Both the position numbers and the translations under genes were made by a program. A stretch of 64,000 nucleotides of DNA from Nitrospirota bacterium (GTDB taxonomy: Bacteria > Nitrospirota > Thermodesulfovibrionia > Thermodesulfovibrionales > Dissulfurispiraceae), in assembly GCA_963710375.1 (NCBI GenBank), contig CAVPZX010000005.1, forward strand, positions 160,001 to 224,000, read 5' to 3'. Shown here piece by piece: positions 1 through 64,000 of this stretch (within the stretch, counting starts at the first letter, position 1; each line of letters starts with the position of its first letter). The notes beneath the pieces are model-generated. The model did no database searches, was not told the origin of the DNA, and worked only from the letters and a program-made list of their open reading frames with translations.

Positions 1-830
1 TCCCTGAGGATGAACTTGAGACGGTAAGGAAAAATGAAGTTATTGATACAATGAGAACTATCGGTAAGGAATTATTAGACCTTTCTGCCGGTTATGAAGC
101 AGGCAGATTTTTCAGAGATGGTGTCGCAACCGCTATTGTGGGGAAGCCTAACGTAGGCAAATCATCACTGTTGAACGCCCTTCTCGAAAAGGACCGGGCC
201 ATCGTTACTGAAATGCCCGGGACGACCAGGGACGTAATAGAGGACACGCTGAACATTGAGGGTCTGCCGTTGCGCATTATGGATACTGCCGGTATACGCG
301 AGACACATAATCTTGCCGAAGCAGAGGGAGTAAAGAGGAGCCTGAAGGCTATAGAGGGTGCTGATATCGTTATTGCAGTGCTGGACAGCAGCATGCCCCT
401 TGATAAGGCTGATGAAGAACTGCTTAAGGCGGTTGCTTACAAAAGGACGATTGTCCTCATTAATAAATGTGATATCCGGTCGCCTGATTTCGCTGTTCCC
501 GACAGCGCAACGAATGTTGTTGAGGCATCGGCATTGACTGGAGAGGGTATCAGTGAATTGAAAGATATGATTTATAGCGTGTGTATTTCTTCCGGAGTTC
601 ACGGGGAGACTGAAGTCCCTCTCATTACCAACATCAGACACAAGCATTCACTGGACAGGGCCTCGCAGGCGCTTGCCGAGGCAGTAAACGTACTCGAAAA
701 CGACATTCCACTTGAGATCGTTGCCATGTATGTGCGGGAGGCGCTTGATTGGGTGGGAACAATAATCGGCATTTTTACTACAGAGGATATACTCAATAAA
801 ATATTCAGCGAGTTCTGTGTAGGCAAGTAA
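1..830 (+). CDS. mnmE: tRNA modification GTPase MnmE, 5' end outside window
   Basis: GKPNVGKSS P-loop, GTTRD, DTAG, NKCD and C-terminal FCVGK; frame open from the window start. Confidence 0.97.
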   Translation, partial: PEDELETVRKNEVIDTMRTIGKELLDLSAGYEAGRFFRDGVATAIVGKPNVGKSSLLNALLEKDRAIVTEMPGTTRDVIEDTLNIEGLPLRIMDTAGIRETHNLAEAEGVKRSLKAIEGADIVIAVLDSSMPLDKADEELLKAVAYKRTIVLINKCDIRSPDFAVPDSATNVVEASALTGEGISELKDMIYSVCISSGVHGETEVPLITNIRHKHSLDRASQALAEAVNVLENDIPLEIVAMYVREALDWVGTIIGIFTTEDILNKIFSEFCVGK

Positions 831-938
831 GCAGTAAGCAGCAAAAACGGAAAAGAAAAACAGGCTATGTAAAAAAGAATGGATTCCCACCTACGAGGGA
901 ATCCATTCTTTTTTAAGTCTTTGCTGCCTACTGCCTAT
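826..938. repeat. Heptamer inverted arms (AGTAAGC / GCCTACT) enclosing the terminator
   Basis: agtaagc agtaagc agcaaa ... tttgct gcctact gcctat; left arm contains the mnmE stop. Confidence 0.6.
870..915. terminator. Perfect 19-bp stem hairpin, probable bidirectional terminator; core ATTCCC-N8-GGGAAT
   Basis: TAAAAAAGAATGGATTCCC-acctacga-GGGAATCCATTCTTTTTTA between convergent genes, with A/T tails on both sides. Confidence 0.75.
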
Positions 939-943
939 TTTTT

Positions 944-1849
944 TTACTTTTTCGGGGCCGGTGCAGGTTGCGGCGTAGGCTCCGGGCTTGGGGCCGGCAC
1001 CATCTTAGGGGCGGCAGACAGTTTTGCAAGTTCATCCTTGTTTATGTCGGCCTTGTAATTCTTTTTGAGGCCGTCTATGTATTTATCAAAGTTGCTTTTC
1101 TGTTTTTCGGCTGTCAAACGCTGCATGATCATTCCCTTTACTTTGTCATAATCGACAATCGTTCCTTTGACATCGGTCACCTTGAAAATGTGAATGCCGT
1201 CCTTTAATTTTACAGGCATTCCAACTTCACCCTTCCTTAATTTGAAGACAACATCCTCGATTTCGGGGGCAAGTTCACCCTTCTTGAAGAAACCCATGCT
1301 ACCGCCGGACTTTGCAGATTTTTTGTCCGTCGAAACTTCGGCAGCTACTTTTGCGAAATCCTCGCCGTTCTTGAGCTTTTCAAGAGCTTTTTTCGCATCG
1401 CCTTCATTCAGCACGACTATCTGGCTCAGCTTGATCTGATTGCGCAGCATAAAATCGTCCTTATGGCTGTTGTAATAGTCTGCGGCATCCTTCTCGCTGA
1501 CTTGTGATGTTGCCTCTATCTCTTTTTGAAGCAGCTCGTTTATCAGAGTAATCTTTTTGAAGTCCTCAACCTTTCTCTCGAAATCCTTATTCTTGTCCAA
1601 TCCCATTTTCTTGGCTTCAAGATACAGCATTTCTTTTTTGACCAGTTCGTCCACAAACCGTGAGGTGCCTTCAGGCCCCTGGAAGAATTGTTTTGCCATT
1701 TCCGGCAGCGCATTCATTTCTTCCTGCACATCCTCTTTGGTGAGGGTGTCGCCATCAATTTTTACTACGTAACTGCCTTGCATCCCTCCGCCTTTTGAAC
1801 AGGAGGCAACAAAAATAAAGGCCACAAACAATAACAATATTTTTCTCAT
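944..1849 (-). CDS. PpiC/parvulin-type peptidyl-prolyl isomerase lipoprotein (PrsA/SurA-like)
   Basis: Lipobox VASC; rotamase motif FAKVAAEVSTD..SAKSGGSMGF; Pro-rich tail. Confidence 0.9.
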   Translation of the reverse strand: MRKILLLFVAFIFVASCSKGGGMQGSYVVKIDGDTLTKEDVQEEMNALPEMAKQFFQGPEGTSRFVDELVKKEMLYLEAKKMGLDKNKDFERKVEDFKKITLINELLQKEIEATSQVSEKDAADYYNSHKDDFMLRNQIKLSQIVVLNEGDAKKALEKLKNGEDFAKVAAEVSTDKKSAKSGGSMGFFKKGELAPEIEDVVFKLRKGEVGMPVKLKDGIHIFKVTDVKGTIVDYDKVKGMIMQRLTAEKQKSNFDKYIDGLKKNYKADINKDELAKLSAAPKMVPAPSPEPTPQPAPAPKK

Positions 1850-1930
1850 TATCAGGAATCTCCTTTTAAAATAGTAGTCTGAAACTCTAACATAATTTAG
1901 CCGTAAAAGTAAAAAATAGCGCTAAATGTG

Positions 1931-2117
1931 CTGCAATTCAGACAGAACAGGGTAATTTTTCTTTGCAAGCGATTAGTCCACTGTGCCAGTGCTGCTGTCT
2001 ATACGGAAAATCGGCCTGGTTCCAGATATATATCTGTGGGCTCGGCGTTACTCGCCCACTGCAGATAACCCAGGCGCTCGACTGCAGAAAAACAACCCTA
2101 TTCTGTCTGAATAGCAG
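1931..2117. other. ~187-nt long imperfect hairpin (MITE-like element or structured ncRNA)
   Basis: Terminal IR ctgcaATTCAGACAGAAcAGGGT / ACCCTaTTCTGTCTGAATagcag plus inner stem gcctgg..tatctg.tgggc / gccca..cagata..ccaggc. Confidence 0.5.
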
Positions 2118-2212
2118 ATAAATGGGTAATGCGTTATGAATAACAATAAATCTATAGCCTGTAACTATAACCTGATGATCTCTGTATAATAAATATCGGA
2201 GTACGGTTATCA

Positions 2213-3268
2213 ATGAAAAAAGTAGTGGTCGGCATGAGCGGCGGGGTGGATTCATCCGTTACGGCGTATCTCCTGAAAGAGCAGGGATATGAGGTTGAGG
2301 GGGTGAGTTTTGTTCTTTATGAGGCGCGCCTAAAAACCCTCTTTTCCGGTTGCTGTTCTCTTGAATCTATCGACGATGCCCGAAGGACCGCAGGACATAT
2401 CGGTTTAAAACACACGGTAATTGATCTGAGAGAGGAATTCCTGGAGCAGGTAATAGAGCCGTTTATTGATGCCTATAAGAAGGGAATTACTCCAAATCCA
2501 TGTATTCTCTGCAACAAGCATATAAAATTCCCCCATCTCCTGAAGATCGCGACCCAGAAGGATGCTGCGTATATTGCAACAGGTCATTATGCGAGAGTTA
2601 TTGATAAAGAACTAAAGAAGGGAATCGACGTGCGAAAGGACCAGTCTTATGTGCTATATGTCTTGAGGCAGGAGGAATTGTCCAGACTTGTACTGCCCCT
2701 CGGAGTCAAGACAAAGCAGGAGGTGCGTGAGATAGCAAAAATGCTGAATCTCCCCGCTGCCAAAAGGCCTGAGAGTCAGGAAATTTGCTTTATTGGCGAT
2801 AAGAGCTACTGTGCCTTCATGGAGGGTCTGGCCGAGAAAATGGAAGGGCGGATTATAGATGTTGAAACAGGCAAAACATTGGGCAGTCACAAGGGAATCC
2901 ACCTCTATACAATTGGTCAGAGGAAAAGAATGGGGATTGCCGTCGGCAAGCCGCTCTACGTGGCAGGAATAGATCCAGCGCAGAATGCTATTTACATAGG
3001 ACCGAGAGAAGCTGCGATGAGGAGGGCCTTTGAAGTTAAAGAAATTAACTGGCTGGCGCCGGCTCCTGCCGGACCCTTCAGGGCAACGGTGAAAATAAGG
3101 TCTACAATGAGAGATGAGCCCGCCACTATAACGGCTGTTGGAGATGACCTTGCCGAAGTTGTATATGTTGAGCCTCAGTGGGCGCCTGCGCCGGGGCAGA
3201 GCGCTGTGTTCTATAACGGCGATACAGTTTTTGGGGGGGGGATTATCCGGTCCGTGCATGAAAGGTGA
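2213..3268 (+). CDS. mnmA: tRNA 2-thiouridylase MnmA
   Basis: SGGVDS, TPNPCILCN, ATGHYA, KDQSY, ESQEICF, APGQSAVFY. Confidence 0.97.
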   Translation: MKKVVVGMSGGVDSSVTAYLLKEQGYEVEGVSFVLYEARLKTLFSGCCSLESIDDARRTAGHIGLKHTVIDLREEFLEQVIEPFIDAYKKGITPNPCILCNKHIKFPHLLKIATQKDAAYIATGHYARVIDKELKKGIDVRKDQSYVLYVLRQEELSRLVLPLGVKTKQEVREIAKMLNLPAAKRPESQEICFIGDKSYCAFMEGLAEKMEGRIIDVETGKTLGSHKGIHLYTIGQRKRMGIAVGKPLYVAGIDPAQNAIYIGPREAAMRRAFEVKEINWLAPAPAGPFRATVKIRSTMRDEPATITAVGDDLAEVVYVEPQWAPAPGQSAVFYNGDTVFGGGIIRSVHER

Positions 3269-3374
3269 AACTCTTGTAATTGTCACACAATTTTTTCTTT
3301 TTTATTCGATAAGTGTTATGTATTTTTTTGTTGCATGTAATACGTTGCAGTAATAATTTAAAAGGAGGCAGGCT

Positions 3375-5385
3375 TTGTTCGACTTGCGAAGGCTGATTCG
3401 TCAATATTGGTTTTTCGCCGCTGTTATCATACTGACAATCGCCAAACTACTATTGATTAGTGGACAAGAGCTGCGTCCGAACTTGAGCGGCTATGATGAC
3501 CTTCATTTCCTATCTGTTGCAGAAAAACTTAAGACATCTTGTTGGCTGGGAAGCTATGATCAGCAGACTCTTGTCGAACGGGATGTTCTTCCCTCTATGG
3601 ATTGCTGTTACCAGTTCAGCAGGCATGCCTCTCCTTTTCTCCCAACATGTTCTTTATGTAATCGCCTGTGCAGTAATGGTTACCGCCCTGCGTCCTTCAC
3701 TGCAGACATCAGGAACGAGGCTGTTTCTGTATGCCTTTCTGCTGTTCAACCCCATTAGCTATGCCGTTCCCTATACTACACAGGTCACGAGGGAGAGCGT
3801 TTATTGTTCCCTTACACTTCTTGTTGTTGCATGTGCTGCAGGTCTTATGCTTAGGATAGAATGGCCGGTTAAAAAAATATGCCAATGGTCGATAGCTCTG
3901 GGGTTATTACTGTCTTCTTTCTGGCTTACCCGCGAAGAGGGCGTGTGGATCACCCCGCTGTTGGTTATAATGCTCGGCTCTGCAATGGTTTTTCTATGGA
4001 GAAAGAAACCGGTTCAGTGGTCCAAGATGTTGATTCTAGGAGCGTTACCCATCATTATTTTGGTTGTCTGTGTGGGAACTGTAGCAGGCATTAATAAGAT
4101 TCGTTATGGCATTTTTGCCACTGTTGAATTAAAAAATTCCAACTTCATTGATGCATATGGAGCGCTGTCGCGTGTTAAATCGTCCAGCTGGAAACAATAT
4201 TATCCGGTGCCAAAGGATGTTAGAGAAAAAATTTATGCTGTTAGTCCGGCTTTCAGGGAAATCGAGCCGTTTCTGGATGGTTCGCTCGGGGAAAGATGGA
4301 TGGCTTATGGTTGCAATCAAGCCGGTCTTTGTGATGACATAGGAGGCGGGTGGTTTCTGTCAGCATTCCGTGAGTCCGTCACCGCAGCCGGCCATCATAG
4401 TTCAGGAACTGCCGCCATGGCATATTATCGCCGCCTAGCTTCAGAAATCAATGCGGCTTGTGACAGCCATTTGTTGGATTGCCTTCCCCCTCGTTCTACT
4501 ATGATGCCGGTATGGCACAGTGAGTATAACAAACAATTCCTCGATACGATACTGTTGGCGGCAAGCAACATAACAGGATTATCCGGCTTCACTGTTCAGC
4601 CGGAGCCTAGGATAATGCCGACGGATAAGCTCGATTATTTCAGGGCGATGACAAGGGAACGGATTTCTTCTCCAAGTACAGGGTTGTCTATTTCAGGATG
4701 GGTGGTCGATCTACAGGGATTGGCCTTAAGATTTTCCATAATCAATAAAAATGGTGCTAAAGCAGATTCCGCGGTTGAACGTGAATTTTCTCCCGGGCTC
4801 TACGAATTTTTTCTGAAGCGGGGTCAGGATATCCCTTCAGCCAGAAGAGCCGGCTTTAACATCATCACGTCCTGTTCTTCGGATTGTTCCCTGCTTATCG
4901 AGTCTGATAAAGGTATATCAAAAAACATTCCCCTTGATGGAACCATTGAAAACAGTCTGGACAACTCGCTGGCCCTTCATCTGAATTTCGTAAAAGCTGT
5001 CCCGATTTATCCAACAATCTCTACGTCAGTTGAGAGGACGAAACTTCTTTTATTGGATAAAGTCGGCAAATTCTACCAGCGTATAATGCCGGCCTTGGCC
5101 ATTCTCTCACTTGCCGGATATTTTCTGGTCACCTACTTTGTTCTGCAAAGGCGGCTCGCTCCGGAGCGATGGCTGATTGCGACATCTCTGTTTATATCGA
5201 TCGCAGGAAGGATTGTGCTCTTATCAATTATAAACGTTTCGTTATATCCGAGCATACATATTCGGTATCTCTCGCCGGTGTATCCCTTGCTGCTGCTTTT
5301 TGAATTCTTAGCGGTAACTGACTGTCTTGTCCTGGTTCGCACACGTTTTATTTCAACAAGTTATAAGGACAGTTTTTTAAAATAA
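3375..5385 (+). pseudogene. Polytopic membrane protein (GT-C-like), split by an apparent frameshift near 3570-3580
   Basis: ORF 3375 gives an N-terminal TM plus DD..WLGSY..TL; the frame of ORF 3493 continues GMFFPLW with many TM helices. Confidence 0.55.
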
Positions 5386-5480
5386 ATATTAAAAGCCCAA
5401 CCGCACCGAATCAGAAATACCCGGCAATGACTTCCGATATCCATTTTTACTCCTCTAGGTCTGTTCCACTGCGATGAATT

Positions 5481-6395
5481 TTACGGTGTTGATGCTTTCT
5501 TGTTCTGCTTTAAGAGAGTCTTTTTGAAATAAAAAAGGTTTAATAAATATAAAATAATTATAAGCAATATCCCAAACACAACATTGTCGAGCAACGACAA
5601 GATGACGGCCTTTTCTTTTTCGATGCCAACGCGTGACAAGAAGAACATAAAAGTCCCCTCTCTTATGCCCAGACCTGAAATCGAAATCGGGACCAAGGCC
5701 AGCACAGCTGCGATTGCGACAACGCTTGACAGATATGTAAAGCTGACAACTATCCCCAGTGATCTTGCCAAAACGTAAAACTGCAGGAAGTACAAGGCAT
5801 AGATCACCACATTAAGAAGCATCATTTTAATTTCGATCGAAGCATCAATGGACATATCTACAGACATATTGAATAACCGGCGCACCAAATTGATCAGACG
5901 GTTTTTGAAAATAAAGGTCATAAAAACCAGACCGAGGACCAGATAGAGCAGCGAGGGAAAATGATAGTTAATTACAAAAAAAATCCCGATAACCGCCAAA
6001 AGACACATGCAAAAAAGGTCTTGAAATCTGTCATGGAGATAAATGACAATTCCCTTTTTGGCCTCGATATCAAAATACTCTTTCATCAGGATAACTTTCA
6101 CGACATCCCCGAATCTTCCTGGTGTAAAAAATCCAAGATAATACGACTCGATATTGAGACTAACGTTATTAGCGTAACTGATAGTTTTGCCGAGATGGTT
6201 ATGGAGGATATGCCAACGGTACACTTTGACAAAATAAAAAAGAAAGAAAAAGAGAAAATAGAGACCAACTAATCTAATATCTATACGGCGCAAAACCTGA
6301 ATGACATGGGGAATATCCAATGAATAAATGATATATGCCAGTATGCCCAGCCCCAGCAATCTAAGGTATTTAATAATATTCTTTACTGAAAGCAT
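5481..6395 (-). CDS. Lysylphosphatidylglycerol synthase TM-domain / flippase-like protein
   Basis: RW, TPGRFGDVVK, DR and PISISGLGIRE motifs; hydrophobic. Confidence 0.85.
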   Translation of the reverse strand: MLSVKNIIKYLRLLGLGILAYIIYSLDIPHVIQVLRRIDIRLVGLYFLFFFLFYFVKVYRWHILHNHLGKTISYANNVSLNIESYYLGFFTPGRFGDVVKVILMKEYFDIEAKKGIVIYLHDRFQDLFCMCLLAVIGIFFVINYHFPSLLYLVLGLVFMTFIFKNRLINLVRRLFNMSVDMSIDASIEIKMMLLNVVIYALYFLQFYVLARSLGIVVSFTYLSSVVAIAAVLALVPISISGLGIREGTFMFFLSRVGIEKEKAVILSLLDNVVFGILLIIILYLLNLFYFKKTLLKQNKKASTP

Positions 6396-6411
6396 GTTTT
6401 CTCCGCGATTA

Positions 6412-7545
6412 TTATCTGCCTAATTTTTTTCTAATTGCAGGGCCGATCAATGAAGCGAGTCGCTTAGGCATATATTTTGACCAAAGCCTATTGGGCAACC
6501 CCGGTCTTACAAATGCAGGTGTGCTTGAATACCGTTTATTTAAAGGATAAAAGTAATGAGAATAATCATAAAATGAAGTGCCCCATTTTTCTTTATATTT
6601 CCTTTGCCCCTCGTACCGTGCAACACTAAAATCGAAGAATTGACAACCCTTTGAATATGCCGCTTTGATCATTTCCCAGTGAACGAAATCATTTGGACGG
6701 TAAGCCAAATACTTTTTTTCGGAAAGAATAAAAATTATGTTCAGACAAGATTTTGTTTTCACTCCCCACAAGAGCGCCGCAATGTCTCCGTTGAATTTAG
6801 CCGTAAAGAGCTGCACTCTATCTTTCATTAGGCGCACCATATTCAAAAAAAAGATCAAAGGGTGCGGCGCGGTGCCGAATTCCTTCATTTTTTCGAGATA
6901 CATGGGATAAAAGATATTTTCAATGATCTGTTCACTGTATTCATTCTCACACGAAAGCGCATTTTCTTCTGCGCGTTTCAGATTTTTTTTTATGCTGTGG
7001 TCCAGGGCCTTATACATGCCGGCAGGCTCCGAGAGCTTTAGTATTGCATTTTCACAATCCGGCTGTTTAAAAAATATATTGTCGGGCACTTCACCGCCGG
7101 AGCATTTCACCCCCTTCAATTCAATATGGGAGGCGCCGCTTCCTTTTAGCAGCATGTCAAGCGCAGCCGCAAGGACATCCCTTTCAAGAACAATTCCGTT
7201 ATTGAGCACGATGCCCCCGTAATCAGCAAAAGGCATAGAAACAAGTTTCTTGCTTTGTGCAAACGGTTTCACCAATATGCTCGGCAAAATGCCGCAAAGC
7301 TTGCCGTTTTCATAAAATCCGAGCGTGTACCCCTTTAAACCGTATGTTTCTTCCACAAAAGTTGTATACGAGCCCAATTGGCTATATCTGCCCTGCGGGT
7401 GGTTATCCACAAAATCGTCCCACTCAATCAAATCACTGTTAGTAAGCAATCGATATTCCATTAAAATATTATCTCCGGTTTTCAGGCTGCCTTGCTCAAC
7501 TTGGCAAAGTAAACCTGATGAAGAGGAACTGTATATTTTTCCCAT
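6412..7545 (-). CDS. FemAB-like GNAT acyl/aminoacyl transferase (true start may be downstream, at MEYRLL)
   Basis: WDDFV, LVSMPFADYGG, FDF..YKEKWG. Confidence 0.8.
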   Translation of the reverse strand: MGKIYSSSSSGLLCQVEQGSLKTGDNILMEYRLLTNSDLIEWDDFVDNHPQGRYSQLGSYTTFVEETYGLKGYTLGFYENGKLCGILPSILVKPFAQSKKLVSMPFADYGGIVLNNGIVLERDVLAAALDMLLKGSGASHIELKGVKCSGGEVPDNIFFKQPDCENAILKLSEPAGMYKALDHSIKKNLKRAEENALSCENEYSEQIIENIFYPMYLEKMKEFGTAPHPLIFFLNMVRLMKDRVQLFTAKFNGDIAALLWGVKTKSCLNIIFILSEKKYLAYRPNDFVHWEMIKAAYSKGCQFFDFSVARYEGQRKYKEKWGTSFYDYSHYFYPLNKRYSSTPAFVRPGLPNRLWSKYMPKRLASLIGPAIRKKLGR

Positions 7546-8168
7546 ATCACCTTTGCGCCAGCTGATTCAAAAAGGCGATGGTACTCCTCCAGCGTCAGGT
7601 AATACTTGCCGCCATCCGTTATTTTCCAATATACTCGTTTTATGGCCTTCAGAAAAAGATTTGAAGACTGAAGTGGTTCATAGAGGAGAACCATTCCCCC
7701 TACCCTCACCGCTTCCATTACAAGCTCCCGAAGCGTGTCCATATCGTTAAGATGGTGCAGAACTCCACAGATTATCACTACGTCAAATGAATCGTTCTTA
7801 AGAGGATACGGGAGCTGGGTCAGGTGCAGCCATTGGCACTCAGGGTACTTCGAACGGCAGTAATCCACCATTTTTTCGCTGATATCGCTGCCCGTGAAGG
7901 AACCGAGAGACAACCCATGGGACTTGAATAATGAGTAAACGTAGCCTTCGCCGGAACCGATTTCAAAAACCAGACTGGAGGGCGGAGTATTCTGGATAAA
8001 CTCATCTGCAACGTTTACTGGATAGCGGTAGACGATGGGGCGGAGGCATTTCGCAAATGCGGTAACGAAATCTATTTTCAATCGATAGAGCCGGGGCAAG
8101 TCGAATAGCTTTTCCGCCAAGCTGTCTTTACGGGTTTTGCGATGCTGACGATTATAAAATGAAGTCAT
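7482..8168 (-). CDS. Class I SAM-dependent methyltransferase
   Basis: FEIGSGEG, DIS, SFDVV..VLHH. Confidence 0.85.
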   Translation of the reverse strand: MTSFYNRQHRKTRKDSLAEKLFDLPRLYRLKIDFVTAFAKCLRPIVYRYPVNVADEFIQNTPPSSLVFEIGSGEGYVYSLFKSHGLSLGSFTGSDISEKMVDYCRSKYPECQWLHLTQLPYPLKNDSFDVVIICGVLHHLNDMDTLRELVMEAVRVGGMVLLYEPLQSSNLFLKAIKRVYWKITDGGKYYLTLEEYHRLFESAGAKVIWEKYTVPLHQVYFAKLSKAA

Positions 8169-8266
8169 ATCATTGGCCCCTTTCTCTTTTTTATTGGTGG
8201 AGTTGCCGCATTACAAGACCATCGGGCTGAAAAGAATACATATGCGACTGATGCATGCTAAGATTT

Positions 8267-8965
8267 TCAGCCATCCTTTATAAATATTACTGCCTCCCTA
8301 TGCAGGTCTAATAAACAATGAAATCCTTTATTCTCTAACACATCTCTAAAAACCGGGTTGATATATAAAATGTATATGCTTCGCCTGTGTAATCTCAAAG
8401 ATTCTTCAATGTTGTCTATGACTTTGATGAATACTTCCTCTCCGAACGGGTTGTAGAAAAAGAATATATCCGCATCATCCGGTATCGGGTATTTGGCTGC
8501 ATCAATATTCGAGATTTCAACTTTGGTGGCGTCGTATTTCTTTTTATTCCTCCGGTAAATGCGCAAATTGTCTTCGCAAATAGCACATAAGGCTTGTGAG
8601 ATTTCCACGCCGATAAGGCGTTTGAATCCGTATTCAAGTGCTACCAGAAGCACGCGGCCTTTTCCAGAGCCGAAGTCAATTAATACACTGTCGCCGAAGT
8701 CCATTTTTAATGTGGTGAGAAGTTTTTGGAGAATGTAATAATTAGCAGCCTGATATTTATATGCATTCTTCCTATCGGTAGCCCCAATATTCAGATCATC
8801 AACTTCAACGACACCTGTGGTATTAGTCCCGTACCGCAGATCAAAATAGAACTCGAAAAAAATAAATACTAACGTGCCGAAAAAGCCTCTTTTTCTGATT
8901 GAGCCCACAAGTAGTGTTCTATAGAATTCCCGCACGATTATCCTCATCCTTTTGTAGAATATCAC
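8267..8965 (-). CDS. Class I SAM-dependent methyltransferase
   Basis: IDFGSGKGR, GVEIS, FFYNPF. Confidence 0.85.
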   Translation of the reverse strand: MIFYKRMRIIVREFYRTLLVGSIRKRGFFGTLVFIFFEFYFDLRYGTNTTGVVEVDDLNIGATDRKNAYKYQAANYYILQKLLTTLKMDFGDSVLIDFGSGKGRVLLVALEYGFKRLIGVEISQALCAICEDNLRIYRRNKKKYDATKVEISNIDAAKYPIPDDADIFFFYNPFGEEVFIKVIDNIEESLRLHRRSIYILYINPVFRDVLENKGFHCLLDLHREAVIFIKDG

Positions 8966-9755
8966 AGAATTGGGAGCATGTTATGAATGTAAAGCCCTTT
9001 TCGACAGATGTAGAAATCAGAGCGTTGAAAAAGTCTCTTGCCCTCGTTGAACCGCAGAGATTAAAATAAATCATATTGCGTATTGCCCGGGGCGGGGTTA
9101 TTGCCCTATGAGAACTTTGGACCAAATCAAAGCAATGGCAGTAGAACATTACAATAACAGAGTCGGCCAAATATCTGGAAATAACTCTCTTAATAGAAGA
9201 ACCCAATAACATGAAATAGGGGCTTCCAAATGGAATTTTCATTACCCCGATACTGCTGACAGGAATTCTGATAAAATTGTTCTCCTGGACCTGGGCCTCG
9301 TTAAGTCGTTTGTATCTGCCTGCTCTAACTATGAAGTCCACCTGGGAAGAATCATAACGGAACCATTGCCGAATACAGGCAAGTGCATAATCACTAATTT
9401 TAAAAGCCGGAGCCCTGAAGCCCTCAACTTTAAAACCCTTCCCGGCAATTTTATTGTAAGACCGCGCTACTTCTTCTTCTACTTCCTTATCCGAAAGGCT
9501 GTCCAAAAACTTAAAAGTACGCTCGGCAACTGGGTGGGAGTATCCGTGCGATGCCACTTCATGGCCATGGCCGATAATGTCTTTAACAAGATCAGGATAA
9601 TCATTAACAATTTGGCAGGTAACAAAAAATGTCCCCTTAATTTTATATGCATCCAGTAGTTCAAGAAAACTATTAACACCTTTTTCGGTATGCGGACCAA
9701 AATATTCGACATCGCAGGTAAACATGAAATACTTATTTTTCACAACTGCCGCCAT
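8919..9755 (-). CDS. Polysaccharide deacetylase family protein (start approximate)
   Basis: TCDVE, GTFFV, HEVASHGYSH, GFRAP, YDSS; the longer 5' ORF extension overlaps the upstream gene. Confidence 0.85.
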   Translation of the reverse strand: MAAVVKNKYFMFTCDVEYFGPHTEKGVNSFLELLDAYKIKGTFFVTCQIVNDYPDLVKDIIGHGHEVASHGYSHPVAERTFKFLDSLSDKEVEEEVARSYNKIAGKGFKVEGFRAPAFKISDYALACIRQWFRYDSSQVDFIVRAGRYKRLNEAQVQENNFIRIPVSSIGVMKIPFGSPYFMLLGSSIKRVISRYLADSVIVMFYCHCFDLVQSSHRAITPPRAIRNMIYFNLCGSTRARDFFNALISTSVEKGFTFITCSQFCDILQKDEDNRAGIL

Positions 9756-9813
9756 ATATTGCTTGAGTGATAACTCATACCGTCCGGATAAACCGGGCCG
9801 GAGTATGTCGTGC

Positions 9814-10872
9814 CTATTTCCGAAGCCATGTCTTGAGAACAGTCTTTGAAAAGTTGAGCCCGTAAGACCAATTCTGCCCCTTTTTGCTATCTCCGGATAA
9901 TCTCCGCAGCACTGTGACAGGCGCATCTGAAATCCGTATCCCCTTCCTTGCGGCATCGATGATCAACTCCGCCGTATGAAACTGGTCCTGCAAGAGAAGG
10001 AGTTTCTGTAATGAGGAGACGCGGAAAGCCCGGAATCCGTTAGAACAATCGGTTATATGCGTTCCCGCCAATATGTTAATAACGAAAGTGAAGACGTGGA
10101 TGCCGACCCACCGAAACGCGCTGTCCTTTTCTCTTCTCCCCAGTACCCTGGAGCCGATCACGATATCCGCCTTGTCCGCAAGAATCGGTCCAACAAGAAG
10201 AGCGATCTCTTCCGGCAGGTGCTGTCCATCACCGTCCATCGTGACAACAACCGAGGCCCCCCCCATAGCCGCTATATCATAGCCCAGGCGGAGCGCCGCC
10301 CCTCCGCCGCGGTTAATGGGATTAGAAACAACTGGATAGCCGTGGCTTTTGACAACCTCGACGGTGTTGTCAGTGCTCCCGTCATCCACTACGAGAACGC
10401 CCAGTTCTCGCCCCGCGACAGCCCGTGGCATTTTAGGGAGGACTATATCCAGATTCTCAGCTTCATTCAAGGCCGGAATGATTACAGTAATCTCCTTTAT
10501 CCCATTTAGCCCTCCTCGGCTCTGCGCAAAGCTCTTGAGAGCCAACTTCCTCACGAGGAGATCGAATTGGAAAGATTTTTGCGTGTCCTTGGACCTAAGA
10601 CCGAAAATGAGGACCCACAGCAGCAGGTTTGAAAAGACGAGCAGCATGATGAGCCGGCCTAACGCCTTGTCTTCAAGTGACAGCATACCGGCAACGATAT
10701 TGATGCTGTTTGGCACAGCAGCGACAGTAATCAGCGCTACACCAAACAGGGACATAAGAAAGAATTCGCGCCGCCGTATAAAGTGAGTCCTGAACCGCCC
10801 AAACGACCAAAGCATGAGGATCGCTCCGGACAATACCCCTAACAACCGCAGAAACACTAACTGGTTTTCCAT
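9814..10872 (-). CDS. DUF2304-like membrane domain fused to a GT2 (DPM1-like) glycosyltransferase
   Basis: Three N-terminal TMs; IPALNE, VDDGSTD, DGDGQH, D..NGFRA. Confidence 0.85.
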   Translation of the reverse strand: MENQLVFLRLLGVLSGAILMLWSFGRFRTHFIRRREFFLMSLFGVALITVAAVPNSINIVAGMLSLEDKALGRLIMLLVFSNLLLWVLIFGLRSKDTQKSFQFDLLVRKLALKSFAQSRGGLNGIKEITVIIPALNEAENLDIVLPKMPRAVAGRELGVLVVDDGSTDNTVEVVKSHGYPVVSNPINRGGGAALRLGYDIAAMGGASVVVTMDGDGQHLPEEIALLVGPILADKADIVIGSRVLGRREKDSAFRWVGIHVFTFVINILAGTHITDCSNGFRAFRVSSLQKLLLLQDQFHTAELIIDAARKGIRISDAPVTVLRRLSGDSKKGQNWSYGLNFSKTVLKTWLRK

Positions 10873-10912
10873 AGGCCCTCTGTCCGTTGCAATTCTATGA
10901 AAGAGGAGGTGA

Positions 10913-12062
10913 TTATTTCCACTTTACGCCACGGAAAATCGCGTCCCTGTTTATGCTGTCTTTATGCGCTTCGATAACCTTCAGCATATTGTCGAGGACG
11001 GCATCGGTTAGGAAGTGAGGCTCAAGGCCCAATTCAAGCAGACCTGAATATTTGGGGTTGTAATAATGTTCTTCCTTTTCAATTCTAGGATTTTCAATAT
11101 GCTTGACTTTAATATGGTAACCCATTCGTTTGCCGGCGTCCCGCACTCTTTCGGCGAGTTGATTGACACTGAACATTTCTGTAACTTGATTAAATATCCT
11201 GAGTTCGCCGGCAGGCTGCAGGGTGCATAGCTGACAAATAGACGCACTGCATGGAATCCCTGATATTCAAATAACCCCGTGTCTGCCCGCCCTTTCCGTA
11301 CACCGTAAGCGGATGGCCGGAAACAGCCTGCACTAAAAACCGGTTTAAAACAGTCCCGAAAATCTCATCATAGTGGAAATTAGGCATTAAACGTTCATCC
11401 ATGTCAACCTCTTCAGTGGAGATACCATATACCGGTCCCTGCATGAGGTCTGTAACGCGTAACTTCCAGTTTCTGACGTAGAACCACAAAAGGTCTGTAT
11501 CCTGTATCTTAGTTGTATGGTATAGGGACCCAGCTTGCCTGGGAAACAGGAATTTATCGCGTTTGCCCTTATGATCAATTTCGAGCCAACCTTCTTCTAT
11601 GTCTATGTTGGGGGTTCCGTATTCGCCCATCGTTCCCAGTTTCACGATGTGGCACTCCGGAGCAAACTCTTTTACTGCATAAACCACATTAAGAGTTCCT
11701 GAAAGATTATTTTGCAGCGTGAAAGCCGCGGTATCCCTGCTTATCATTGAATAAGGCGCAGATGGCTGTTCGGCATAATGGATTACAGCATCAGGATGAT
11801 ATTCATTAAAGATCTTTGACAGAAATGCGTATTCGGTAATATCGCCAATACATATCTTGATTTTTTTTCCTGTAAGACCCCGCCATAAATCTGCTCTCAG
11901 CTTTAGATTGGGGCAGTGAATTAACGGTTCACAATCGAGTTCCATAGCGGCCTTTCGTTTAAAATAATTGTCTACAATAATGACCTTATGTCCCCTATTT
12001 GAGAAATACATTGCTGTGGGCCACCCGAGATAGCCATCGCCGCCTAATATCAGAACTCTCAT
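10913..12062 (-). pseudogene. sqdB: UDP-sulfoquinovose synthase-like (SqdB/SQD1) epimerase, apparent +1 frameshift near 11215
   Basis: GGDGYLGWPTA, AEQPSAPYSM, KLGTMGEYGTPN, GKGGQTRG; removing one base gives ..PA.AGELRIFNQVTEMFSVN joining ORF 10913 (NPRIEKEEHYY). Confidence 0.8.
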
Positions 12063-13147
12063 GAATTATGCCGTCCCGGTAATTTAATGTAGACGTTTTC
12101 CGGTAACACATTCGGGAGCATGAGAAATGATACGATCTCGTTTTTTTTCATAGGAAGAATGTTTGCTGAATTATAGGTCTGGAGAACCGGAGTGAGTGAA
12201 ATATCCCTATAGGTATAATCGATATCCATATATATATTCTTGAAGGCCGGTAAAACGACAAGGAATTGTTCGGAATCGAAAGCCCTCCTGGTTTCTTCAT
12301 CATTCATAAGTTCTTCGTAAAATTTTTCTCCCGGCCGCGCACCGACTTCAACAATTGCCATTTTTTCAGGATGATGGTTATATAATGGGGCTAAAAGGGA
12401 TATCATCGCTTCTGCCAAGTCTTTTATATTTAATACCGGCATCTTTGTAATAAACACTTCACCGCCTTTAGCCAGGAACATACTTGTTATAATGAGACAT
12501 ACAGCATCCTCAAGAGTCATTACAAAGCGTGTCATTGTCCGGTCTGTCAGAGTTATCGGACCGCCTTTCATTATCTGCCTGCAAAAAATAGGTATCACCG
12601 ATCCGCTTGAGCCGGCAACATTTCCAAACCGTGTTGACGCAAATGTAGGCGGCTTGTCTTTCTGGCGCAAGGCATTAGCGGCTGTTATAAGGCGTTCTCC
12701 CATTAGTTTAGATGTCCCCATTACATTCGTTGGATTAACTGCCTTATCGGAACTTGTGAATAAAACCTTGCGGACCCTGTTTGCAAGTGCGGATTTGATA
12801 ACATTCTGCACACCGATTATGTTTGTCTGTACCGCATCAAAAGGGGACCGCTCACACAGAGAAACGTGTTTATAAGCTGCAGCATGAAAGACGAAATCGA
12901 GGCCCTCAAACATGTGCATCATCTTTTCATCATCTCTTACATCAGCCAGAAAAGCCTGAAACCCGGGTTCGTCCCTATATGATTCTTCAAGGGAAAAAAG
13001 TGCGCTTTCATTATTGTCCAGGGCTCTAACTTCTTTAGGGGAATATTGCAGCAGTTGCCGCACTAACTCCTGACCGATTGTCCCAGCGGCACCCGTAACA
13101 GCTATGCTGCAATTTTTAAAAAAGGCATCCAACGTCAACATCGTCAC
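12059..13147 (-). CDS. UDP-HexNAc 4,6-dehydratase family (Polysacc_synt_2; PseB/FnlA/CapD-like)
   Basis: TGAAGTIG, FHAAAYKHV, SSDKAVNP, RFGNV..S.GSVIP, MTRF, RPGEK. Confidence 0.9.
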   Translation of the reverse strand: MTMLTLDAFFKNCSIAVTGAAGTIGQELVRQLLQYSPKEVRALDNNESALFSLEESYRDEPGFQAFLADVRDDEKMMHMFEGLDFVFHAAAYKHVSLCERSPFDAVQTNIIGVQNVIKSALANRVRKVLFTSSDKAVNPTNVMGTSKLMGERLITAANALRQKDKPPTFASTRFGNVAGSSGSVIPIFCRQIMKGGPITLTDRTMTRFVMTLEDAVCLIITSMFLAKGGEVFITKMPVLNIKDLAEAMISLLAPLYNHHPEKMAIVEVGARPGEKFYEELMNDEETRRAFDSEQFLVVLPAFKNIYMDIDYTYRDISLTPVLQTYNSANILPMKKNEIVSFLMLPNVLPENVYIKLPGRHNS

Positions 13148-13511
13148 GATTTATTTACACCTAATTCTCTTCCCTTAAAAGGGGGAGCATTGACGTTATT
13201 CGCTATCATTGACTCTTTTCACTCAGCGACAACTTTCCAGCCACTCAACTGTTTGTAATATAATATCACTTTTGCCCAAAATAATTTGAAAAAAACTAAC
13301 ACTCTTTTATAACGCTTCTGCCGATCCACGGAGGGACAACTATAATTGCATTTTGCAGCATATTCAACTGCTTCCTGCAACTGTTTCCCGGAAAAGTTAA
13401 AACATCCGCACGTTCGGGGGAAAATGAAGCAATGAATGAAATACTCGACCTTTTTAAAATGAGCATGCGATATGTTATTTTAAATGTACTCAAAGTAAGG
13501 AGGCGGACGTC

Positions 13512-13964
13512 ATGCAGGGAAGCATAGTTTCCATAAATGTCAGCGATAAAAAGGGCGTAAGAAAAAAGCCTGTCGATGAAGTTACAATCGGCGAAAACTT
13601 CGGAATCGAGGGTGATGCCCATGCTTCATCGGAATGGCACAGGCAGGTAAGCCTGCTCGCTCTTGAGAGCATACAAAAAATGCAGGCAATGGGACTCAAG
13701 GTCCAGCCTGGTGATTTTGCCGAGAACATTACTACGGAGGGGCTCGATCTCCCCGCTCTTCCAATCGGCACAAGGATTCGCCTTGGCAGTGACGTTATCG
13801 GCGAGGTAAGCCAAATCGGCAAGGAATGCCATACGCGGTGCGCTATTTACTACGAGGCTGGTGATTGTGTAATGCCGAAAGAAGGTATTTTTATATGGAT
13901 ACTAAAGGGCGGCGTGGTCAGAAAAGGAGATAAAATAGACGTTAGCATGCGTGACACTTTATGA
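13512..13964 (+). CDS. MOSC domain protein
   Basis: GDAHA..WHRQVSLL, GDFAEN, QIGKECH..C.I....G.C.MP.EG. Confidence 0.9.
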   Translation: MQGSIVSINVSDKKGVRKKPVDEVTIGENFGIEGDAHASSEWHRQVSLLALESIQKMQAMGLKVQPGDFAENITTEGLDLPALPIGTRIRLGSDVIGEVSQIGKECHTRCAIYYEAGDCVMPKEGIFIWILKGGVVRKGDKIDVSMRDTL

Positions 13965-14440
13965 TCACCGTTGCTGTGCTTACATTGAGTGATAAAGGCT
14001 CCAGGGGGGAGCGGGCGGACCAGAGCGGACCCTTGATCGCAGATATCATTAAAGGTATAGGCAGAATCGACTATTATGATACGCTGCCCGATGAGCGGGA
14101 GTTGATAAAAAAGAGACTCCTGGAATATGCCGGCAAGGTAGACCTTGTCCTTACTACCGGCGGCACCGGTCTTTCTCCAAGGGATGTGACTCCGGAGGCA
14201 ACGCTTGATGTGATCGAACGGCAGGTGCCGGGCATTGCAGAGGCCATGAGGATGGAGGGGATGAAAAAGACCGGCAGGTCAATGCTGTCAAGAGCTGTTG
14301 CTGGTGTGAAAGGACAAACGTTGATCATAAACCTGCCAGGGAGCCCCAAAGCGGTCAAGGAAAATCTTGAGACGATTCTTGAGGTCCTTCCCCACGCTGT
14401 TGAGAAAATAAAAGGCGACACCAAGGATTGCGCGCGATGA
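13961..14440 (+). CDS. mogA: Molybdopterin adenylyltransferase MogA/MoaB
   Basis: SDKG, TTGGTG..PRDVTPEAT, SRA, NLPGSPK. Confidence 0.92.
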   Translation: MITVAVLTLSDKGSRGERADQSGPLIADIIKGIGRIDYYDTLPDERELIKKRLLEYAGKVDLVLTTGGTGLSPRDVTPEATLDVIERQVPGIAEAMRMEGMKKTGRSMLSRAVAGVKGQTLIINLPGSPKAVKENLETILEVLPHAVEKIKGDTKDCAR

Positions 14441-15147
14441 AAGACGTCTCTTTTACCCTGTCTTTTTTTGCAGGAGTCCTTTCGTTTCTTTCCCCCTGTG
14501 TTTTGCCGCTCGTCCCTGCATATCTTTCGTTTGTGACAGGGCTTTCCCTGGCAGAGCTTAAATCATCTCCACGCCTGTCAAAGGCCATGGGCAACACGTT
14601 TGCCTTCATAATGGGATTTTCGACGATTTTTGTTGCGCTCGGCGCCTCTTCATCTTTCATTGGCAGCCTGTTCCTGAGGTATCAGGACTATCTCAGGATA
14701 GTGGGGGGCATCCTGACTATCGTATTCGGTTTCTTTATTGCCGGTTTTTTGAAACTTGATTTTCTTATGAGGGAAAAGAGATTCCATATGGATAAGGGGC
14801 CGGCGGGTTATGTTGGAGCATATTTAGTCGGTATGAGCTTTGCTGCCGGATGGACACCCTGTATTGGCCCTATTCTCGGCACTATCTTGATTTATGCAAG
14901 TTCAAAGGCATCGGCAACGTACGGCTTGAAACTCCTTTCCGTTTACTCACTGGGGCTTGCCATTCCGTTTATACTTTCGACACTTGCCATCAATGCGTTT
15001 CTAAGCCATGCAAAAAAGATTTATAAATTCATGAATGTAATAATGATTTTCAGTGGTCTGATATTGATAGCATTCGGCATTATGCTTTTGACCAACAGGG
15101 TCAGTATGCTGTCAGCCATGCTTCCCGATTTGGGAATTAAGTTTTGA
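14428..15147 (+). CDS. ccdA: Cytochrome c biogenesis protein CcdA
   Basis: FLSPCVLPLVP and WTPCIGPILG. Confidence 0.93.
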   Translation: MRAMKDVSFTLSFFAGVLSFLSPCVLPLVPAYLSFVTGLSLAELKSSPRLSKAMGNTFAFIMGFSTIFVALGASSSFIGSLFLRYQDYLRIVGGILTIVFGFFIAGFLKLDFLMREKRFHMDKGPAGYVGAYLVGMSFAAGWTPCIGPILGTILIYASSKASATYGLKLLSVYSLGLAIPFILSTLAINAFLSHAKKIYKFMNVIMIFSGLILIAFGIMLLTNRVSMLSAMLPDLGIKF

Positions 15148-15152
15148 GGACG

Positions 15153-15288
15153 AAAGATGGAAGGTGAGAGCGTGAGAAGTTGTGAAGGTGAGAGTAAAAC
15201 AGAAGTTGAGAAGTTGAGAAGTTGTGAGGTTGGGATTTTGCTCATCTTCGCACCTTCGCACCTTCTCACGCTCTCAACTTCCATCTTT
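15153..15288. repeat. Octamer (GAAGTTGA family) hairpin element at the lptE 5' end
   Basis: aaagatggaaggtgagagcgtgagaag... / ...cttctcacgctctcaacttccatcttt. Confidence 0.9.
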
Positions 15289-16146
15289 TGTTTCTGCTGC
15301 ATTCTTTGTTCCGGCTGCGGGTATACCATTCAAACGAGGGCCAACCTTCCCTTTGAGACCATTTCTATCGGCACGATAGAGAATAAAACATCTGAGCCCA
15401 AACTTCAGGACAGGTGTCACGTGGCATTGGCAGAGACCTTTTCCCAACACGGTTACGAGGTAAGCTCCATTGCCCGCTACAGGCTCCAGGGTGAGATATA
15501 CCGGTTCGAGTTGATCCCTACAACCGAAGTGAACCTCGCTGCGACACAATATCAGATCGTGATGAAGGGGAGCTTTAAACTTGTTGATACGGAAAGCGGC
15601 AAATCGATTCCACTTGGGGCGGACAGCCCGTTTATCACTTATTTCAACGCTAACACCACTGACCCGCTCGAGGAAATTATGACACAAAAAGAGCTCGCGG
15701 AGGCCAGCGCTATGGCAAATCTGGCGCAGACGTTAGTCAGCCTTGTTACTTACAATACTCCCAAAAATTTTGCGAGCCTGCTGTTTAAGCCTGACGATAT
15801 AAAAAATGTGGAGGGCCTTATCGTCAAGCTGAGGGATGCAAAAGACCCGCTCTCGGAATATTTACGGGACCAATTTACTCCGGACCTTCAACGCAAAATA
15901 GATGCCTATAACCAGTTCGATTATTCGGCAAAGGAGCTCAAGACTGCACTGGCCAATGCGTTAAACAGTATAATCCAGAACAAGGACATTTTTGATGAAA
16001 AGCGTTTTGCCCATGTCATGCTCAGCGATGAGACCATGCAGCTTATCAGACAGAATGCGCAAGGCGGTAATCGGGTGAAACTCAACCGGATACTTCTTGA
16101 GGAGGCGTATCCGGACGAACTGCAAAAACCGGCAGGCAATAGGTAA
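15157..16146 (+). CDS. lptE: LptE-like LPS assembly lipoprotein with a repeat-encoded N-terminus and an extra C-terminal domain
   Basis: Lipobox-like CSGC followed by GY; ENKT.EP; position directly upstream of holA. Confidence 0.7.
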   Translation: MEGESVRSCEGESKTEVEKLRSCEVGILLIFAPSHLLTLSTSIFCFCCILCSGCGYTIQTRANLPFETISIGTIENKTSEPKLQDRCHVALAETFSQHGYEVSSIARYRLQGEIYRFELIPTTEVNLAATQYQIVMKGSFKLVDTESGKSIPLGADSPFITYFNANTTDPLEEIMTQKELAEASAMANLAQTLVSLVTYNTPKNFASLLFKPDDIKNVEGLIVKLRDAKDPLSEYLRDQFTPDLQRKIDAYNQFDYSAKELKTALANALNSIIQNKDIFDEKRFAHVMLSDETMQLIRQNAQGGNRVKLNRILLEEAYPDELQKPAGNR

Positions 16147-16156
16147 TGGAAAATAT

Positions 16157-16241
16157 GAAGGTGAGAAGATGGGAAGTTGCGAAGTTGAGCAAACCGGCCT
16201 TCGTAAGTCACACCTTCACACGTTCTCAACTTCTCATCTTC
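16157..16241. repeat. Octamer hairpin element between lptE and holA
   Basis: gaaggtga gaagatgg gaagttgc gaagttga ... caccttc acacgttc tcaacttc tcatcttc. Confidence 0.9.
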
Positions 16242-16250
16242 GGATATTGA

Positions 16251-17153
16251 ATGAGCATAAAGCAATTTCATCAGGAACTTTCCAAGGGGATGCCCTCCCC
16301 GGTGTATCTCTTATACTCATCAGAAGATTTTCTGCTCTATGAGGCTATCTCCGGAATAAAAGAGCAGTGTAGGGATACAGTTGGATTTAATTTTGACGTG
16401 TACGACATTAAGTCGCCTGACGATACGATTCCGGTAGAACAGATTGTGGATATCGTGAACACGATGCCGTTTATATCCGCGCGAAGGATAGTTGTTATCA
16501 ACAACATACAGAAACTTGCCAAAAAGGATGTGCAAAAGATCGAGGCTTACCTGCTTAATCCTGCTGATACTGCGCTTTTGGTAATGCTCCATACAGGTGC
16601 ATCGCCAAAGCTTTTTAGTGCAGCGGCATCAGGAAGCATTAAGACAATTGCTCTTACAGTCCAGGAAAAGGACCTTCACCTGTGGATAAAGGAGCAGGCC
16701 AAACAGAAGAAGGTGCGCCTTACCGACAGCGCGGTCGAATATCTTATTACTATGGCCGGGACTGACCTTGGCATGCTCTCTGCAGAAATAGAAAAGCTTG
16801 CATGTTTTATCAGCGACCGTGTCATTGACGTTGCCGACCTGAAGAGCATCATCTATTCTGGAGTTGAGTATACCGCCTTTGACCTTCTTGATGCGCTTAA
16901 GAGAAAAGATGCGAAGGAGGTATTCAGGATATTTGAGAACGTCACTAAAAATCAGGAACCTCAAATGCTGCTCGGCGCTCTGAATTATTATTATGGACGG
17001 CAAGGGTACGCTTACCAGAAAAAAGATGCATCCGGGCCGGTCCAGACAGTCCGGCTCTTGCATGAGGCGGACTTTGCGATAAAGTCATCGCACAAGTATG
17101 TTATCGAAGATCTGCTTGTTAAGCTGCTTAAAACTCCGAAGATGAGAAGTTGA
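16251..17153 (+). CDS. holA: DNA polymerase III delta subunit
   Basis: PVYLL..E.FL, T.PF....R.V, EIEKL; lptE-holA-rpsT context. Confidence 0.9.
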   Translation: MSIKQFHQELSKGMPSPVYLLYSSEDFLLYEAISGIKEQCRDTVGFNFDVYDIKSPDDTIPVEQIVDIVNTMPFISARRIVVINNIQKLAKKDVQKIEAYLLNPADTALLVMLHTGASPKLFSAAASGSIKTIALTVQEKDLHLWIKEQAKQKKVRLTDSAVEYLITMAGTDLGMLSAEIEKLACFISDRVIDVADLKSIIYSGVEYTAFDLLDALKRKDAKEVFRIFENVTKNQEPQMLLGALNYYYGRQGYAYQKKDASGPVQTVRLLHEADFAIKSSHKYVIEDLLVKLLKTPKMRS

Positions 17154-17205
17154 GAAGATGTGAAGGTGTGATCTCAATTTCCCAACCTCCCAACTTCTCA
17201 CCTTC
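17138..17205. repeat. Octamer hairpin element overlapping the holA and rpsT stop codons
   Basis: gaagatga gaagttga gaagatgt gaaggtgt / tcaatttc ccaacctc ccaacttc tcaccttc. Confidence 0.9.
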
Positions 17206-17494
17206 AATCTTTTTTCTGCGCTGCGTTTGCTTTTTTTGCGAGCTTTGAGATCTTTCTGGATGCGGTATTCTTATGAATTATACCCTTAGACGCAGCAGTG
17301 CTGATAGTGCTGACAGCCTCTTTCAAAGCCTTTCCTATCTCTTCTTTGTTTTTTCCGGATAGCACGGACTCTGCTTTTTTGGTTTGGGTCTTTATGCTTG
17401 CCCGCACCGACTGACCGCGCAGTCTTCTTTTTTCATCCTGGCGGGCTTTCTTTATAGCCGAGAGATTTTTTTTAGGTGCTGACTTAGCTGCCAC
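17204..17494 (-). CDS. rpsT: 30S ribosomal protein S20
   Basis: SAIKKARQ..KRR, KGIIHKNTASRKISKL; GTG start behind AGGAGG. Confidence 0.95.
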   Translation of the reverse strand: MAAKSAPKKNLSAIKKARQDEKRRLRGQSVRASIKTQTKKAESVLSGKNKEEIGKALKEAVSTISTAASKGIIHKNTASRKISKLAKKANAAQKKD

Positions 17495-17510
17495 TATATA
17501 TCCTCCTCGT

Positions 17511-17677
17511 GACGGTCTCGTAAAAAGCTCATATACTACGTTCCACCCCAGCAAGTCTGTGACTTGCCAGGGACCCCGGGCGTTGCACTGCGTACTCAGT
17601 CACTGCGGCGTACCCAACAGTACGCCTCATTCCTAAGTACTTGCGCGCCTTGCCTATGAACTTTTTACGAGACCGTC
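17511..17677. mobile_element. MITE-like palindromic element, 167 bp
   Basis: Perfect 17-bp TIR GACGGTCTCGTAAAAAG / CTTTTTACGAGACCGTC, internal stem ggcgtac..gtacgcc, no transposase. Confidence 0.7.
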
Positions 17678-17760
17678 TGTGCTTAATTTTGTTTGCTACG
17701 AAGTTATATTAATATCATAAATCTTAACAGAAAATCAATGTTTATGCTAAAATCTGTCAT

Positions 17761-18699
17761 ATGAAATATACTCCGGCTGACCCCAGCGGTCTAAAAACTT
17801 ATTCCATTACAGACCGCCACAGCAAAGTGTCCATAGATAAGGCGGCCCTCCCGCACACTAAGGGCGGTTCGCTCAAAGATTTCGCAGGCAGCCTCCCTGA
17901 CTTCCTTGCCGCAAGTGACATAAAAGCCGTAGTGCGGGCAGTGGTGCAGGCGTACAGAAACGGCAGGCCGGTGGTCCTGGGCATGGGAGCCCATGCAATA
18001 AAGGTGGGTCTCTCGCCATTGATCATTGATTTAATGCAGCGCGGAATTATTACCGCTGTCGCAGCAAACGGAGCCTGTATCATACACGATTTTGAGATTG
18101 CCTTTATCGGGCGTACCTCGGAGGATGTGGCGCAGGAGCTTTGCACCGGCTCCTTTGGCATGGGCAGGGAAACCGGCAGTATGCTGAACAAGGCCATCTC
18201 TGAAGGCGTAAAAAAGGGTGATGGGATAGGCCGCTCAGTGGGTTCATATATAGATGCTTCATCTTTTCCCTTTAAAGAGAAGAGCATTTTCGGCTGGGGC
18301 TTCAGGCTTGATATTCCCATGACCGTCCATGTTGCGCTGGGCGCAGATATTATTCATATGCATCCGGAGGCTGATGGTGCAAGTATTGGTAAGGGGAGCC
18401 TCAGGGATTTCAGGCTTTTTACCTCGGTTGCGGCCGATCTCGAAGGCGGAGTTTATATCAACCTCGGTTCAGCTGTTCTTCTGCCCGAGGTATTCCTTAA
18501 GGCCCTGAACAGTGCGCGGAATCTTGGAAACAGGGTTGAAGCGTTTACCACTGTAAACATGGATTTTGTCCAGCACTACCGCCCCCGCGAAAATGTACTG
18601 CACAGGCCGACAATGACGAAAGGGCAATGTTTTGCGCTCACAGGGCATCATGAGATAATGGTGCCGCTGCTGGCGGCGATGATAATCGAAGAATTATAA
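17761..18699 (+). CDS. Conserved protein, deoxyhypusine-synthase-like fold
   Basis: GAHAIKVGL, IHDFE, GSAV.LPEVFLKA, GHHEIM. Confidence 0.6.
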   Translation: MKYTPADPSGLKTYSITDRHSKVSIDKAALPHTKGGSLKDFAGSLPDFLAASDIKAVVRAVVQAYRNGRPVVLGMGAHAIKVGLSPLIIDLMQRGIITAVAANGACIIHDFEIAFIGRTSEDVAQELCTGSFGMGRETGSMLNKAISEGVKKGDGIGRSVGSYIDASSFPFKEKSIFGWGFRLDIPMTVHVALGADIIHMHPEADGASIGKGSLRDFRLFTSVAADLEGGVYINLGSAVLLPEVFLKALNSARNLGNRVEAFTTVNMDFVQHYRPRENVLHRPTMTKGQCFALTGHHEIMVPLLAAMIIEEL

Positions 18700-18713
18700 A
18701 AAAACAAAAAAGA

Positions 18714-18822
18714 AACCACAGAGACACGGAGACACAGAGAAATCAAATGATGGCTAATTAAAGAAAAGACTTTTTCTTTCTCTACTTGGAGCATATCTCT
18801 GTGCCTCTGTGTCTCTGTGGTT
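18714..18822. repeat. Octamer (CACAGAGA) hairpin element, copy 1
   Basis: aaccacagagacacggagacacagaga ... tctctgtgcctctgtgtctctgtggtt. Confidence 0.9.
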
Positions 18823-18853
18823 GATTTTGGTTTGGAAGGATTTTAGAGGAACC

Positions 18854-19045
18854 ATGACTGTTATAGTTGATGAAGAAAAGTGCATCGGCTGCGGCAATTG
18901 CGAGGAGATTTGTCCCGCTGTGTTCCACCTCAGCGAGATAACCGCTAAATCGGAAGTTATCGACGAAGAGGCATGCGAGTTCGTGGGCTGCTGCGAAGCT
19001 GCTGAAGAAAATTGCCCGGTTGAAGCGATAACCATTGAAGAATGA
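18854..19045 (+). CDS. Small ferredoxin
   Basis: CIGCGNCEEICP and distal CPVEAI. Confidence 0.9.
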   Translation: MTVIVDEEKCIGCGNCEEICPAVFHLSEITAKSEVIDEEACEFVGCCEAAEENCPVEAITIEE

Positions 19046-19698
19046 CCGCTGAAGAGCTCTCCGCAGCGTGGCCTCTCTTAACAAAGCAGGTAAAAAGTCT
19101 CAGTACTCCATGGCTAGAAAATTATGCCGGCAGTGACAGGAACCCTTTTAAAGTGCTTATTTCATGCCTTCTGAGCCTAAGGACACAGGACAAGACAACC
19201 GGCGAAGCGTCTGAAAGGCTGTTTGCCCTGGCATCGGTCCCTGAAGTGCTGGCCGGCCTACCGGTGAAGACAATAGAAAAAGCGATCTACCCGGTGGGGT
19301 TTTACCGCGTGAAGGCGCAGAGGATCAAGGCAATAAGCAGGGAAATAATTAAGCGGTATGGAGGAAAAGTGCCCGATACTATAGAAGAACTCCTCACCCT
19401 TAACGGCGTGGGCAGAAAGACCGCTAACCTTGTGGTTGTCCTGGGCTACGATAAACCCGGCATTTGCGTGGATACTCACGTGCATAGGATTACAAATAGA
19501 TGGGGATACGTTAAAACCAAGAGTCCTGACGAGACAGAGGTTGCTTTAAGAGAGAAGCTTCCCCGTAAATACTGGAAAGTCATTAACAGGCTTCTTGTGG
19601 CTTTTGGACAGAATATTTGCAAACCCATCTCGCCTTTATGCAGCATCTGCGGTCTTAACCAGTACTGTCAAAAAGTCAATGTTACGAGTCACCGCTAA
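19042..19698 (+). CDS. nth: Endonuclease III
   Basis: HhH L.GVGRKTAN, VDTHVHR, C-x6-C-x2-C-x5-C. Confidence 0.93.
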   Translation: MTAEELSAAWPLLTKQVKSLSTPWLENYAGSDRNPFKVLISCLLSLRTQDKTTGEASERLFALASVPEVLAGLPVKTIEKAIYPVGFYRVKAQRIKAISREIIKRYGGKVPDTIEELLTLNGVGRKTANLVVVLGYDKPGICVDTHVHRITNRWGYVKTKSPDETEVALREKLPRKYWKVINRLLVAFGQNICKPISPLCSICGLNQYCQKVNVTSHR

Positions 19699-19973
19699 TC
19701 TTAGCTGCATTAGTCAGTACAAACTCGCATCGTGAGCATTTCTGAAAAGTAAGTGGGGGCTTAGGGCAAATATAAGGATTCGGCGGCACCGGCGGAAGTA
19801 TCGCCGGAGGGGGGAATGGCGATAACAACGGCGGAAACGGCAAAGCGATAAATTATGGGTAAACTCAAAAAAACTCGTTGAGGCCGGTGAAAAAATAGAT
19901 TAACGAAAGAGGATAAATGTGCATATTTCAGAGGCATCGGAATGCAAAATTTGCAGTTCGGGTATAGGGCGAT

Positions 19974-20609
19974 ATGACGGGAATGATGTGGAGTAATTTT
20001 TGGAGAGTGGGCACTATAAAAGGGACGACGATAAATTTTGTTGATACTCCTGCAATAGGAGCGACTTCATTCCTCATCCCCCTGTATATTTTTCTTGTTC
20101 TTGTTGCTATAAGTATATTTACTTTTCAGAAGCTGCATCGCAATGAAACCAATAGGCATGCTATTACAAAGTCCGTGCTTTCAGCTTTTGTCGTGGGGAT
20201 TTTGTTGTTTACATTGAGAATGGATTATGGATGGTACAACATATGGCAGCTTAACATGAAAGGTCCTCTGGAAAGCCTAGACCCGGACGCCGCTGCGGAT
20301 ATGCGGGGCCTACATTTGCTTGCCCAGGAAATTAAACAAAAGGTGCCTTTGACCCAAACAATAAAAATCTTATCAGACTATTCTTACTATGACAGGATGT
20401 TGCTCAGATACTACCTGCAGCCGATAAAAATCTCTGATAACCCAAATTATATTATTTTGTTTAACCATAAGGACATGGTATTCGATTCGGTACAACATGT
20501 CTTGTTTGGGAAAGATAGAAACATCGTGGAGAATAATCTTGACTTCGTTACTTCTTACGGAGACACCTTTTTTTTGTTTAAAAAGAAAAACACCCACGCT
20601 AAACAGTGA
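19974..20609 (+). CDS. Hypothetical membrane protein
   Basis: 211-aa ORF with two TM segments. Confidence 0.55.
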   Translation: MTGMMWSNFWRVGTIKGTTINFVDTPAIGATSFLIPLYIFLVLVAISIFTFQKLHRNETNRHAITKSVLSAFVVGILLFTLRMDYGWYNIWQLNMKGPLESLDPDAAADMRGLHLLAQEIKQKVPLTQTIKILSDYSYYDRMLLRYYLQPIKISDNPNYIILFNHKDMVFDSVQHVLFGKDRNIVENNLDFVTSYGDTFFLFKKKNTHAKQ

Positions 20610-20616
20610 GGAATGA

Positions 20617-22053
20617 GTGGAAATAATAATGCTTGCATATGCATTATTTCTGCCGGCCGTGACAGGCTTCCTGCTTGTCTGCTATTTTTCACGTTGCGAT
20701 ACCGGCCAAAGTTTTTTTGAGAGGTTTTCTCTGGGGTTTGGTCTCGGCATGGGAATACTAACTTTTGAAATGTTCATTACTGCATTGCTGAAGATTAAGT
20801 TTTCCCTGTTGATCTTATCCTTAATACAGATATTGACGGCAGTTCTATGTACATGGCAGCTCTTAAAGGCCAACTACTCTATTAAGGACATACTGAATAT
20901 CTCGCTGTTTAACGAGGAAGAAGTTTCCTTCTTTAAGTCATCCAAAGTTCGGTCTTTTTTTATTTTGATTATTGCCGGCTGGATTCTTCTCAAGCTCCTG
21001 TTTGTAATTTATGAAGGTGCAGTGTTACCGGTAAATGCATGGGACAGCCTCGATATCTGGAGTTCGGGCGCTAAGTTTTTTTTCTATGAGAAAGGCTTAG
21101 CGCTTGATCCAGGGAATGAGCACTTCTTCAGCAAAGGATATAGGACTTTCCCGAATTACCCCTTAAATGTCCCCTTGATGCAAGTATGGATTTCGATTTG
21201 TCTTGGGGATATACATGAAGTTTATATGAAATATTGGGATATCGTTTATTTCGTAGGGGTTGTTGTTCTGCTCTTTTTTTCTGTCAAAAGAGAATCTAAT
21301 TTACTTATCGGGATTATGGCAGCTTTTTCCGTCTCAACTGTTCCTCTTCTTACGCGCCATGCCCTTGATGCTTATGCGGAACTGACTCTTGCTTATTATG
21401 CACTTTCTGCAGCTATTTGCTTTCAGAGATATATGAAAAAGTCTGAGCAGCAAATAGATAATAATTATGGGTTCCTTCTGCTTATAGGGATGTTTGCGGC
21501 TTTATGTCTATGGACCAAGATGGAAGGCCTTTTTTTCACGTTGGCATTAAGCGCAACTCTATTTCTGTATGCTTTCCTGAAGAAAAACCCGATAAGAACT
21601 TTTCTCACTAATATTTGTGTCTATCTTATCCCGATAATCGTTATTGGGACATCCTGGTATGTTTTTTTGCTCTTTTTCAGCATAGGAGGCCGCGGCGTGT
21701 TGATCTCTCCGGTAGTTCATTGCGAAGTTATAAGGGTGATATTGGATCAGATATTTCTTTCGGCCAACTTCAATATTGTTTTCTCGTTCTTCCTAGCAAT
21801 TGTGTCACTGGGTATCGGATCTATTTTCAATTCTGAATTGAAATACCTTCTGCTCCCATTATTGATGGTAATGGGTATGTACCTTTCACTTTACCTCGCT
21901 ACAAGCGAGTTCGTATTTGCTCTGAATTTGGAGGCAGTGGACCGTAATATCCTGACCTTTATTCCGCTGATGTATTATATCAGCGCATTAATTACGGCAA
22001 AGTTACTCTCTGGATATAACGCTGCCCATCAAAAGGCGCAGCAATGTCAATAG
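20617..22053 (+). CDS. GT-C-like polytopic membrane glycosyltransferase
   Basis: WD...W...AK, YP..VP, K.EG motifs; many TMs. Confidence 0.65.
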   Translation: MEIIMLAYALFLPAVTGFLLVCYFSRCDTGQSFFERFSLGFGLGMGILTFEMFITALLKIKFSLLILSLIQILTAVLCTWQLLKANYSIKDILNISLFNEEEVSFFKSSKVRSFFILIIAGWILLKLLFVIYEGAVLPVNAWDSLDIWSSGAKFFFYEKGLALDPGNEHFFSKGYRTFPNYPLNVPLMQVWISICLGDIHEVYMKYWDIVYFVGVVVLLFFSVKRESNLLIGIMAAFSVSTVPLLTRHALDAYAELTLAYYALSAAICFQRYMKKSEQQIDNNYGFLLLIGMFAALCLWTKMEGLFFTLALSATLFLYAFLKKNPIRTFLTNICVYLIPIIVIGTSWYVFLLFFSIGGRGVLISPVVHCEVIRVILDQIFLSANFNIVFSFFLAIVSLGIGSIFNSELKYLLLPLLMVMGMYLSLYLATSEFVFALNLEAVDRNILTFIPLMYYISALITAKLLSGYNAAHQKAQQCQ

Positions 22054-22113
22054 CTGAAATGCGTTATATTTAAGCGGCGTGAGCGTAAGTCGGTAATGTC
22101 TAAGAAAATAAAG

Positions 22114-22196
22114 TGCCGGTGGAGAGACTTGAACTCTCATGAGCCGAAGCTCAACGGATTTTGAGTCCGTCGCGTCTGCCATTCCACCACACCGGC
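22114..22196 (-). tRNA. tRNA-Leu(CAA)
   Basis: GCCGGTG acceptor stem, anticodon arm ACGGA-CTCAAAA-TCCGT, long variable arm, GTTCAAG T-loop; CCA not encoded. Confidence 0.95.
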
Positions 22197-22211
22197 TGGT
22201 GCTTGCCCCGT

Positions 22212-22406
22212 TTATCTGCCGTGCATCCTGAAGAAATTTTCGAGAGAACGGTCATAGGTGCGCTCGAACTTCGCATTGAAAAAGCACGCGGGCAGTTCCC
22301 CGTTTTTCCTGTGATAACGAAGACATTCGCAGCATTTATTCTTCCGCTCACAGGAACTGTAGGTGCAATTGCAATATTTCTCATTGCTCGCTGATATGCA
22401 TTCCAT
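22212..22406 (-). CDS. Small Cys-rich protein (DUF6485-like)
   Basis: CNCTY..C.RK..CCECL.YH...ELPACFF...ERTYDRS. Confidence 0.75.
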   Translation of the reverse strand: MECISASNEKYCNCTYSSCERKNKCCECLRYHRKNGELPACFFNAKFERTYDRSLENFFRMHGR

Positions 22407-22419
22407 AGGCGTTAGTATA

Positions 22420-23580
<1,161 letters not shown>

Positions 23581-23589
23581 TCAAAGTCT

Positions 23590-23690
23590 GTGAAACGTGA
23601 AAAGTGAAAGGTGAAAAGTCATAATACTGGCATCTTTATTCGCGACTCACCATTTCCCCTTCCTTTCACCTTTCACGATTCACCTTTCAC
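23590..23690. repeat. Heptamer (GTGAAAA) hairpin element between tgt and nrdJ
   Basis: gtgaaac gtgaaaa gtgaaag gtgaaaa ... ctttcac ctttcac gattcac ctttcac. Confidence 0.85.
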
Positions 23691-23789
23691 GTCCTTTATG
23701 TCCCCGATGTTTATTAACAAACCATTAACACGCATTTCACAGTAAAACAAGTTTTAAATCAGGAGATTGCAAAAATAGCAATTTTTTCC

Positions 23790-23842
23790 TTGACTCCTAC
23801 AAGATATTGTGGTTTAATGTTTAGAACTATACAATATAGCGG
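23790..23842 (+). promoter_or_regulatory. sigma70-like promoter overlapped by NrdR-box-like sites
   Basis: TTGACT-17-TTTAAT; CTACAAGATATTGTGG resembles the NrdR consensus; weaker second site about 30 bp downstream; directly upstream of an RNR gene. Confidence 0.65.
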
Positions 23843-23882
23843 TTTTATTAAAATTTGTCTTAATCAGGATGGAGATGACTCT

Positions 23883-26153
23883 ATGGAACAAAAACAGGGG
23901 GACTTTATGGGAAGAGCATCCAGGGTTTTAAGTCTGTCGGCTAATGCAGTGACGGTTCTTGAAAAGCGTTATTTAAAAAGAAATGAGGAAGGCAAGGTCA
24001 TTGAAACCCCAGAGGAACTCTTCCGGAGGGTTGCCCGTCATGTCGCTGCAGCTGATACCTTATATGGGAAATCAGAAGCGGATGTAAAATATGTTGAAGA
24101 GGAATTTTACGACCTTATCACTTATCTTGATTTTTTCCCTAATAGCCCGACGCTGATGAATGCCGGCAGGAGATTGGGCCAGCTTTCTGCCTGCTTTGTG
24201 CTCCCGGTGGATGATTCCATGGAATCCATATTCGATGCTGTAAAATATGCCGCTATCATTCATAAATCAGGTGGAGGCACCGGCTTCAGTTTTTCTAAAC
24301 TCAGGCCGAAAGGAGATGTAGTCGGCTCGACCAAGGGCATATCCTCGGGGCCCATATCGTTCATGACAGTATTCGATAACGCCACAGAAGCGGTGAAACA
24401 GGGTGGTACGAGAAGGGGCGCTAATATGGGTATTCTGCGAATTGACCACCCCGATATTCTCGAATTTGTGACCTGCAAAGACTCCAACAAGCGGCTTAAC
24501 AATTTCAATATCTCTGTGGGGCTGACCGAGCCCTTCATGAAAGCGGTTGAAGAAGACAAGGAGTATGAACTCCAGAACCCGAGGAGCAGAAAGACCATTG
24601 CCAGCCTAAAGGCAAGGTCGGTATTTGAGACCATCATCAAACAGGCCTGGAAAAACGGCGAGCCAGGAATTGTTTTCCTGGACAGGATTAACTCATCAAA
24701 CCCGACTCCTGAGCTGGGAGAGATTGAGTCAACCAACCCATGCGGCGAGCAGCCTTTGATGCCTTATGAATCCTGCAATCTTGGCTCTATAAACCTTTCG
24801 AGAATGGTGAAAATTAATGATGAAGGACGGTGTGTTGCCGACTGGTCCCGCTTAAAAGATGTTACCTGGAAGGCTGTGCACTTCCTCGACAACGTTATTG
24901 ATGTCAACAAGTACCCGCTCCGCATGATTGAGGAAATGACAAAAGCAAATAGAAAAATCGGCCTAGGGATCATGGGATGGGCTGATATGCTTATCCAGAT
25001 GAGAATACCCTACAATTCAGAAGCTGCTATAGGTCTGGCAGAAGAGGTGATGGGATTCATCCAGACTGAAGGGAGGCTGGCTTCCTGTGCCCTTGCTGAA
25101 GAGCGCGGCGTATTTACAAACCATAAACACAGTATCTACCGGGATGAGATGCCTGTAAGGAATGCAACTGTCACTACGATTGCGCCAACGGGCAGCCTTT
25201 CGATTCTCGCATGCTGCACCTCGGGCATAGAGCCGCTCTTTGCGGTATCGTTTGTAAGAAATGTGATGGAAGGCACTAAACTTATAGAGGTGAACCCTTT
25301 CTTTGAGAAAGAAGCCAAAGAGAAAGGATTATGGAGCAGGGAACTCATAGAAAAGATTGCCGCGACAGGCTCTATCGCAAATTTCAAAGAATTCCCTCAG
25401 GAGATGCGCGAGGTATTTGTCACGGCCCACGACATAACTCCTATGGACCATATAAAGATGCAGGCAGCGTTCCAGAAATATGTGGACAATGCTGTATCAA
25501 AAACGGTGAACTTTCCTCATTCGGCCACTTCAAAAGACGTGGAAGATGTCTACATGCTGGCATATAAGAAGGGATGCAAAGGCGTAACGGTATACCGTGA
25601 CGGTTCCAGGGAAGAGCAGGTACTCTCTACAGGAAAAGGCGAAGAGAAGACAGAGCAAAAGCAGCAGGTCCCGGCGAAAATCACTCCAAAAAAACGGCCC
25701 CATGTCATTAAAGGCTGCACACGGCTGCTTAAGACAGGGTGCGGCAACCTTTATGTAACGATTAACGAGGATGAGAACGGCAAACCTTTTGAGGTGTTCA
25801 CCAATATCGGCAAGGCAGGCGGCTGCGCCTCAAGCCAGGCAGAAGCAATCGGAAGACTCATCTCGCTTTCCCTGAGATCGAATGTCGAGCCGGAAGAGAT
25901 TGTGCAGCAGTTAAAAGGCATCTCGTGCCACCAACCCTCATGGAACGAGGGCGGCAAAGTGCTTTCATGTTCCGACGCAATTGCCAAGGCCCTTGAGAAG
26001 TACTATCATACAGCAACAAGCGGCGATAAGGGCAACGGCAAGTCGACGGAACACGATATCATGCTGATCGGCGCTTGCCCTGAATGCGGCGGCGCTGTTG
26101 AGCATGAAGGCGGCTGCGCAATATGCCGCAACTGCGGATTTACGAAGTGTTAA
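23883..26153 (+). CDS. nrdJ: Class II (B12-dependent) ribonucleotide reductase with C-terminal TSCPD/Zn-ribbon domain
   Basis: PNSPTLMNAG, SACF, TNPCGE, CNLGS, IAPTG, YRDGSR, TGCG.LYV, terminal Cys cluster. Confidence 0.95.
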   Translation: MEQKQGDFMGRASRVLSLSANAVTVLEKRYLKRNEEGKVIETPEELFRRVARHVAAADTLYGKSEADVKYVEEEFYDLITYLDFFPNSPTLMNAGRRLGQLSACFVLPVDDSMESIFDAVKYAAIIHKSGGGTGFSFSKLRPKGDVVGSTKGISSGPISFMTVFDNATEAVKQGGTRRGANMGILRIDHPDILEFVTCKDSNKRLNNFNISVGLTEPFMKAVEEDKEYELQNPRSRKTIASLKARSVFETIIKQAWKNGEPGIVFLDRINSSNPTPELGEIESTNPCGEQPLMPYESCNLGSINLSRMVKINDEGRCVADWSRLKDVTWKAVHFLDNVIDVNKYPLRMIEEMTKANRKIGLGIMGWADMLIQMRIPYNSEAAIGLAEEVMGFIQTEGRLASCALAEERGVFTNHKHSIYRDEMPVRNATVTTIAPTGSLSILACCTSGIEPLFAVSFVRNVMEGTKLIEVNPFFEKEAKEKGLWSRELIEKIAATGSIANFKEFPQEMREVFVTAHDITPMDHIKMQAAFQKYVDNAVSKTVNFPHSATSKDVEDVYMLAYKKGCKGVTVYRDGSREEQVLSTGKGEEKTEQKQQVPAKITPKKRPHVIKGCTRLLKTGCGNLYVTINEDENGKPFEVFTNIGKAGGCASSQAEAIGRLISLSLRSNVEPEEIVQQLKGISCHQPSWNEGGKVLSCSDAIAKALEKYYHTATSGDKGNGKSTEHDIMLIGACPECGGAVEHEGGCAICRNCGFTKC

Positions 26154-26325
26154 CCAGTGGGTGGGTTGATCTTACCCGGTGGTAAAACTGCATTCTTTCA
26201 TATTCACGTTTTCAAGCCTGACCCCGAGGGACGGGCTTTACTCATTGCTTGGTTAAATGCAACAGGTTCAGAAAATTTAAAGAGCTATCCCCGAGGGAGA
26301 AAGCCCAAACATTGCCTGATAACCT

Positions 26326-28050
26326 TCACAGTGAAACCTTTATTAGCAATTGCTGAGCCCTTTGGTCGTCCGGCTTTATCTTTAATCCTGCAATTAATTC
26401 CCTGCGCGCCTTTTCCATTTGTCCTGTTTTATAATAGGCCAGTCCAAGATTAAAATGTATCTCCGCGATATCCGGTCTCAGGTTTACAGCAATCAGAAAC
26501 TGCTCCAAAGCCTTGTCAGGTATATTGCTATCTTCATAGGCGCCGCCAAGATTATTATGCACTGCTACATCACCGGGAGATTTCTTAGCAGTGTCTTCCC
26601 ATAGTCTGATTTTGTCTCCCCACAACTCGTTGCGCCGATATGTGGCAATTGCCAAAACTCCTGCTACTAGGACAAGCATCACCAGTATGCCCTTTCCTGC
26701 CTTGAGTGAATGCACCCTTGTCTTTATCAGAAATGCCCCTGTAACCACAGCAATACTTATCCCCACTGAAGGCAAATACACTCTATACTCATCTATAAGC
26801 CTGGTAAGCGGGATAAGGCTTGATTCGACGGAAAGGGTGATAAAAAACCACAGAATCCCGAAGCTGATAAGGCGAAACTCAGTACTGAGGGCAGAGGATT
26901 CAGCACTGAGAGACAAGGACTGAATGCCGTGGACCGCCGGCTGAGTATTCAGTCCTTTCCACTTAATCCATGTTTTTTTCTCAGTCCTCAGCACTAAATA
27001 TATACCCAGTCCAAAGAGCGTGAAGAGCAACAGAAAGGACAGCAACACTTGAGGGTCGAAGGCAGACTTAAACACCGGATAGTCGTAATCAATGTTCTGA
27101 TTCACCGGCATAAACAGTAGTCTCAAGTATGTGACAATAACCCTGAACTCGGTCAGCACATACTCTGGCCGAGAGAACACGACGGAGACATAGCCCGGAA
27201 GAGGGTCTATCCCTGCGCCGGCAGTTCCTTTCAGGTATATAAGTGTCTGCGGAATTATGCTCATGGTGAGAAGCATGAGGGCAAGGGGAATCATTCTACT
27301 TTTCAGAGCGGCTCTAAAGAAAAGGAACTCGTACAAAGTAATTACCAATGGCAGCGTAAAGGCATTCTCCTTCGTCTTCATCGCCAGCACCGCTGAAATG
27401 AAGGATATGCTGTAATAAAAGAGTCTCTGTTGCTTGCCCACAGATAGCCGAGATGATATATAGGCGGTCAGGGAGAGTAGATAGAAAAACGCTGCAAGAG
27501 AGGCAACCCGCTGAAATACATAGGTCACTGCCATTGTTTGAAGAGGATGAACTGCAAACAGCATTGATGAGAAAAAAGCAATATACAGGGAGTTCTGTTT
27601 CATTGACGATTTGGCAAAAAATGGCGTTCTGAATGTCAATAAAACAAGCAAATAAACCAGAATAGAGTTTGCAACATGGATAGCTATATTGACAATATGG
27701 TAGCCAGTCACAGAGAAGCCGTGCATCTTGTAATTAAGTGCAAAGGTGAGAAAGCCGATATATCGGAGCACGAGGAAATTGTAATATTCAAACCCTCGTG
27801 CATCCGACGGGTTTACGAAATAATGAAGGTCCCTTACAATTGGATTTCTGACAAGAAACAAATCCTCATCCCATTGAAACGGAGCATTGAGGGTATTGGA
27901 ATAGATGATGAGAATTATAAAGACTATGCAGGCAATATGCACAAGGGTGTTATTTGGCGATGACCGTGGGCTGAAAGACTCTTGCGATATAGGCATGGGG
28001 CGTTTTTCTGTATTGCTTGTCTTGTTTGTTTTTTTATTTTTCTTTTTCAT
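26326..28050 (-). CDS. TMTC-like membrane glycosyltransferase (GT-C + TPR), paralog 1
   Basis: WDE, YH..N..IH..N, FAVHP..T.AV.Y..QR, KE, E.R.YLP, C-terminal TPRs. Confidence 0.75.
   Translation of the reverse strand: MKKKNKKTNKTSNTEKRPMPISQESFSPRSSPNNTLVHIACIVFIILIIYSNTLNAPFQWDEDLFLVRNPIVRDLHYFVNPSDARGFEYYNFLVLRYIGFLTFALNYKMHGFSVTGYHIVNIAIHVANSILVYLLVLLTFRTPFFAKSSMKQNSLYIAFFSSMLFAVHPLQTMAVTYVFQRVASLAAFFYLLSLTAYISSRLSVGKQQRLFYYSISFISAVLAMKTKENAFTLPLVITLYEFLFFRAALKSRMIPLALMLLTMSIIPQTLIYLKGTAGAGIDPLPGYVSVVFSRPEYVLTEFRVIVTYLRLLFMPVNQNIDYDYPVFKSAFDPQVLLSFLLLFTLFGLGIYLVLRTEKKTWIKWKGLNTQPAVHGIQSLSLSAESSALSTEFRLISFGILWFFITLSVESSLIPLTRLIDEYRVYLPSVGISIAVVTGAFLIKTRVHSLKAGKGILVMLVLVAGVLAIATYRRNELWGDKIRLWEDTAKKSPGDVAVHNNLGGAYEDSNIPDKALEQFLIAVNLRPDIAEIHFNLGLAYYKTGQMEKARRELIAGLKIKPDDQRAQQLLIKVSL
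26878..26996. repeat. Degenerate heptamer (GGACTGA) hairpin in frame in paralog 1
   Basis: gtactga gggcaga ggattca gcactga gagacaa ggactga ... tcagtcc tcagcac. Confidence 0.7.
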
Positions 28051-28418
28051 GATATGCTAAAAAATTCCTACTATAGCCCCGCCGATTACTATAACATTTT
28101 GTTCTCTTCAATTGAGACGGCGGACTCGATGTTTGGCGCTATGCCCATATCGGAACTTATGCAATGGTCGGGCGTCTGTGCCTCTGAGAATTTTTTGGGG
28201 ATGGTGCATGCGCCTTGTTAACAGCTTGGGTCTTTTCCCTTGCCACCCCCTGACAACCTCTCGCCTGAATAAGTGGCAGGAATAGATCGGAATTAGCGGC
28301 AGATTGACCTGAACAGGTGGCAAGTTTGCATCGGAATAGGTCAAAAATGTGTAGGAATCTTCATATATTTGGTATCATAGATTGTGACATCTAACATTAC
28401 GGGAGGATCAACGATACT

Positions 28419-28952
28419 ATGACTAAACTAACTAAAGACCAGTACTATTTAAACATTGCTAAAACGGTTGCTGAAAAAAGCACGTGCCTGAATGTTGAAA
28501 TAGGCTGCGTTATAGAAAAGGCAGATCAAATAATTGCAACGGGATATGTGGGCGCACCTCGTAAAACTAAAGACTGCGTAGACTTAGGTTTCTGCATAAG
28601 ACGTAAGAACAACATTGAGTCCGGGCGTGGTTACGAGATGTGTCGCAGTGTACATGCAGAAATGAACGCTCTAATTAACGCAGCAAGGGCTGGGGTTTCA
28701 GTATTGGATGGGAATATGTATGTGTATGCTGGGAAGAGAACCGATAGTGAGCTCGATGCTGTCAAAGCCTATCCATGTCTATTATGCAAAAAGATGATTA
28801 TCAATGCCGGCATCTGCAGGTTTGCAGGCAACAATCCTGATAATAGCTTGACTGTCTATTCTGTATCCGATTGGGTGAAAGATTGGCAGGAACTGGACGA
28901 TCTGACGCAGGATAAAGAACTATATAAAGTTGAATATGACAAATCTAAATAA
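28419..28952 (+). CDS. dCMP deaminase family protein
   Basis: STC, TGY.GAP, HAE.NA, PCxxC. Confidence 0.9.
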   Translation: MTKLTKDQYYLNIAKTVAEKSTCLNVEIGCVIEKADQIIATGYVGAPRKTKDCVDLGFCIRRKNNIESGRGYEMCRSVHAEMNALINAARAGVSVLDGNMYVYAGKRTDSELDAVKAYPCLLCKKMIINAGICRFAGNNPDNSLTVYSVSDWVKDWQELDDLTQDKELYKVEYDKSK

Positions 28953-29062
28953 GGAGATTCTTTACACTACTATGTTTACATATAATAAATATATTAGTAT
29001 CAAATAATATTATTTATCTGATAGTTATACCATCTTTACATAGTACTTATAAAGCTTTTAAG

Positions 29063-29512
29063 GATTTCCTGGAGATTGCAAAGGTGGTTGCATCCCGCTC
29101 CACCTGTTTGCGGAGACGATATGGAGCTGTAATCGCCAAGGACAATGTTATTGTGAGCACCGGCTATAATGGCGCACCGCGCGGCTCCGTAAACTGTATT
29201 GACAAGGGGACCTGCCGCAGAAAGGAACTCAATATCCCTTCGGGTAAGCTATATGAGTTGTGCGAGGCTGTGCATGCGGAGCAGAACGCAATTGTAAATG
29301 GCTCTCCTGAGAGGATGAAGGACGCAATTATTTATATTGCCGGTTTTGAAGAAGACGACACATTTGCCGAGGGCAAGCCGTGTCTCTCATGCAGAAGAAT
29401 GATACAGAACGCTATGATAAAACATGTAGTTTATCTCAAAAAGGGCGGCAATATCGTGATAGTCAAGGATGTGCGGGCGTTGGACGAAATCCCTCTGCCC
29501 GCGGTCCCCTGA
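29063..29512 (+). CDS. Second dCMP deaminase family protein, start unclear
   Basis: FLEIAK.VA.RSTC, TGYNGAP, HAEQNA, PCxxC; homology extends upstream of GTG 29084 with no canonical start. Confidence 0.8.
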   Translation, partial: DFLEIAKVVASRSTCLRRRYGAVIAKDNVIVSTGYNGAPRGSVNCIDKGTCRRKELNIPSGKLYELCEAVHAEQNAIVNGSPERMKDAIIYIAGFEEDDTFAEGKPCLSCRRMIQNAMIKHVVYLKKGGNIVIVKDVRALDEIPLPAVP

Positions 29513-29676
29513 CACTTCATCCACCCAGCTGTATCTATCCTTGGTGAGGATTTAACCCCTCTGTATACCCCGTAGTAACGGTCGAAGTGAAAGAGGTTTG
29601 TGGTAACCCCCTGGCAATTAGGTTCATTGACAATACTTATAAAAGTGCATATCATAAATACATATAGGAGGCGCAT

Positions 29677-29910
29677 ATGAGATCAACATTGAACATCCCC
29701 GATGAACTGGTTGAACAGGTGCAGAAAGAATCCGGCAGCAAAACAAAGACCGAGGCTATTACGACGGCCATGCAGGAATACCTGCGGCTGCAGAAGCGGA
29801 AGAAACTCATAGCGCTTCTCGATAAAAAGTCTTTTGCCTTTGATTGGGAGAAGCAGGAAGAGGAAGAACTTAAGGCCGAAAAGAAGAGGCAGCAAATCCT
29901 TGGGAAATAA
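29677..29910 (+). CDS. vapB: VapB-type antitoxin
   Basis: MRSTLNIPDEL..TKTEAI..A RHH-like N-terminus; overlaps the PIN gene. Confidence 0.85.
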   Translation: MRSTLNIPDELVEQVQKESGSKTKTEAITTAMQEYLRLQKRKKLIALLDKKSFAFDWEKQEEEELKAEKKRQQILGK

Positions 29911-30286
29911 TCGGCAGGTCCTTATTGATACAAGTGCATGGGTTGCATCATTTCGCAAGAACGAAGAGACTCGTAAAAAGATCAAAAGACTCATTGAAGA
30001 AGACCGCGCCGCAATCTGTGGAGTCGTTGTTTATGAACTCCTCCAGGGTATCAGGGACAATGATGAAGCTTCTGTGATTGAAAAAGCACTTCAGGGGTTA
30101 CACTTTTATGAAACGTCACAGGAAGTGTGGCATTCCGCCGGCCTAAGCTCCTGTTTGCTCAGGCGCAATGGCGTTACGATTCCGATGTCGGATGTTGTGA
30201 TAGCTGCCGTAGCCCGCATGTATGATCTTGAAGTGTTGACCACCGACGCTCATTTTAAGCAAATCGACAACTTGAAATTTTATTGA
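29900..30286 (+). CDS. vapC: VapC PIN-domain toxin
   Basis: LIDTSAW, EL, D..IAA, T.D.HF. Confidence 0.9.
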   Translation: MGNNRQVLIDTSAWVASFRKNEETRKKIKRLIEEDRAAICGVVVYELLQGIRDNDEASVIEKALQGLHFYETSQEVWHSAGLSSCLLRRNGVTIPMSDVVIAAVARMYDLEVLTTDAHFKQIDNLKFY

Positions 30287-30388
30287 TCCCAACTCCGGCC
30301 GCTAAAATCTTAGTAGTGATAATATTGAAAATGTTTTTTTTGCTCTATATAATACGTTGTGCAATAAAGAATCGAGGGGAAAAAATAG

Positions 30389-31363
<975 letters not shown>

Positions 31364-31413
31364 GGCCCTTTGATTTCTTGCCTGGAGTAGTGACATAATA
31401 CCTTTTATATAAC

Positions 31414-31498
31414 GGGCGATAGGTCATAGGTAACAGGTGGCAGGAAAACTTATAACAGTTTATTCAATAACCAAATAACCAATGAACAATGACCTATA
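31414..31498. repeat. Degenerate heptamer inverted arms upstream of gspG
   Basis: ggcgata ggtcata ggtaaca ggtggca ... caataac caatgaa caatgac ctat; ATAGGTCAT/ATGACCTAT is a perfect inverse pair. Confidence 0.55.
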
Positions 31499-31523
31499 AG
31501 CAGTATTGTATAGGGGTGAGACG

Positions 31524-31928
31524 ATGAAAAAAAGAAGATATGATGCCCAGGGTTTTACACTTATTGAGATACTGATTGTGGTCATGATTATCGGCCTGAT
31601 AGCCTCTCTTGTGGCGCCCAATCTTATGGGCAAATTCGAGAGGTCCAAGGAGGAAATTACCAAGGCTCAGGTCGAGATGCTTTCCTCCAGTGTCCAGTCT
31701 TTTATGCTTGATGAGGGCAGGTGCCCTAACGACCTATCAGAACTGGTCAAACCCAGCGACACAAACGATACAAAATGGAGAGGACCGTACCTTTCAAAAC
31801 AGGAACTCCCCAAGGACGGATGGAGCAGGGATTACCAGTATAAATGTCCGGGTGATCATGGACCATTTGACCTCTATTCCCTCGGCCCCAACGGAAAGAT
31901 CGATGAGAAGATCTTGAAGAACTGGTAG
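31524..31928 (+). CDS. gspG: T2SS major pseudopilin
   Basis: G|FTLIE, W.GPYL, D.W..DYQY..PG, DLYSLG. Confidence 0.93.
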   Translation: MKKRRYDAQGFTLIEILIVVMIIGLIASLVAPNLMGKFERSKEEITKAQVEMLSSSVQSFMLDEGRCPNDLSELVKPSDTNDTKWRGPYLSKQELPKDGWSRDYQYKCPGDHGPFDLYSLGPNGKIDEKILKNW

Positions 31929-31929
31929 C

Positions 31930-33612
31930 ATGCTTCTTGGCGAGATTCTTATATCACGGTTCAGCGTAAAACAAGAAGATGTAGAGAGGGCCCTGACGGT
32001 CCAGAAGCAGGTCGGCGGCTACCTCGGACAGATCCTCATCCAGCAGGGCATAATTACTGAAACACATCTTGTGGAGGCATTGTCGGAGCAGTTGGCCATC
32101 CCTGTTTTCGACTGGGAAAACTACGAGACGGACCGCGAAGGCGTAATTATCCCTCTGTCCCAGGAAGTGGACCTCGATTTCATTGTGAGGAACCATTTTG
32201 TCCCTGTGCAGTTCGACAGGAACAAAGGCGTTATCACATTTGTCACTGACGATCCCCTGAATAATTCCGTTGAAGAGTATTTAACCAAAAGCACCCCTTA
32301 TTCAGTCGTTACTCTCCTTGCCGCCGAACGGGCTGTCAGGGAATTATCCAAAACATATATAGGGGACAAGGACGATAATTTTGTTTCCCTTCATGTGGAT
32401 GACACGCCTGAGCGCCTGAAGGAGCTGGCGTTCGAAGCCCCTGTTATCAAATATCTGAACAACCTTGTGAGCAGGGCGGTGGAATTGCGGGCTACGGATA
32501 TCCATATAGAGCCGGTAGGGGACAAGTACCGGGTGCGGTTCAGGATCGACGGAATACTCCATGATATCGACTCGCTGGAAGATGCCTTTTACCTTGCTGT
32601 TGTATCGAGGATAAAGCTCCTTTCCGCCCTGGACATAGCAGAGAAGAGATTGCCCCAGGACGGCAAGTTCAGCACCAAAATCGCATCCATTTTCCTCGAC
32701 ATCAGGGTGTCCACCATCCCAATGGTGAAAAGCGAGAGCGTTGTGATGAGGCTGCTCTACAGGGAACGGCTTACTTTCGATATCATGCAGCTTGGCATGG
32801 AATCGGACCATGCGAAGACAATCATTGATCTTATAGCAAAGCCATACGGCATTCTCCTGGTGACAGGCCCCACCGGTTCAGGCAAGACCACCTCGCTTTA
32901 TTCAATGCTTACGCGCCTGAACAACACTGACAGGAAAATCATAACTGTGGAAGACCCGGTGGAGTACCAGATCGATGGAATAAACCAGATTCAGGTTAAA
33001 ACCGAGATCGGTTTGACCTTTGCCTCAGCCCTCCGTTCTATTCTCAGACACGATCCCGATGTCATTATGGTGGGTGAAATCAGGGACAGGGAGACGGCGG
33101 AAATTTCCATTCATTCTGCGCTTACAGGACATCTCGTTCTTTCTACTCTTCACACCAACGATTCTCCAGGCAGTCTTTTCAGGCTGATGGAAATGGGACT
33201 GGAAGATTATTTGTTGAACGCCTCTGTTATAGGGGTTATAGCACAGCGCATTATAAGAAAGAATTGTCCGAAATGCACTGATATCTGCCATGTGCCCGAT
33301 GAGGTATTGACGGAGTTTGACCTCCATTCTCTATATGGAAGGTTCAAGCACCTGCTGGGCGGCGAAATGGTTTTCAAAAGGGGTAAGGGCTGCCCCGCCT
33401 GCGCCGGGACCGGGTACAAGGGCAGGATGTCCATCTTCGAGTGCTTTGATTATACCGATGATCTTAAGGATACATTCCTCAGAGGCCGTTCTCTCGAAAC
33501 GCTGCGGGCTGCTCTCAGGGAAAGACACTCCTTCCGGTCGCTCCGTGAGGATGGCTTACTGAAGGTGATGAAGGGACTTACTACCATAGAAGAGATATTG
33601 AGGGTGAGCTGA
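31930..33612 (+). CDS. gspE: T2SS ATPase
   Basis: GPTGSGKTT, EDPVE, LRHDPD, STLHTND, two CxxC. Confidence 0.93.
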   Translation: MLLGEILISRFSVKQEDVERALTVQKQVGGYLGQILIQQGIITETHLVEALSEQLAIPVFDWENYETDREGVIIPLSQEVDLDFIVRNHFVPVQFDRNKGVITFVTDDPLNNSVEEYLTKSTPYSVVTLLAAERAVRELSKTYIGDKDDNFVSLHVDDTPERLKELAFEAPVIKYLNNLVSRAVELRATDIHIEPVGDKYRVRFRIDGILHDIDSLEDAFYLAVVSRIKLLSALDIAEKRLPQDGKFSTKIASIFLDIRVSTIPMVKSESVVMRLLYRERLTFDIMQLGMESDHAKTIIDLIAKPYGILLVTGPTGSGKTTSLYSMLTRLNNTDRKIITVEDPVEYQIDGINQIQVKTEIGLTFASALRSILRHDPDVIMVGEIRDRETAEISIHSALTGHLVLSTLHTNDSPGSLFRLMEMGLEDYLLNASVIGVIAQRIIRKNCPKCTDICHVPDEVLTEFDLHSLYGRFKHLLGGEMVFKRGKGCPACAGTGYKGRMSIFECFDYTDDLKDTFLRGRSLETLRAALRERHSFRSLREDGLLKVMKGLTTIEEILRVS

Positions 33613-34811
33613 TGGATTTCAAATACAGGTGTCTCGACCCTGCCGGCAGAGTTATCGCGGGAAGTATAACAGCCGGAGGTTCTGCGGAGGCACTCTATCT
33701 CCTTAAACAGCGGGACTTGACCGTAGTAGAAATAAATGAGGTGGCTGCGAGGGCCGCAAAAATGCGCGGTTTCAGGAAAAAGGCGAGGGACGCAGACCTT
33801 TATAACGTGTTCCGTGAAATGAGCATACTCCTCAAATCCGGAATAAAGATAGACAGGGCGCTTGAAATCATCGTCAATTCCAGTTCGTCTTTACAAATCA
33901 GGGAAACCCTCTCGACTATCCTGAAGGATATCAAGGCCGGCAAGACTATATCGCGGGCCTTTTCCGACACGGGGAAGTTCACCCTGCTCAGCACCACGAT
34001 GATCCATGCCGGAGAAAGTGTGGGTGATGTGAGGTCGGCCTTTGAGAACATCGCTGAATACCAGCGGTTCCAAATGCAGTTAAAGGGAGAAATAAAGAAC
34101 GCCCTCGCATATCCTTCTTTTCTGATAGGCGCCAGTATGCTTGTCATTTTTGTTATATTCAAGTTCATCATACCGCGATTTTTCAGCATTTTCGGCAAAA
34201 ATGATGCAACCCTTCCCGTTACGGCAAAGATCCTCTATTCCATAGGCAATTTTCTCAGCATCACAAATTTTTATTTTATCTCATTTGCTGTTGCGCTGGT
34301 TTTCGTAATGCTGAAGGTAGTGAATACAAAAAAGGTCCTTTCAAAGGCCTATTCATACTTAATTTATATTCCTCTCTTCGGCAGCCTGATTCTCTATCTC
34401 GAATTGTCCAGGTTTTCCTATTCTATGTACTCTATGCTCAACAGCGGCATCGCGTTCATCGATGCCCTGCGTTTGTCCACGGGGGTTATTATGGACAAAA
34501 AAGTACGTGCATCCATTGAGCCGACTATTGACCAGATCAAGGAGGGAAAAGGCATCGCCGATGTTTTTTCCCATGTGCATATCCTGCCGGAGATAGTGCC
34601 GAACATGATCCGGGTGGGAGAAGAGAGCGGCAATCTCAGGGACATTTTTTTTGAGATTCACCGTATTTTCGACGAACGTTTCAGAAACACGACCAAAAGA
34701 GTACTTGCGCTCGTGGAGCCGGTGGTCATCACCGTCACCGGCATCATTGTGGGATTTATTGTTATCTCCCTGATCATGACAGTGATGAGCGCAAGCGACA
34801 TAAAATTATGA
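33612..34811 (+). CDS. gspF: T2SS inner-membrane platform protein
   Basis: GE..G twice, AL.YP, LVEP. Confidence 0.92.
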   Translation: MDFKYRCLDPAGRVIAGSITAGGSAEALYLLKQRDLTVVEINEVAARAAKMRGFRKKARDADLYNVFREMSILLKSGIKIDRALEIIVNSSSSLQIRETLSTILKDIKAGKTISRAFSDTGKFTLLSTTMIHAGESVGDVRSAFENIAEYQRFQMQLKGEIKNALAYPSFLIGASMLVIFVIFKFIIPRFFSIFGKNDATLPVTAKILYSIGNFLSITNFYFISFAVALVFVMLKVVNTKKVLSKAYSYLIYIPLFGSLILYLELSRFSYSMYSMLNSGIAFIDALRLSTGVIMDKKVRASIEPTIDQIKEGKGIADVFSHVHILPEIVPNMIRVGEESGNLRDIFFEIHRIFDERFRNTTKRVLALVEPVVITVTGIIVGFIVISLIMTVMSASDIKL

Positions 34812-35227
34812 AGAGGGCAAAGGGCGAAGGGCAAAGGGCAAAGGGTTTTACGCTCATAGAATTACTCATGGTTATCACCATTATCGGGATGATGTTCTCC
34901 GTGAGCGTTCCGATTTCCTATTCCATTTACCAGCGCTATCAGGCATCCCTCAAAGCGGAAAAGGTCTTGACCTTTGTCAGCTCCCTGAAGTTGGAGGCCT
35001 TTTTGTACGGACGGGATAGGCTTATCGAGTCAAAGGAGGGCAGGATGCTCATTGACGGGACTGATCCGGGAGGGTTTAATGATATGTTTATCCAGGTAGA
35101 CAACCCCATCACGTTTTACAGGACGGGTACTACTTCCGGGGGTCAGATCAAGGTGTATGCTGATAGCAATACCTTTCTTATAGTAATACAGGCCCCTTTC
35201 GGAGGACTCGTGATGAAATCGGCATAA
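34808..35227 (+). CDS. gspH: Minor pseudopilin (GspH-like)
   Basis: G|FTLIE; operon order. Confidence 0.75.
   Translation: MKRAKGEGQRAKGFTLIELLMVITIIGMMFSVSVPISYSIYQRYQASLKAEKVLTFVSSLKLEAFLYGRDRLIESKEGRMLIDGTDPGGFNDMFIQVDNPITFYRTGTTSGGQIKVYADSNTFLIVIQAPFGGLVMKSA
34814..34845. repeat. Heptamer (AGGGCAA) array encoding the GspH leader
   Basis: agggcaa agggcga agggcaa agggcaa aggg. Confidence 0.9.
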
Positions 35228-35228
35228 T

Positions 35229-35681
35229 ATGGCAAAGGGCAAAGGGCAAAGGGCAAAGGGTAACGAGAGAGGTTTTCTGATCCTTGAGGTCATGATCGCG
35301 AGCCTGATTCTGACCGCCGGTGTCGCAGCGACCATGTATCTTTTCAGGCTCGGATTTCAGTATCTGGAACGGGCGAATGATTCCAACCTGATCTCGTCCA
35401 AACTGCCTCAGGTCATCAACTTCCTGAAGGTGCTCGATATGGAAGCACAGAGCGGGACCGAAGATATGGGTGATGATGTTATAATGCATTGGGACGCCAA
35501 GCTAATCGAGACGGTGCGGCCTGTACATGATACACCTGATGGCAAGGAGTCCCATCCCTTTAATCTGTACCTTTATAAGGTGAACATACGCCTCGATTAT
35601 AAAAATCTGAACAGGGACTACAAAATAAATATATTCAGGAGTTCCAGGCTTAATGAGACTCATTTGCCGCGGGAATTTTAG
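35229..35681 (+). CDS. gspI: Minor pseudopilin (GspI-like)
   Basis: G|FLILE; operon order. Confidence 0.7.
   Translation: MAKGKGQRAKGNERGFLILEVMIASLILTAGVAATMYLFRLGFQYLERANDSNLISSKLPQVINFLKVLDMEAQSGTEDMGDDVIMHWDAKLIETVRPVHDTPDGKESHPFNLYLYKVNIRLDYKNLNRDYKINIFRSSRLNETHLPREF
35231..35260. repeat. Heptamer (GGGCAAA) array encoding the GspI leader
   Basis: ggcaaa gggcaaa gggcaaa gggcaaa ggg. Confidence 0.9.
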
Positions 35682-36318
35682 AGGATACACATTTATCGAG
35701 GTGCTGGTGGCCATGGCAATTTTCAGCGCCATGGTAACGCTTGCCACCATGGCGCTGGATCAGGGACTGAAGCAGTATCGCGGCCTAATGGAAAAAGGAG
35801 TCAATTTCTGGGACAAGGCCAGGTACATCTGGGTCAACGGCAGCTTCGGTTCCGCGGTCGATTACTATGTGCATAGAGATGGTATGGGCTTTGTACCGTA
35901 TTTCCTCGGTGATGGCGAAAGGATTTCCTATGTGTCTCTGTCTCCTGTCATGGGAGATCTGCCGGTCGTTGTCTGGATCGTGAAGGAGAAAAAAGATAAT
36001 GGACTTTATGCTGTGGTATATTATGAACTGCCTGTTTATACGAAAGATTACAACGAATTGGACAGGGAGTATGTCACAGGCGATTACAAAAAAGGATATT
36101 CCGTGCCGCTGCTGGATGGGGTTACAGATATTAATATGGAATTCTTCGGGTTTGATTTCATGACACGGAAGGCCGTGTGGTCCCCTGACTTTGACGGAAG
36201 CAAAAACAGATCGCTGCCCTCTGCGGTGAAGCTTACTTATGTTTCTGAGAACAAAAAACAGATAATGCTGTTTTGCATCAACACAAACTCCATGAGAAAG
36301 TCAAGTTATAATGAATAA
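35653..36318 (+). CDS. gspJ: Minor pseudopilin (GspJ-like)
   Basis: G|YTFIE and C-terminal LPSAVKL. Confidence 0.75.
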   Translation: MRLICRGNFRGYTFIEVLVAMAIFSAMVTLATMALDQGLKQYRGLMEKGVNFWDKARYIWVNGSFGSAVDYYVHRDGMGFVPYFLGDGERISYVSLSPVMGDLPVVVWIVKEKKDNGLYAVVYYELPVYTKDYNELDREYVTGDYKKGYSVPLLDGVTDINMEFFGFDFMTRKAVWSPDFDGSKNRSLPSAVKLTYVSENKKQIMLFCINTNSMRKSSYNE

Positions 36319-37231
36319 TTATAAGAGGGCCGGGGGTTCCGCCAGCATCCTTGCGTTATTGATAACAGGGGTTATTATTACCGTGGGAATCGGGTTCAAC
36401 TGGCTCGTGAAAGAACACCTGAAGGCTGCCGAGGGAATGAAACGCAAGACCGAAGCGATGCTGACGGCTGTCTCCACTTACAACACCCTCGTATACAGCA
36501 TACTTGCAGGTGTAACGGCTCCTGATCAGGTTGTTTTTATGAACGGGGGGAACCTTCTTGGCGTGAAAAGCATTCCCCTGAATAACGAAGGAGTCAGTGT
36601 TGGCGCTGATATAGAGATAAAGATCCAGGACAGTAACGGCATGATTTCTCTTGCCGGTCCCGACCTTTTGGCCCTGCAAAGGTTGTTGCGCAACGCAAAT
36701 CCTGACCAGGATCAGAGCGCAACAATCATAGACAGCTACCTTGATTGGATTAGCAGGGGCAACATGGTGCACATCAATGGTGCCAAGGAGGCTTATTACA
36801 GGGCCCAGGGTAAACCGTACACTGCCCGGAATTACCCGATGCAGTACAAAGAGGAGTTCGCATTTGTGAGAGGAATGGACCAGGAGCTCTACAAAAAAAT
36901 ATCTCCTTTTGTGACCTTGCTTCCCAATTCAGGCTTTAATCCCAACACAGCCCCTGATCCGGTTCTGGCAGCTTTTCTGGGTATCGACGAGGAAGCAGTG
37001 CAGAACCTTAAGGCATATATGAAGACGGCGCCGCTCACTTCCAACTCTACACTCTTTAATATTGTGCGAAGGACCATAGCCGGGGAAGGATTCGATTTCA
37101 ACCCTTCACGGTTCTGGGATATAACAATAAATGTTGGCAAGCCCGAACCTGTGTATTCTCTCAGGGCTGGAATCGACATAAGATGGAACGAAACATATCC
37201 ATACTCCGTCATTTATTGGGGAAAGGACTGA
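36311..37231 (+). CDS. gspK: Minor pseudopilin GspK
   Basis: I.D..G, LDW, GA.E.YY, V.GM, N.NTA...VL. Confidence 0.85.
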   Translation: MNNYKRAGGSASILALLITGVIITVGIGFNWLVKEHLKAAEGMKRKTEAMLTAVSTYNTLVYSILAGVTAPDQVVFMNGGNLLGVKSIPLNNEGVSVGADIEIKIQDSNGMISLAGPDLLALQRLLRNANPDQDQSATIIDSYLDWISRGNMVHINGAKEAYYRAQGKPYTARNYPMQYKEEFAFVRGMDQELYKKISPFVTLLPNSGFNPNTAPDPVLAAFLGIDEEAVQNLKAYMKTAPLTSNSTLFNIVRRTIAGEGFDFNPSRFWDITINVGKPEPVYSLRAGIDIRWNETYPYSVIYWGKD

Positions 37232-38547
37232 TGGAGGGTTGGATGTTTAGGAGATTGGAAGGTTGGAAGCTCGGCAATTTGGCAGCTCGAAAGCTCGGTG
37301 GTTTGGCTAACCCTCTAACCCGCAAGTTCTCCAATCTTCTAATTGGTTACTGGCATAAAGGGGGGGTGGAAATTTACCGGCTTTCCGCCCCAAAAAGTCA
37401 AAGGCTTTCCGGGGGCGCCGGGCCCGCGGAAAGCAAGATCACTCTGTTTGCATCCGGAGGTCTCGACACACTTAAACCTGTCAAAGCATTCGGCAAAATA
37501 GTATTGATTGTGGGGAGAGACCTTTTTCTCCACACAAGGAAAAAGTTTCCCCCGGCATCGTTAGATGATTTGAAGAAAGCTGTAAACCTTGAAATCGGCG
37601 AGTTGTTCCCACTGAAGAGTCCCTCCTTTTTCCTCAATGTTTTTGAGAGGACCGAAGCTTACACCCTGGCTGATATATGGGCGTGGGACAGTTCTGGATA
37701 TGACAACCTGAAGCGTGTGCTCCCCTTTACCTATGTATTGCCGGAAGACATGGCCTTTATATCAGGGGAACCCGAAATCAGTGTTTTGAGCGGCTCTGCC
37801 GGCGACGCCGGTGTCTCCCATTTGCTGGCTCATTCAAAAGAAGGATTTCTCGGCATGTCGTCATTCAGAGGCCGGGTCAGCCGGAGCCACATAGAGAAGC
37901 TTCTCAAGGCGATCAGCAGTCATGCGGAAGAGGTTAAGAGGGTGAACCTTTACGGGGGAGCAGAAGCTGTTACCGCTATTAATGACCTTGGATTCCCGGT
38001 CGTGAAAAAGGAGACCAGGGGGTATCCCGCCTGCCTTGAAAATTTGAGCAGGCTCGATCTTAAACAGTTCAGTGTCCGGACAGAACCGGCTTTTATGGAA
38101 TACATTGATGTCGGCATCAGGTCCGTAATATACCTTTTTGTTGCGTATGGCATATCCCTTATTGTTGCAGGCAGGCATTATGATGCTGCAATCAGTGAAG
38201 TGAAGATAAAGACTGCAAGGCTGACTACGAGCATGTCTGCCGTAATCGTGGGGCAGAAGAAAGATTACGAGGAGGCTGCGGACGAGATGAAGGAAAAGCT
38301 GAAGGGTTGGCGTCCGCCGTTGCCTGTAATGGAGGCGTTGGCCAAAAATCTGCCTGACAAGAGCTATGTGACAAGAATGGTACTTAATGAGACCACACTG
38401 GAGTTGACACTTGCATCGAATGACCCCCTGGCGGTTGTGAAAGCCGTGGGGAGAACTGACGGAGTAAAAACAGTGAAATTGAAGGGCTCGCCTTCGAAAA
38501 ATGATAAAGGGCTTTATACCTTCTATCTTACGGTGGAACTGAAATGA
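37231..38547 (+). CDS. GspL/PilN-like assembly protein
   Basis: Cytoplasmic domain, one TM, coiled coil, LP..SYV; operon order. Confidence 0.65.
   Translation: MEGWMFRRLEGWKLGNLAARKLGGLANPLTRKFSNLLIGYWHKGGVEIYRLSAPKSQRLSGGAGPAESKITLFASGGLDTLKPVKAFGKIVLIVGRDLFLHTRKKFPPASLDDLKKAVNLEIGELFPLKSPSFFLNVFERTEAYTLADIWAWDSSGYDNLKRVLPFTYVLPEDMAFISGEPEISVLSGSAGDAGVSHLLAHSKEGFLGMSSFRGRVSRSHIEKLLKAISSHAEEVKRVNLYGGAEAVTAINDLGFPVVKKETRGYPACLENLSRLDLKQFSVRTEPAFMEYIDVGIRSVIYLFVAYGISLIVAGRHYDAAISEVKIKTARLTTSMSAVIVGQKKDYEEAADEMKEKLKGWRPPLPVMEALAKNLPDKSYVTRMVLNETTLELTLASNDPLAVVKAVGRTDGVKTVKLKGSPSKNDKGLYTFYLTVELK
37233..37341. repeat. Degenerate octamer (GGAAGCTC/GGAAGGTT) arms at the 5' end of the gspL-like gene
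   Basis: ggagggtt ggatgttt aggagatt ggaaggtt ggaagctc ggcaattt ggcagctc gaaagctc ... aaccctct..ccaatcttct. Confidence 0.6.
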
Positions 38548-38551
38548 AGAC

Positions 38552-38654
38552 AGAAGTTGAGAAGTTGCGAAGGTGAGAAGATGAGAGAAAGGATACTGCG
38601 TGAAAATGTGGGTTTGGGGTCTCAACTTCACAACTTCACAATTTCTCAACTTCT
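38552..38654. repeat. Octamer hairpin element between the gspL-like and gspM-like genes
   Basis: gaagttga gaagttgc gaaggtga gaagatga ... tcaacttc acaacttc acaatttc tcaacttc. Confidence 0.92.
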
Positions 38655-38674
38655 ATGTTTACAGCGGCGCTGAA

Positions 38675-39214
38675 ATGATGAGCAGGGATAGATTAAAAAT
38701 ATTAGGGGCTTATGTGTTGGCGGCGCTGATAATAGCTCGGGTTGTTATAACGCCTCTTCAGCACTCGCTGCAGGAGAAAAAGGCCCTTCTGAATGAATAT
38801 CAGGACACCTATAAGGTGCGCATGCTTTCCTTCGAAAAATATAAGGAGCAGGCAAAGGGGAAAAACAAAGAGAGCTCGTCGGTTAACGAAGGCTTCCTGA
38901 AATCGCTTTATAGCAGGGACATTCTTTACAGCGAATTGCAGTCGGATGTCGTTGAGAAGATTTTGGGCCTGGCCGGTAAAGAGGGGCTTACCCTGGGGAG
39001 TTATGATTTTGCAGAACCGACTTACCTGAAAGCCATCAGCGAAGTCCCTGTTGTAATCAGGCTGAACGGCGAACAGAAAGGAATCGTTGCCATGCTAAGG
39101 GAATTGGATACGAATGACAAGAAACTGGTGGTAAGGCGGTTCGATATTACTAAAAACGGACCTTACTCCGCCCAGTGCCTCATGACCATATCCGCCTTCA
39201 GGCTCGAGAAATGA
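38675..39214 (+). CDS. GspM/PilO-like protein
   Basis: N-terminal TM, coiled coil, ferredoxin-like C-terminus; operon order. Confidence 0.65.
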   Translation: MMSRDRLKILGAYVLAALIIARVVITPLQHSLQEKKALLNEYQDTYKVRMLSFEKYKEQAKGKNKESSSVNEGFLKSLYSRDILYSELQSDVVEKILGLAGKEGLTLGSYDFAEPTYLKAISEVPVVIRLNGEQKGIVAMLRELDTNDKKLVVRRFDITKNGPYSAQCLMTISAFRLEK

Positions 39215-40164
39215 AAAAGATTCAGACAGAAAAAATCGAGCTTTTCGCAAGGAAATATATTTTTGACATAGGCATTGCAGCCATATTCTTTTTTTTCGCG
39301 CTTGTCCTTGCAGAAAGGCCGAAGGTGGACCTTCGCCTGAGAAATGCTTTGCCGGCATTGTCCGGGAAAGTCAGCGTTAAGCAGATACCGGTGACTGCTG
39401 CTCCTGCCGGCGCCCAGCAAAGTCTCGGTCTTTCCAGGGACCAGGTTCCGGCAAAAGACGGTAATATAAATCCGGACATTTCAGATTTTTATGCGGATGA
39501 ATTCAGGATCCAGGGAAAAGATGTTCGTAAGCTCTGTGAAGCAATCAGGAGTGACGGTTATAAAATCGGGGCAATAAATGCTTCCGCGGGCACTATTGAA
39601 CGGCTCAATGCAGGAAATCTTATTGAACGGCTCAATGCCGGAAATCTTATCGAGTGGCTGAATAGCTTGCTCAGGGTCGGCGATTTGTTCGATAAAATTA
39701 CCTATATGAAACCGGACCTTGTCCTGACAGATGAGATAAAAGAACTCAGGGACCAAACTGAAGAGAAACGCGGGAAGCCATTTAACGGCCTCAAAGATGA
39801 CGAGAAGAAGGCAATAAAAAGGCTGAACAGATTGATGTTAGAGCTGGCTTATCCAAAGGAAACCCCGAAGAACAGGAATCTTGTGGTAAGGAATATATTC
39901 GATCCGGAAGGCAACTACGAACAGCCCAAAGAGTTGATAATCATTCCTGAAAAACCATATAATCTCATTGCTGTCCTGGAAGGAAAGGAAAAGAGGGCGA
40001 TATTAAGGGATTATACCGGCAATATGGTTTCTCTCAAGACAGGTGATAAGATGATCGACGGAGCTGTTGTTATCAAAATCGACAAGCTGAGCGTTACAGC
40101 AAAAAAAGGCGTGAAGAAAATGGAATACAGGATTTTCGATGTTAAACCGAAAAAGAAAAAATAA
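39211..40164 (+). CDS. GspC/PilP-like protein with an inserted helical domain
   Basis: One TM, RNIF, L.AV...K.AI..L..GD..DG..V..I; lies before the secretin. Confidence 0.55.
   Translation: MKKIQTEKIELFARKYIFDIGIAAIFFFFALVLAERPKVDLRLRNALPALSGKVSVKQIPVTAAPAGAQQSLGLSRDQVPAKDGNINPDISDFYADEFRIQGKDVRKLCEAIRSDGYKIGAINASAGTIERLNAGNLIERLNAGNLIEWLNSLLRVGDLFDKITYMKPDLVLTDEIKELRDQTEEKRGKPFNGLKDDEKKAIKRLNRLMLELAYPKETPKNRNLVVRNIFDPEGNYEQPKELIIIPEKPYNLIAVLEGKEKRAILRDYTGNMVSLKTGDKMIDGAVVIKIDKLSVTAKKGVKKMEYRIFDVKPKKKK
39595..39648. repeat. 27-bp tandem duplication (IERLNAGNL x2)
   Basis: attgaacggctcaatgcaggaaatctt / attgaacggctcaatgccggaaatctt. Confidence 0.9.
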
Positions 40165-40213
40165 AAGGTTAATTTTTGATGACAAAGAGATGAAGGGAGA
40201 ACAAGGGAGAATT

Positions 40214-42391
40214 ATGAGCAGGATATTTCAATGTATCGTGACGGTAATAATTTCTTTAGTGGTCTTTGGATGCGCTTCAACCAAAGAGGTGAAGCCTTCT
40301 GCGTCCGGGCAGGACAATCAACCGGCTGCGGCGTCTGTGACGCAAGGAGACAAAGTCCAGGAAACAAAAAATATTGAATCACTTCAGCCTGCTGAGGAAC
40401 CGAGCCAGAAGAGGCCGGACGAAGACATATTAATGCCGCAAATTAAGAAATCTCTTTATCAGAAATCGCTTCCCGCCAAAGCTGAGCGTATGCCGATAGA
40501 TCCGAAGCGTATTGTGCATGTTTCGGGGAACGTTATTCTTAATGCTGAATCCATGCCCCTTTCGGACTTTATCGTATATGCCCTTGGCGATACCCTGAGG
40601 ATAACTTTTTTCGTGGACGAGCCGGTAATGGCCATGAAAAATCCTATTACCCTCAGAATGACACAGGAAATGCCTGCGGAAAAGGTCGTTGAAGTCGTCA
40701 TAGGCTTTCTCGAGAAAAATGGTTTGGTCGTGGAGGAAAAGGGCGGGGCCCTGTATATCATGAAGCCGAAACCGCCGGCTGTCCAGTCCCCTCCGGTGGA
40801 TTTCAGGATAGGCAGGAATACCGAGGACAGCCCTGCAAACGTATTTCAGTTCGTGCCTTTCAGGCATTTGCATGGAGCGCAAGTAATGCAACTGCTTGGG
40901 GATTTGTTTAAGGATGTCAGGATACAATGGTATAACAAAGAAAACGCCCTTATGCTCAGCGGACCGGCTTCATCCATGAAAGAGATGATCGATTTTATTG
41001 ATTTTATCGATGTCCCCACGTTGAGTGATAAAAAACTCTTTTTGTTCCAGCTTACGTACTGGCAGCCTGATGATTTCATAAGACAGATTAGTGCGATATT
41101 GGAGGGAGTCGGCTATTCTATTGCAAAAGGTCCTGCCGATCCCGGTATTGAATTTATCCCAATCAAGTATCTCAATAGCATACTTATCGTGTCTCCTGAT
41201 GACGCCACGCTGAAATTCGCCCTTGACTGGAAAAGAAGACTCGATACCGCTGAGTCGGCCGGAACAGAGGAAAAGGTATTCACTTTTACCCCGCAGTATT
41301 CCAAGGCGTCGGATCTTGTGGACTCCATAAAAAAGCTGTATGGTGTGATGCCGGCGATCGCGCCGGCAAGAGGACCTCAGGGAGTGCAGGCTGCTCCTGT
41401 TGGCGCTGCTGCCCCGACTGCCACGGCTGCTGCCGCAGTCCCACTTCCGACTACTGCTTCCGTGTCTCCTGCGTCTCCTGTGTCTTCTGTGTCTTCTGCC
41501 TCAATCCCGGGGCTGAAGATTTCAGGCGACGACAGGAGAAATATTGTCGTCATCATTTCAACCCCCTCCATATTCAAGTCTGTTCTCGCTATCCTACAGG
41601 AGCTGGATAAGCCGCCTAAACAGGTGCTCATAGAGGCCATGATAGCCGAGCTGACCCTTACAGACGATCTGTCCTACGGGCTCGAATGGTACCTGCAGAC
41701 CAGGAATAAGACATCGGGCACATCGAACTCGCTTACCACCCTCGGTCAGCTAGGGCTAAACACATCCTCCGGCCTTGTATATAACTTTTTGTCTGACTCG
41801 CAGAGATTACAGGCCGTTGTGAATGCTTTTGCGCAGCAGAACAAGGTGAATATTCTTTCGACTCCTAGGATAATGGTCCTCGATAATCAGACCGCAACAT
41901 TGAATGTAGGATCTCAAGTGCCCATTTTAGGGGGCCAGACAACAACTTCCACTGTTGAAGGGTCTACTGTAAATGCCCAGGTTGTTTCATACGTCACTAC
42001 AGGAATTACCGTGAGTGTAACACCGACAATCAACACCGAAGGACTGCTTACCCTTCAAATATCTGTTACGGACAGTCAGGCGGTGCCGAATTCAACTTCT
42101 TCAATAAACAGCCCTTTGATAACCAACGACTCGCTGTCCACCAGCATTGTTGCCACGACATCGGAAACTATATTATTGGGAGGGATGATGTCGGACAGTG
42201 TGACCGACAGTGAGTCGAAAGTTCCCCTTCTCGGTGATATACCGTTGCTAGGGAACCTTTTCAAGACAAGGTCAAAGGACAAAACAAAGACTGAATTAAT
42301 AATAATGTTGACGCCCAAGATTCTGACAAGCGGCGACGAGGCAGCAAGAATCACCAATGAAATTAGAAAGAGTATTAAATGGTTGCAGTGA
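40214..42391 (+). CDS. gspD: Lipoprotein secretin
   Basis: Lipobox VFGC; LD.P.KQVLIEA, LSTP, KVPLLGDIPLLG.LF, ELII..TP. Confidence 0.93.
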   Translation: MSRIFQCIVTVIISLVVFGCASTKEVKPSASGQDNQPAAASVTQGDKVQETKNIESLQPAEEPSQKRPDEDILMPQIKKSLYQKSLPAKAERMPIDPKRIVHVSGNVILNAESMPLSDFIVYALGDTLRITFFVDEPVMAMKNPITLRMTQEMPAEKVVEVVIGFLEKNGLVVEEKGGALYIMKPKPPAVQSPPVDFRIGRNTEDSPANVFQFVPFRHLHGAQVMQLLGDLFKDVRIQWYNKENALMLSGPASSMKEMIDFIDFIDVPTLSDKKLFLFQLTYWQPDDFIRQISAILEGVGYSIAKGPADPGIEFIPIKYLNSILIVSPDDATLKFALDWKRRLDTAESAGTEEKVFTFTPQYSKASDLVDSIKKLYGVMPAIAPARGPQGVQAAPVGAAAPTATAAAAVPLPTTASVSPASPVSSVSSASIPGLKISGDDRRNIVVIISTPSIFKSVLAILQELDKPPKQVLIEAMIAELTLTDDLSYGLEWYLQTRNKTSGTSNSLTTLGQLGLNTSSGLVYNFLSDSQRLQAVVNAFAQQNKVNILSTPRIMVLDNQTATLNVGSQVPILGGQTTTSTVEGSTVNAQVVSYVTTGITVSVTPTINTEGLLTLQISVTDSQAVPNSTSSINSPLITNDSLSTSIVATTSETILLGGMMSDSVTDSESKVPLLGDIPLLGNLFKTRSKDKTKTELIIMLTPKILTSGDEAARITNEIRKSIKWLQ

Positions 42392-42433
42392 AGAAGGGGC
42401 AATAGGCTATGGGTGATAGGAAATAAAAAAACG

Positions 42434-42541
42434 AACCACAGAGGCACTGAGACACAGAGAAAGCAAATGATAGCGAAAAAGGAAAAGACGTTTTCTTTCT
42501 GTATTATGGAGCATACCTCTGTGCCTCTGTGTCTCTGTGGT
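42434..42541. repeat. Octamer (CACAGAGA) hairpin element, copy 2
   Basis: Arms and internal loop both align with 18714-18822. Confidence 0.9.
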
Positions 42542-42775
42542 ATGTTTTTGCAATTGGCAAATTTGGCATCAAAATTGCTCTCTATATAAATAAAATTCAA
42601 GGGTAATAATTTTTTTAGACTCAGTGAAAAAAGGGTTGTTCTTTTTGAATGGATATGGTATATATATCATACTTTGTGTTTTCTATTATATATTTGATCG
42701 GGTTGCAACGGTACTTTAAACATCACGTCCGCGGGAGAGGATTGAGGCGTGGGGTAATAGGGCTGTATTAATCAC

Positions 42776-42804
42776 TTGACAAGAAGATATAATTTAATTA
42801 TTAT
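42776..42804 (+). promoter_or_regulatory. Near-consensus sigma70 promoter, implying a ~200-nt leader
   Basis: TTGACA-17-TATTAT. Confidence 0.65.
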
Positions 42805-43016
42805 TAGTGCATCTTTAAAGCTTTAGGCAGAGGCGGTAAATGTTTAAAATGAAATTAATCATCGGTTGTTATTTAGGGTTAGAGTAAATGAAATTCAGTA
42901 ATCAAGGAGGTGATGAGAAAAGCCGATCCTTGGGAGAGTAAGGAAGCAGGAAGTGCGAACACTTTGCGGTTATCATCATTATTATTTATTATTTATCAAA
43001 AAAAGGAGGATTGAAA

Positions 43017-44591
43017 ATGACTAAGTTTTTAAAGGTTTCTTTTTTAGCAATGTTGATTGTTGCCGTAATGGCATTGCCGGCCTTTGCAGGCACCATTACA
43101 TTTTGGGGTTCACCTGGCGGTACAAGTGGTGCAGCTAATGTCAAATATTCAGTTGCCTTGGAGGCAATGAATGCTGCGAGAAATTTCACTATAACCAGTT
43201 CATCCGGGACAACCGGCTCCGGATACGCTAATGCGCCATTAAAAATCACCCCCGGCCAGCAATTGGCCAGCGGCTCATTGTTGACTATCACATTGGCAAA
43301 TGCCGCGTTTAATGCCGGAGCTACCGGAAGCGTACTTTTGTGCGCTGCTACCAGCGATACCGCGTCAGTAGACGTCCCTGTTGCGGCCCAGCAGCCTGCA
43401 GCAAACAGCGCAAGCTTGTCGTGGGTATTAGGTACTACAGTATCCACCGGCCAATTTCTCTTTGTGACAACGTCTGGGACAACATCTTGCAGTAACAGTA
43501 ATGCAAGCTTGAGTGTTCAGTTCCAGCCTGTCTCATCAGCAGCCTTGGCCTCGGTTTCTTATACTGTTTCCCTGAACTCAACCACGTATGACCAAAAATC
43601 GGCTGTCAATTTCGCTAACTTTGCTAGGGAGTTCACAACAGCTTACGCAAATTTACCTTCTACAATTGATTATACGACGAACAGCGCTTCAAACGGAGCC
43701 CATTTTGTTGTAGGTACAGGAGCTAATGCTGCCAACGCGGGTACGGCGAATATTGCTCGCGGCACGGTAGATTTTAGTGCTGAGGCCGTCGGCGCCACCG
43801 GTGCCAGCCTTTCAGTAGCAGGTATATTGTCCCTTCAGGATTCAGCATCCTGGCAGGGTGTGAAGGATGCTTATGTGCTTGGTAGTGCTGGTGGTGGTAA
43901 TAATTGTGCCGCCGCTGGGCCTGGAGCTAATAACGCGATAGTACAAGGCGCTGCAAATCTTGGCACTGGAACAGTGAACCTGGCTGTATCTTCAGCCGCA
44001 TTTAATGGTGCGGCGTCCTATGCTGCGGTTGCGTGCGTTGATGTGCTGGGCAATACTGTTCTTCAGTCCAGGTCGATCAAGGGATTCTACACTGTCAACG
44101 GTGGAGTCGCTGATGTTGATTCCGCGACACTCCTTATGACCTGGTCACCTAACGGTTATCAGGCAATAATTCCGTATATTAACGGATCCTCGACATTCGA
44201 CACGATATGCACCATCAGTAACCAGGGCGCAACTGCTGCACCTGCGACTGCTACTTTACTTTCAGCAGAGAGCATAGGCGCGGCTGGAGGATCTATTCCA
44301 ACAGGTGCACAGGGTATTAGCCTGGGTACAGTGCCGGCTAATGGACTAATACGTGTAGACTTTACTTCATCAATTACGCCTTACACGTATAGCGGTGGTG
44401 TTGAGACCGCAGGCACGGCAGTTGCGATTCCTGGCGTCCAGGGTAATGACAGGATGTCTGTCATACTGAATGTCGGAGCAGGTGTAACTGCGATTCAGAC
44501 AAATTGCATTCAAACGGATACCCTTGCTGGTGTCAAGAGAAATGTGCCGGTGCTGACGCAAACCAGTGGCACAGTTCCATGGCAGCAGTAA
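43017..44591 (+). CDS. Secreted Ala/Thr/Ser/Gly/Val-rich protein, probable S-layer protein
   Basis: Sec signal ending AFA, few charged residues, AGGAGG RBS, own promoter and terminator, follows the T2SS operon. Confidence 0.6.
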   Translation: MTKFLKVSFLAMLIVAVMALPAFAGTITFWGSPGGTSGAANVKYSVALEAMNAARNFTITSSSGTTGSGYANAPLKITPGQQLASGSLLTITLANAAFNAGATGSVLLCAATSDTASVDVPVAAQQPAANSASLSWVLGTTVSTGQFLFVTTSGTTSCSNSNASLSVQFQPVSSAALASVSYTVSLNSTTYDQKSAVNFANFAREFTTAYANLPSTIDYTTNSASNGAHFVVGTGANAANAGTANIARGTVDFSAEAVGATGASLSVAGILSLQDSASWQGVKDAYVLGSAGGGNNCAAAGPGANNAIVQGAANLGTGTVNLAVSSAAFNGAASYAAVACVDVLGNTVLQSRSIKGFYTVNGGVADVDSATLLMTWSPNGYQAIIPYINGSSTFDTICTISNQGATAAPATATLLSAESIGAAGGSIPTGAQGISLGTVPANGLIRVDFTSSITPYTYSGGVETAGTAVAIPGVQGNDRMSVILNVGAGVTAIQTNCIQTDTLAGVKRNVPVLTQTSGTVPWQQ

Positions 44592-44616
44592 AAATGTAGT
44601 AATAGGTCTTTCAGAG

Positions 44617-44646
44617 AAGAGGCGGACTTTTGTCCGCCTCTTTTTT
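44617..44646 (+). terminator. Intrinsic terminator
   Basis: AAGAGGCGGAC-tttt-GTCCGCCTCTT followed by a T run. Confidence 0.9.
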
Positions 44647-44657
44647 GTATAAAAATT

Positions 44658-44681
44658 AACCACAGAGACATAGAGTCAGAG
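44658..44681. repeat. Solo left arm of the CACAGAGA element
   Basis: aaccacagagacatagagtcagag. Confidence 0.6.
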
Positions 44682-44684
44682 GGG

Positions 44685-45179
44685 ATGAAAGAGGGAGGTA
44701 TAAAATTGGGCTCTAAAAAGTCATTAATATGCATTTTTTTGTTTTCTGCCGTGGTACTTTTCTTAACGGATGCGCGCTCTGAAGAAAATCATTGGAAGTT
44801 TATGGGCAAGACAAAGGACACCCATTATCTTATATATTACGATACAGCGAACGTTGACTACATAAGAAAAGACTATGTGCGTGTGAGACTTAAAAAGGAA
44901 CTCTCGGAAGAGGGATTAGTGCAGTTCAGGAAGGATTTCTATTCTTCTGTTAAAACCGCCGAGGAACAGTCAGGAGGCAAAGTGGAAAACCCGGAGCCCC
45001 TTTTGAAAGCGTTGGCAAAACACGAGACAAAGGAGTATCCAATCGATATTGACTGCTCCAGCAATGAGTTGAAAGTGCAGCCTGACAAGATGTCGGCAAT
45101 CAATATTGTTGTTGTCGATGAAATACAGGCAGGTACGGCATTTGAGAAAATAAGAGACGAGGTTTGCCCGAAAAAATGA
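44685..45179 (+). CDS. Hypothetical exported protein
   Basis: Signal peptide; W....Y.D pattern and two Cys. Confidence 0.65.
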   Translation: MKEGGIKLGSKKSLICIFLFSAVVLFLTDARSEENHWKFMGKTKDTHYLIYYDTANVDYIRKDYVRVRLKKELSEEGLVQFRKDFYSSVKTAEEQSGGKVENPEPLLKALAKHETKEYPIDIDCSSNELKVQPDKMSAINIVVVDEIQAGTAFEKIRDEVCPKK

Positions 45180-45230
45180 GGAGCCTGTCGGCTTGCTTTT
45201 TTGTTATTCTCTGTTTTATTATTCAACTCC

Positions 45231-47141
45231 ATGTCTAAATCAAAAGAAAAATCAAAAGAAAACCACTCGACAGTAATGCGAAAGGAGATGGCCTCAGAGG
45301 GGACCGCAGACAGTATTGTCGTCCATGAATATCCTTCCGTCGTAGAGTGGTTTAAGACCGTTGCAACCAACATAACCAACAACTGGTTCATTATCGGACT
45401 GGCGATATTCGCGGTATTTGTTGCTTTCATGTTTTATTATCCATCGGTGGGTGGCGACGAAGACATTTGGTTTCATATCAGATATGGATATCACTTTGTC
45501 CATAACATGACATGGAAGATAAACCACGCACAGTTCAACTGGATCCCTTTTGAACCTAATTTCAAGTATGTGACCTGGATAGGAAGCTCCATACTTTATA
45601 TATTCTATGCTCTGATGTCGCATTACGGGCTCTATCTGCTCCAATACATAGTCATAGGCTCTATTGTGGGCTGCTTCCTTTATTTCCTTAAAAAAACAGC
45701 ATACCGCTTCGATATTACAAGTCTGCTGGCAATGCTGGCTGTCCTTCTGGTTTTGAACCTCAAATACCTCTATATCAAGCCGGATATGTTCAGCGGATTG
45801 TTGTTTACCGTTGCCTGCATGCTTTACTATAAGGTCAAGGAAACCGGAAACTGGAGACTGTTTTATGTCTATCCGCCGATGTTCCTCCTCTGGGTTAATA
45901 CTCATGGCGGCTTCATAGTGGGACTATTCTTTATAAGCGCCGCACTCGGATGCGAATTCGTTAATTCCTTCATATTCAGGAATGCGAGACTCGACAACAA
46001 AAGCCTTCTGCATTTTGCGTTAAACGTTGTCCTTAGCTATGCCGTTATCGGTATAAACCCTGAAGGCTATGGCTACTTTACAGGCATAATCAGCGATTTT
46101 TTCTCTCCGGGGATGAAAACGACAGAGGCAATCATAGCTGAATATGGCAGCATGTGGGGCACTCTTTTGCTTAAACCTGCAGGTTTCAGGTTTAAATTTG
46201 CAGCATTTTCAATGCTCGCTATGCTTGTAGTGTTTATCGGAATATGCATTTATCTTATCAAGAAGAAGAAATTCTTTGATATGCCGTCCGTCTTTCTTGT
46301 TGTCTTTTTCTATATCTTTGCAATGTCCATTGTTCGCGCATCCCAATATTATCCCCTTATCTGGTTCTTTGCCTTTTTTTACGTTTATAAGCGGTTCGAT
46401 GCCGTAAAGATCAAAGGCGTCTTCAACTTTATATCCCTGTTAATAATATTCATGTTGTGCTTTAGAATAGTCAATTTGGCGCTTGTTGATTATGACTCGA
46501 TTGCATGGTTTGGCACCAACTGGGAGGAAAGCTACCCTGTCAAGGAAGTGCAATACATAAAGAAGGCGAACCCTCCGGGCAATTTGTGGAATGATTACTT
46601 GACGGGAGGCTATCTCTTATGGGCACTGTATCCCAAATACAAGGTCTTCGTCGATCCGCGCTACGGCGGATACATGGCAAACTTTATGCCCACGGCCGAG
46701 GAGTATAAAGATGCTAAAGGACTGGAGGCGTATACAAAGAGGTTCCCCTTCAAGGTGGCCATCGTGGCTTATCATGAAACTCAGATTATCGAATGGCTTC
46801 TGAAAGCGGATTGGAGGATTGCCTTCCTGGACAAGAACGCCCTGGTAATTGTCAATAAGTCGGTGATCCCCGAGCTGTCGAAAGCTGCCCTGGAAGAGGA
46901 CGTCAGCACCAATAGATTTTTGAATGTCGATAACCCCAACATTCTCAGGACATTGTTTAATTTCTATGTAAACCTTGGTCCAAGTTTCGGAAGGGAGATT
47001 ATAGAAATATACCAGAGGAACGTCAGAACAATCTACAGGAACAGGGATTCCGATCTGAACAACATGCGGAATTTTCTTGAACAGAAAGAGGCCGAGATAG
47101 CTGCGCAGAAAGGCAAAGGCAAGACTGGACAAACAAAATGA
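45231..47141 (+). CDS. Polytopic membrane protein, GT-C-like
   Basis: D.WFH...G, LW.N.HGGF, GGYL.W, FVD.R. Confidence 0.65.
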   Translation: MSKSKEKSKENHSTVMRKEMASEGTADSIVVHEYPSVVEWFKTVATNITNNWFIIGLAIFAVFVAFMFYYPSVGGDEDIWFHIRYGYHFVHNMTWKINHAQFNWIPFEPNFKYVTWIGSSILYIFYALMSHYGLYLLQYIVIGSIVGCFLYFLKKTAYRFDITSLLAMLAVLLVLNLKYLYIKPDMFSGLLFTVACMLYYKVKETGNWRLFYVYPPMFLLWVNTHGGFIVGLFFISAALGCEFVNSFIFRNARLDNKSLLHFALNVVLSYAVIGINPEGYGYFTGIISDFFSPGMKTTEAIIAEYGSMWGTLLLKPAGFRFKFAAFSMLAMLVVFIGICIYLIKKKKFFDMPSVFLVVFFYIFAMSIVRASQYYPLIWFFAFFYVYKRFDAVKIKGVFNFISLLIIFMLCFRIVNLALVDYDSIAWFGTNWEESYPVKEVQYIKKANPPGNLWNDYLTGGYLLWALYPKYKVFVDPRYGGYMANFMPTAEEYKDAKGLEAYTKRFPFKVAIVAYHETQIIEWLLKADWRIAFLDKNALVIVNKSVIPELSKAALEEDVSTNRFLNVDNPNILRTLFNFYVNLGPSFGREIIEIYQRNVRTIYRNRDSDLNNMRNFLEQKEAEIAAQKGKGKTGQTK

Positions 47142-47914
47142 AGGTTGTTATTTTAGCAGGGGGGCTTGGCACACGTCTGAGCGAAGAGACTGATATAAAA
47201 CCCAAGCCGATGGTCGAGATAGGCGGAAAGCCTATCCTCTGGCATATCATGAAGATTTATTCTCACTATGGTTTCAATGATTTCATCATCTGCCTCGGCT
47301 ATAAAGGCTATGTCATAAAGGAATACTTCGCCAACTATTTCCTTCATCAGTCCGATGTTACTATAGATTTGAGCGTCAACAAGCTGGAGGTCCATAACTG
47401 TAAGGCAGAGCCCTGGAGGATTACCCTTATAGAGACAGGATTGAACACGAATACAGGAGGCAGGATAAAGAGAATAAAAGATTATGTCGGCGAAGAGACC
47501 TTTATGCTTACCTACGGAGATGGCGTTGCTGATGTAGATATAGGTGGACTCCTGGAGTTTCACAAATCTCACGACAAGGCAGCTACAATCACCTCAGTTC
47601 AGCCTACTGGCAGATACGGTGCATTGGAACTTGATGAAAAGAGTAGAGTGACAAATTTTCAGGAAAAACCGCAAGGCGATGGGGCGTGGGTAAACGGCGG
47701 CTTTTTTGTATTGGAGCCTGAGGTATTTGATTATATATCCGGGGATGAAATCATATGGGAAAGGGAACCGCTCGAATATTTAGCGAGTCACGGTCAGCTC
47801 GATGCATATAAACACCAGGGATTCTGGAAATGTATGGATACCCTTCGCGACAAGACAGAGTTGGAAACCCTCTGGAGTTCCCGAAACGCACCCTGGAAGA
47901 AATGGAACGACTAA
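47138..47914 (+). CDS. rfbF: Glucose-1-phosphate cytidylyltransferase
   Basis: LAGGLGTRLSEET..PKPM, TGGR, TYGDG, FW.CMDTLRD. Confidence 0.96.
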   Translation: MKVVILAGGLGTRLSEETDIKPKPMVEIGGKPILWHIMKIYSHYGFNDFIICLGYKGYVIKEYFANYFLHQSDVTIDLSVNKLEVHNCKAEPWRITLIETGLNTNTGGRIKRIKDYVGEETFMLTYGDGVADVDIGGLLEFHKSHDKAATITSVQPTGRYGALELDEKSRVTNFQEKPQGDGAWVNGGFFVLEPEVFDYISGDEIIWEREPLEYLASHGQLDAYKHQGFWKCMDTLRDKTELETLWSSRNAPWKKWND

Positions 47915-47918
47915 ATAT

Positions 47919-48014
47919 GAAGTTGAGAAATTGAGAAGATGTGAAGATGAGAAAAAGAAATGTAAGCCTGATTTGTTGTCGCGCACCTTCTCACCTTCTC
48001 AGCTTCCCATCTTC
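47919..48014. repeat. Octamer hairpin element directly upstream of the four-helix-bundle gene
   Basis: gaagttga gaaattga gaagatgt gaagatga ... gcaccttc tcaccttc tcagcttc ccatcttc. Confidence 0.92.
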
Positions 48015-48028
48015 GGATCGCCGAAGGT

Positions 48029-48433
48029 GTGATGGTGGGCAATAGTCAGAAAATAAAAAGTGTTAGGGATTTGGATGTTTATAAGATGGCTTTCAATGCG
48101 GCAATGGACATTTGGCAGATAACAAACGGTTTTCCCAAAGAAGAAAAATATTCTCTTGTAGATCAAATAAGGCGTTCTTCAAGATCTGTATGTTCAAATC
48201 TTGCAGAAGCGTGGCGAAAGAGGCGATATAAAGCCGTGTTCAAGAATAAGTTGACTGATGCTATGCAAGAGGCTTCTGAAACGCAGACATGGCTGGAGTT
48301 CAGTGTTGCTTGTAAATATGTTGATCAAAATAAATTTGATGACTTTGATCAAAAATATGAACATATATTAGCTATGTTGAATAATATGGACTTGAAAGCT
48401 GAATCCTTCTGCTTCTCAACTTCTGATAAATAA
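48029..48433 (+). CDS. Four helix bundle protein (23S rRNA IVP / TIGR02436-like)
   Basis: DL.VY, FP.EE.YSL.DQIRRSSRSV..N.AE.W, E..ET.TWL. Confidence 0.93.
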   Translation: MMVGNSQKIKSVRDLDVYKMAFNAAMDIWQITNGFPKEEKYSLVDQIRRSSRSVCSNLAEAWRKRRYKAVFKNKLTDAMQEASETQTWLEFSVACKYVDQNKFDDFDQKYEHILAMLNNMDLKAESFCFSTSDK

Positions 48434-49638
48434 TGTTTAGGGACGTATATAGAGGTAAGCAAGTATTAATCACTGGTCACACGGGATTCAAAGGCTCTTG
48501 GCTTGCCCTGTGGCTCAGAGAGTTAGGAGCGAATATAATCGGTTATTCCCTTGATCCACCTACAAACCCCAATCATTTTGATTTGCTAGCCTCTTCTCAG
48601 GTTCTCACCTTCTCATCTTCTCAACTTCCCAACTTCATCTCTATTTTCGGAGATATACGGGATGTAAAGAAGCTGAATCAGACCTTTCAGAACTATAAGC
48701 CTGATATAGTCTTCCACCTCGCTGCACAACCTCTCGTCAGGTATTCATATAAACATCCGCTCGATACATTTGAGACAAATGTGATAGGGACAATAAATGT
48801 TCTTGAAGCTTGCAGACAGACTGAATCAGTCAGGGCAGTAGTAAATATAACGAGCGACAAGTGCTATGAAAACAAAGAATGGGTATGGGGCTATCGTGAG
48901 AGTGACCCGTTTGGCGGTTACGACCCCTACAGCGCATCAAAAAGTTGCGCAGAGCTTGTGACTAACTGTTACAGGCGCTCTTTCTTTATAACTGAAACTG
49001 AGAAGTTGAGAAGGTGTGAAGGTGAGAGTAAAGCCGAAGGACTCACAACTTCTCAACTTCTCAACTTCACAACTTCAGTCCTTTTAGCCAGCGCAAGAGC
49101 GGGCAATGTCATAGGCGGCGGAGATTGGGCAGCGGACAGATTGATTCCCGACATTATGAGGGCGGTCAGCCGGAATAAGAAGGTTGTTATCAGAAATCCC
49201 AAGTCAACCCGTCCCTGGCAGCATGTGCTGGAGCCGTTGTCAGGTTATCTGGCGCTTGGGCAGAAGCTCTTGGAAGGGAAATCGGAATTTGCCGATGGGT
49301 GGAATTTTGGGCCTGATGATGAAAGCAACATATGTGTTGAAGAAGTTGCAGAAAAGATGACCAGCTTCTGGCATAAAATTGGTTACCAACGCAAACCATT
49401 TAAACATCCAAGCCTCCGGCCATCCGACCCTCATGAGGCTGGTCTGTTAAAACTTGACTGCTCGAAAGCCCATTCAAGGCTTGAGTGGAAACCTGTCTGG
49501 GATATTAAGAAAACGCTTGTAATGACCGCTCAATGGTATAAAGAGTTTTACGAACGTGATGGAATAATGAGTCAGAAGGATTTGGATGAGTATATTCTGA
49601 ATGCGAAGGAAAAAGGTTTGCGTTGGGCAGTTGATTGA
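48433..49638 (+). CDS. rfbG: CDP-glucose 4,6-dehydratase with in-frame repeat inserts
   Basis: TGHTGFKGSWL, HLAAQPLV, YSASK, RAGNVIGGGDW, RPWQHVLEP. Confidence 0.96.
   Translation: MFRDVYRGKQVLITGHTGFKGSWLALWLRELGANIIGYSLDPPTNPNHFDLLASSQVLTFSSSQLPNFISIFGDIRDVKKLNQTFQNYKPDIVFHLAAQPLVRYSYKHPLDTFETNVIGTINVLEACRQTESVRAVVNITSDKCYENKEWVWGYRESDPFGGYDPYSASKSCAELVTNCYRRSFFITETEKLRRCEGESKAEGLTTSQLLNFTTSVLLASARAGNVIGGGDWAADRLIPDIMRAVSRNKKVVIRNPKSTRPWQHVLEPLSGYLALGQKLLEGKSEFADGWNFGPDDESNICVEEVAEKMTSFWHKIGYQRKPFKHPSLRPSDPHEAGLLKLDCSKAHSRLEWKPVWDIKKTLVMTAQWYKEFYERDGIMSQKDLDEYILNAKEKGLRWAVD
48591..48636. repeat. Single octamer arm in frame in rfbG (SSQVLTFSSSQLPNF)
   Basis: tcaggttc tcaccttc tcatcttc tcaacttc ccaacttc. 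Confidence 0.9.
48991..49079. repeat. Octamer hairpin in frame in rfbG (TETEKLRRCEGE..TTSQLLNFTTS)
   Basis: actgaaactgagaagttgagaaggtgtgaaggtgagagt / actcacaacttctcaacttctcaacttcacaacttcagt. Confidence 0.95.
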
Positions 49639-49662
49639 GCAGGTTTGTCGGAAGACTCCTAC

Positions 49663-51108
49663 ATGGAAAGAAGAGAACAACTAAAACAGGAAATATTTGA
49701 GAGAATAAGGGCATTTTATCAGCTTGTGCATGAGACATCCCACAATGCAGAGTTTGTTGCAGGCAAAAGTCGCATAAACTATGCAGGCCGGGTATTTGAT
49801 GAAGAAGAGATGATTAATCTTGTCGATAGTTCCCTTGATTTCTGGCTTACAACAGGCAAATATGCCGAAAGGTTTGAAAAAGAATTTGCAGATTTCCTTG
49901 GAGTGAAATATTGCTCTCTTGTCAATTCAGGGTCTTCAGCTAATCTCCTCGCGTTTATGGCGTTAACATCTCCGAAGCTCGGTGATAGAAGCATTCAGAG
50001 GGGCAATGAGGTCATAACAGTAGCAGCAGGTTTCCCAACCACAGTCGCTCCCATCATTCAGTATGGCGCTGTGCCGGTATTTGTTGATGTTACGCTGCCG
50101 GCATACAACATAGATTGTTCGCAGCTCGAAAATGCACTATCAGATAAAACAAAGGCTGTAATGGTCGCGCATACCCTCGGCAATCCCTTCGATATCCGGA
50201 CGGTAAAAACGTTCTGCGATAAACATAATCTCTGGCTCATCGAGGATAACTGCGACGCTCTTGGCAGTAAATACCGAAGGTGGGAAGTTGAGAAGGTGAG
50301 AAGTTGTGAACGTGAGAAGGCAGGCCCAACTTCACAACTTCACAACTTCCCACCTTCGGAGCTTTACGGCTACACCGGGACTTTCGGGCATATTGGAACG
50401 TCGAGTTTTTATCCGCCCCATCATATGACTATGGGAGAAGGCGGCGCTGTTTATACGAACGATATTCAGCTCAAAGGGATAATAGATTCTTTCCGTGACT
50501 GGGGCAGGGACTGCTGGTGTGTGTCGGGTAAAGACGATACATGCAAAAAACGCTTTAAATGGCAGCTCGGAGAACTTCCTTACGGATATGATCACAAATA
50601 TATCTATTCCCATTTCGGGTATAACTTAAAGGTTACCGACATGCAGGCGGCTATAGGCTGTGCGCAACTCGAAAAGCTGCCCTTTTTTATTGAAGCAAGA
50701 AAGAAAAACTGGAGTCTTCTGAGGGACGGGCTGCATGACCTTTCAGATAAGTTTATCCTGCCTGAGCCTACTGCGAATTCAGAGCCATCCTGGTTTGGGT
50801 TCCTGTTGACTGTGAAGGAGAGCGCGGGTTTTACGAGGGATGAGATAGTGAATTATCTTGAATCAAATAACATCCAGACACGTATGCTCTTTGCAGGAAA
50901 TATACTGAAGCATCCCTGCTTCGATGAAATGAGAAAAACCGGCCACGGTTTCCGTGTCATTAGGGACTTACCGGTAACTGACCGCATAATGCGCGACAGT
51001 TTTTGGGTTGGGGTCTATCCGGGGATGAAAGAAGAGGCGATCGAATATGTCATGCAAAAGATAAAAGAGTATGCAAGACATGAACAATCGATTCCCGGTT
51101 TAGGGTAA
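49663..51108 (+). CDS. rfbH: CDP-4-keto-6-deoxyglucose 3-dehydrase (RfbH/DdhC) with an in-frame repeat insert
   Basis: NSGSSANL, EDNCDALG, SFYPPHH.T.GEGG (His in place of the PLP Lys), RDCWC..G.D.TC. Confidence 0.95.
   Translation: MERREQLKQEIFERIRAFYQLVHETSHNAEFVAGKSRINYAGRVFDEEEMINLVDSSLDFWLTTGKYAERFEKEFADFLGVKYCSLVNSGSSANLLAFMALTSPKLGDRSIQRGNEVITVAAGFPTTVAPIIQYGAVPVFVDVTLPAYNIDCSQLENALSDKTKAVMVAHTLGNPFDIRTVKTFCDKHNLWLIEDNCDALGSKYRRWEVEKVRSCEREKAGPTSQLHNFPPSELYGYTGTFGHIGTSSFYPPHHMTMGEGGAVYTNDIQLKGIIDSFRDWGRDCWCVSGKDDTCKKRFKWQLGELPYGYDHKYIYSHFGYNLKVTDMQAAIGCAQLEKLPFFIEARKKNWSLLRDGLHDLSDKFILPEPTANSEPSWFGFLLTVKESAGFTRDEIVNYLESNNIQTRMLFAGNILKHPCFDEMRKTGHGFRVIRDLPVTDRIMRDSFWVGVYPGMKEEAIEYVMQKIKEYARHEQSIPGLG
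50274..50359. repeat. Octamer hairpin in frame in rfbH
   Basis: ccgaaggtgggaagttg... / ...caacttcccaccttcgg; outer 17 bp perfectly complementary. Confidence 0.95.
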
Positions 51109-53199
51109 TATTTCATTCAGCAATTGCCGGGTTTTTTGGTCATCCGGCTTTATCTTTAACCTTGTCATCAATTGAATGCGCGCATTTTCTATAATATCCG
51201 GTCTCAGGCGCAGGGCAGTTTCGAATTCATTTTTGGCCTTGTCAAGTCTGTCGCTGTCGTAATAAACAAGGCCAAGATTAAAATGTGCTTCTGCGTAATC
51301 GGGCGCAAGTTTAATGGCAATCAGATACTGCTCAATAGATTTGTCAGGCATGTTGATGGCATGATAGGCAATGCCGAGATTATTATGTGCCTCAGCATAA
51401 TCAGGCTTGAGTTTAATGGCAATGATATATTGCTCAATAGCATTGTCAAGCATGTTGCGACTTTTATAAAAATTACCAAGTCTGGCATGTGCATTTGCGT
51501 AACGGGGGAATCTTTTAACTGTATCTTCCCACATTTTTTTGCTGTCTCCATATAGATTGTTCTGCAAATGAGCTGCGACTGACAGAATGCTTATAATAAG
51601 GGCGAGCGTCACTAGTATCACATTGCCGGCTTTCTGTGAACGAATTTTTTCTTTCAGCAGAAATACCCCCGTAACTGTGCAAATGATTACCCCGACCGAG
51701 GGCAGATACATTCGATACGTTTCAATAAGCCTCGGCGTAGGTATAATGCTCGATTCAACTGAAAGGGTGATAAAGAACCACAATATACCGAAACCCATCA
51801 AACGAAAAGCAGGACTAAGGGCAGAGGACTGAGAGGCGAGGACTGAGGACTGAGGACTGAGAGACGAGGACTGAGAGGCGAGGACTGAGGACTGAGGACT
51901 GAGAGACGAGGACTGAGAGGCGAGGACTGAGTTTTCGTCTTCGCGCTTTGCCCTCAGTCCTTTGCCCTTAGTCCTCAGTCCTGGACCCTCTTCCTTTGGC
52001 CCTTTCCACTCAGTCCTCAGTCCTTCGCCCTCAGTCCTCAGTCCTCGCCTCTCTTTTTTCTGCACTAAATAAATCCCCAGTCCAAATAGCGCTGAGAGAA
52101 ACACAAATGAAACGGATACCTGCGGTTGAAAAAAAGACTTAAACACAGGGTACTCATAATTGAGTTCCAGGTTTGCCGGGAAAAACAGCATTCGCAGGTA
52201 AGTGACAATGACCCTGAACTGGGTGAAAAAATACTCTCCCCGCGAGTAGTCCCAGGTGAATCCGGCCATATATGAGCCCGGGTCAATAAGGCTGGGATTA
52301 ATCAGTTGTGTGCCGCGTACTTCGGTCACTGTCGGCATGCTCATAATAGTCAGAGGTATGATGCAAAGTGAAAGCAATAATGGAGCAAGAACGAGCATCC
52401 TCTTCTTAATGCCGCCATTAAAAAAACAAAACTCGTACAACGTTATCACAAAGGGCAGAGTAAACGCATTCTCCTTTGTTTTCATTGCCAGGACCGCTGA
52501 AAGAAGGGATATGGCGTACATAGTCCGGCGCCGGGCTTTATGATGGTCAGGAGCCTCCAATCTGAACTTAATATATGCTGTGAGGGAAAGGAGATAGAAA
52601 AAAGCGGCGAGAGAGGCATAACGTTGCATGACATACGTAACCGCCGCTGTCTGCAGCGGGTGGACGGCAAACAGAGCGGCGGAGAAGAAGGCAATCACTG
52701 CCGGATTGCCTGAACTTGAGAAATTGAGAACTTGTGAAGGTGTGCCCTTTGCCCTATGCCCTATGCCTTTCATGTAAGGTGTTCTGAATGTCAATAGAAC
52801 AAGCAAATAAACCAGGATTGTATTGGCGATATGAATGGCAATATTGACAATATGGTAGCCGGTCACCGATAAACCGTTTATACGGTAGTTGAGCGCAAAG
52901 GTGAGATGCGAGATGTAGCGGGATATGAAAAAACGGTAATTCTCAAACCCTTGAGCTGTTGAGGGGTGAAGGAAATAATTAAGGTCCTTGATAATAGGCT
53001 CGTTAACAATATGCATCTCTTCATCCCACTGAAATGGGACATTCAAGGCATTGGAGTAAATGATCAGAATAAGCAGAGACAGACAAGCGATATGCACAAA
53101 GGAGTTATATGTCAATGACAGCGGACTGAACGATGCATGTGCAGGGGGAAGGTCATTGTGACGGATCAGCTTATTTGTTTTCTTACCCTTGTTTTTCAT
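51100..53199 (-). CDS. TMTC-like GT-C + TPR protein, paralog 2
   Basis: Same motifs as 26326-28050; TPRs. Confidence 0.75.
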   Translation of the reverse strand: MKNKGKKTNKLIRHNDLPPAHASFSPLSLTYNSFVHIACLSLLILIIYSNALNVPFQWDEEMHIVNEPIIKDLNYFLHPSTAQGFENYRFFISRYISHLTFALNYRINGLSVTGYHIVNIAIHIANTILVYLLVLLTFRTPYMKGIGHRAKGTPSQVLNFSSSGNPAVIAFFSAALFAVHPLQTAAVTYVMQRYASLAAFFYLLSLTAYIKFRLEAPDHHKARRRTMYAISLLSAVLAMKTKENAFTLPFVITLYEFCFFNGGIKKRMLVLAPLLLSLCIIPLTIMSMPTVTEVRGTQLINPSLIDPGSYMAGFTWDYSRGEYFFTQFRVIVTYLRMLFFPANLELNYEYPVFKSFFQPQVSVSFVFLSALFGLGIYLVQKKERRGLRTEGEGLRTEWKGPKEEGPGLRTKGKGLRAKREDENSVLASQSSSLSPQSSVLASQSSSLSPQSSVLASQSSALSPAFRLMGFGILWFFITLSVESSIIPTPRLIETYRMYLPSVGVIICTVTGVFLLKEKIRSQKAGNVILVTLALIISILSVAAHLQNNLYGDSKKMWEDTVKRFPRYANAHARLGNFYKSRNMLDNAIEQYIIAIKLKPDYAEAHNNLGIAYHAINMPDKSIEQYLIAIKLAPDYAEAHFNLGLVYYDSDRLDKAKNEFETALRLRPDIIENARIQLMTRLKIKPDDQKTRQLLNEILP
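51811..52053. repeat. Heptamer (GGACTGA) hairpin in frame in paralog 2
   Basis: (ggactga)n ... (tcagtcc)n; encodes GLRTE.. and SPQSSVL.. Confidence 0.95.
52712..52767. repeat. Composite octamer + heptamer insert in frame in paralog 2
   Basis: gaacttga gaaattga gaacttgt gaaggtgt followed by gcccttt gccctat gccctat gcc. Confidence 0.85.
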
Positions 53200-54285
53200 A
53201 AAAGATCCCTGACCGTTTCAGCGTGAGATTGCATTCAATAACTGACGGGCTATCTGGTCATCAGGCTTTATCTTTAATCTCGCTATCAACTCTCTGCGCG
53301 CATTTTCCAGTTGTCCCATATTATAGTAGAGGACTCCGAGATTAAAATGAGCTGTTTCATTATCCGGTTGGAGGCGTATGACAGTTTGTAATTCATTCAC
53401 GGCCTTGTCAGGCATGTTGAGGGACTGATAAAGAATAGCGAGATTATTGTGCGCTTCCACATAGTTGGGCTTCTCCTGTATTGCGGCCAGATAGTGTTCA
53501 GTTGCCTTGCCAGACATGCCCTGATCTTTATAGACATTGGCTAGATTATAATGCGCCTCAGGGTAATCAGGCTTCAGATTAATGGCAGTCTGAAACTCTT
53601 TTATAGCCTTGTCAGGCATGTTGAGGGCCTGATAAACAGCTCCCAGATTATTATACGCTTCTATAAAATCGGGTTTTAGATTAATGGCAGTCAGAAACTC
53701 TTTTATAGCCTTGTCAGGCATTTTGAGGGCCTGATCATAGAGGACGCCAAGATTGTAATGCGCCTTCCAGTGCCCAGGGGCAAGACTTATTGCAGTCAGA
53801 TATTCCTTTAAAGCAGCATCGGGCATACCGAGGTCTTGATAGCTGTTGCCGAGACCGAGATGCGCTTCAGTGGAATCAGGATTAATTTTCAAGGCAAGCT
53901 GAAACTGTTCCGCAGCCTTGTCCGACATGCGATGGTGTCGGTAGGCCAACCCAAGATTATAATGCACTCTTTCTTTTGCAGGGAATTTTAACGCGTCTTC
54001 TTTCCATAACTTGACTTCGTCTCTCCACATATCATTGCGCATATATGTAGCAACTGACAGTACGCCTGCAGCAAGTGCAAGAATGGTTACTATCACCCTA
54101 CCGGCTTTTGGGGAACGCAGATTTTCTTTCAGCAGAAATGCACCGGTAACAACGCAAACAAATATCCCCATTGAAGGCAGATACACGCGGTGTTCAAAAA
54201 TCACATCGGCGATGGGTATGATGCTCGACTCCACTGAGAGAGTGATGAAAAACCACAATATCCCGAAACCCATCAACTTAAAGGC

Positions 54286-54556
54286 AGGACTGAGGGCAGA
54301 GGACTGAGAGGCGAGGACTGAGGACTGAGGACTGAGTGCCAAGGACTGAGAGACGAGGGCAGAGGACTGAGGACTGAGAGACAAGGACTGAGAGGCGAGG
54401 ACTGAGGACTGAGTGTCAAGGACTGAGGACTGAGCAGAGAGGACTGAGTTTTGGTCTTCGATCTTTGCACTCAATCCTCTGCCCTCAGTCCTCAGTCCTG
54501 GATCCTCTTTCCTTTGGCCCTTTCCACTCAGTCCTCAGTCCTCTGTCCTCAGTCCT
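54286..54556. repeat. Heptamer (GGACTGA) hairpin in paralog 3
   Basis: (ggactga)n ... (tcagtcc)n. Confidence 0.95.
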
Positions 54557-55036
54557 TGTTTTTTTCTCGCTCCACAGCACTAAATAAATGCCCAGCCCGA
54601 AAAGCGCGGCAAGAAACATAAACGAAAAGATCACCTGGGGGTAAAAGAAAGATCTATAAATAGGATAGTCATAGTCGACATTCTGTCCTGCGGGGAAAAA
54701 CAGCAGCCGCATATATCTCACAATTACTGAGAACTCCGTCATCAGGTATTGCCATGGCGTCGTCCTTGTCTGCACTGTTATCTTGCTCGCATCCGACAAT
54801 ACTTTCCCCAACGGCTGGCTCACATTCAGCAAGCTCAAAGGAATGATGACCACTGTTGCCAGCAGCGGCAAGGCCCATAGAGCCCTCCTGAGCAGATTGC
54901 CTCTGCCGAAGAACACCAGTTCGTACAACACAACAATAAACGGCAGTGTAAAGGCTATCTCCTTTGTCATCATCGCAAGCACAGCCGAAACAATAGAAAT
55001 CCCATAATAAAAATATGGCATGTATTTTCGTTTTTC

Positions 55037-55310
55037 CCGGCTACCGGCCACCGGCCCCTGGCCACTGTCTTTTGCTTCTTGCCCTCCGCCCTCAGTCCTC
55101 AGTCCTTGGTCCTCTGCCCTCAGTCCTCGCCTCTCAGTCCTCAGTCCTTGGTCCTCTGCCCTCAGTCCTCTGCTCTCAGTCCTCAGTCCTTGGTCCTCCG
55201 CCCTCAGTCCTCGCCTCTCAGTCCTCAGTCCTTGGTCCTCTGCCCTCAGTCCTCGCCTCTCAGTCCTCAGTCCTCTGCCCTCAGTCCTTGTTTTATTACC
55301 CTCAGTCCTT
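55037..55310. repeat. Heptamer array with a 42-bp higher-order unit, in frame in paralog 3
   Basis: ctcagtcctcagtccttggtcctctgccctcagtcctcgcct repeated about 4 times (GLRTERRGLRAEDQ), next to ccggcta ccggcca ccggccc ctggcca. Confidence 0.95.
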
Positions 55311-55454
55311 GACTTTATATATGTCACTAATGAAAGGAGATAAAAAAATGAAGCGAGGGACGCAAGCCTCTGCACTATATAAGTGACCGCCTGAGTTTGG
55401 ATAGGATGCACCGCAAACAAGACAGCAGAGAAGAAGGCGATCAGCCCGGAATCG

Positions 55455-55520
55455 CTGAGTACTAAAGACTGAGGACTTAGGACTGAGGGCATAGGACTGA
55501 GGACTGAGGACTGAGGACTC
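55455..55520. repeat. Heptamer arm in frame in paralog 3
   Basis: Encodes SPQSSVLSPMPSVLSPQSLVLS. Confidence 0.9.
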
Positions 55521-55841
55521 ATGGCCGGTGTTCTGAATGTAAATAGCACAAATAAATAAACCAGCATGGAGTTAGCAATATGAATTGCAAGATTGACTAT
55601 ATGGTAGCCGGTCACATTTGAACCACCCAAGCTGTAGTTCAGGGAAAATGTCAGATACCCGATGAATCGTCTAGAAAAATGTTCATACCCTGTGGAACTG
55701 AACAGAAAATTTCCGATATGACGCACTATACTGTTATCAATTATGTTGAATTCATCGTCAAATACAAACGGCGCATGAAAAGTATTAGAATAACAAATCA
55801 GGCATAATAGAGCTATAATGCCGGCATGTAAGAGCTGGGAA

Positions 55842-58091
55842 TTATGATTTTGATTTGGAAATTTCATTCAGCAACTGTCGGACATTTTGGTCGTTAGGTT
55901 TTATCCTTAATATCGTTGTCAATTCCCTGCGTGCCTTTTCTTTCTGTCCCCTCTCATAATAGAGTTCTCCAAGATTGGAATGCGCCTCTATATAATCGGG
56001 CTTCAGTTTAATGGCAATCAGATAATATTCTATGGCCTTGTCGGGCATTTTCTGGTCTTCATAGATTACGCCAAGATTATTATACGCCTCTGCGCAGTCA
56101 GGCTTTAGTTTAACAGCAATCAGATACTCTTTTAAAGCCCTTCCACGCATGCTGCGGGACTGATAAAACACGCCACCCAGATCAAGATGGGCCTCCACAT
56201 AATCAGGCCTCAGTTCTACGGCAGTCATAAACTCTTTTATAGCTTTCTCGGGCATTTTACGATCTTTATATATATTGCCAAGGTTATAATGTGCCTCAGG
56301 TAAGTCCGGATTAAGCTTGGAAGCAATCATAAACTGCTCAATCGCCTTGTCAGGCATATTACGGTCTCGGTAGATAACCCCGAGGTTATTGTATTCCTCT
56401 GCAGAATCAGGTTTCAGCCCAATGGCAATCCGGTACTGCTCTATGGCTTCATCGAACTTTTTTTGAGACTGATAGAGGCGACCAAGATTATAATGCGCCC
56501 TTTCCTTGGCAGGTGATTTTGCCACGACGTCTTTCCACAGTCTTATACTGTCTCCCCACACTTCGTTCCGCAGATACGTAGCGACCGACAAAACTCCTAT
56601 AGCAAGGGCCAGCATCAAGATTATTACCCTGCCGTACCTGGGCGAACGCACCTTTTCTATTAACAAAAAGGCCCCTGTAACTGTACAAATAATCATTCCT
56701 ATTGAAGGCAGATAAGCACGGTGCTCGTAAATTACATCAGTGATAGGTATTATGCTTGACTCGACCGAAAGAGTGATAAAAAACCACAATATACCAAAAC
56801 CCATCAAACGAAAAGCAGGACTGAGAGGCGAGGACTGAGAGGCGAGGACTGAGGACTGAGCAGTTAGGACTGAGTTTTGGTCTTCGCGCTTTGCACTCAG
56901 TCCTTTGACCTCAGTCCTCAGTCCTGGACCCTCTTCCTTTGGCCCTTTCCACTCAGTCCTCAGTCCTCTGTCCTCAGTCCTTGCTTTATTACCCTCAGTC
57001 CTCAGTCCTTGGTCCTTCGTCTTCAGCACTAAATAAATGCCCAGCCCGAAAAGCGTCACCAGAAACAGAAGCGACAGCATCACCTGGGGATAGAAGAAAG
57101 ATCTATACACCGGATAGTCATAATCGAGGTTCTGCCCTGCAGGGAAAAACAGCAGCCGCACATACGTCACGATCACAGTGAACTCTGTTATCAGATACTG
57201 CCACCGCGTCATGCTTGTTCCCGCCGCAGTCACCTGATTCACATCCGACAACACCTTCCCCAACTGTTGGCCCACATTCAGCATGCTCAGTGGAATGATG
57301 ACCACTGTTGCCAGCAGCGGTAAGGCCCATAGCGTCCTCTTAATCAGATTGCCTCTGCCGAAAAACACCAACTCGTAAATCACAATGATAAACGGCAGCG
57401 TAAAGGCTATCTCCTTTGTCTTCATCGCCAGCACCGCAGAGATAATAGAGATGCTGTAGAAGAAGAGATACCGGAAGTTGCCCTTTGCCCCGCCTGAGGC
57501 GGGCCCTCTGCCCTCTGCTATTAGCCTGAACCGAACATAAAAGTACAACGAGGCAACATAAAACAAAGCTGCCAAAGACGCAAGCCGCTGCACTATGTAT
57601 GTCACTGCCTCGGTTTGGATAGGATGCACCACAAATAACGCGGCAGAAAAAAAGGCAATCAGATTAGAATTTCTGAGGACCGAGGACTGAGGACTGAGAG
57701 GCAAGGACTGAGGACTGAGAGACGAGGACTGAGGGTTCATTAACGGAGTCCTGAATGTAAGCACCACCAATCCATAAACCAGAAGCGCACAGGCCAGATG
57801 TATGGCAAGATTTACTACATGGTAGCCGGTCACATCAAGGCCGCCCAAGCGGTAGTTCAGGGCGAATGTCAGAAACCCTATAAAACGGCGGGGATTATTT
57901 TCATATCCTTTGGAGCTGAAGATAAAATTGCCGATATCATGGACTACCCTGTTATCCCTTATAGAGTATTCGTCGTCAAATATAAACGGCACATGGAAAC
58001 TGTTGGAATAGACGATTATTCCTGCCAAAATTATCAGGAAGGGATAAAAAAAATGATGGGCCGTTGCTGAATTCTTTGCCTTCCGAAACAT
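55842..58091 (-). CDS. TMTC-like GT-C + TPR protein, paralog 4
   Basis: FDD, YH..N..IH, HP.QTEAV.Y..QR, EHR.YLP, multiple TPRs. Confidence 0.78.
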   Translation of the reverse strand: MFRKAKNSATAHHFFYPFLIILAGIIVYSNSFHVPFIFDDEYSIRDNRVVHDIGNFIFSSKGYENNPRRFIGFLTFALNYRLGGLDVTGYHVVNLAIHLACALLVYGLVVLTFRTPLMNPQSSSLSPQSLPLSPQSSVLRNSNLIAFFSAALFVVHPIQTEAVTYIVQRLASLAALFYVASLYFYVRFRLIAEGRGPASGGAKGNFRYLFFYSISIISAVLAMKTKEIAFTLPFIIVIYELVFFGRGNLIKRTLWALPLLATVVIIPLSMLNVGQQLGKVLSDVNQVTAAGTSMTRWQYLITEFTVIVTYVRLLFFPAGQNLDYDYPVYRSFFYPQVMLSLLFLVTLFGLGIYLVLKTKDQGLRTEGNKARTEDRGLRTEWKGPKEEGPGLRTEVKGLSAKREDQNSVLTAQSSVLASQSSPLSPAFRLMGFGILWFFITLSVESSIIPITDVIYEHRAYLPSIGMIICTVTGAFLLIEKVRSPRYGRVIILMLALAIGVLSVATYLRNEVWGDSIRLWKDVVAKSPAKERAHYNLGRLYQSQKKFDEAIEQYRIAIGLKPDSAEEYNNLGVIYRDRNMPDKAIEQFMIASKLNPDLPEAHYNLGNIYKDRKMPEKAIKEFMTAVELRPDYVEAHLDLGGVFYQSRSMRGRALKEYLIAVKLKPDCAEAYNNLGVIYEDQKMPDKAIEYYLIAIKLKPDYIEAHSNLGELYYERGQKEKARRELTTILRIKPNDQNVRQLLNEISKSKS
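56817..57030. repeat. Heptamer (GGACTGA) hairpin in frame in paralog 4
   Basis: Same site and loop as 51811-52053. Confidence 0.93.
57673..57734. repeat. Heptamer arm in frame in paralog 4
   Basis: Encodes PQSSSLSPQSLPLSPQSSVL. Confidence 0.9.
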
Positions 58092-58103
58092 ATCCCCTGA
58101 CAG

Positions 58104-58493
58104 CTATCTTCCTGTTTTGGAGGGCGTTGTCCTGTCCTCTGTCCCTATCTTTTTTTCCAGGGTCTTAAGTTTTGTTTGCAGCAAACCCAACTCCTGGGCA
58201 AGACGGTTGTTTTTTACGTCCAGCAGGGATATTATTGTCGAGAAATGCAGGAGCAGCACCAGCAGAAATACAATTGCAAGGAGGAACAGGAACGACGGCG
58301 GGTAATAGATGCCTATCATATTTGATATCAGACTAAGCAGGTTCCTCGATACAGAAAAGCTTATTAAAACTATCGAAGCGGCAAGCCATATGAGGCTGTA
58401 GCGCTCCTTAAGGTGGCTGCGCCTTATGAGTTCTATGACTGCGAAAAATATTGAGACACTGACAGTAATAGCAACAACCTGGACGATATCCAT
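58104..58493 (-). CDS. DUF2304 family membrane protein
   Basis: LKERYSLIW, GIYYPP, LAQE; follows a GT2. Confidence 0.85.
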   Translation of the reverse strand: MDIVQVVAITVSVSIFFAVIELIRRSHLKERYSLIWLAASIVLISFSVSRNLLSLISNMIGIYYPPSFLFLLAIVFLLVLLLHFSTIISLLDVKNNRLAQELGLLQTKLKTLEKKIGTEDRTTPSKTGR

Positions 58494-58508
58494 AACACCT
58501 TTCTTATA

Positions 58509-59204
58509 TTAATCGATTTTCTTCATCAAATCAATAAATACTGCCAGAAGCACCTTGACCATATAATAAACTGCTCTTGAGATTGTTATCGACGATCTGC
58601 CGCTGGTGCGGGGACCTATTTCTGACGGCACTTCTACAATCTTCAACCTCTTTTTATGGGCAAGGATAAGGGCCTCCACCTCAGGATAGTCTTCAGAATA
58701 GATCGAACAGAAAAATTCGAGCGTTTTTTTTCCGTAAACCCGGAAGCCGGATGTGGTGTCTGTTATCCTTTGTCCTGTGATAGAGGAAACTACAAAGGAT
58801 AGTATCTTGGCGCCTATCCTCCTTTGCACCGACGATGTGAACCCGCCGTCTGAGAGAAATCTTGAGCCTACAACGAGGTCAGCGCCTTGAGAGACCCATG
58901 GCGCCAGTATCTTTTCGATCTGGTCTGCGTGGTGCTGCCCGTCTCCATCGAATTGTATGGCCGCGTCATATCCCTCCTGCAGAGCAAAGAGGAACCCTGC
59001 CTGCATGGCTCCGCCGATCCCAAGATTATATGGCAGATTTACGACCCTTGCACCCATATCCTCAGCTATGACCGGCGTCTTGTCCCGCGAGCCGTCGTTA
59101 ATGACAACTATATCTCCAACAGGGAAGTTGTCCCTTAGGTCCTGGATTACCCTGTTAATGCATCCTTCTTCATTATACGCCGGTATGATTACAAGTATAC
59201 GCAC
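58509..59204 (-). CDS. GT2 glycosyltransferase (DPM1-like)
   Basis: IPAYNE, NDGS.D, NLGIGGA, DGDGQH, D.TSGFR, DYPE. Confidence 0.92.
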   Translation of the reverse strand: MRILVIIPAYNEEGCINRVIQDLRDNFPVGDIVVINDGSRDKTPVIAEDMGARVVNLPYNLGIGGAMQAGFLFALQEGYDAAIQFDGDGQHHADQIEKILAPWVSQGADLVVGSRFLSDGGFTSSVQRRIGAKILSFVVSSITGQRITDTTSGFRVYGKKTLEFFCSIYSEDYPEVEALILAHKKRLKIVEVPSEIGPRTSGRSSITISRAVYYMVKVLLAVFIDLMKKID

Positions 59205-60227
59205 TTAGTCCCTCAGCACAAGTTCAGCCGCTGTAATAATGTTCATATTCAAAAGATCTTTATATTTTTCTATAGATAGCCGCTTTGAACCCCAAATCCT
59301 TTTCCTTTTTTTCAACGCTGCAGGCAGTCCGGCGATAGCGCCATACCATGCCTTGAGGACAACACCAATAAGATTTAAACTTCCGCCGCCCTGGGCAAAC
59401 CTTGCCACGCTGCCTTTGTCTGATAAGAGCCCGTAAAACTGAACAACGTATCTCCATATGGTATAAAACGGGAACAATAATATAAACGATGCCGGAAGGT
59501 CCTTCATAAGCACCCAGAAGCGGTTCCTTTCGATGTGATAGGCCTTAAACCCTGAATATGGTCCGCCTGTCTGTGAATACAAATGCCTGACAGTTGCCTG
59601 AGGAGCCAACACCGCCTTCCAACCCGCCAGCCTCGCCCTTAAACCGAGGTCAGCGTCCTCGCAGTAGCAAAAGAAATCTTCGTCGAAACCGCCGATGTCC
59701 TTCAGCATATCACCCCTGTAAAGGGCGGCGCAAGCGCTCGGGAAAAGCACCTCTCCGATGTTGTCGAATTGTCCGCTATCTATCTCGCCCCTTCCCCTCT
59801 GACGGGACATTCCGTCGGGGTATATAAGCATTCCCGCAGAATCCAACTCTCTTCCCTCTCGTCCAAGGAATATCTTAGAGGCCACCATGCCCACTAAGGG
59901 GTCCGATTCGGCAGCCTCGTACAATGCTTTGAGCCACCCGCTGTTTGCTATAGTGTCGTTATTCAGAGTAACTATATACCGGGCAGAAGAAGTTGCAAAG
60001 CCTGTATTGTTCCCCTCTGCAAAACCTGTGTTTTTTGCGAGACCGATGACCCTCACCCAGGGGAAATCATTCCTTATGAGATCAAGTGAGCTGTCTGTCG
60101 AGCCGTTGTCAACCACGATAACCTCGAAATCACTGAAGGTCTGGCAAGCAAGCGATACAATACAGTCGCGCAGATACCTTTCACCGTTCAGATTGACTAT
60201 TATAACCGATATAACTGGAGATGGCAT
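59205..60227 (-). CDS. GT2 glycosyltransferase
   Basis: VDNGSTD, N.GFA.GNN, LNND, FDE.FF.Y.ED.DL. Confidence 0.92.
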   Translation of the reverse strand: MPSPVISVIIVNLNGERYLRDCIVSLACQTFSDFEVIVVDNGSTDSSLDLIRNDFPWVRVIGLAKNTGFAEGNNTGFATSSARYIVTLNNDTIANSGWLKALYEAAESDPLVGMVASKIFLGREGRELDSAGMLIYPDGMSRQRGRGEIDSGQFDNIGEVLFPSACAALYRGDMLKDIGGFDEDFFCYCEDADLGLRARLAGWKAVLAPQATVRHLYSQTGGPYSGFKAYHIERNRFWVLMKDLPASFILLFPFYTIWRYVVQFYGLLSDKGSVARFAQGGGSLNLIGVVLKAWYGAIAGLPAALKKRKRIWGSKRLSIEKYKDLLNMNIITAAELVLRD

Positions 60228-60462
60228 ATCCCTGTATTAATCCCAAAAAAGATCCCCATATTTTGTTATATCATTATAACACTTCCTATTTGCCCTCGAT
60301 TGTTACCGCAACAAGATAAAAGCCCTCATTATTATAATAATGAGGGTATGAGGTGATGGCGTGGTGAGTTCTAGGAGTGGTATCTTATGTGGTATGATAA
60401 CAAAAACCAGATCATTAGACACTAATGATCTGTCATGCTTGAAAAGAGATACAAAAGCACAA

Positions 60463-61437
60463 ATGACTTCACACTTATATAAACAAAAACAATCGTTGGA
60501 ATTTTATGAAGATAGGTATGAAAAAGGATACATGGATGAATGGCCTGCTGAAAAAAAAAGAATTGTAAATGAAGTAATTCAGGAGATTAATCTGCCGGCT
60601 AAAGGTGAGGCATTGGATTTTGGATGTGGGAATGGGGTCCTTACGGAAATTATTCAGCAAGTACTTCCTTCTTGGAAAATATTCGGCACTGATTTAAGCA
60701 AGAAAGCTATTGATAATGCAAGGATACGCTATCCAAACTGTACTTTTTTTGAAGTAAACAGCCCGGATTTTACACGAAAGAAGTTTGATTTTGTCTTTAC
60801 ACACCACGTTTTTGAACATGTATATAATTTAAGTGACGTGTTTGATCAGATGAACGAATATCTAAAACCAGAATCTGCAATGCTTCACTTTTTACCTTGT
60901 GGAAATGAAGGAAGCTATGAATATAATATTTGCAAATTGCGAAAAGATGGGATTAATGCTGAACTTGAAAACCGGTTCTTTTTTGAAGATGAAAGTCATG
61001 TTCGAAGATTAACCACAGATGATTTCTGTAACCTCTGTCGAACTAAAGGTTTTCACTTAAATAAATCTTTTTATTTAAGTCAATACTATGGCGCAATAAA
61101 TTGGATTACAAATTCTCATCCCAGGTTTGTACTGATGTTTTCTGATAGTTCTCAGGCTGTTGATAAAAAGGCTGAACAAAAGTTAAAGAAAACCAGGATG
61201 TACTTGATTGTTATAACCTTACTACGGCTGCCTGCAAAGATTGTTGCAAAACTTTTGCCAAAAAAGAATAAACAATTCAAACACTATTTATTATTGCTAA
61301 TGGGATTACCTTTTTTCGTGTTTTCAAACCATATTGATAAGTATTGGAAAAGAAAAGCCAGAGATGAATGGGAAACAAAGAAGTTTGAGCGTAATGGCAG
61401 TGAAATGTGTTTGTACTTTAAGAGAAGTTTGAGATAA
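60463..61437 (+). CDS. Class I SAM-dependent methyltransferase (AT-rich; start approximate)
   Basis: LDFGCGNG, DLS, FDFVF..HVFEHV. Confidence 0.85.
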   Translation: MTSHLYKQKQSLEFYEDRYEKGYMDEWPAEKKRIVNEVIQEINLPAKGEALDFGCGNGVLTEIIQQVLPSWKIFGTDLSKKAIDNARIRYPNCTFFEVNSPDFTRKKFDFVFTHHVFEHVYNLSDVFDQMNEYLKPESAMLHFLPCGNEGSYEYNICKLRKDGINAELENRFFFEDESHVRRLTTDDFCNLCRTKGFHLNKSFYLSQYYGAINWITNSHPRFVLMFSDSSQAVDKKAEQKLKKTRMYLIVITLLRLPAKIVAKLLPKKNKQFKHYLLLLMGLPFFVFSNHIDKYWKRKARDEWETKKFERNGSEMCLYFKRSLR

Positions 61438-61477
61438 GGATTAACAATACATTGTTTTGGGATGAGGCGCCTTATAA

Positions 61478-62567
61478 ATGAAGCTGTCTAATTTTACTAA
61501 AGGCAGAGACAACAATTTCAATCTAATCCGGATTCTCGCAGCACTTTCTGTACTTATATACCACAGACTGCTTGCTGACAGCTACCCAGGATCCGGTGCT
61601 AGGGAGACTTGGCCTTACCCTGGGTTCAATTGGAGTTGATATTTTTTTCATTATTAGCGGCTTTCTTGTCACCGCCAGTATATTAAATAGACAAAGCGTT
61701 ATTGAATTTTTTTGGGCCAGAGTCCTTCGAATATTTCCGGCGCTGCTGATAATGCTGCTCTTGACCGTCTTCGTGCTTGGCAGTTTCTTTACCTCATTGC
61801 CTAAGATAACTTACCTGACCCAACCCATGACAATTAACTATTTTTTGAAAGGCGCAACCCTAATCACCGGAGTTGACTACATTTTACCGGGAGTTTTTAC
61901 CGGCAACCGATACGCGTACTATTTCAACGGGTCTCTTTGGTCGTTGCCCCTTGAAATAAGATTGTACTTAGCGTTGGCTGTTATATGGGTTGTGGTTCGA
62001 GCAATAAAGAGGAGTAGTTTAAGACTATTTCAAATAGCGATTGTTATTAATTTCGTTGCAGCTTTTGTTGTAGTTGCTCTTAATAACTTCGAAATGCATC
62101 ATATTTTTCCCCAAAGGGCCCACTTAATGTTCTTTTACGGTGCAGCCTTTTATATTCTGAAAGAACATATAACGCTATCTCGCTGGTGCTTCTGGTTGCT
62201 TTGTTTTGCTCTTCTGGCAGCAGCTATTACCAGTAAATATGTGTTCGTTATCACGTACGTGCTGATCGTTCCCTATATTGTATTCTACCTTGCATATATA
62301 CCTTCCGGATTCATCAGAAAATACAATCAAGTAGGGGATTACTCTTACGGCGTCTACATATATGCTTTTCCTATACAGCAATCAGTCGAAGCATTGGTTC
62401 CCGGACTTTCAGCTTTGTCTATGCTATGGATCTCAGCTTCCATTACTATCTTTGTGGCAGCACTTTCCTGGCATCTCTTAGAGCAACGTGCTCTCGGTTT
62501 AAAAGTACTTTACGTGGGTCACACCAAAAATACTCTCTCACGTTTCTTCCCTTATCACGTAAAATAA
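61478..62567 (+). pseudogene. Acyltransferase-3 (O-acetyltransferase) with an apparent +1 frameshift near 61567
   Basis: ATG 61478 gives R.NNFNLIR..AA..V..H; the other frame gives GVDIFF.ISGFL, R.LRIFP, NGSLWSL..E, SYG.YIY. Confidence 0.8.
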
Positions 62568-62635
62568 GATTCCCACGGCAGTATCCATGACCTCTGTCCG
62601 GCAAAAAGTCTTGAATTTGCTTAGTTCCCTATGTT

Positions 62636-62656
62636 ATTGTTCATATCATGAACAAT
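62636..62656. promoter_or_regulatory. Palindrome over the start codon, candidate auto-operator
   Basis: ATTGTTCAT-atc-ATGAACAAT. Confidence 0.55.
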
Positions 62657-63247
62657 GTTCCAGACTCGGAGAAGCGCGGTTCACTGCACATACTTACCGA
62701 ACTTTCTGACAATGACTCTCTGACCCAGAGGGACCTCAGCAGCAGCCTTGGCATAGCATTGGGCCTGGTGAACTCTTACATCAAGAACCTTATGGCAAAG
62801 GGCTTCATCACTGTCAAGGCCATACCACGCAGACGATACGCATATTATCTGACCCCAAAGGGTTTTGCCGAAAAGACCCGCCTTGCTTATGATCTTTTGC
62901 ACGATTATACGAGGATTTATCAGGAAGCGAGGTCAAATCTCAAGCGGCTGTTCGCCGAACTCAGTTCTGACGGCGTAAAGAGGGTAGTCTTTGCGGGCGC
63001 TGATGAGGTGGCAGAGATTGCGTACCTTACGCTGCTGGAGACGAACGTCGAGCTTACCGGCGTTGTTGATGAAGAAATGGCAGGAAAGAAGTTTTTTGGC
63101 AGGGATATAAAACCTTGTGCCGCAGTTGACAGCACGGCATATGATTGCATAATCGTTACTTCGTATCTTAAGAGGGAAACGATATATAAAAAGCTTATCA
63201 GCAGCAAAGTGAGGAAGGAAGACATAAAAGTCATCTTCCCTTTTTGA
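62648..63247 (+). CDS. MarR-type winged-helix regulator (EPS-associated) with a C-terminal Rossmann-like domain
   Basis: TQRDL...LG..LG.VN, Y.YYLTPKG..EK..L. Confidence 0.88.
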   Translation: MNNVPDSEKRGSLHILTELSDNDSLTQRDLSSSLGIALGLVNSYIKNLMAKGFITVKAIPRRRYAYYLTPKGFAEKTRLAYDLLHDYTRIYQEARSNLKRLFAELSSDGVKRVVFAGADEVAEIAYLTLLETNVELTGVVDEEMAGKKFFGRDIKPCAAVDSTAYDCIIVTSYLKRETIYKKLISSKVRKEDIKVIFPF

Positions 63248-63250
63248 AAC

Positions 63251-63282
63251 GCCTGCCGGTTTAAGGTTTTTTACCGGCAGGC
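63251..63282. terminator. GC-rich hairpin after the regulator
   Basis: GCCTGCCGGT ... ACCGGCAGGC; no clear U-tract. Confidence 0.45.
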
Positions 63283-63439
63283 ATTAGAGCGCCCTGAATG
63301 ACGGTACGGGCAACAGATAACTTATACGAACAGGCCACAAAAAGACCTGAATGGCGGCAGCCTGTTCGCTTTTTGGTTTGCTCATGGCAAAGCACCCGGA
63401 TTCCACTATCACGTCGGGGAATGACGTTAAGTATTCTTT

Positions 63440-64000
63440 ATGGGATTAAAGAATAAAAAAGTTTTAGTCACCGGGGCAGATGGCTTTATAGGCAGTCACC
63501 TTGTTGAGAAACTGCTCTCGGAAGGATGTCGTGTTAAGGCATTTGTTTATTACAATTCATTTAATTCCTGGGGATGGCTGGATAGCCTTTCTAAGGAGAA
63601 ACTGGAATGCCTTGAAATCTTCGCCGGCGATGTGAGAGACCCTAATGGAGTCAGGAAAGCCGTAAAAGGGGCTGATATAGTTTTTCATTTGGCCGCATTA
63701 ATTGGAATCCCGTTTTCATATCATTCACCTGATTCCTATATTGACACGAACATCAAAGGTACTCTGAATGTGCTCCAGGCTTGCAGGGATTTTGATGTAG
63801 GGCGGACTGTCATCACATCCACCTCTGAGGTATATGGGACAGCCAGGTATGTGCCTATAGATGAAAAGCATCCGCTTCAGGGGCAATCCCCTTACTCTGC
63901 TTCGAAAATAGGAGCTGATAAGATTGCAGAATCATTCTATCGTTCTTTTAACACCCCTGTTGTCATAGCGCGACCTTTTAATACCTATGGCCCCCGCCAA
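63440..64000 (+). CDS. NAD-dependent 4,6-dehydratase (LegB-like), truncated by the window end
   Basis: Translated by hand (not in ORF track): TGADGFIGSHL, YNSFNSWGWLD, HLAALIGIPFSY, QSPYSASK, RPFNTYGPRQ. Confidence 0.9.
   Translation, partial: MGLKNKKVLVTGADGFIGSHLVEKLLSEGCRVKAFVYYNSFNSWGWLDSLSKEKLECLEIFAGDVRDPNGVRKAVKGADIVFHLAALIGIPFSYHSPDSYIDTNIKGTLNVLQACRDFDVGRTVITSTSEVYGTARYVPIDEKHPLQGQSPYSASKIGADKIAESFYRSFNTPVVIARPFNTYGPRQ

Follow-up and report, generated by a model that had tools for sequence, protein, structure and literature searches.

An in-frame tandem-word hairpin, probably translated and tolerated, in the rfbH gene of a Nitrospirota bacterium

The rfb locus and its in-frame hairpins

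The window (the whole 64,000-nucleotide stretch of a Nitrospirota genome analysed here) contains a CDP-dideoxyhexose gene cluster in which rfbF, rfbG and rfbH are encoded on the forward strand (table 1). The open reading frame of rfbH, delimited mechanically, begins at a TTG codon at 49645, and the database protein (P0001) begins at the ATG at 49663. Translation of the longer frame (49645..51108) reads EDNCDALGSKY, followed by RRWEVEKVRSCEREKAGPTSQLHNFPPSELYG and then by YTGTFG. Most of the segment between the two motifs is encoded by an 86-nt hairpin, the subject of this analysis.

Table 1. Genes and repeat features of the rfb locus, numbered from the first letter of the window.
Feature	Position	Strand	Basis and remarks
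rfbF (glucose-1-phosphate cytidylyltransferase)	47138..47914	+	TIGR02623, 449.4 bits (cut-off 300.25); first gene of the CDP-dideoxyhexose cluster
rfbG (CDP-glucose 4,6-dehydratase)	48433..49638	+	TIGR02622, 489.1 bits (cut-off 278.45); directly upstream of rfbH
rfbG half element, pyrimidine arm only	48593..48636	+	TRF, 5.5 octamer copies; near the N-terminus, in frame, SSQVLTFSSSQLPNF
rfbG full octamer-word hairpin	48991..49079	+	In frame; 39-nt arms, 82% complementary; peptide includes TETEKLRRCEGESKAEGLTTSQLLNFTTS
rfbH (CDP-6-deoxy-L-threo-D-glycero-4-hexulose-3-dehydrase, E1)	49663..51108	+	ORF, Pfam, NCBIfam, PDB, AF2 model
rfbH hairpin, 5′ arm, purine-rich	50274..50306	+	Tandem octamers of type GAAGNTGN; word run extends to 50320
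rfbH insert	50275..50370	+	32 codons, RRWEVEKVRSCEREKAGPTSQLHNFPPSELYG
rfbH hairpin, inter-arm segment	50307..50326	+	20 nt; part degenerate words with partial pairing, remainder loop
rfbH hairpin, 3′ arm, pyrimidine-rich	50327..50359	+	Tandem octamers of type NCANCTTC, the complement of GAAGNTGN

A preliminary description of this DNA had placed a hairpin at 50274..50359, with arms that pair over 33 bp with three mismatches, and both the pairing and the fold bear this out. The two 33-nt arms, 20 nt apart, form 30 of 33 possible pairs (91% complementary, 3 mismatches), and the RNA fold of 50264–50369 reaches −51.5 kcal/mol against a shuffle mean of −25.0 (s.d. 3.4; z −7.78), none of 200 dinucleotide shuffles being as stable. 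The pattern of a 25-nt arm has only two matches across the 64,000-nt window, namely the two arms, where 100 shuffles give an expectation of 0. Tandem-repeat analysis (TRF) resolves the 5′ side into 5.6 copies of period 8 (50276–50320) and the 3′ side into 3.9 copies of the same period (50327–50357). The inserted peptide had been read correctly overall, except that the residues LY before GYTGTFG were omitted. The insert is a multiple of three nucleotides in length and contains no stop codon in frame, while its two other reading frames have 1 and 3. A terminator scan detected no terminator-like tail at the rfbH hairpin, and an Rfam scan of 48300–53300 (E ≤ 1) returned no family at its gathering score, introns included; the only matches were sub-threshold ones to eukaryotic miRNA-precursor models, the one at 50274–50359 scoring 36.6 bits where the gathering score is 97.

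The neighbouring rfbG contains two elements from the word family of the rfbH insert, both of them in frame. The full hairpin has counterparts in the congeners G003 and G002, whose rfbG genes carry inserts at the same site. The half element is represented in the word scan by a reverse arm at C5:208589. The octamer build of the arms, the similar inserts in neighbouring genes and the genome-wide class to which the hairpin belongs, with members at the same position in related genomes, all go beyond the preliminary description.

The enzyme, its relatives and the site of insertion

RfbH matches the Pfam family DegT_DnrJ_EryC1 (9.1e-89), passes the RfbH equivalog model NF011936 of NCBIfam with 744.9 bits (cut-off 423) and aligns to the E1 structure 3bcx with an E value of 4e-157. 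Against 3bcx and 3bb8, the latter an H220K mutant of E1, query residues 4–204 correspond to chain residues 3–200 and query residues 238–470 to chain residues 205–432, so that 33 residues of RfbH face four in the solved enzyme. The earlier statement that only a few residues separate the flanking motifs therefore holds, with four in the solved E1 and seven or three in most homologues at the point where the insert replaces them. The active-site histidine (His220 of E1, at the position of the aminotransferase lysine) is kept, ‘sfypphh’ standing against ‘sfypahh’ in 3bcx and ‘sfypakh’ in 3bb8, and the near-invariant columns of the homologue alignment, His253, Cys197, Cys284, Cys286 and Cys294, are retained. 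E1 has four cysteines in the pattern C..C-x-C-x7-C, which we take to be the proposed ligands of a [2Fe-2S] cluster. The insert, which starts eight residues past the Cys197 column, stretches the distance between the first two of these putative ligands to 87 residues in RfbH, against 58 in E1.

The preliminary description had named alignment to orthologues and structural modelling as checks; the first shows a site that varies in length, and the second preserves the fold of the enzyme. The AF2 model of RfbH has a mean pLDDT of 94.8 and superposes on 3bcx_A with a TMt of 0.97 and an rmsd of 1.6 Å at 49% identity. As modelled, the E1 fold is kept and the insert is an excursion from it. Strands are predicted at residues 203–205 and 235–237 on either side of the insert, across which 10-residue blocks average pLDDT 83 and 77, while residues 207–219, the peptide of the 5′ arm, are predicted to be helical with a pLDDT of about 80. 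This helix could mark a structured, and possibly functional, addition instead of a floppy loop. Judging from the length variation and the secondary structure of the model, the insert would sit at the tip of a surface β-hairpin.

Inserts occur at the same codon in three congeners, each of them in frame. Measured over an empty form of 60 nt, they add 117 nt in G001, 60 nt in G003 and 63 nt in G002, compared with 87 nt in the present genome (G000). The four share the outer words GAAGG...CCTTC and differ otherwise in length and in their words. In G009, and in four genomes that are more distant, the turn has three or seven residues. Of the 120 closest homologues in the protein database, the 103 that could be parsed, a count biased towards intact ORFs, have seven residues at the site in 70 cases, three residues in 3 and 9–46 word-like residues in 30. 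A background sample of 140 wider loci, parsed from 160 among the matches listed and mostly relatives at 54–73% identity, has three residues in 36, seven in 102, eight in 1 and a 41-residue insert in 1. This 41-residue insert belongs to an Elusimicrobiota MAG and has a word hairpin of its own (−55 kcal/mol). Insert-free variants of the site measure 3, 7, 8 or 18 residues. According to the preliminary description, long non-repeat loops common among orthologues would speak against its account, as would relaxed selection on the gene; such loops prove to be rare, the 18-residue non-repeat loop being confined to one genus.

The closest insert-bearing homologues, P0002 and P0003, are 92% and 88% identical to RfbH, and insert-bearing rfbH is found in at least four species. 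With the insert columns excluded from the tree, the G000 protein falls in a clade of 14 of which 12 bear an insert, and the state of the insert needs at least 13 changes overall, at least six of them forced by well-supported branches. A single origin of all inserts is rejected because the tree requires these six or more well-supported changes. The hairpin is degraded in several relatives. G002 still has a 24-residue insert, although most of its 5′ arm is gone (fold −21 kcal/mol, z −2.4), while in G003 pairing is limited to the outer stem, where changed words on both arms still pair over about 14 bp. In P0014–16, P0022 and P0017, judged from their peptides, only a half resembling the purine arm or only a half resembling the pyrimidine arm is left. 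Assembled contigs from two further samples (X4 record 13 and X5 record 21) span the insert without any indel, although rare variants are hidden in such contigs; one low-depth contig of a relative has 26 nt where this locus has 98, and the assembled contigs of samples X1 and X3 give only short repeat cross-matches to the locus.

Six-frame searches of genomes, which cover few genomes, provide the only counts free of the bias towards intact ORFs. They yield eight inserts in five genomes (five in rfbH, three in rfbG), all with a length that is a multiple of three and with no in-frame stop codon, against 9 and 22 stops in the other frames. Across 378 ungapped codons of the rfbH core, dN/dS is 0.044–0.077 at a dS of 0.7–2.1, values from which the core of the enzyme is seen to be under strong purifying selection; the relaxed selection mentioned above is not what these ratios show. 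The fold of the hairpin has a z of −4.4 to −6.9 in six of the eight inserts, and the complementarity of the arms remains high (z −4.8 to −6.9) in G000, G001 and the rfbG copies despite a dS of 0.7–1.2.

A genome-wide class of word hairpins

Scanning the whole genome for the GAAGNTGN and NCANCTTC words gives 27 forward and 24 reverse arms, where the reversed genome, used as a control, gives one of each. The arms form 25 pairs in the order forward then reverse and none in the opposite order, so the purine arm always comes first, and 10 of the 27 forward arms fall within the 64-kb window. More broadly, periodic arms are present in 102 of the 236 hairpins of the genome, with a period of 7 nt in 68, 8 nt in 13, 6 nt in 11 and 12 nt in 10. 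When a long open frame is required to extend at least 60 codons to either side, 6 of 101 periodic hairpins lie inside one, against 1083 of 2000 random 100-nt segments; tandem-word hairpins are strongly depleted from coding sequence. A nearby paralogous membrane/TPR gene is split into two ORFs inside a heptamer hairpin array of its own.

The elements have the features by which a tandem-word hairpin is defined here, namely arms of at least three units of 6–9 nt with a complementary run nearby, dispersed through the genome and mainly non-coding. Each copy of the octamer family has its own word order, its own loop and its own length, and what the copies share is the 8-nt word pattern. No fixed consensus, transposase or target-site duplication came to light, with no clear duplication at the rfbH borders, and the copies compared have no conserved termini beyond the words. 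MITEs are recognized by fixed terminal inverted repeats, by the duplication of their target site and by a transposase-bearing autonomous relative; here the inverted repeat is the whole element, and a scan for word arms 200–3000 nt apart returned mainly cross-matches between adjacent hairpins. The proposition that each genome holds a single word family was rejected, since G003 holds both GAAGNTGN (70 matches) and GAGGGTCA (102 matches).

Readings of the rfbH insert and known counterparts

The insert is best read as a translated, tolerated and fast-evolving repeat insertion that behaves like the palindromic elements of Rickettsia. On this sequence-based reading, one of the genome's own tandem-word hairpins lies in frame in an intact rfbH and is probably translated into an extra, tolerated loop of about 25–29 residues, at what we infer to be a surface β-hairpin tip. 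A tolerated surface loop was one of two options offered in the preliminary description, and it is the one supported by the frame, by selection, by length variation and by the AF2 model; the other, removal or bypass at the RNA level, is disfavoured. The element would have arrived in an ancestor common to the 14 homologues of the clade in which the G000 protein falls, and may have survived in the RfbH turn because this turn is among the few spots where the enzyme accepts added residues. It appears to have been remodelled quickly since then, through the gain and loss of words and through exchange with other copies, while selection would purge any version with a frame shift or a stop. The hairpin would be a property of the repeat, and rfbH probably does not need the hairpin itself, since relatives retain a coding insert after the loss of most of one arm.

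The lasting pairing of the arms counts against this reading. Synonymous sites between these genomes are nearly saturated and the pairing persists; therefore something renews or selects it, as a neutral passenger should have decayed. The hairpin might be kept as a nucleic-acid structure in the rfb operon, with the peptide a by-product, and could act as an mRNA stabiliser or processing site, as a DNA cruciform, or as a pause site, for transcription or for translation, that separates the cofactor-binding N-terminal part of the enzyme from its His/Fe-S part. Such a role would account for folds far beyond those of shuffles, both here and in six of the eight inserts, for pairing that persists at a dS of 0.7–1.2, and for the G003 arms that have both changed their words and still pair. 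It would also fit the same repeats at gene ends elsewhere in the genome and the hairpin in rfbG upstream, given which the operon mRNA would carry several. However, G002 and G003 have intact, in-frame genes with a weak fold and with an outer stem only, respectively, and a single arm is apparently left in some homologues. The insert is absent from 73 of the 103 close homologues and, among the matches listed, from 139 of the 140 broader ones, the hairpin lacks both a terminator-like tail and an Rfam family above gathering score, and slippage or arm-to-arm copying would preserve complementarity without any function. We consider a nucleic-acid role rather improbable. Renewal would be the theme of another account, a self-renewing coding hairpin, in which the sequence at one fixed codon, in rfbH and likewise in rfbG, is repeatedly rewritten with the word family currently active in the genome and the arms are re-copied from each other. 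This idea is tentative and unlikely; if true, the repeat class would itself generate surface loops that change fast on conserved enzymes, and the process would amount to templated diversification, unlike transposition or classical slippage.

Surface-polysaccharide genes are a classic setting for phase variation, and rfbH acts in a surface-polysaccharide pathway. The insert could on these grounds be a contingency switch, in which slippage by a single 8-nt word would shift the reading frame and so switch RfbH, and with it a dideoxyhexose surface sugar, off or on; phase variation by simple sequence repeats (SSRs) is outlined in PMC4692102. A unit not divisible by three suits a switch, as do two identical adjacent words in the 3′ arm, the clustering of the forward GAAGNTGN-word arms in the window and the membrane/TPR paralogue split within its heptamer hairpin array. 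Against this, all inserts from the six-frame search are in frame (5/5 in rfbH, 3/3 in rfbG), the contigs of two more samples, though they would hide rare variants, have the same length and no indels, and the lengths that separate species (87, 117, 60 and 63 nt) are not multiples of eight. The words are also imperfect, with at most two or three identical neighbours, and slippage should therefore be rare, while the TPR paralogue is split in its inter-arm spacer by what resembles a 1-nt indel, not a word slip. A switch is thus distinctly improbable. Removal of the insert, by intron-like excision or by a bypass of the T4 gene 60 type, would leave a short canonical turn in the mature enzyme, and a strong hairpin does stand at the start of the segment, with TAC (Tyr) codons flanking the insert at 50272–50274 and 50371–50373. 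Bypass of the T4 type needs a stop after the take-off codon together with matched take-off and landing codons; here the first TAC is followed by CGA (Arg), and no stop interrupts the frame. Removal at the RNA level is disfavoured because a removed sequence would need neither an open frame nor a length divisible by three, and all eight inserts have both, against 9 and 22 stops in the other frames. As no Rfam model, for introns or anything else, is matched at gathering score, and as a hop from TAC to TAC would leave a turn shorter than in any homologue, we regard removal as very improbable indeed. Least credible is the view of rfbH as a decaying pseudogene and of the insert as damage. An insertion between conserved motifs, close in sequence to active-site residues, might suggest it, but the ORF is full length, with a dN/dS of 0.044–0.077, an equivalog score well clear of its cut-off (744.9 against 423 bits), the catalytic histidine and cysteine columns retained and a mean pLDDT of 94.8 in the AF2 model, and insert-bearing rfbH persists in at least four species. 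As far as sequence can tell, the pseudogene reading is refuted.

To our knowledge, in-frame ‘coding palindromes’ are textbook matter for Rickettsia only. A translated and tolerated word hairpin in rfbH would extend this behaviour to Nitrospirota and to a poorly described class of elements, whose arms are tandem words of 6–8 nt. With 30 or more inserts, each worded differently, at a single codon of a well-understood enzyme of solved structure, and at least six gains or losses on the tree, the locus offers a natural series that could show the amount of foreign sequence that a PLP-fold enzyme accepts here, how arms stay complementary while synonymous sites saturate, and how fast proteins acquire new peptide segments. 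For annotation, such inserts are not to be taken for pseudogenisation, introns or assembly errors. In the openly accessible literature searched, there was no description of a word-hairpin class in Nitrospirota or of octamer SSR hairpins inside genes.

The closest parallel in behaviour is found in the Rickettsia palindromic elements (RPEs; Ogata et al. 2000/2002, as summarised in passages of PMC10969869), which are about 150 bp long and form families, each conserved both in sequence and in the peptide that it encodes. Like the insert described here, RPEs are short palindromes, normally non-coding, that lie in frame in unrelated metabolic genes and are read through as peptide, and passages of the same summary judge the peptide compatible with the fold of the host protein and place the elements at the same sites in related species (PMC10969869). 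The rfbH element shares with them an in-frame palindrome in a conserved gene whose host protein is kept, and lacks the family consensus and peptide of an RPE. It has no fixed consensus, each copy having a private arrangement of octamers and a private loop, its orthologous copies change words and peptides between species, and it belongs to Nitrospirota, whereas RPEs belong to Alphaproteobacteria; kinship in sequence between the two would not be expected. The element works like an RPE and is not one.

In their build, the arms recall the inverted pairs of heptamer SSRs in Xanthomonas (GGGAATC) and Nostoc (Rehm et al. 2015, PMC4692102). Passages of that study depict tandem words of 7–8 nt in about four units, often in convergent stem-loop pairs, which are dispersed, mostly intergenic, under-represented in coding sequence and different between close species, all as here; intragenic repeats make up 11% and 7% in two xanthomonads and more in Nostoc (PMC4692102). 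The same passages stress G-quadruplex potential and intergenic regulation, whereas the words here are not G4-prone, and in-frame insertions at a conserved site of an enzyme, as seen here, are not described for Xanthomonas or Nostoc in them (PMC4692102). The TAACTGA repeats of marine Beggiatoaceae (MacGregor 2015, PMC4679880) are likewise 7-nt words repeated in large numbers, chiefly between genes and less often in ORFs, but in the passages concerned they are direct repeats upstream of genes, with one inverted set, and not hairpins in enzyme cores (PMC4679880). Coding palindromes of Nematomorpha mitochondria, as portrayed in PMC6649704, resemble the rfbH insert as long inverted repeats in coding sequence with both arms translated; these palindromes of animal mitochondria are perfect, much longer and not composed of short tandem words (PMC6649704).

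A tandem-word hairpin within rfbH

The hairpin that the preliminary description had placed within an RfbH gene is a real, biological feature. Its two 33-nt arms are 91% complementary and separated by a 20-nt spacer, and a 25-nt arm pattern matches only these arms within the window (0 expected, 100 shuffles). The RNA fold of positions 50264-50369 is -51.5 kcal/mol; 200 dinucleotide-shuffled sequences average -25.0 ± 3.4 (z -7.8), and no shuffle is as stable. The product of the surrounding open reading frame matches Pfam DegT_DnrJ_EryC1 (9.1e-89) and the NCBIfam RfbH equivalog (744.9 bits, cut-off 423), and its translation across the hairpin reads EDNCDALGSKY - RRWEVEKVRSCEREKAGPTSQLHNFPPSELYG - YTGTFG. 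Among solved structures the E1 dehydrase 3bcx/3bb8 is closest (E 4e-157), and query residues 4-204 align with chain residues 3-200 and 238-470 with 205-432; 33 RfbH residues therefore replace 4 in solved E1, and the earlier statement that only a few residues separate these motifs holds.

Positions of genes and repeats in the window
Feature	Position	Strand	Remarks
Double octamer-word hairpin	15150-15291		overlaps mechanical start of ORF 15157..16146 (+, 329 aa, no Pfam match)
rfbF	47138..47914		
rfbG	48433..49638	+	directly upstream of rfbH; TIGR02622 489 bits vs 278
rfbG half element	48593-48636		pyrimidine arm only, in frame
rfbG full octamer-word hairpin	48991-49079		in frame; 39-nt arms, 82% complementary; same words as rfbH hairpin
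rfbH	49645..51108	+	
rfbH hairpin arms	50274-50306, 50327-50359		
Second RfbH site, near C-terminus	about 50950-50990		empty
TPR/membrane paralogues	51100..53199, 55842..58091	-	
GAGGACT arrays in these paralogues	51811-52053, 52712-52767, 55083-55519, 56817-57009, 57673-57734		
Middle TPR/membrane paralogue, split into two ORFs	53218..54474, 54485..55867	-	break inside GAGGACT array 54286-54559

Tandem Repeats Finder assigns both arms a period of 8 (5.6 copies at 50276-50320, 3.9 at 50327-50357); GAAGNTGN words follow one another along the 5′ arm, and their complement NCANCTTC does so along the 3′ arm. Searching the genome in full (3.19 Mb, 9 contigs, 47% G+C) for these words gave forward arms at 27 places and reverse arms at 24, where the reversed-sequence control gave 1 of each. 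Arms no more than 120 nt apart were paired forward-then-reverse in 25 cases and never in the opposite order, and 10 of the 27 forward arms fall in the window, spanning 15150-52767 (175160-212712 of the contig). Word order and loop are private to each copy, and no fixed consensus was found among the octamer-word copies of this genome. The hairpin belongs to a repeat class built from short words: a word-independent scan recovered 236 hairpins, and in 102 the arms are periodic (68 of period 7, 13 of period 8, 11 of period 6 and 10 of period 12). These periodic hairpins avoid coding sequence, since 6 of 101 lie in open frames (at least 60 codons open on each side) compared with 1083 of 2000 random 100-nt segments, in a scan that misses some copies, such as the rfbG hairpin, which is absent from the six.

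Recurrence of inserts at the rfbH site

Inserts recur at this site of rfbH. Among the 120 best homologues (68-100% identity), 103 could be parsed: 70 have a turn of seven residues (FYKGEWK-like), three have three residues and 30 have 9-46 residues. The first half of these 30 long inserts is charged and Gly/Trp-rich and the second half rich in Pro, Ser, Thr, Leu and Gln, as from translated word hairpins. Across 301 genomes sampled evenly from the order, 25 rfbH loci were obtained and 21 parsed, with word-type inserts in two (our genome and a congener, G001), 18 residues in three, seven in 11 and three in five. Long non-repeat loops are not common among orthologues; the 18-residue loop, conserved and non-repeat, is confined to one genus (3 of the 21 parsed loci). 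Of 160 loci among the matches listed, from many phyla, 140 were parsed, with turns of three (36), seven (102), eight (1) and 41 residues (1). The last is an in-frame insert in an Elusimicrobiota MAG (JBAXKK010000035.1) with a tandem-word hairpin of its own (-55 kcal/mol); the different words and different phylum point to independent colonisation.

On a FastTree phylogeny of the 103 RfbH proteins, built with the insert columns left out, insert state changes at least 13 times, and at least six changes are forced by well-supported branches; the site has therefore gained inserts on several occasions, in separate lineages. Our genome belongs to a supported clade in which 12 of 14 proteins have an insert. 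The other two have three-residue turns, the outgroups a seven-residue turn, a pattern compatible with secondary deletion, and a single old insertion, later rewritten, is the simplest history for this clade. Of 66 homologues parsed at a second RfbH site near the C-terminus (GFRV...LPVTDR), 17 have more than five residues; the inserts there, among homologues P0003-P0067, are mostly Pro/Ser-rich pyrimidine-arm peptides.

Forty related genomes were searched in six frames and the rfbH site was extracted; three congeners (G001, G002 and G003) carry an insert at exactly the codon used in our genome (G000). All four are in frame and share the outermost GAAGG...CCTTC words, while inner words, loops and stability vary, so that each genome has its own wording of the orthologous insert.

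Orthologous rfbH inserts in four congeneric genomes, with length gained over the 60-nt empty form
Genome	Gain (nt)	Insert	Fold (kcal/mol)
G000	+87	RRWEVEKVRSCEREKAGPTSQLHNFPPSELYG	-52
G001	+117	RRCEREKTEGVNLRRCEGEQKTACDNFAPSHLRTFAPSEFYC	-52
G003	+60	RRLEGQRVSRPPAFQPSSPPTFR	-34
G002	+63	KRWENAEVGAPSQLHNFSPSAIYG	-21

In a fifth congener, G009, the turn is DGQ, and four more distant genomes have turns of three or seven residues. The full-hairpin site in rfbG holds differently worded inserts in G003 and G002 and a short pyrimidine-arm-like remnant in G009. Both G003 inserts contain the word GAGGGTCA, which matches 102 times in that genome and four times, nearly, in G001, with no match in G000, G002 or G009. 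The GAAGNTGN family gives 93 matches in G000, 140 in G001, 75 in G002 and 70 in G003 (controls 0); G009, with its empty site, gives three in a genome just 84% complete.

Several further observations concern these loci. The GAGGGTCA word is dense around rfbH of G003 (1.59-1.61 Mb of its contig C2), like GAAGNTGN in the window. The rfbH frame of G001 and G002 extends about 120-150 residues further upstream; at 588-602 aa, these proteins bear a precomputed PF02452 domain, and the rfbG-rfbH gap is about 0.6 kb there against 6 nt in G000. A low-depth contig of a relative from a further sample (record 24) shows 17 differences in 148 nt over 50373-50520; 26 other letters replace 50274-50373, a 72-nt difference that keeps the frame.

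Reading of the insert and rival explanations

The RfbH enzyme is under constraint. Insert-bearing rfbH genes compared with G009 over 378 ungapped codons give dN/dS of 0.044-0.077 (dS 0.7-2.1), and the protein retains the catalytic His (253) and Cys197, 284, 286 and 294, which hardly vary across an alignment of 81 sequences. An AlphaFold2 model from the same alignment predicts an intact fold (mean pLDDT 94.8, pTM 0.93; TMt 0.97 and rmsd 1.6 Å on 3bcx_A), in which the insert sits between strands 203-205 and 235-237, a helix spans residues 207-219 and 10-residue blocks over the insert average pLDDT 83 and 77. All eight inserts from genomic DNA (five rfbH, three rfbG) are multiples of three in length, with no stop in the reading frame and 9 and 22 in the other frames; contigs from two further samples span the rfbH insert at unchanged length. 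Given this purifying selection, the kept catalytic residues, the intact model and the stop-free inserts, relaxed selection on a pseudogene is scarcely credible. The preliminary description had also offered a tolerated surface loop or a segment removed or bypassed at the RNA level; open frame, constraint and fold better support the former, and the latter is very improbable, as the frame is open, no stop follows the first TAC and no Rfam family reaches its gathering score in a scan of 48300-53300. In G000, three TGAs arising from A-ending words are all out of frame, and only one word has its final TGN in frame, where the last base is T and the codon TGT (Cys), whereas an A would make a stop; this placement is expected under selection for read-through and is not required by RNA-level removal.

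We consider it probable that a copy of the word-hairpin repeat was inserted in a β-hairpin turn of RfbH, between the strand ending in EDNCDALGSKY and the strand leading to the catalytic His, and is translated as an additional, presumably surface-exposed loop that the enzyme tolerates. The insert would evolve quickly, words being gained, lost and exchanged with other copies, and selection would eliminate versions that are out of frame or bear stops. The arms remain complementary in several genomes despite near-saturated synonymous sites, so a purely passive passenger fits poorly; pairing is either renewed mechanically (by slippage and arm-to-arm copying, or by conversion from other copies) or selected. 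Its persistence would suit a function as RNA or DNA structure, which is nevertheless unlikely: G002 and G003 count against it, as do homologues that, to judge from their peptides, have just one arm left. More doubtful still is a switch that shifts frame through 8-nt slippage: the unit length, a gene of a surface-sugar pathway and a split TPR/membrane paralogue nearby speak for it, but no out-of-frame alleles were seen and the words are imperfect.

The translated loop invites comparison with known repeats. Rickettsia palindromic elements behave similarly, as described in an excerpt of PMC10969869, but the rfbH insert lacks a conserved element sequence or peptide and so stands outside that family; by analogy, it may be regarded as such behaviour shown by a tandem-word hairpin repeat. 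In excerpts, Xanthomonas and Nostoc have inverted heptamer repeats of the same architecture (PMC4692102), and Beggiatoaceae heptamers show a looser likeness (PMC4679880); unlike the case of rfbH, these excerpts report no in-frame insertions at a conserved site in enzyme cores. Coding palindromes also occur in Nematomorpha mitochondria (excerpt of PMC6649704). Our literature search returned no description of such repeats in Nitrospirota, nor of octamer SSR hairpins inside genes. What is notable here is the repeated colonisation of one RfbH codon and the rewording of the orthologous insert in each genome.

Neighbouring genes and other repeats

Downstream of rfbH, on the minus strand, the heptamer GAGGACT and its complement form large in-frame arrays in the genes of three paralogous membrane-plus-TPR proteins. 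The arrays occupy corresponding positions across the paralogues and encode peptides such as GLRTEGEGLRTE... and ...SVLASQSSSLSPQSS. In the split paralogue the frame change falls in the spacer between array arms; this gene could be a frameshifted pseudogene, a repeat assembly error or an off state. Elsewhere in the window, octamer hairpins occupy the gaps between housekeeping genes, several by DsbD-like, holA-like, nth and tgt genes. Where the double hairpin overlaps an ORF, the actual start codon probably lies beyond the repeat.

What the first reader, a model, noticed from the sequence alone, without database searches (positions are those of the whole stretch)
51100..58091. TMTC-like paralogs carry repeats at the same three loop positions, but from different families
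Seen: inserts follow LTFRTP, YIK(S/F)R/YVRFR and GLGIYLV. Site 1 holds GGACTGA arms in paralogs 3 and 4, a GGGCATA + octamer composite in paralog 2, and nothing in paralog 1 (26326-28050). Site 2 has a ~270-bp array only in paralog 3. Site 3 has a hairpin in all four, with a shared WKG core. Inference: independent repeated filling of permissive loops, creating long low-complexity segments in putative protein O-glycosyltransferases.
Basis: partly seen in the sequence, partly recalled or inferred. Interest (0 to 1): 0.7.

Follow-up and report, generated by a model that had tools for sequence, protein, structure and literature searches.

The report
Selfish repeats fill enzyme's inner loops
In one genus of uncultured bacteria, a family of likely membrane sugar-transferases has had all five of its predicted cytoplasm-facing loops filled again and again, in frame, by many unrelated short DNA repeats that likely also get copied between gene copies, while the outward-facing loops stay almost entirely free of them.

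Summary
1. Paralog 3's break is one extra base (54508) missing from other samples; intact 840-882 aa versions exist.
2. Paralog 4 also has a small site-2 insert.
3. Site 3 holds the same repeat family in all four paralogs.
4. Two more paralogs lie elsewhere in the genome.

The proteins have a GT-C fold (Pmt2, Z 20), 11 helices and TPR tails. They are TMTC-like, but DUF1736 and three TMTC motifs are absent. Across 50 genus homologs, 142 inserts of many kinds fill five loops, all predicted cytoplasmic. External loops and TPR tails are almost free of them. The family is about 50-fold enriched for inserts over other genes and is under purifying selection. The tree rejects one ancestral event. The near-identical site-3 element in distant paralogs points to copying between paralogs. 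The heptamer and octamer families match the arms of four-helix-bundle cassettes in this genome.

Best reading: tolerated selfish-repeat insertions, filtered by topology and spread by gene conversion, like Rickettsia palindromic elements. The scan found this pattern before on other DNA (e1-7579845, e1-9566507).

The parts
26326..28050 (-). Paralog 1, 574 aa, GT-C membrane domain plus TPR tail; sites 1 and 2 empty
26875..26991 (-). Paralog 1 site-3 loop: decayed family-A heptamer hairpin
   Evidence: its closest homolog P0006 keeps a fuller copy
51100..53199 (-). Paralog 2, 699 aa (a 685-aa version with one 42-nt unit fewer is on record)
51805..52062 (-). Paralog 2 site-3 loop (TM8-TM9): family-A hairpin with the shared spacer
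52696..52776 (-). Paralog 2 site-1 loop (TM2-TM3): heptamer-B plus octamer composite
53218..55867 (-). Paralog 3; 882 aa where the extra base is absent, split into two ORFs in this assembly
54508..54508 (+). Extra base in this assembly, absent from contigs of runs X1 and X4
   Evidence: table 4
54278..54577 (-). Paralog 3 site-3 loop: family-A hairpin with the shared spacer
55007..55311 (-). Paralog 3 site-2 loop (TM4-TM5): one-armed family-A array with a 42-nt higher-order unit whose copy number varies between records (882/854/840 aa)
55442..55525 (-). Paralog 3 site-1 loop: opposite arm of family A; predicted to pair with the site-2 array in the mRNA
55842..58091 (-). Paralog 4, 749 aa; membrane domain modelled with pLDDT 86, GT-C fold
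56811..57026 (-). Paralog 4 site-3 loop: family-A hairpin, modelled as coil with pLDDT about 50
57459..57524 (-).
57660..57743 (-). Paralog 4 site-1 loop: one arm of family A
48077..48388 (+). Four-helix-bundle gene (TIGR02436 match) with octamer arms at 47919-48014, the octamer family seen in paralog 2 site 1
58104..59204 (-). DUF2304 gene plus GT2 gene (best hit polyprenyl-phospho-sugar synthase PpgS, below cut-off) just upstream on the same strand: likely source of the lipid-linked sugar donor (inferred)

Best explanation
These are paralogous GT-C-fold, TPR-tailed membrane proteins, likely sugar transferases, whose five predicted cytoplasm-facing loops likely act as tolerant sinks for the genome's dispersed short-repeat hairpins, with inserts likely spread between paralogs by gene conversion. 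Steps: (1) Shown: the genome carries many hexamer, heptamer and octamer hairpin families, and each of its six four-helix-bundle genes is flanked by a different family. (2) Inferred: gene-less derivatives land in genes by an unknown route. (3) Pattern shown, cause inferred: only copies that keep the frame, avoid stops and sit in an inner loop persist. The inner loops lie opposite the predicted catalytic face and need no translocation. The inserts are Ser/Arg/Gly-rich and mostly net positive, which fits the positive-inside rule. (4) Inferred from the tree and DNA identity: recombination between paralogs copies an element from one backbone to another, and slippage changes copy number in frame-neutral 21- or 42-nt steps. 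Many paralogs per genome, redundancy and conversion would explain why this family collects far more inserts than other genes. The loops are most likely neutral or nearly neutral disordered extensions.
For: Fold: the top 20 VIA rows are GT-C-type proteins, best Pmt2 6p2r, Z 20.0, 369 aligned, rmsd 4.2. Model pLDDT 86, pTM 0.88, 11 long helices; the site-3 insert is coil.
Topology: in insert-free homologs K+R is 0.16-0.30 in the five inner loops vs 0.00-0.14 in the five outer ones, and the layout matches the TMTC model in PMC7801869.
Sidedness: among 50 genus homologs, tandem 6-8-nt repeats occur in 23, 11, 11, 31 and 9 copies of inner loops 1-5, vs 2 hits over all external segments and 1 of 50 TPR tails. 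Without G000: 78 regions in 62 kb of membrane domain, 0 in 28 kb of TPR tail, 0 in 12.6 kb of neighbouring ORFs. The same trend holds in 116 database homologs and in 142 representatives at 50% identity: 72 lengthened inner loops vs 2 outer. External stretch EL4a varies from 28 to 44 aa yet has 1 tandem hit in 50.
Diversity: 37 clusters among 142 inserts.
Non-ancestry: AU tests reject monophyly of the five family-A carriers (p 1.3e-5) and of paralogs 2+3+4 (p 0.011).
Copying.
Selection: backbone dN/dS 0.11-0.24 in 10 pairs; the first acidic residue of the EL1 motif is kept in 79 of 79; 118 of 142 inserts are net positive.
Enrichment: 10 inserts in 11.8 kb of this family vs 30 in 2.0 Mb of other genes, with 8 hits in the codon-shuffled control.
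Source families.
Against: - No expression, protein or activity data; no RNA run was listed.
- The way new elements arrive is not shown; I did not look for target-site duplications or a mobilising enzyme.
- Frame preservation is partly by construction, since homologs were chosen as long ORFs. Two further loci were split (L052, L066) and were left out of the 50.
- The enrichment counts converted copies as separate events, and neighbouring genes of the same island are themselves enriched (6 in 78.6 kb), so the local excess is about 11-fold.
- 291 other polytopic membrane proteins show only 4 hits, of which 1 looks like a true insert by eye. Inner-loop tolerance alone therefore does not explain the hot spot.
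- Only some k-mer clusters match the cassette arms of G000 (scores 0.11-0.40); the largest cluster scored 0.04, and palindromic REP-like inserts have another origin.
- Relatives are not independent samples, and several tree branches have under 70% support.
Confidence: 0.74

Rival explanations
1. The loops are adaptive. Variable low-complexity cytoplasmic segments, or the mRNA hairpins that encode them, tune the expression, stability, clustering or partner binding of each paralog, and in-frame copy-number change acts as a dial.
For: About 50-fold enrichment over other genes and about 11-fold over local ones. 42-nt copy-number variants between records. Paralog 3's site-1 and site-2 arms are complementary and are predicted to pair across two helices (z -6.7). 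Spread between paralogs could be selected.
Against: The sequence is not conserved: 4-15 unrelated kinds per site, and many close homologs have empty loops (27 of 116 with none). Paralog 1's copy is decaying. Copy-number variants may be assembly collapse, since contigs break at the arrays.
Confidence: 0.11
2. Insertion is targeted. The machinery that spreads four-helix-bundle or REP cassettes prefers DNA or RNA features at these five positions, or prefers pre-existing repeats, so the pattern is mutational rather than selective.
For: Many inserts are composites of two or more families (paralog 2 site 1), which suggests that an element attracts further ones. A four-helix-bundle gene lies directly upstream of one homolog (G003:C2:1673574). 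Other polytopic proteins are not enriched.
Against: I saw no common sequence at the five sites by eye (not tested formally). Strict agreement with protein topology across five alternating loops is hard to obtain from a DNA target. Unrelated element types use the same loops.
Confidence: 0.1
3. One ancestral insertion per site, followed by decay and divergence.
For: Paralogs 3 and 4 are sisters (support 100), so their site-1 and site-3 elements may be inherited. Close orthologs of paralogs 1, 4 and 5 carry the family-A site-3 element, so part of the pattern is vertical.
Against: Unrelated families occupy the same site in orthologs: the six-member clade of paralog 5 shows five different site-3 inserts and one empty site. 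The AU tests reject monophyly. The 34 comparison homologs show no tandem repeats in these loops.
Confidence: 0.03
4. The hairpins are excised at the RNA level, like intervening sequences, and never become protein.
For: Strong hairpins, and kinship of the arms to cassettes built like 23S rRNA intervening sequences (earlier scan notes).
Against: Many inserts are one-armed and cannot form a hairpin alone. Their position tracks protein topology. Stop triplets occur 190 and 224 times in the two non-coding frames, while family-A purine arms are interrupted wherever a stop would fall in frame.
Confidence: 0.02

Closest known systems
Rickettsia palindromic elements (RPE) and intragenic CGTC/GTAG REPs (passages of PMC10969869 and PMC3733652)
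   Same: Dispersed palindromic repeats inserted in frame into working genes and translated; proposed to be neutral when they sit in loops or linkers.
   Different: RPEs are about 150-bp families with a conserved peptide scattered over unrelated genes. Here many unrelated families converge on five loops of one gene family, with strict membrane sidedness and apparent exchange between paralogs.
Geobacter metallireducens multicopy heptamer/octamer sequences (passages of PMC2700814) and Beggiatoaceae heptamer repeats (passages of PMC4679880)
   Same: Heptamer and octamer arrays in inverted pairs, between and within genes; stop codons in one orientation limit their entry into ORFs.
   Different: In the passages I saw they were read as regulatory sites, with no recurrent loop hot spots and no link to four-helix-bundle genes.
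Borg tandem repeats creating disordered protein regions (abstract and section 2.4.3 of PMC9879509)
   Same: Fast-evolving repeats create disordered segments, with hot-spot genes that carry different repeats in homologs.
   Different: Borg repeats are perfect, locally arising direct repeats, often in extracellular or membrane proteins. These are dispersed, often inverted families confined to predicted cytoplasmic loops.
Animal TMTC1-4 O-mannosyltransferases (passages and part of section 9 of PMC7801869)
   Same: 11-helix GT-C domain plus C-terminal TPRs; acidic pair in EL1, a KE-x-x-x-T motif, and an E..R..Y motif in EL5. The paper notes prokaryotic homologs, and long cytoplasmic loops at TM2-3 (TMTC4), TM6-7 (all) and TM8-9 (TMTC2), the same loops as sites 1, 4 and 3 here.
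   Different: No DUF1736 hit; motifs M2 (except its Arg), M3 and M6 are absent; sugar donor and acceptor are unknown.
Heptamer-armed four-helix-bundle (TIGR02436, 23S-IVS-type) cassettes
   Same: The same arm families; six such genes in this genome, each with its own repeat.
   Different: The loop inserts carry no gene and are read through in frame.

Membership tests
GT-C superfamily | GT-C membrane fold | tested here: met
   VIA-align Z 20.0 Pmt2, 19.5 AglB, 19.1 Pmt4, 18.0 ArnT; Foldseek top rows are the same class but with E above 0.001
GT-C superfamily | Catalytic acidic residue in the first external loop | tested here: met
   D61 in 79 of 79 full-length homologs, mostly followed by D or E
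TMTC (animal TMTC1-4) | 11 TM helices followed by TPR repeats | tested here: met
TMTC (animal TMTC1-4) | Pfam DUF1736 match | tested here: not met
   No hit at E <= 0.01 for the five window ORFs (one list cut at 25) or at E <= 0.05 for 19 homologs (some lists cut at 25). PMT_2 was hit weakly by 5 of those 19 distant homologs.
TMTC (animal TMTC1-4) | Motifs M1, M4 and M7 | tested here: met
   An acidic pair, KE-x-x-x-T and E-x-R-x-Y (one residue offset; the E is missing in paralog 2)
TMTC (animal TMTC1-4) | Motifs M2, M3 and M6 | tested here: not met
   Only the Arg positions of M2 and M3 are kept; no P-x-x-P in TM9
TMTC (animal TMTC1-4) | Motif M5 (DW in EL4) | tested here: inconclusive
   An Asp-Tyr pair in EL4 may be equivalent, but no direct alignment to a human TMTC was made
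TMTC (animal TMTC1-4) | Protein O-mannosylation activity | not testable with these tools
   Two homologs carry a source's name 'protein O-mannosyl-transferase', which is annotation only
RPE-type coding palindromes | Dispersed repeat present both between genes and in frame inside functional genes | tested here: met
   332 elements: 163 intergenic, 115 at gene edges, 54 inside ORFs; dN/dS 0.11-0.24
RPE-type coding palindromes | Sequence homology to the Rickettsia RPE families | not tested
   No RPE sequence was fetched; the claim is 'works like', not membership
Heptamer-armed four-helix-bundle cassette | TIGR02436 gene between the arms | tested here: not met
   The loop inserts are 30-300 nt and hold no gene; the gene occurs at six other places
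Heptamer-armed four-helix-bundle cassette | Arm repeats of the same family | tested here: met
   Family A matches the arms at C5:269633, and the octamer matches those at window 48077; the match is weaker or absent for several other clusters

The most novel reading that the evidence does not exclude
This GT-C/TPR family is a dedicated collector and exchanger of selfish repeats. Gene-less derivatives of four-helix-bundle cassettes and REPs are steered into its five inner loops and shuffled among paralogs by conversion. This gives each paralog a variable cytoplasmic face or mRNA structure that tunes surface-protein glycosylation, a contingency mechanism built from selfish DNA.
Probability: 0.12. 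Interest if true: 0.8.

Novelty: new variant of a known kind. Interest (0 to 1): 0.45.

Why it matters
It is a natural insertion-scanning experiment. About 140 inserts map the tolerant, cytoplasmic side of a very large, uncharacterised bacterial GT-C/TPR family (22,091 representatives at E <= 1e-10) and support its topology. It links unexplained bacterial heptamer repeats and four-helix-bundle cassettes to the birth of disordered protein segments, and it shows inserts likely moving between paralogs. In practice, these arrays break short-read contigs and can create false frameshifts. It is not a new functional system on present evidence.

Tried and rejected
- Single-sequence folding of paralog 1 failed (pLDDT 42.6) and was not used.
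- Pfam, NCBIfam and PDB sequence searches found only TPR matches.
- Foldseek gave no row at E <= 0.001.
- No RNA holder was listed.
- No GxxExxY gene was found in G000.
- TIGR02436 was found in 3 of 3 genus genomes and 0 of 2 outside genomes searched, too few to count as a correlation.
- I could not test a genome-wide 'cytoplasm-only' rule: there was no signal-peptide predictor, and there were few inserts outside this family.
- A classification of inserts by named repeat families was not run, so family labels across the genus rest on k-mer clusters. These merge some composites and split some single families.
- Dropped before counts: 2 distant genus homologs, and split or partial ORFs including the two halves of paralog 3; 2 long outgroup rows before the AU tests.
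- Rejected: that the WKG core marks a unique site-3 event; that paralog 3 is a true pseudogene (likely not); that the arrays are assembly artefacts (other assemblies and genomes hold them).
- Paper searches found no description of this loop pattern. Most subscription journals are not in the library, and I read no supplements.
Full report
Setting. The window is G000:C5:160001-224000 of a 3.19-Mb, 98.8%-complete genome. The closest homologs are labelled Nitrospirae, Thermodesulfovibrionales or Dissulfurispiraceae, so the host is likely of that group (inference). The three tandem genes lie on the minus strand, downstream of two GT2 genes and a DUF2304 gene, facing CDP-sugar genes and a type II secretion/pilus operon. 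Paralog 1 is at 26326-28050. Two more paralogs lie on contigs C2 and C3.

Checking the observation. Paralog 4 has a small insert at site 2. Site 3 is family A in all four. The short WKG core is a normal sub-unit of family A, found also around a four-helix-bundle gene at C5:269633. Paralog 3 is split here by one extra base at 54508, which contigs of two runs from two studies lack, and read-through records of 840, 854 and 882 aa exist. These lengths, and 685 vs 699 aa for paralog 2, differ by multiples of 14 aa, the 42-nt higher-order unit. This may be strain variation or assembly collapse.

The protein. Sequence searches see only the TPR tail, and DUF1736 is not hit. An AlphaFold2 model of paralog 4's first 520 residues, built on 148 sequences, has pLDDT 86 and pTM 0.88, with 11 long helices and the site-3 insert as low-confidence coil. 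VIA-align ranks GT-C-type proteins in the top 20 rows, best yeast Pmt2 at Z 20.0, then AglB, Pmt4, ALG12 and ArnT. Against the TMTC motif table of PMC7801869 (passages and part 1 of section 9 read), M1, M4 and M7 are matched, M5 possibly, and M2, M3 and M6 only partly or not at all. The paper mentions uncharacterised prokaryotic homologs. I file the proteins as TMTC-like GT-C/TPR transferases, not as TMTCs; donor and acceptor are unknown. Backbones evolve at dN/dS 0.11-0.24, so the insert-bearing genes are likely functional.

Which side the loops face. With the N-terminus inside and the TPRs outside, sites 1, 2 and 3 are the TM2-3, TM4-5 and TM8-9 loops. In homologs without inserts, the five inner loops are Lys/Arg-rich (0.16-0.30) and the outer ones are not (0.00-0.14), which independently supports this topology.

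Comparative picture. A search of 41 genomes found homologs in 21, with many copies in the genus. I fetched 38 further regions and extracted 88 homologous ORFs. Among 50 full-length genus homologs, inner loops 1-5 were at least 8 aa longer than the outside median in 31, 25, 27, 41 and 13 cases, and held tandem 6-8-nt repeats in 23, 11, 11, 31 and 9. All external segments together gave 2 tandem hits, and the TPR tails gave 1. EL1b is uniformly about 9 aa longer in the genus, without repeats. EL4a varies from 28 to 44 aa, so an external stretch tolerates length change yet takes almost no repeats. TM8 gave 5 tandem hits without any length change. The 34 comparison homologs (other genera, plus two distant genus copies) had no tandem hit in these loops. 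Relatives alone gave 78 regions in 62 kb of membrane domain, 0 in 28 kb of TPR tail and 0 in 12.6 kb of neighbouring ORFs. The trend holds in 116 database homologs (214 lengthened inner loops vs 2 outer; this set overlaps the genus set) and in 142 representatives at 50% identity (72 vs 2), so it reaches beyond close relatives.

One event or many. The 142 inserts fall into 37 k-mer clusters, 4-15 per site, including palindromic REP-like elements. On a tree of 346 insert-free columns, G000's paralogs 1, 2, 3+4 and 5 fall in four separate clades whose other members have different or empty site 3. AU tests reject monophyly of all five (p 1.3e-5) and of 2+3+4 (p 0.011). Yet the site-3 elements of paralogs 2, 3 and 4 are nearly identical over about 85 nt, including a spacer found nowhere else in the genome, while the backbones share about 65% of their bases. 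Paralogs 2 and 4 also share 97% over the 10 codons at the insert's 3' edge. Close orthologs of paralogs 1, 4 and 5 carry a shorter version. The simplest reading is one family-A insertion in a sub-lineage, copied between paralogs, then expanded and copied again among the tandem three.

Where the repeats come from. TRF finds 332 such elements in G000: 163 intergenic, 115 at gene edges and 54 inside ORFs (some of the last are chance). All six four-helix-bundle (TIGR02436) genes are flanked by short-repeat arms, each of a different family. One is in the window at 48077-48388. Families A and B and the octamer of paralog 2, as well as those in the C3 paralog, are among them. I found this link; earlier scan notes describe the cassette itself. 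How gene-less copies move is unknown.

Is the family special? A scan with words learned from intergenic arrays found 10 deep inserts in 11.8 kb of this family against 30 in 2.0 Mb of other genes, with 8 hits in shuffled codons. That is about 50-fold overall and about 11-fold over the surrounding island. Ordinary enzymes nearby carry inserts too, so the habit is genome-wide. The excess is inflated by copied elements but is not explained by membrane topology alone, since 291 other polytopic proteins are not enriched. Redundancy plus conversion is my inference; targeting or adaptive use remain open.

Comparison with what is known. In-frame repeat insertion is known from Rickettsia RPEs and intragenic REPs (passages of PMC10969869 and PMC3733652). 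Heptamer and octamer arrays within genes are known from Geobacter and Beggiatoaceae (passages of PMC2700814 and PMC4679880). Repeat-made disorder is known from Borgs (abstract and one section of PMC9879509). Nine searches found no paper on convergent filling of inner loops in this family; I read no supplements. The scan noted similar cases in other genomes.

Verdict. Real, and broader than reported. It is a new variant of RPE-like coding repeats, notable for strict sidedness, a family-level hot spot and likely exchange between paralogs, and it is most likely neutral. Interest 0.45.

Noticed in passing
window 47919-48420: Four-helix-bundle (TIGR02436) gene with octamer arms between rfbF and the CDP-glucose dehydratase-like gene
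   Followed up: partly
window 48593-48636, 48999-49077, 50276-50357: Octamer inserts in frame inside the two CDP-sugar enzymes (48433-49638 and 49645-51108)
   Followed up: partly
window 22998-23033: Octamer insert in frame in the 381-aa ORF 22420-23565
   Followed up: no
window 55030-55530: Site-1 and site-2 arms of paralog 3 are complementary and are predicted to form a long-range mRNA stem enclosing two helices (z -6.7)
   Followed up: partly
window 31930-42391: Type II secretion/pilus operon (GspE, F, K, D-like) next to the transferase cluster; its pseudopilins are candidate acceptors
   Followed up: no
G000:C5:278325-278480 (L089): A short remnant of the start of the four-helix-bundle gene, with family-A arms, in front of a GT2 gene whose predicted N-terminus includes the repeat
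   Followed up: no
L066:694-1785: The open frame of a split homolog in G002 begins with what looks like a four-helix-bundle remnant plus a heptamer arm
   Followed up: no
L051-L053 (G005:C12:170500-253000): At least 11 paralogs in tandem clusters in one relative, nearly all with three to five filled loops
   Followed up: partly
window 55672, 56012, 56292: Three single-base differences shared by runs X1, X3 and X4 against the window, suggesting further assembly errors or a sister strain
   Followed up: no
G000:C3:147178-147350 and window 27910-28050: Paralogs 1 and 6 share 25 of 27 identical codons among the same-residue positions of block 50-95, a possible second conversion tract
   Followed up: no

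Follow-up and report, generated by a model that had tools for sequence, protein, structure and literature searches.

Results

Repeat arrays in the loops of a predicted membrane glycosyltransferase

The window, by which we mean the whole 64,000-nucleotide stretch analyzed here (G000:C5:160001-224000, from a 3.19 Mb genome in nine contigs), carries on its minus strand a gene at 53218..55867 whose product has 882 residues in another assembly and which is divided over two ORFs in the window. This host gene is one of three adjoining paralogs, the other two, also on the minus strand, encoding 749 residues (55842..58091) and 699 residues (51100..53199). Repeat arrays lie in up to three loops of these proteins, designated A, B, and C. 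In the host gene, on the minus strand throughout, loop A has an insert in the stop-free orientation of the GGACTGA repeat family (55455..55519, SPQSSVL), and loop B has a 32-slot array of the same family (55085..55308), made of about 4.5 copies of a 42-nt block that codes for (GLRTERRGLRAEDQ)n. At the end of loop B, a second, short heptamer array of the TGGCCGG type (55037..55065) codes for SGQGPVAGSR. The loop is charge-rich, with 25 K/R and 18 D/E among 99 residues. Loop C contains a purine arm in the GGACTGA sense, with altered in-frame slots (54466..54556), and a pyrimidine arm in the TCAGTCC sense (54286..54448) with which it is predicted to form a hairpin (z = -6.6). In the 749-residue paralog, arrays lie at 57673-57734 in loop A and at 56817-57009 in loop C, and there is none in loop B. 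In the 699-residue paralog, loop A carries an insert of mixed 7/8-mers (52712-52767) and loop C a hairpin of GGACTGA units (51811-52046). Within window positions 55083-55519, the pyrimidine arm of loop A and the purine arm of loop B of the host gene can pair across an interval of approximately 140 nt that codes for transmembrane sequence, with the pyrimidine arm first, which is the rare order; contigs of two runs fold back at this place, which is probably an assembly effect.

A structural model of the 882-residue form, based on a 108-sequence alignment (pLDDT 82.6, pTM 0.81), has a confident core. Its membrane part matches Pmt1-Pmt2 (6p2r_B; Z 21.5, rmsd 4.5, 362 aligned), Pmt4 (Z 20.4), AglB (Z 19.8), and ArnT (Z 18.2), and Pfam matches identify the tail as TPR. 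On the basis of the model, the host is predicted to be a membrane glycosyltransferase of the GT-C fold with a TPR tail, a layout for which we take "TMTC-like" to be a fitting label. No GT-C or TMTC match to Pfam was found among 14 homologs, which leaves the membrane domain unnamed by Pfam, and a Foldseek search gave TPR matches only. Some homologs carry the source name "protein O-mannosyl-transferase," which is a name only, the activity being putative. Model confidence is low (pLDDT <50) at residues 226–265 and 457–509, inside the inserts, as may be anticipated for stretches that lack alignment depth; residues 187–222 are modeled as a helix extension. The family is greatly expanded in the genus, where it forms tandem clusters with 13 to 24 match rows per genome and several rows per gene (G000, G001, G003, G005, and G009).

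The three loops are hypervariable across the family. Among 24 homologs, drawn from this genome and its relatives, and among 130 database proteins, they range from about 10 to more than 100 residues, with peptides that derive from differing repeat words or are palindrome-like. Loop B, readable in 115 of the 130 database proteins, has 11 to 116 residues (median 21). Loops A to C also accept non-tandem palindrome-like inserts, sometimes nested with heptamer arms (L031, L033, L034, L038, P0043, and P0067); peptides of this kind include DSGQAGMT...HSGLSGI, SLRAPDGGAAIS...LLHFVRND, and PPNLPLDKG...PPLKIRGG.

The apparent break in the host gene is caused by an extra T at 54508 (strand not applicable), which results in a frameshift and an in-frame TGA at 54485; with the one-base shift of the window, this stop falls inside the loop C array. 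The extra T is missing from the contigs of all four runs that cover the site, which come from two studies and possibly include the source sample. A 90% identity cluster of the host protein has seven members, namely the 460-residue piece of the window and six that read through (three of 840 residues, one each of 854 and 882, and a 667-residue partial), and both sides of the indel are identical to the 882-residue protein. Because the runs lack the extra T and the other cluster members read through, the split is an artifact of the assembly, or else no more than a private allele. The same evidence (4/4 runs and 6/6 other cluster members) rules out the TGA at 54485 as a counter-example to stop avoidance or as a sign of RNA-level removal. 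Three substitutions, at 55672, 56012, and 56292, also distinguish the window from the public runs. Single-base indels of this assembly should be doubted in general. A UDP-sulfoquinovose synthase-like gene at 10913-12062 (minus strand) appears frameshifted near codon 285, its match covering residues 1–281 of 384 with the rest in another frame, and this may be another assembly indel. Two adjoining dCMP-deaminase-like genes (28419-28952 and 29084-29512) have zinc motifs of their own and are tandem paralogs rather than a split gene.

Codon phase of the loop B array

The GGACTGA array lies on the minus strand within the ORF 55867..54485. The first-pass annotation had read a pure (GGACTGA)n array as GLRTED-stop, as direct translation confirms, and had claimed that each unit that would place TGA in frame is altered at that point. 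Across 55308..55085, TGA is present in none of the 11 in-frame slots versus 16 of the 21 out-of-frame slots, and the in-frame slots hold CAA, CGA, AGA, GGA, or AAT in its place. The 42-nt block proved to be as described (units 9–14), except that TGA is not kept throughout out of frame, as one of the four out-of-frame units, GGGCAGA, also lacks it. Tandem Repeats Finder (TRF) reports this array with a period of 42, 4.5 copies, and 95% agreement.

Placing the variants at random on a 29-unit lattice of the array gives P = 5e-5, and a de-duplicated test on the first six units of the 42-nt block gives P = 0.067. These statistics are weaker than they look because the units are non-independent copies of one block. 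In addition, any ORF lacks in-frame stops by definition, which makes the phase count partly circular. The non-circular support for a translated array consists of the homology that flanks the insert on both sides, the TGA words that are kept out of frame, and the non-coding and antisense controls described below. Complete tryptic cleavage of the inserts would give AEDQGLR, TEGGGQEAK, DSGQGPVAGSR, and a long loop C peptide beginning with IEDQNSVL; GLRAEDQGLR, suggested at the outset, presupposes a missed cleavage.

Length steps and unit spacing

The 882-, 854-, and 840-residue forms of the host protein differ solely by two or three 14-residue blocks in the GGACTGA array, and a paralog shows a step of 7 residues in loop A. 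Some of the shorter forms (840 and 854 residues) may be assembler collapses. Steps of 14 residues were the only ones among the seven cluster members, with no single-unit, frame-changing variant, in a sample where frame-shifted alleles are under-represented because only frame-keeping variants would enter a full-length cluster and contigs break inside the array.

Expansion had been proposed to be confined to blocks of 21/42 or 24 nt. Steps of 42 and 21 nt are indeed seen, but the rule is too narrow because spacers in the GTGAATA family also avoid in-frame TGA: inserts of the GTGAA type dodge stops through 7/8/11-nt spacing. Sense arrays of this family are spaced, for example, 7, 8, 7, 11, 7, 8, 7, which places successive TGA words by turns in phase 1 and phase 2, as read in three cases. 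The family is poor in variants, and a strict 7-nt lattice occurs in 0 sense versus 3 antisense arrays of 95 in this genome, and in 0 versus 11 in relatives.

Octamer arrays and inserts in other genes

An octamer family shows a related pattern. Direct translation bears out the reading of pure (GAAGTTGA)n as EVEKLRS-stop. The claim that coding octamers dodge this stop holds for rfbG (EKLRRC) and rfbH (RRW...EKVRSC), in which TGT or TGG occupies the in-frame slots; the third copy named, in "lptE," is of unproven coding status. The latter consists of octamer arrays reading EVEKLRSC (15163..15269, plus strand) at the start of the ORF 15157..16146, for which both the earlier label lptE and the start are unconfirmed. 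The product has no family match in NCBIfam or Pfam and the array falls within the first 26 codons. An octamer hairpin just past the stop at 38547, reaching the start region of gspM (38552..38654, plus strand), had been offered as an intergenic control. The hairpin does retain a TGA, at 38574, within the EVEKLR register, but a different frame runs through it without a stop (KLRSCEGEKMR), which makes this copy uninformative. Between rfbF and rfbG, on the plus strand, the region 47919..48433 comprises an intergenic octamer hairpin (47919-48014) and a four-helix-bundle gene (TIGR02436, 48029-48433); this intergenic copy reads EVEKLRRCE, as in coding copies. Nearly all octamer arms of the genome (30/36) are four units long, which suggests a measured arm length.

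In rfbH, an octamer hairpin in frame (50276..50357, plus strand) makes a loop of 33 residues versus 4 in the solved structure 3bcx; the corresponding insert loop has 44, 25, 26, or 5 residues in congeners versus 34 here. The gene rfbG has two octamer inserts (48593..49077, plus strand), a pyrimidine arm (48593-48636) and a hairpin (48999-49077), which account for about 10 and 21 extra residues versus 1wvg. An octamer pyrimidine arm in tgt (22998..23033, minus strand) adds 10 residues relative to the best solved homolog. Values of dN/dS are 0.07–0.08 for rfbH (three of four pairs computed) and 0.05–0.12 for tgt (four of four pairs), indicate purifying selection, and apply to these two hosts rather than to the glycosyltransferase gene with the GGACTGA array. 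Further genes with arrays encode NAD synthetase, HypF, a MiaB/RimO-type radical SAM enzyme, and FliP (14/14 scanned match Pfam). By these alignments, insertion in frame into unrelated, apparently intact genes is a recurrent property of the arrays.

Phase counts and controls

In sense arrays of the GGACTGA family in this genome, the stop is kept in 0 of 17 in-frame versus 36 of 40 out-of-frame units. When seven word families are pooled, TGA is found in 0 of 23 in-frame versus 47 of 56 out-of-frame units. At 81 loci of relatives, the corresponding counts are 0/13 and 34/39. TAG repeats account for 11 of these 13 arrays and mostly represent one inherited insert; the stop filter thus appears to act on TAG repeats as well. 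Runs of three stop-bearing units in succession occur in 0 of 23 sense versus 7 of 34 antisense runs.

A GTDB-wide scan gave at least 122 loci, from many phyla among the 80 whose source was listed, and 170 arrays were read among the matches listed. Of these arrays, 18 have a candidate host ORF, and three lie in sense orientation, two of them securely coding (L069 and L149), with TGA in 0 of 3 in-frame versus 6 of 6 out-of-frame units among the matches listed. The third, L091, was excluded on account of its position slightly upstream of the TGT match (residue 163 versus 183); if it is counted, the totals become 0/4 and 9/9. Six antisense rows (L054, L063, L108, L134, L142, and L169) have no Pfam support around the array. 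Coding copies in the sense orientation are under-sampled here because the search pattern favors pure arrays. Among the matches listed, 152 arrays lie outside long ORFs and have lost TGA in 123 of 920 units, and their open frames show no excess over shuffled expectation (16/134 versus 18.1 and 1/43 versus 2.4). The non-coding GGACTGA clusters on the contig of the window have stops in all three frames in seven of seven cases.

Genes hold far fewer arrays than their share of the genome would imply. By our own gene calls, the genome is about 87% coding, yet only 28 of 309 arrays of heptamers and 21 of 77 of octamers lie inside genes, a few of these gene-internal rows being chance low-complexity matches.

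The supposition that the variants are special to coding copies finds no support. Among GGACTGA units, 21 of 57 in sense and 27 of 83 (33%) in antisense are stop-free, and the same words occur in both. Tabulated by codon phase, coding copies show the contrast that filtering would leave; the opposite expectation, that TGA-destroying variants are as frequent in intergenic copies, is half borne out by the octamers, in which 25 of 58 (43%) non-coding units lack TGA. Since stop-free words are equally common where no stop is at stake, selection likely sorts placements more than it creates variants. Non-coding GGACTGA arrays of other phyla are purer (13% altered), so that some in-frame changes there may postdate insertion.

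Antisense arms are also phase-biased (15/28, 16/28, and 25/27 intact), which shows that a phase can become fixed through block copying and common descent, with no selection on stops. Phase units are not independent, as paralogs have common inserts, and the joint probability computed for 13 sense arrays (log10 P = -7.7) was set aside because paralogs share ancestry. The case rests instead on repetition over sites, word families, and phyla, in which we count, by our own estimate, perhaps about a dozen apparently independent cases.

Genome-wide arrays, hairpins, and four-helix-bundle genes

Repeat rows found by TRF peak at a period of 7 (403 rows), followed by 217 at 6 and 145 at 8, with only 2 at 5. 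The 386 arrays include 129 inverted pairs, in which the purine arm comes first in 122, and strong folding is predicted for the inverted arms (z = -6.6 and -6.7). Such stable hairpins leave room for a role at the RNA level. We also considered the pyrimidine arm as a templated copy of its partner. There was no support from octamers (11 pairs, 0.837 versus 0.849 shuffled) or GGCAATA (21 pairs, 0.839 versus 0.836), and a slight signal from GTGAATA (38 pairs, 0.884 versus 0.865). The GGACTGA doublet occurs in 4 of 41 related genomes, with 45 matches here versus 1, 1, and 4; being nearly private to this genome, it points to fast turnover.

Arrays are associated with genes for a four-helix-bundle protein, whose family was originally described from intervening sequences of rRNA. 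Five of the six such genes have 6–9-mer arrays on both sides within 250 bp, versus 64 of 2971 for all genes and 17 of 234 for genes of the same region, and the sixth has GGACTGA clusters on its flanks. At G000:C5:267796-270506 and 276761-278465, a four-helix-bundle gene is surrounded by long GGACTGA clusters that are non-coding, have A-rich spacers, and form 25–60-nt higher-order repeats. Beyond this genome, a general association found no support: a narrow profile built from six sequences matched 1 of the 122 GTDB loci listed, 42 of which are shorter than 1 kb; with this profile, none of the 170 arrays among the matches listed lies within 300 bp of a four-helix-bundle match. The GxxExxY family was not found in this genome.

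Discussion

These tandem-word hairpin repeats, which are common between the genes of this genome, also sit in frame in variable loops of intact genes. We consider it probable, on the strength of the sequence comparisons, that they are translated there and that they persist only where no stop-bearing unit falls in frame. That the inserts are translated and filtered by selection had been proposed at the outset. The intact host gene, the hypervariable loops, the low dN/dS of two other hosts, the recurrence of the phase pattern in congeners, TAG repeats, and other phyla, and the lack of an open-frame excess in non-coding arrays all agree with the proposal; what finds no support is the idea that the variants are special to coding copies. 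An array of some four to five units, in which stop-bearing and stop-free words are already mixed, would land or grow in a permissive loop. Copies that are frameshifted or carry a stop in frame would then be lost through selection on the host protein, and the survivors would have the stop-free orientation, variant words on the in-frame slot, or 8/11-nt spacers that skip this slot. Slippage or unequal exchange could subsequently amplify whole 21- or 42-nt blocks and copy the phase pattern with them. The loop peptide would be a tolerated passenger, probably disordered, with no needed function.

If the peptides were instead selected for function, block number might tune a charged, disordered loop of the glycosyltransferase, a type of role proposed for Borg tandem repeats in passages of PMC9879509. 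The 14-residue steps among near-identical proteins and the charge of loop B are consistent with such tuning. We nonetheless regard it as improbable, as close homologs have unrelated peptides of other repeat families, or nearly none, at the same loop, the peptide is dictated by DNA word and orientation, and tgt, NAD synthetase, HypF, and FliP also take inserts. Stop avoidance and frame keeping would be needless if the insert were spliced out of the RNA or bypassed by the ribosome and hence absent from the protein. Both hold, and many inserts, including the loop B array and that of tgt, are single arms within a loop, while the lone apparent frameshift (54508) is an assembly indel. Removal at the RNA level is thus very improbable in our judgment, even though the inverted arms fold strongly, are ordered purine-first in nearly all pairs, and flank four-helix-bundle genes. 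We find even less reason to believe in a phase-variation switch, in which gain or loss of a 7-nt unit would toggle the glycosyltransferase gene. A unit length not divisible by three, the envelope and sugar genes among the hosts, and the frameshift in the window itself would fit a switch, but that frameshift concerns one base rather than seven and is missing from all four runs, all six other cluster members read through, and the array is degenerate, its perfect period being 42 and not 7.

The pattern could also arise without any selection on stops, as a by-product of the way in which ORFs are defined and blocks are copied. ORFs lack in-frame stops by definition, the de-duplicated P for the loop B array is 0.067, and antisense arms share the phase bias. 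Such a by-product would hardly bring about in-frame homology on both sides in genes with low dN/dS, recurrence in separate word families, sites, and phyla, and the strong depletion of arrays from genes, and we deem it exceedingly improbable. Finally, the abundance of TGA words would by itself allow for TGA being recoded as an amino acid in this organism. This reading, to which we assign next to no probability, was rejected, as TGA terminates 497 of the 1279 long called genes and TAG repeats are filtered likewise; moreover, in-frame TGA is avoided rather than used.

Regarding origin, a link between the arrival of arrays and four-helix-bundle cassettes would be a lead. It is conceivable, though we rather doubt it, that the hairpins are arms of a phylum-crossing mobile cassette system, sometimes with a four-helix-bundle gene, that actively seeds genes, filtering and 21/42-nt amplification together then acting as a generator of length-tunable loops.

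The arrays are a member of the bacterial heptamer repeats and work like Rickettsia palindromic elements (RPEs) without being RPEs. As described in parts of PMC4679880, which also summarizes the work of Mrazek et al. (2007) on long simple sequence repeats in bacteria, TAACTGA heptanucleotide repeats occur in Beggiatoaceae, Cyanobacteria, and Bacteroidetes. Their forward orientation has stops in all frames and the reverse is readable; within ORFs only the reverse is reported there, the forward repeat at most overlapping a gene end by up to 18 nt. Xanthomonas GGGAATC arrays prefer four units, form many inverted pairs, and are 7% to 11% intragenic according to sections of PMC4692102. The arrays studied here are likewise 7-nt tandem words in hundreds of short arrays per genome, mostly intergenic and patchy over phyla, and share with GGGAATC the convergent inverted pairs of about four units per arm; all four family traits considered, namely the unit-length peak, intergenic bias, patchiness, and inverted pairs, were found. 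Unlike TAACTGA repeats, forward arrays of up to 32 units lie here deep inside intact genes, with variant words or spacers on the in-frame slot, and, unlike in known heptamer repeats, several word families (6–8 nt) share one genome.

RPEs are palindromic DNA inserted in frame in housekeeping genes (Ogata 2000, 2002, as cited within PMC10969869). The present arrays are similar in that they, too, are palindromic repeat DNA in frame in housekeeping genes that are unrelated to one another, and in that the protein fold is predicted to tolerate them. Whereas RPEs form families of about 150 bp with a conserved peptide, the arrays have low complexity, variable length, and a natural reading that contains stops; lengths, words, and peptides vary between sites and congeners, and no fixed family of the RPE type was seen. 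In Borg ORF tandem repeats, all coding units are divisible by three, as stated in portions of PMC9879509. Fast-changing coding repeats, frame-keeping steps, and frequent location in membrane proteins are common to both systems, and predicted disordered segments may be, but Borg units are near-perfect and locus-unique, and the units here are 7 or 8 nt long, degenerate, and common genome-wide and across phyla, the frame being kept by the 21/42-nt superunit only. A literature search of main texts, in a collection with few subscription journals, brought up no paper that deals with a phase-locked loss of stops from heptamer arrays.

The surprise is modest, as the proposed filter is ordinary purifying selection. 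In practical terms, the arrays break assemblies and gene calls, as the split gene of the window, an assembly indel, illustrates. Stop words that are kept out of frame and lost in frame would provide a translation signature, readable from sequence only, that can be counted across genomes. The pattern connects the unexplained heptamer repeats of bacteria with the RPE-like creation of protein loops and shows a probable route by which a gene-killing repeat can still colonize genes.
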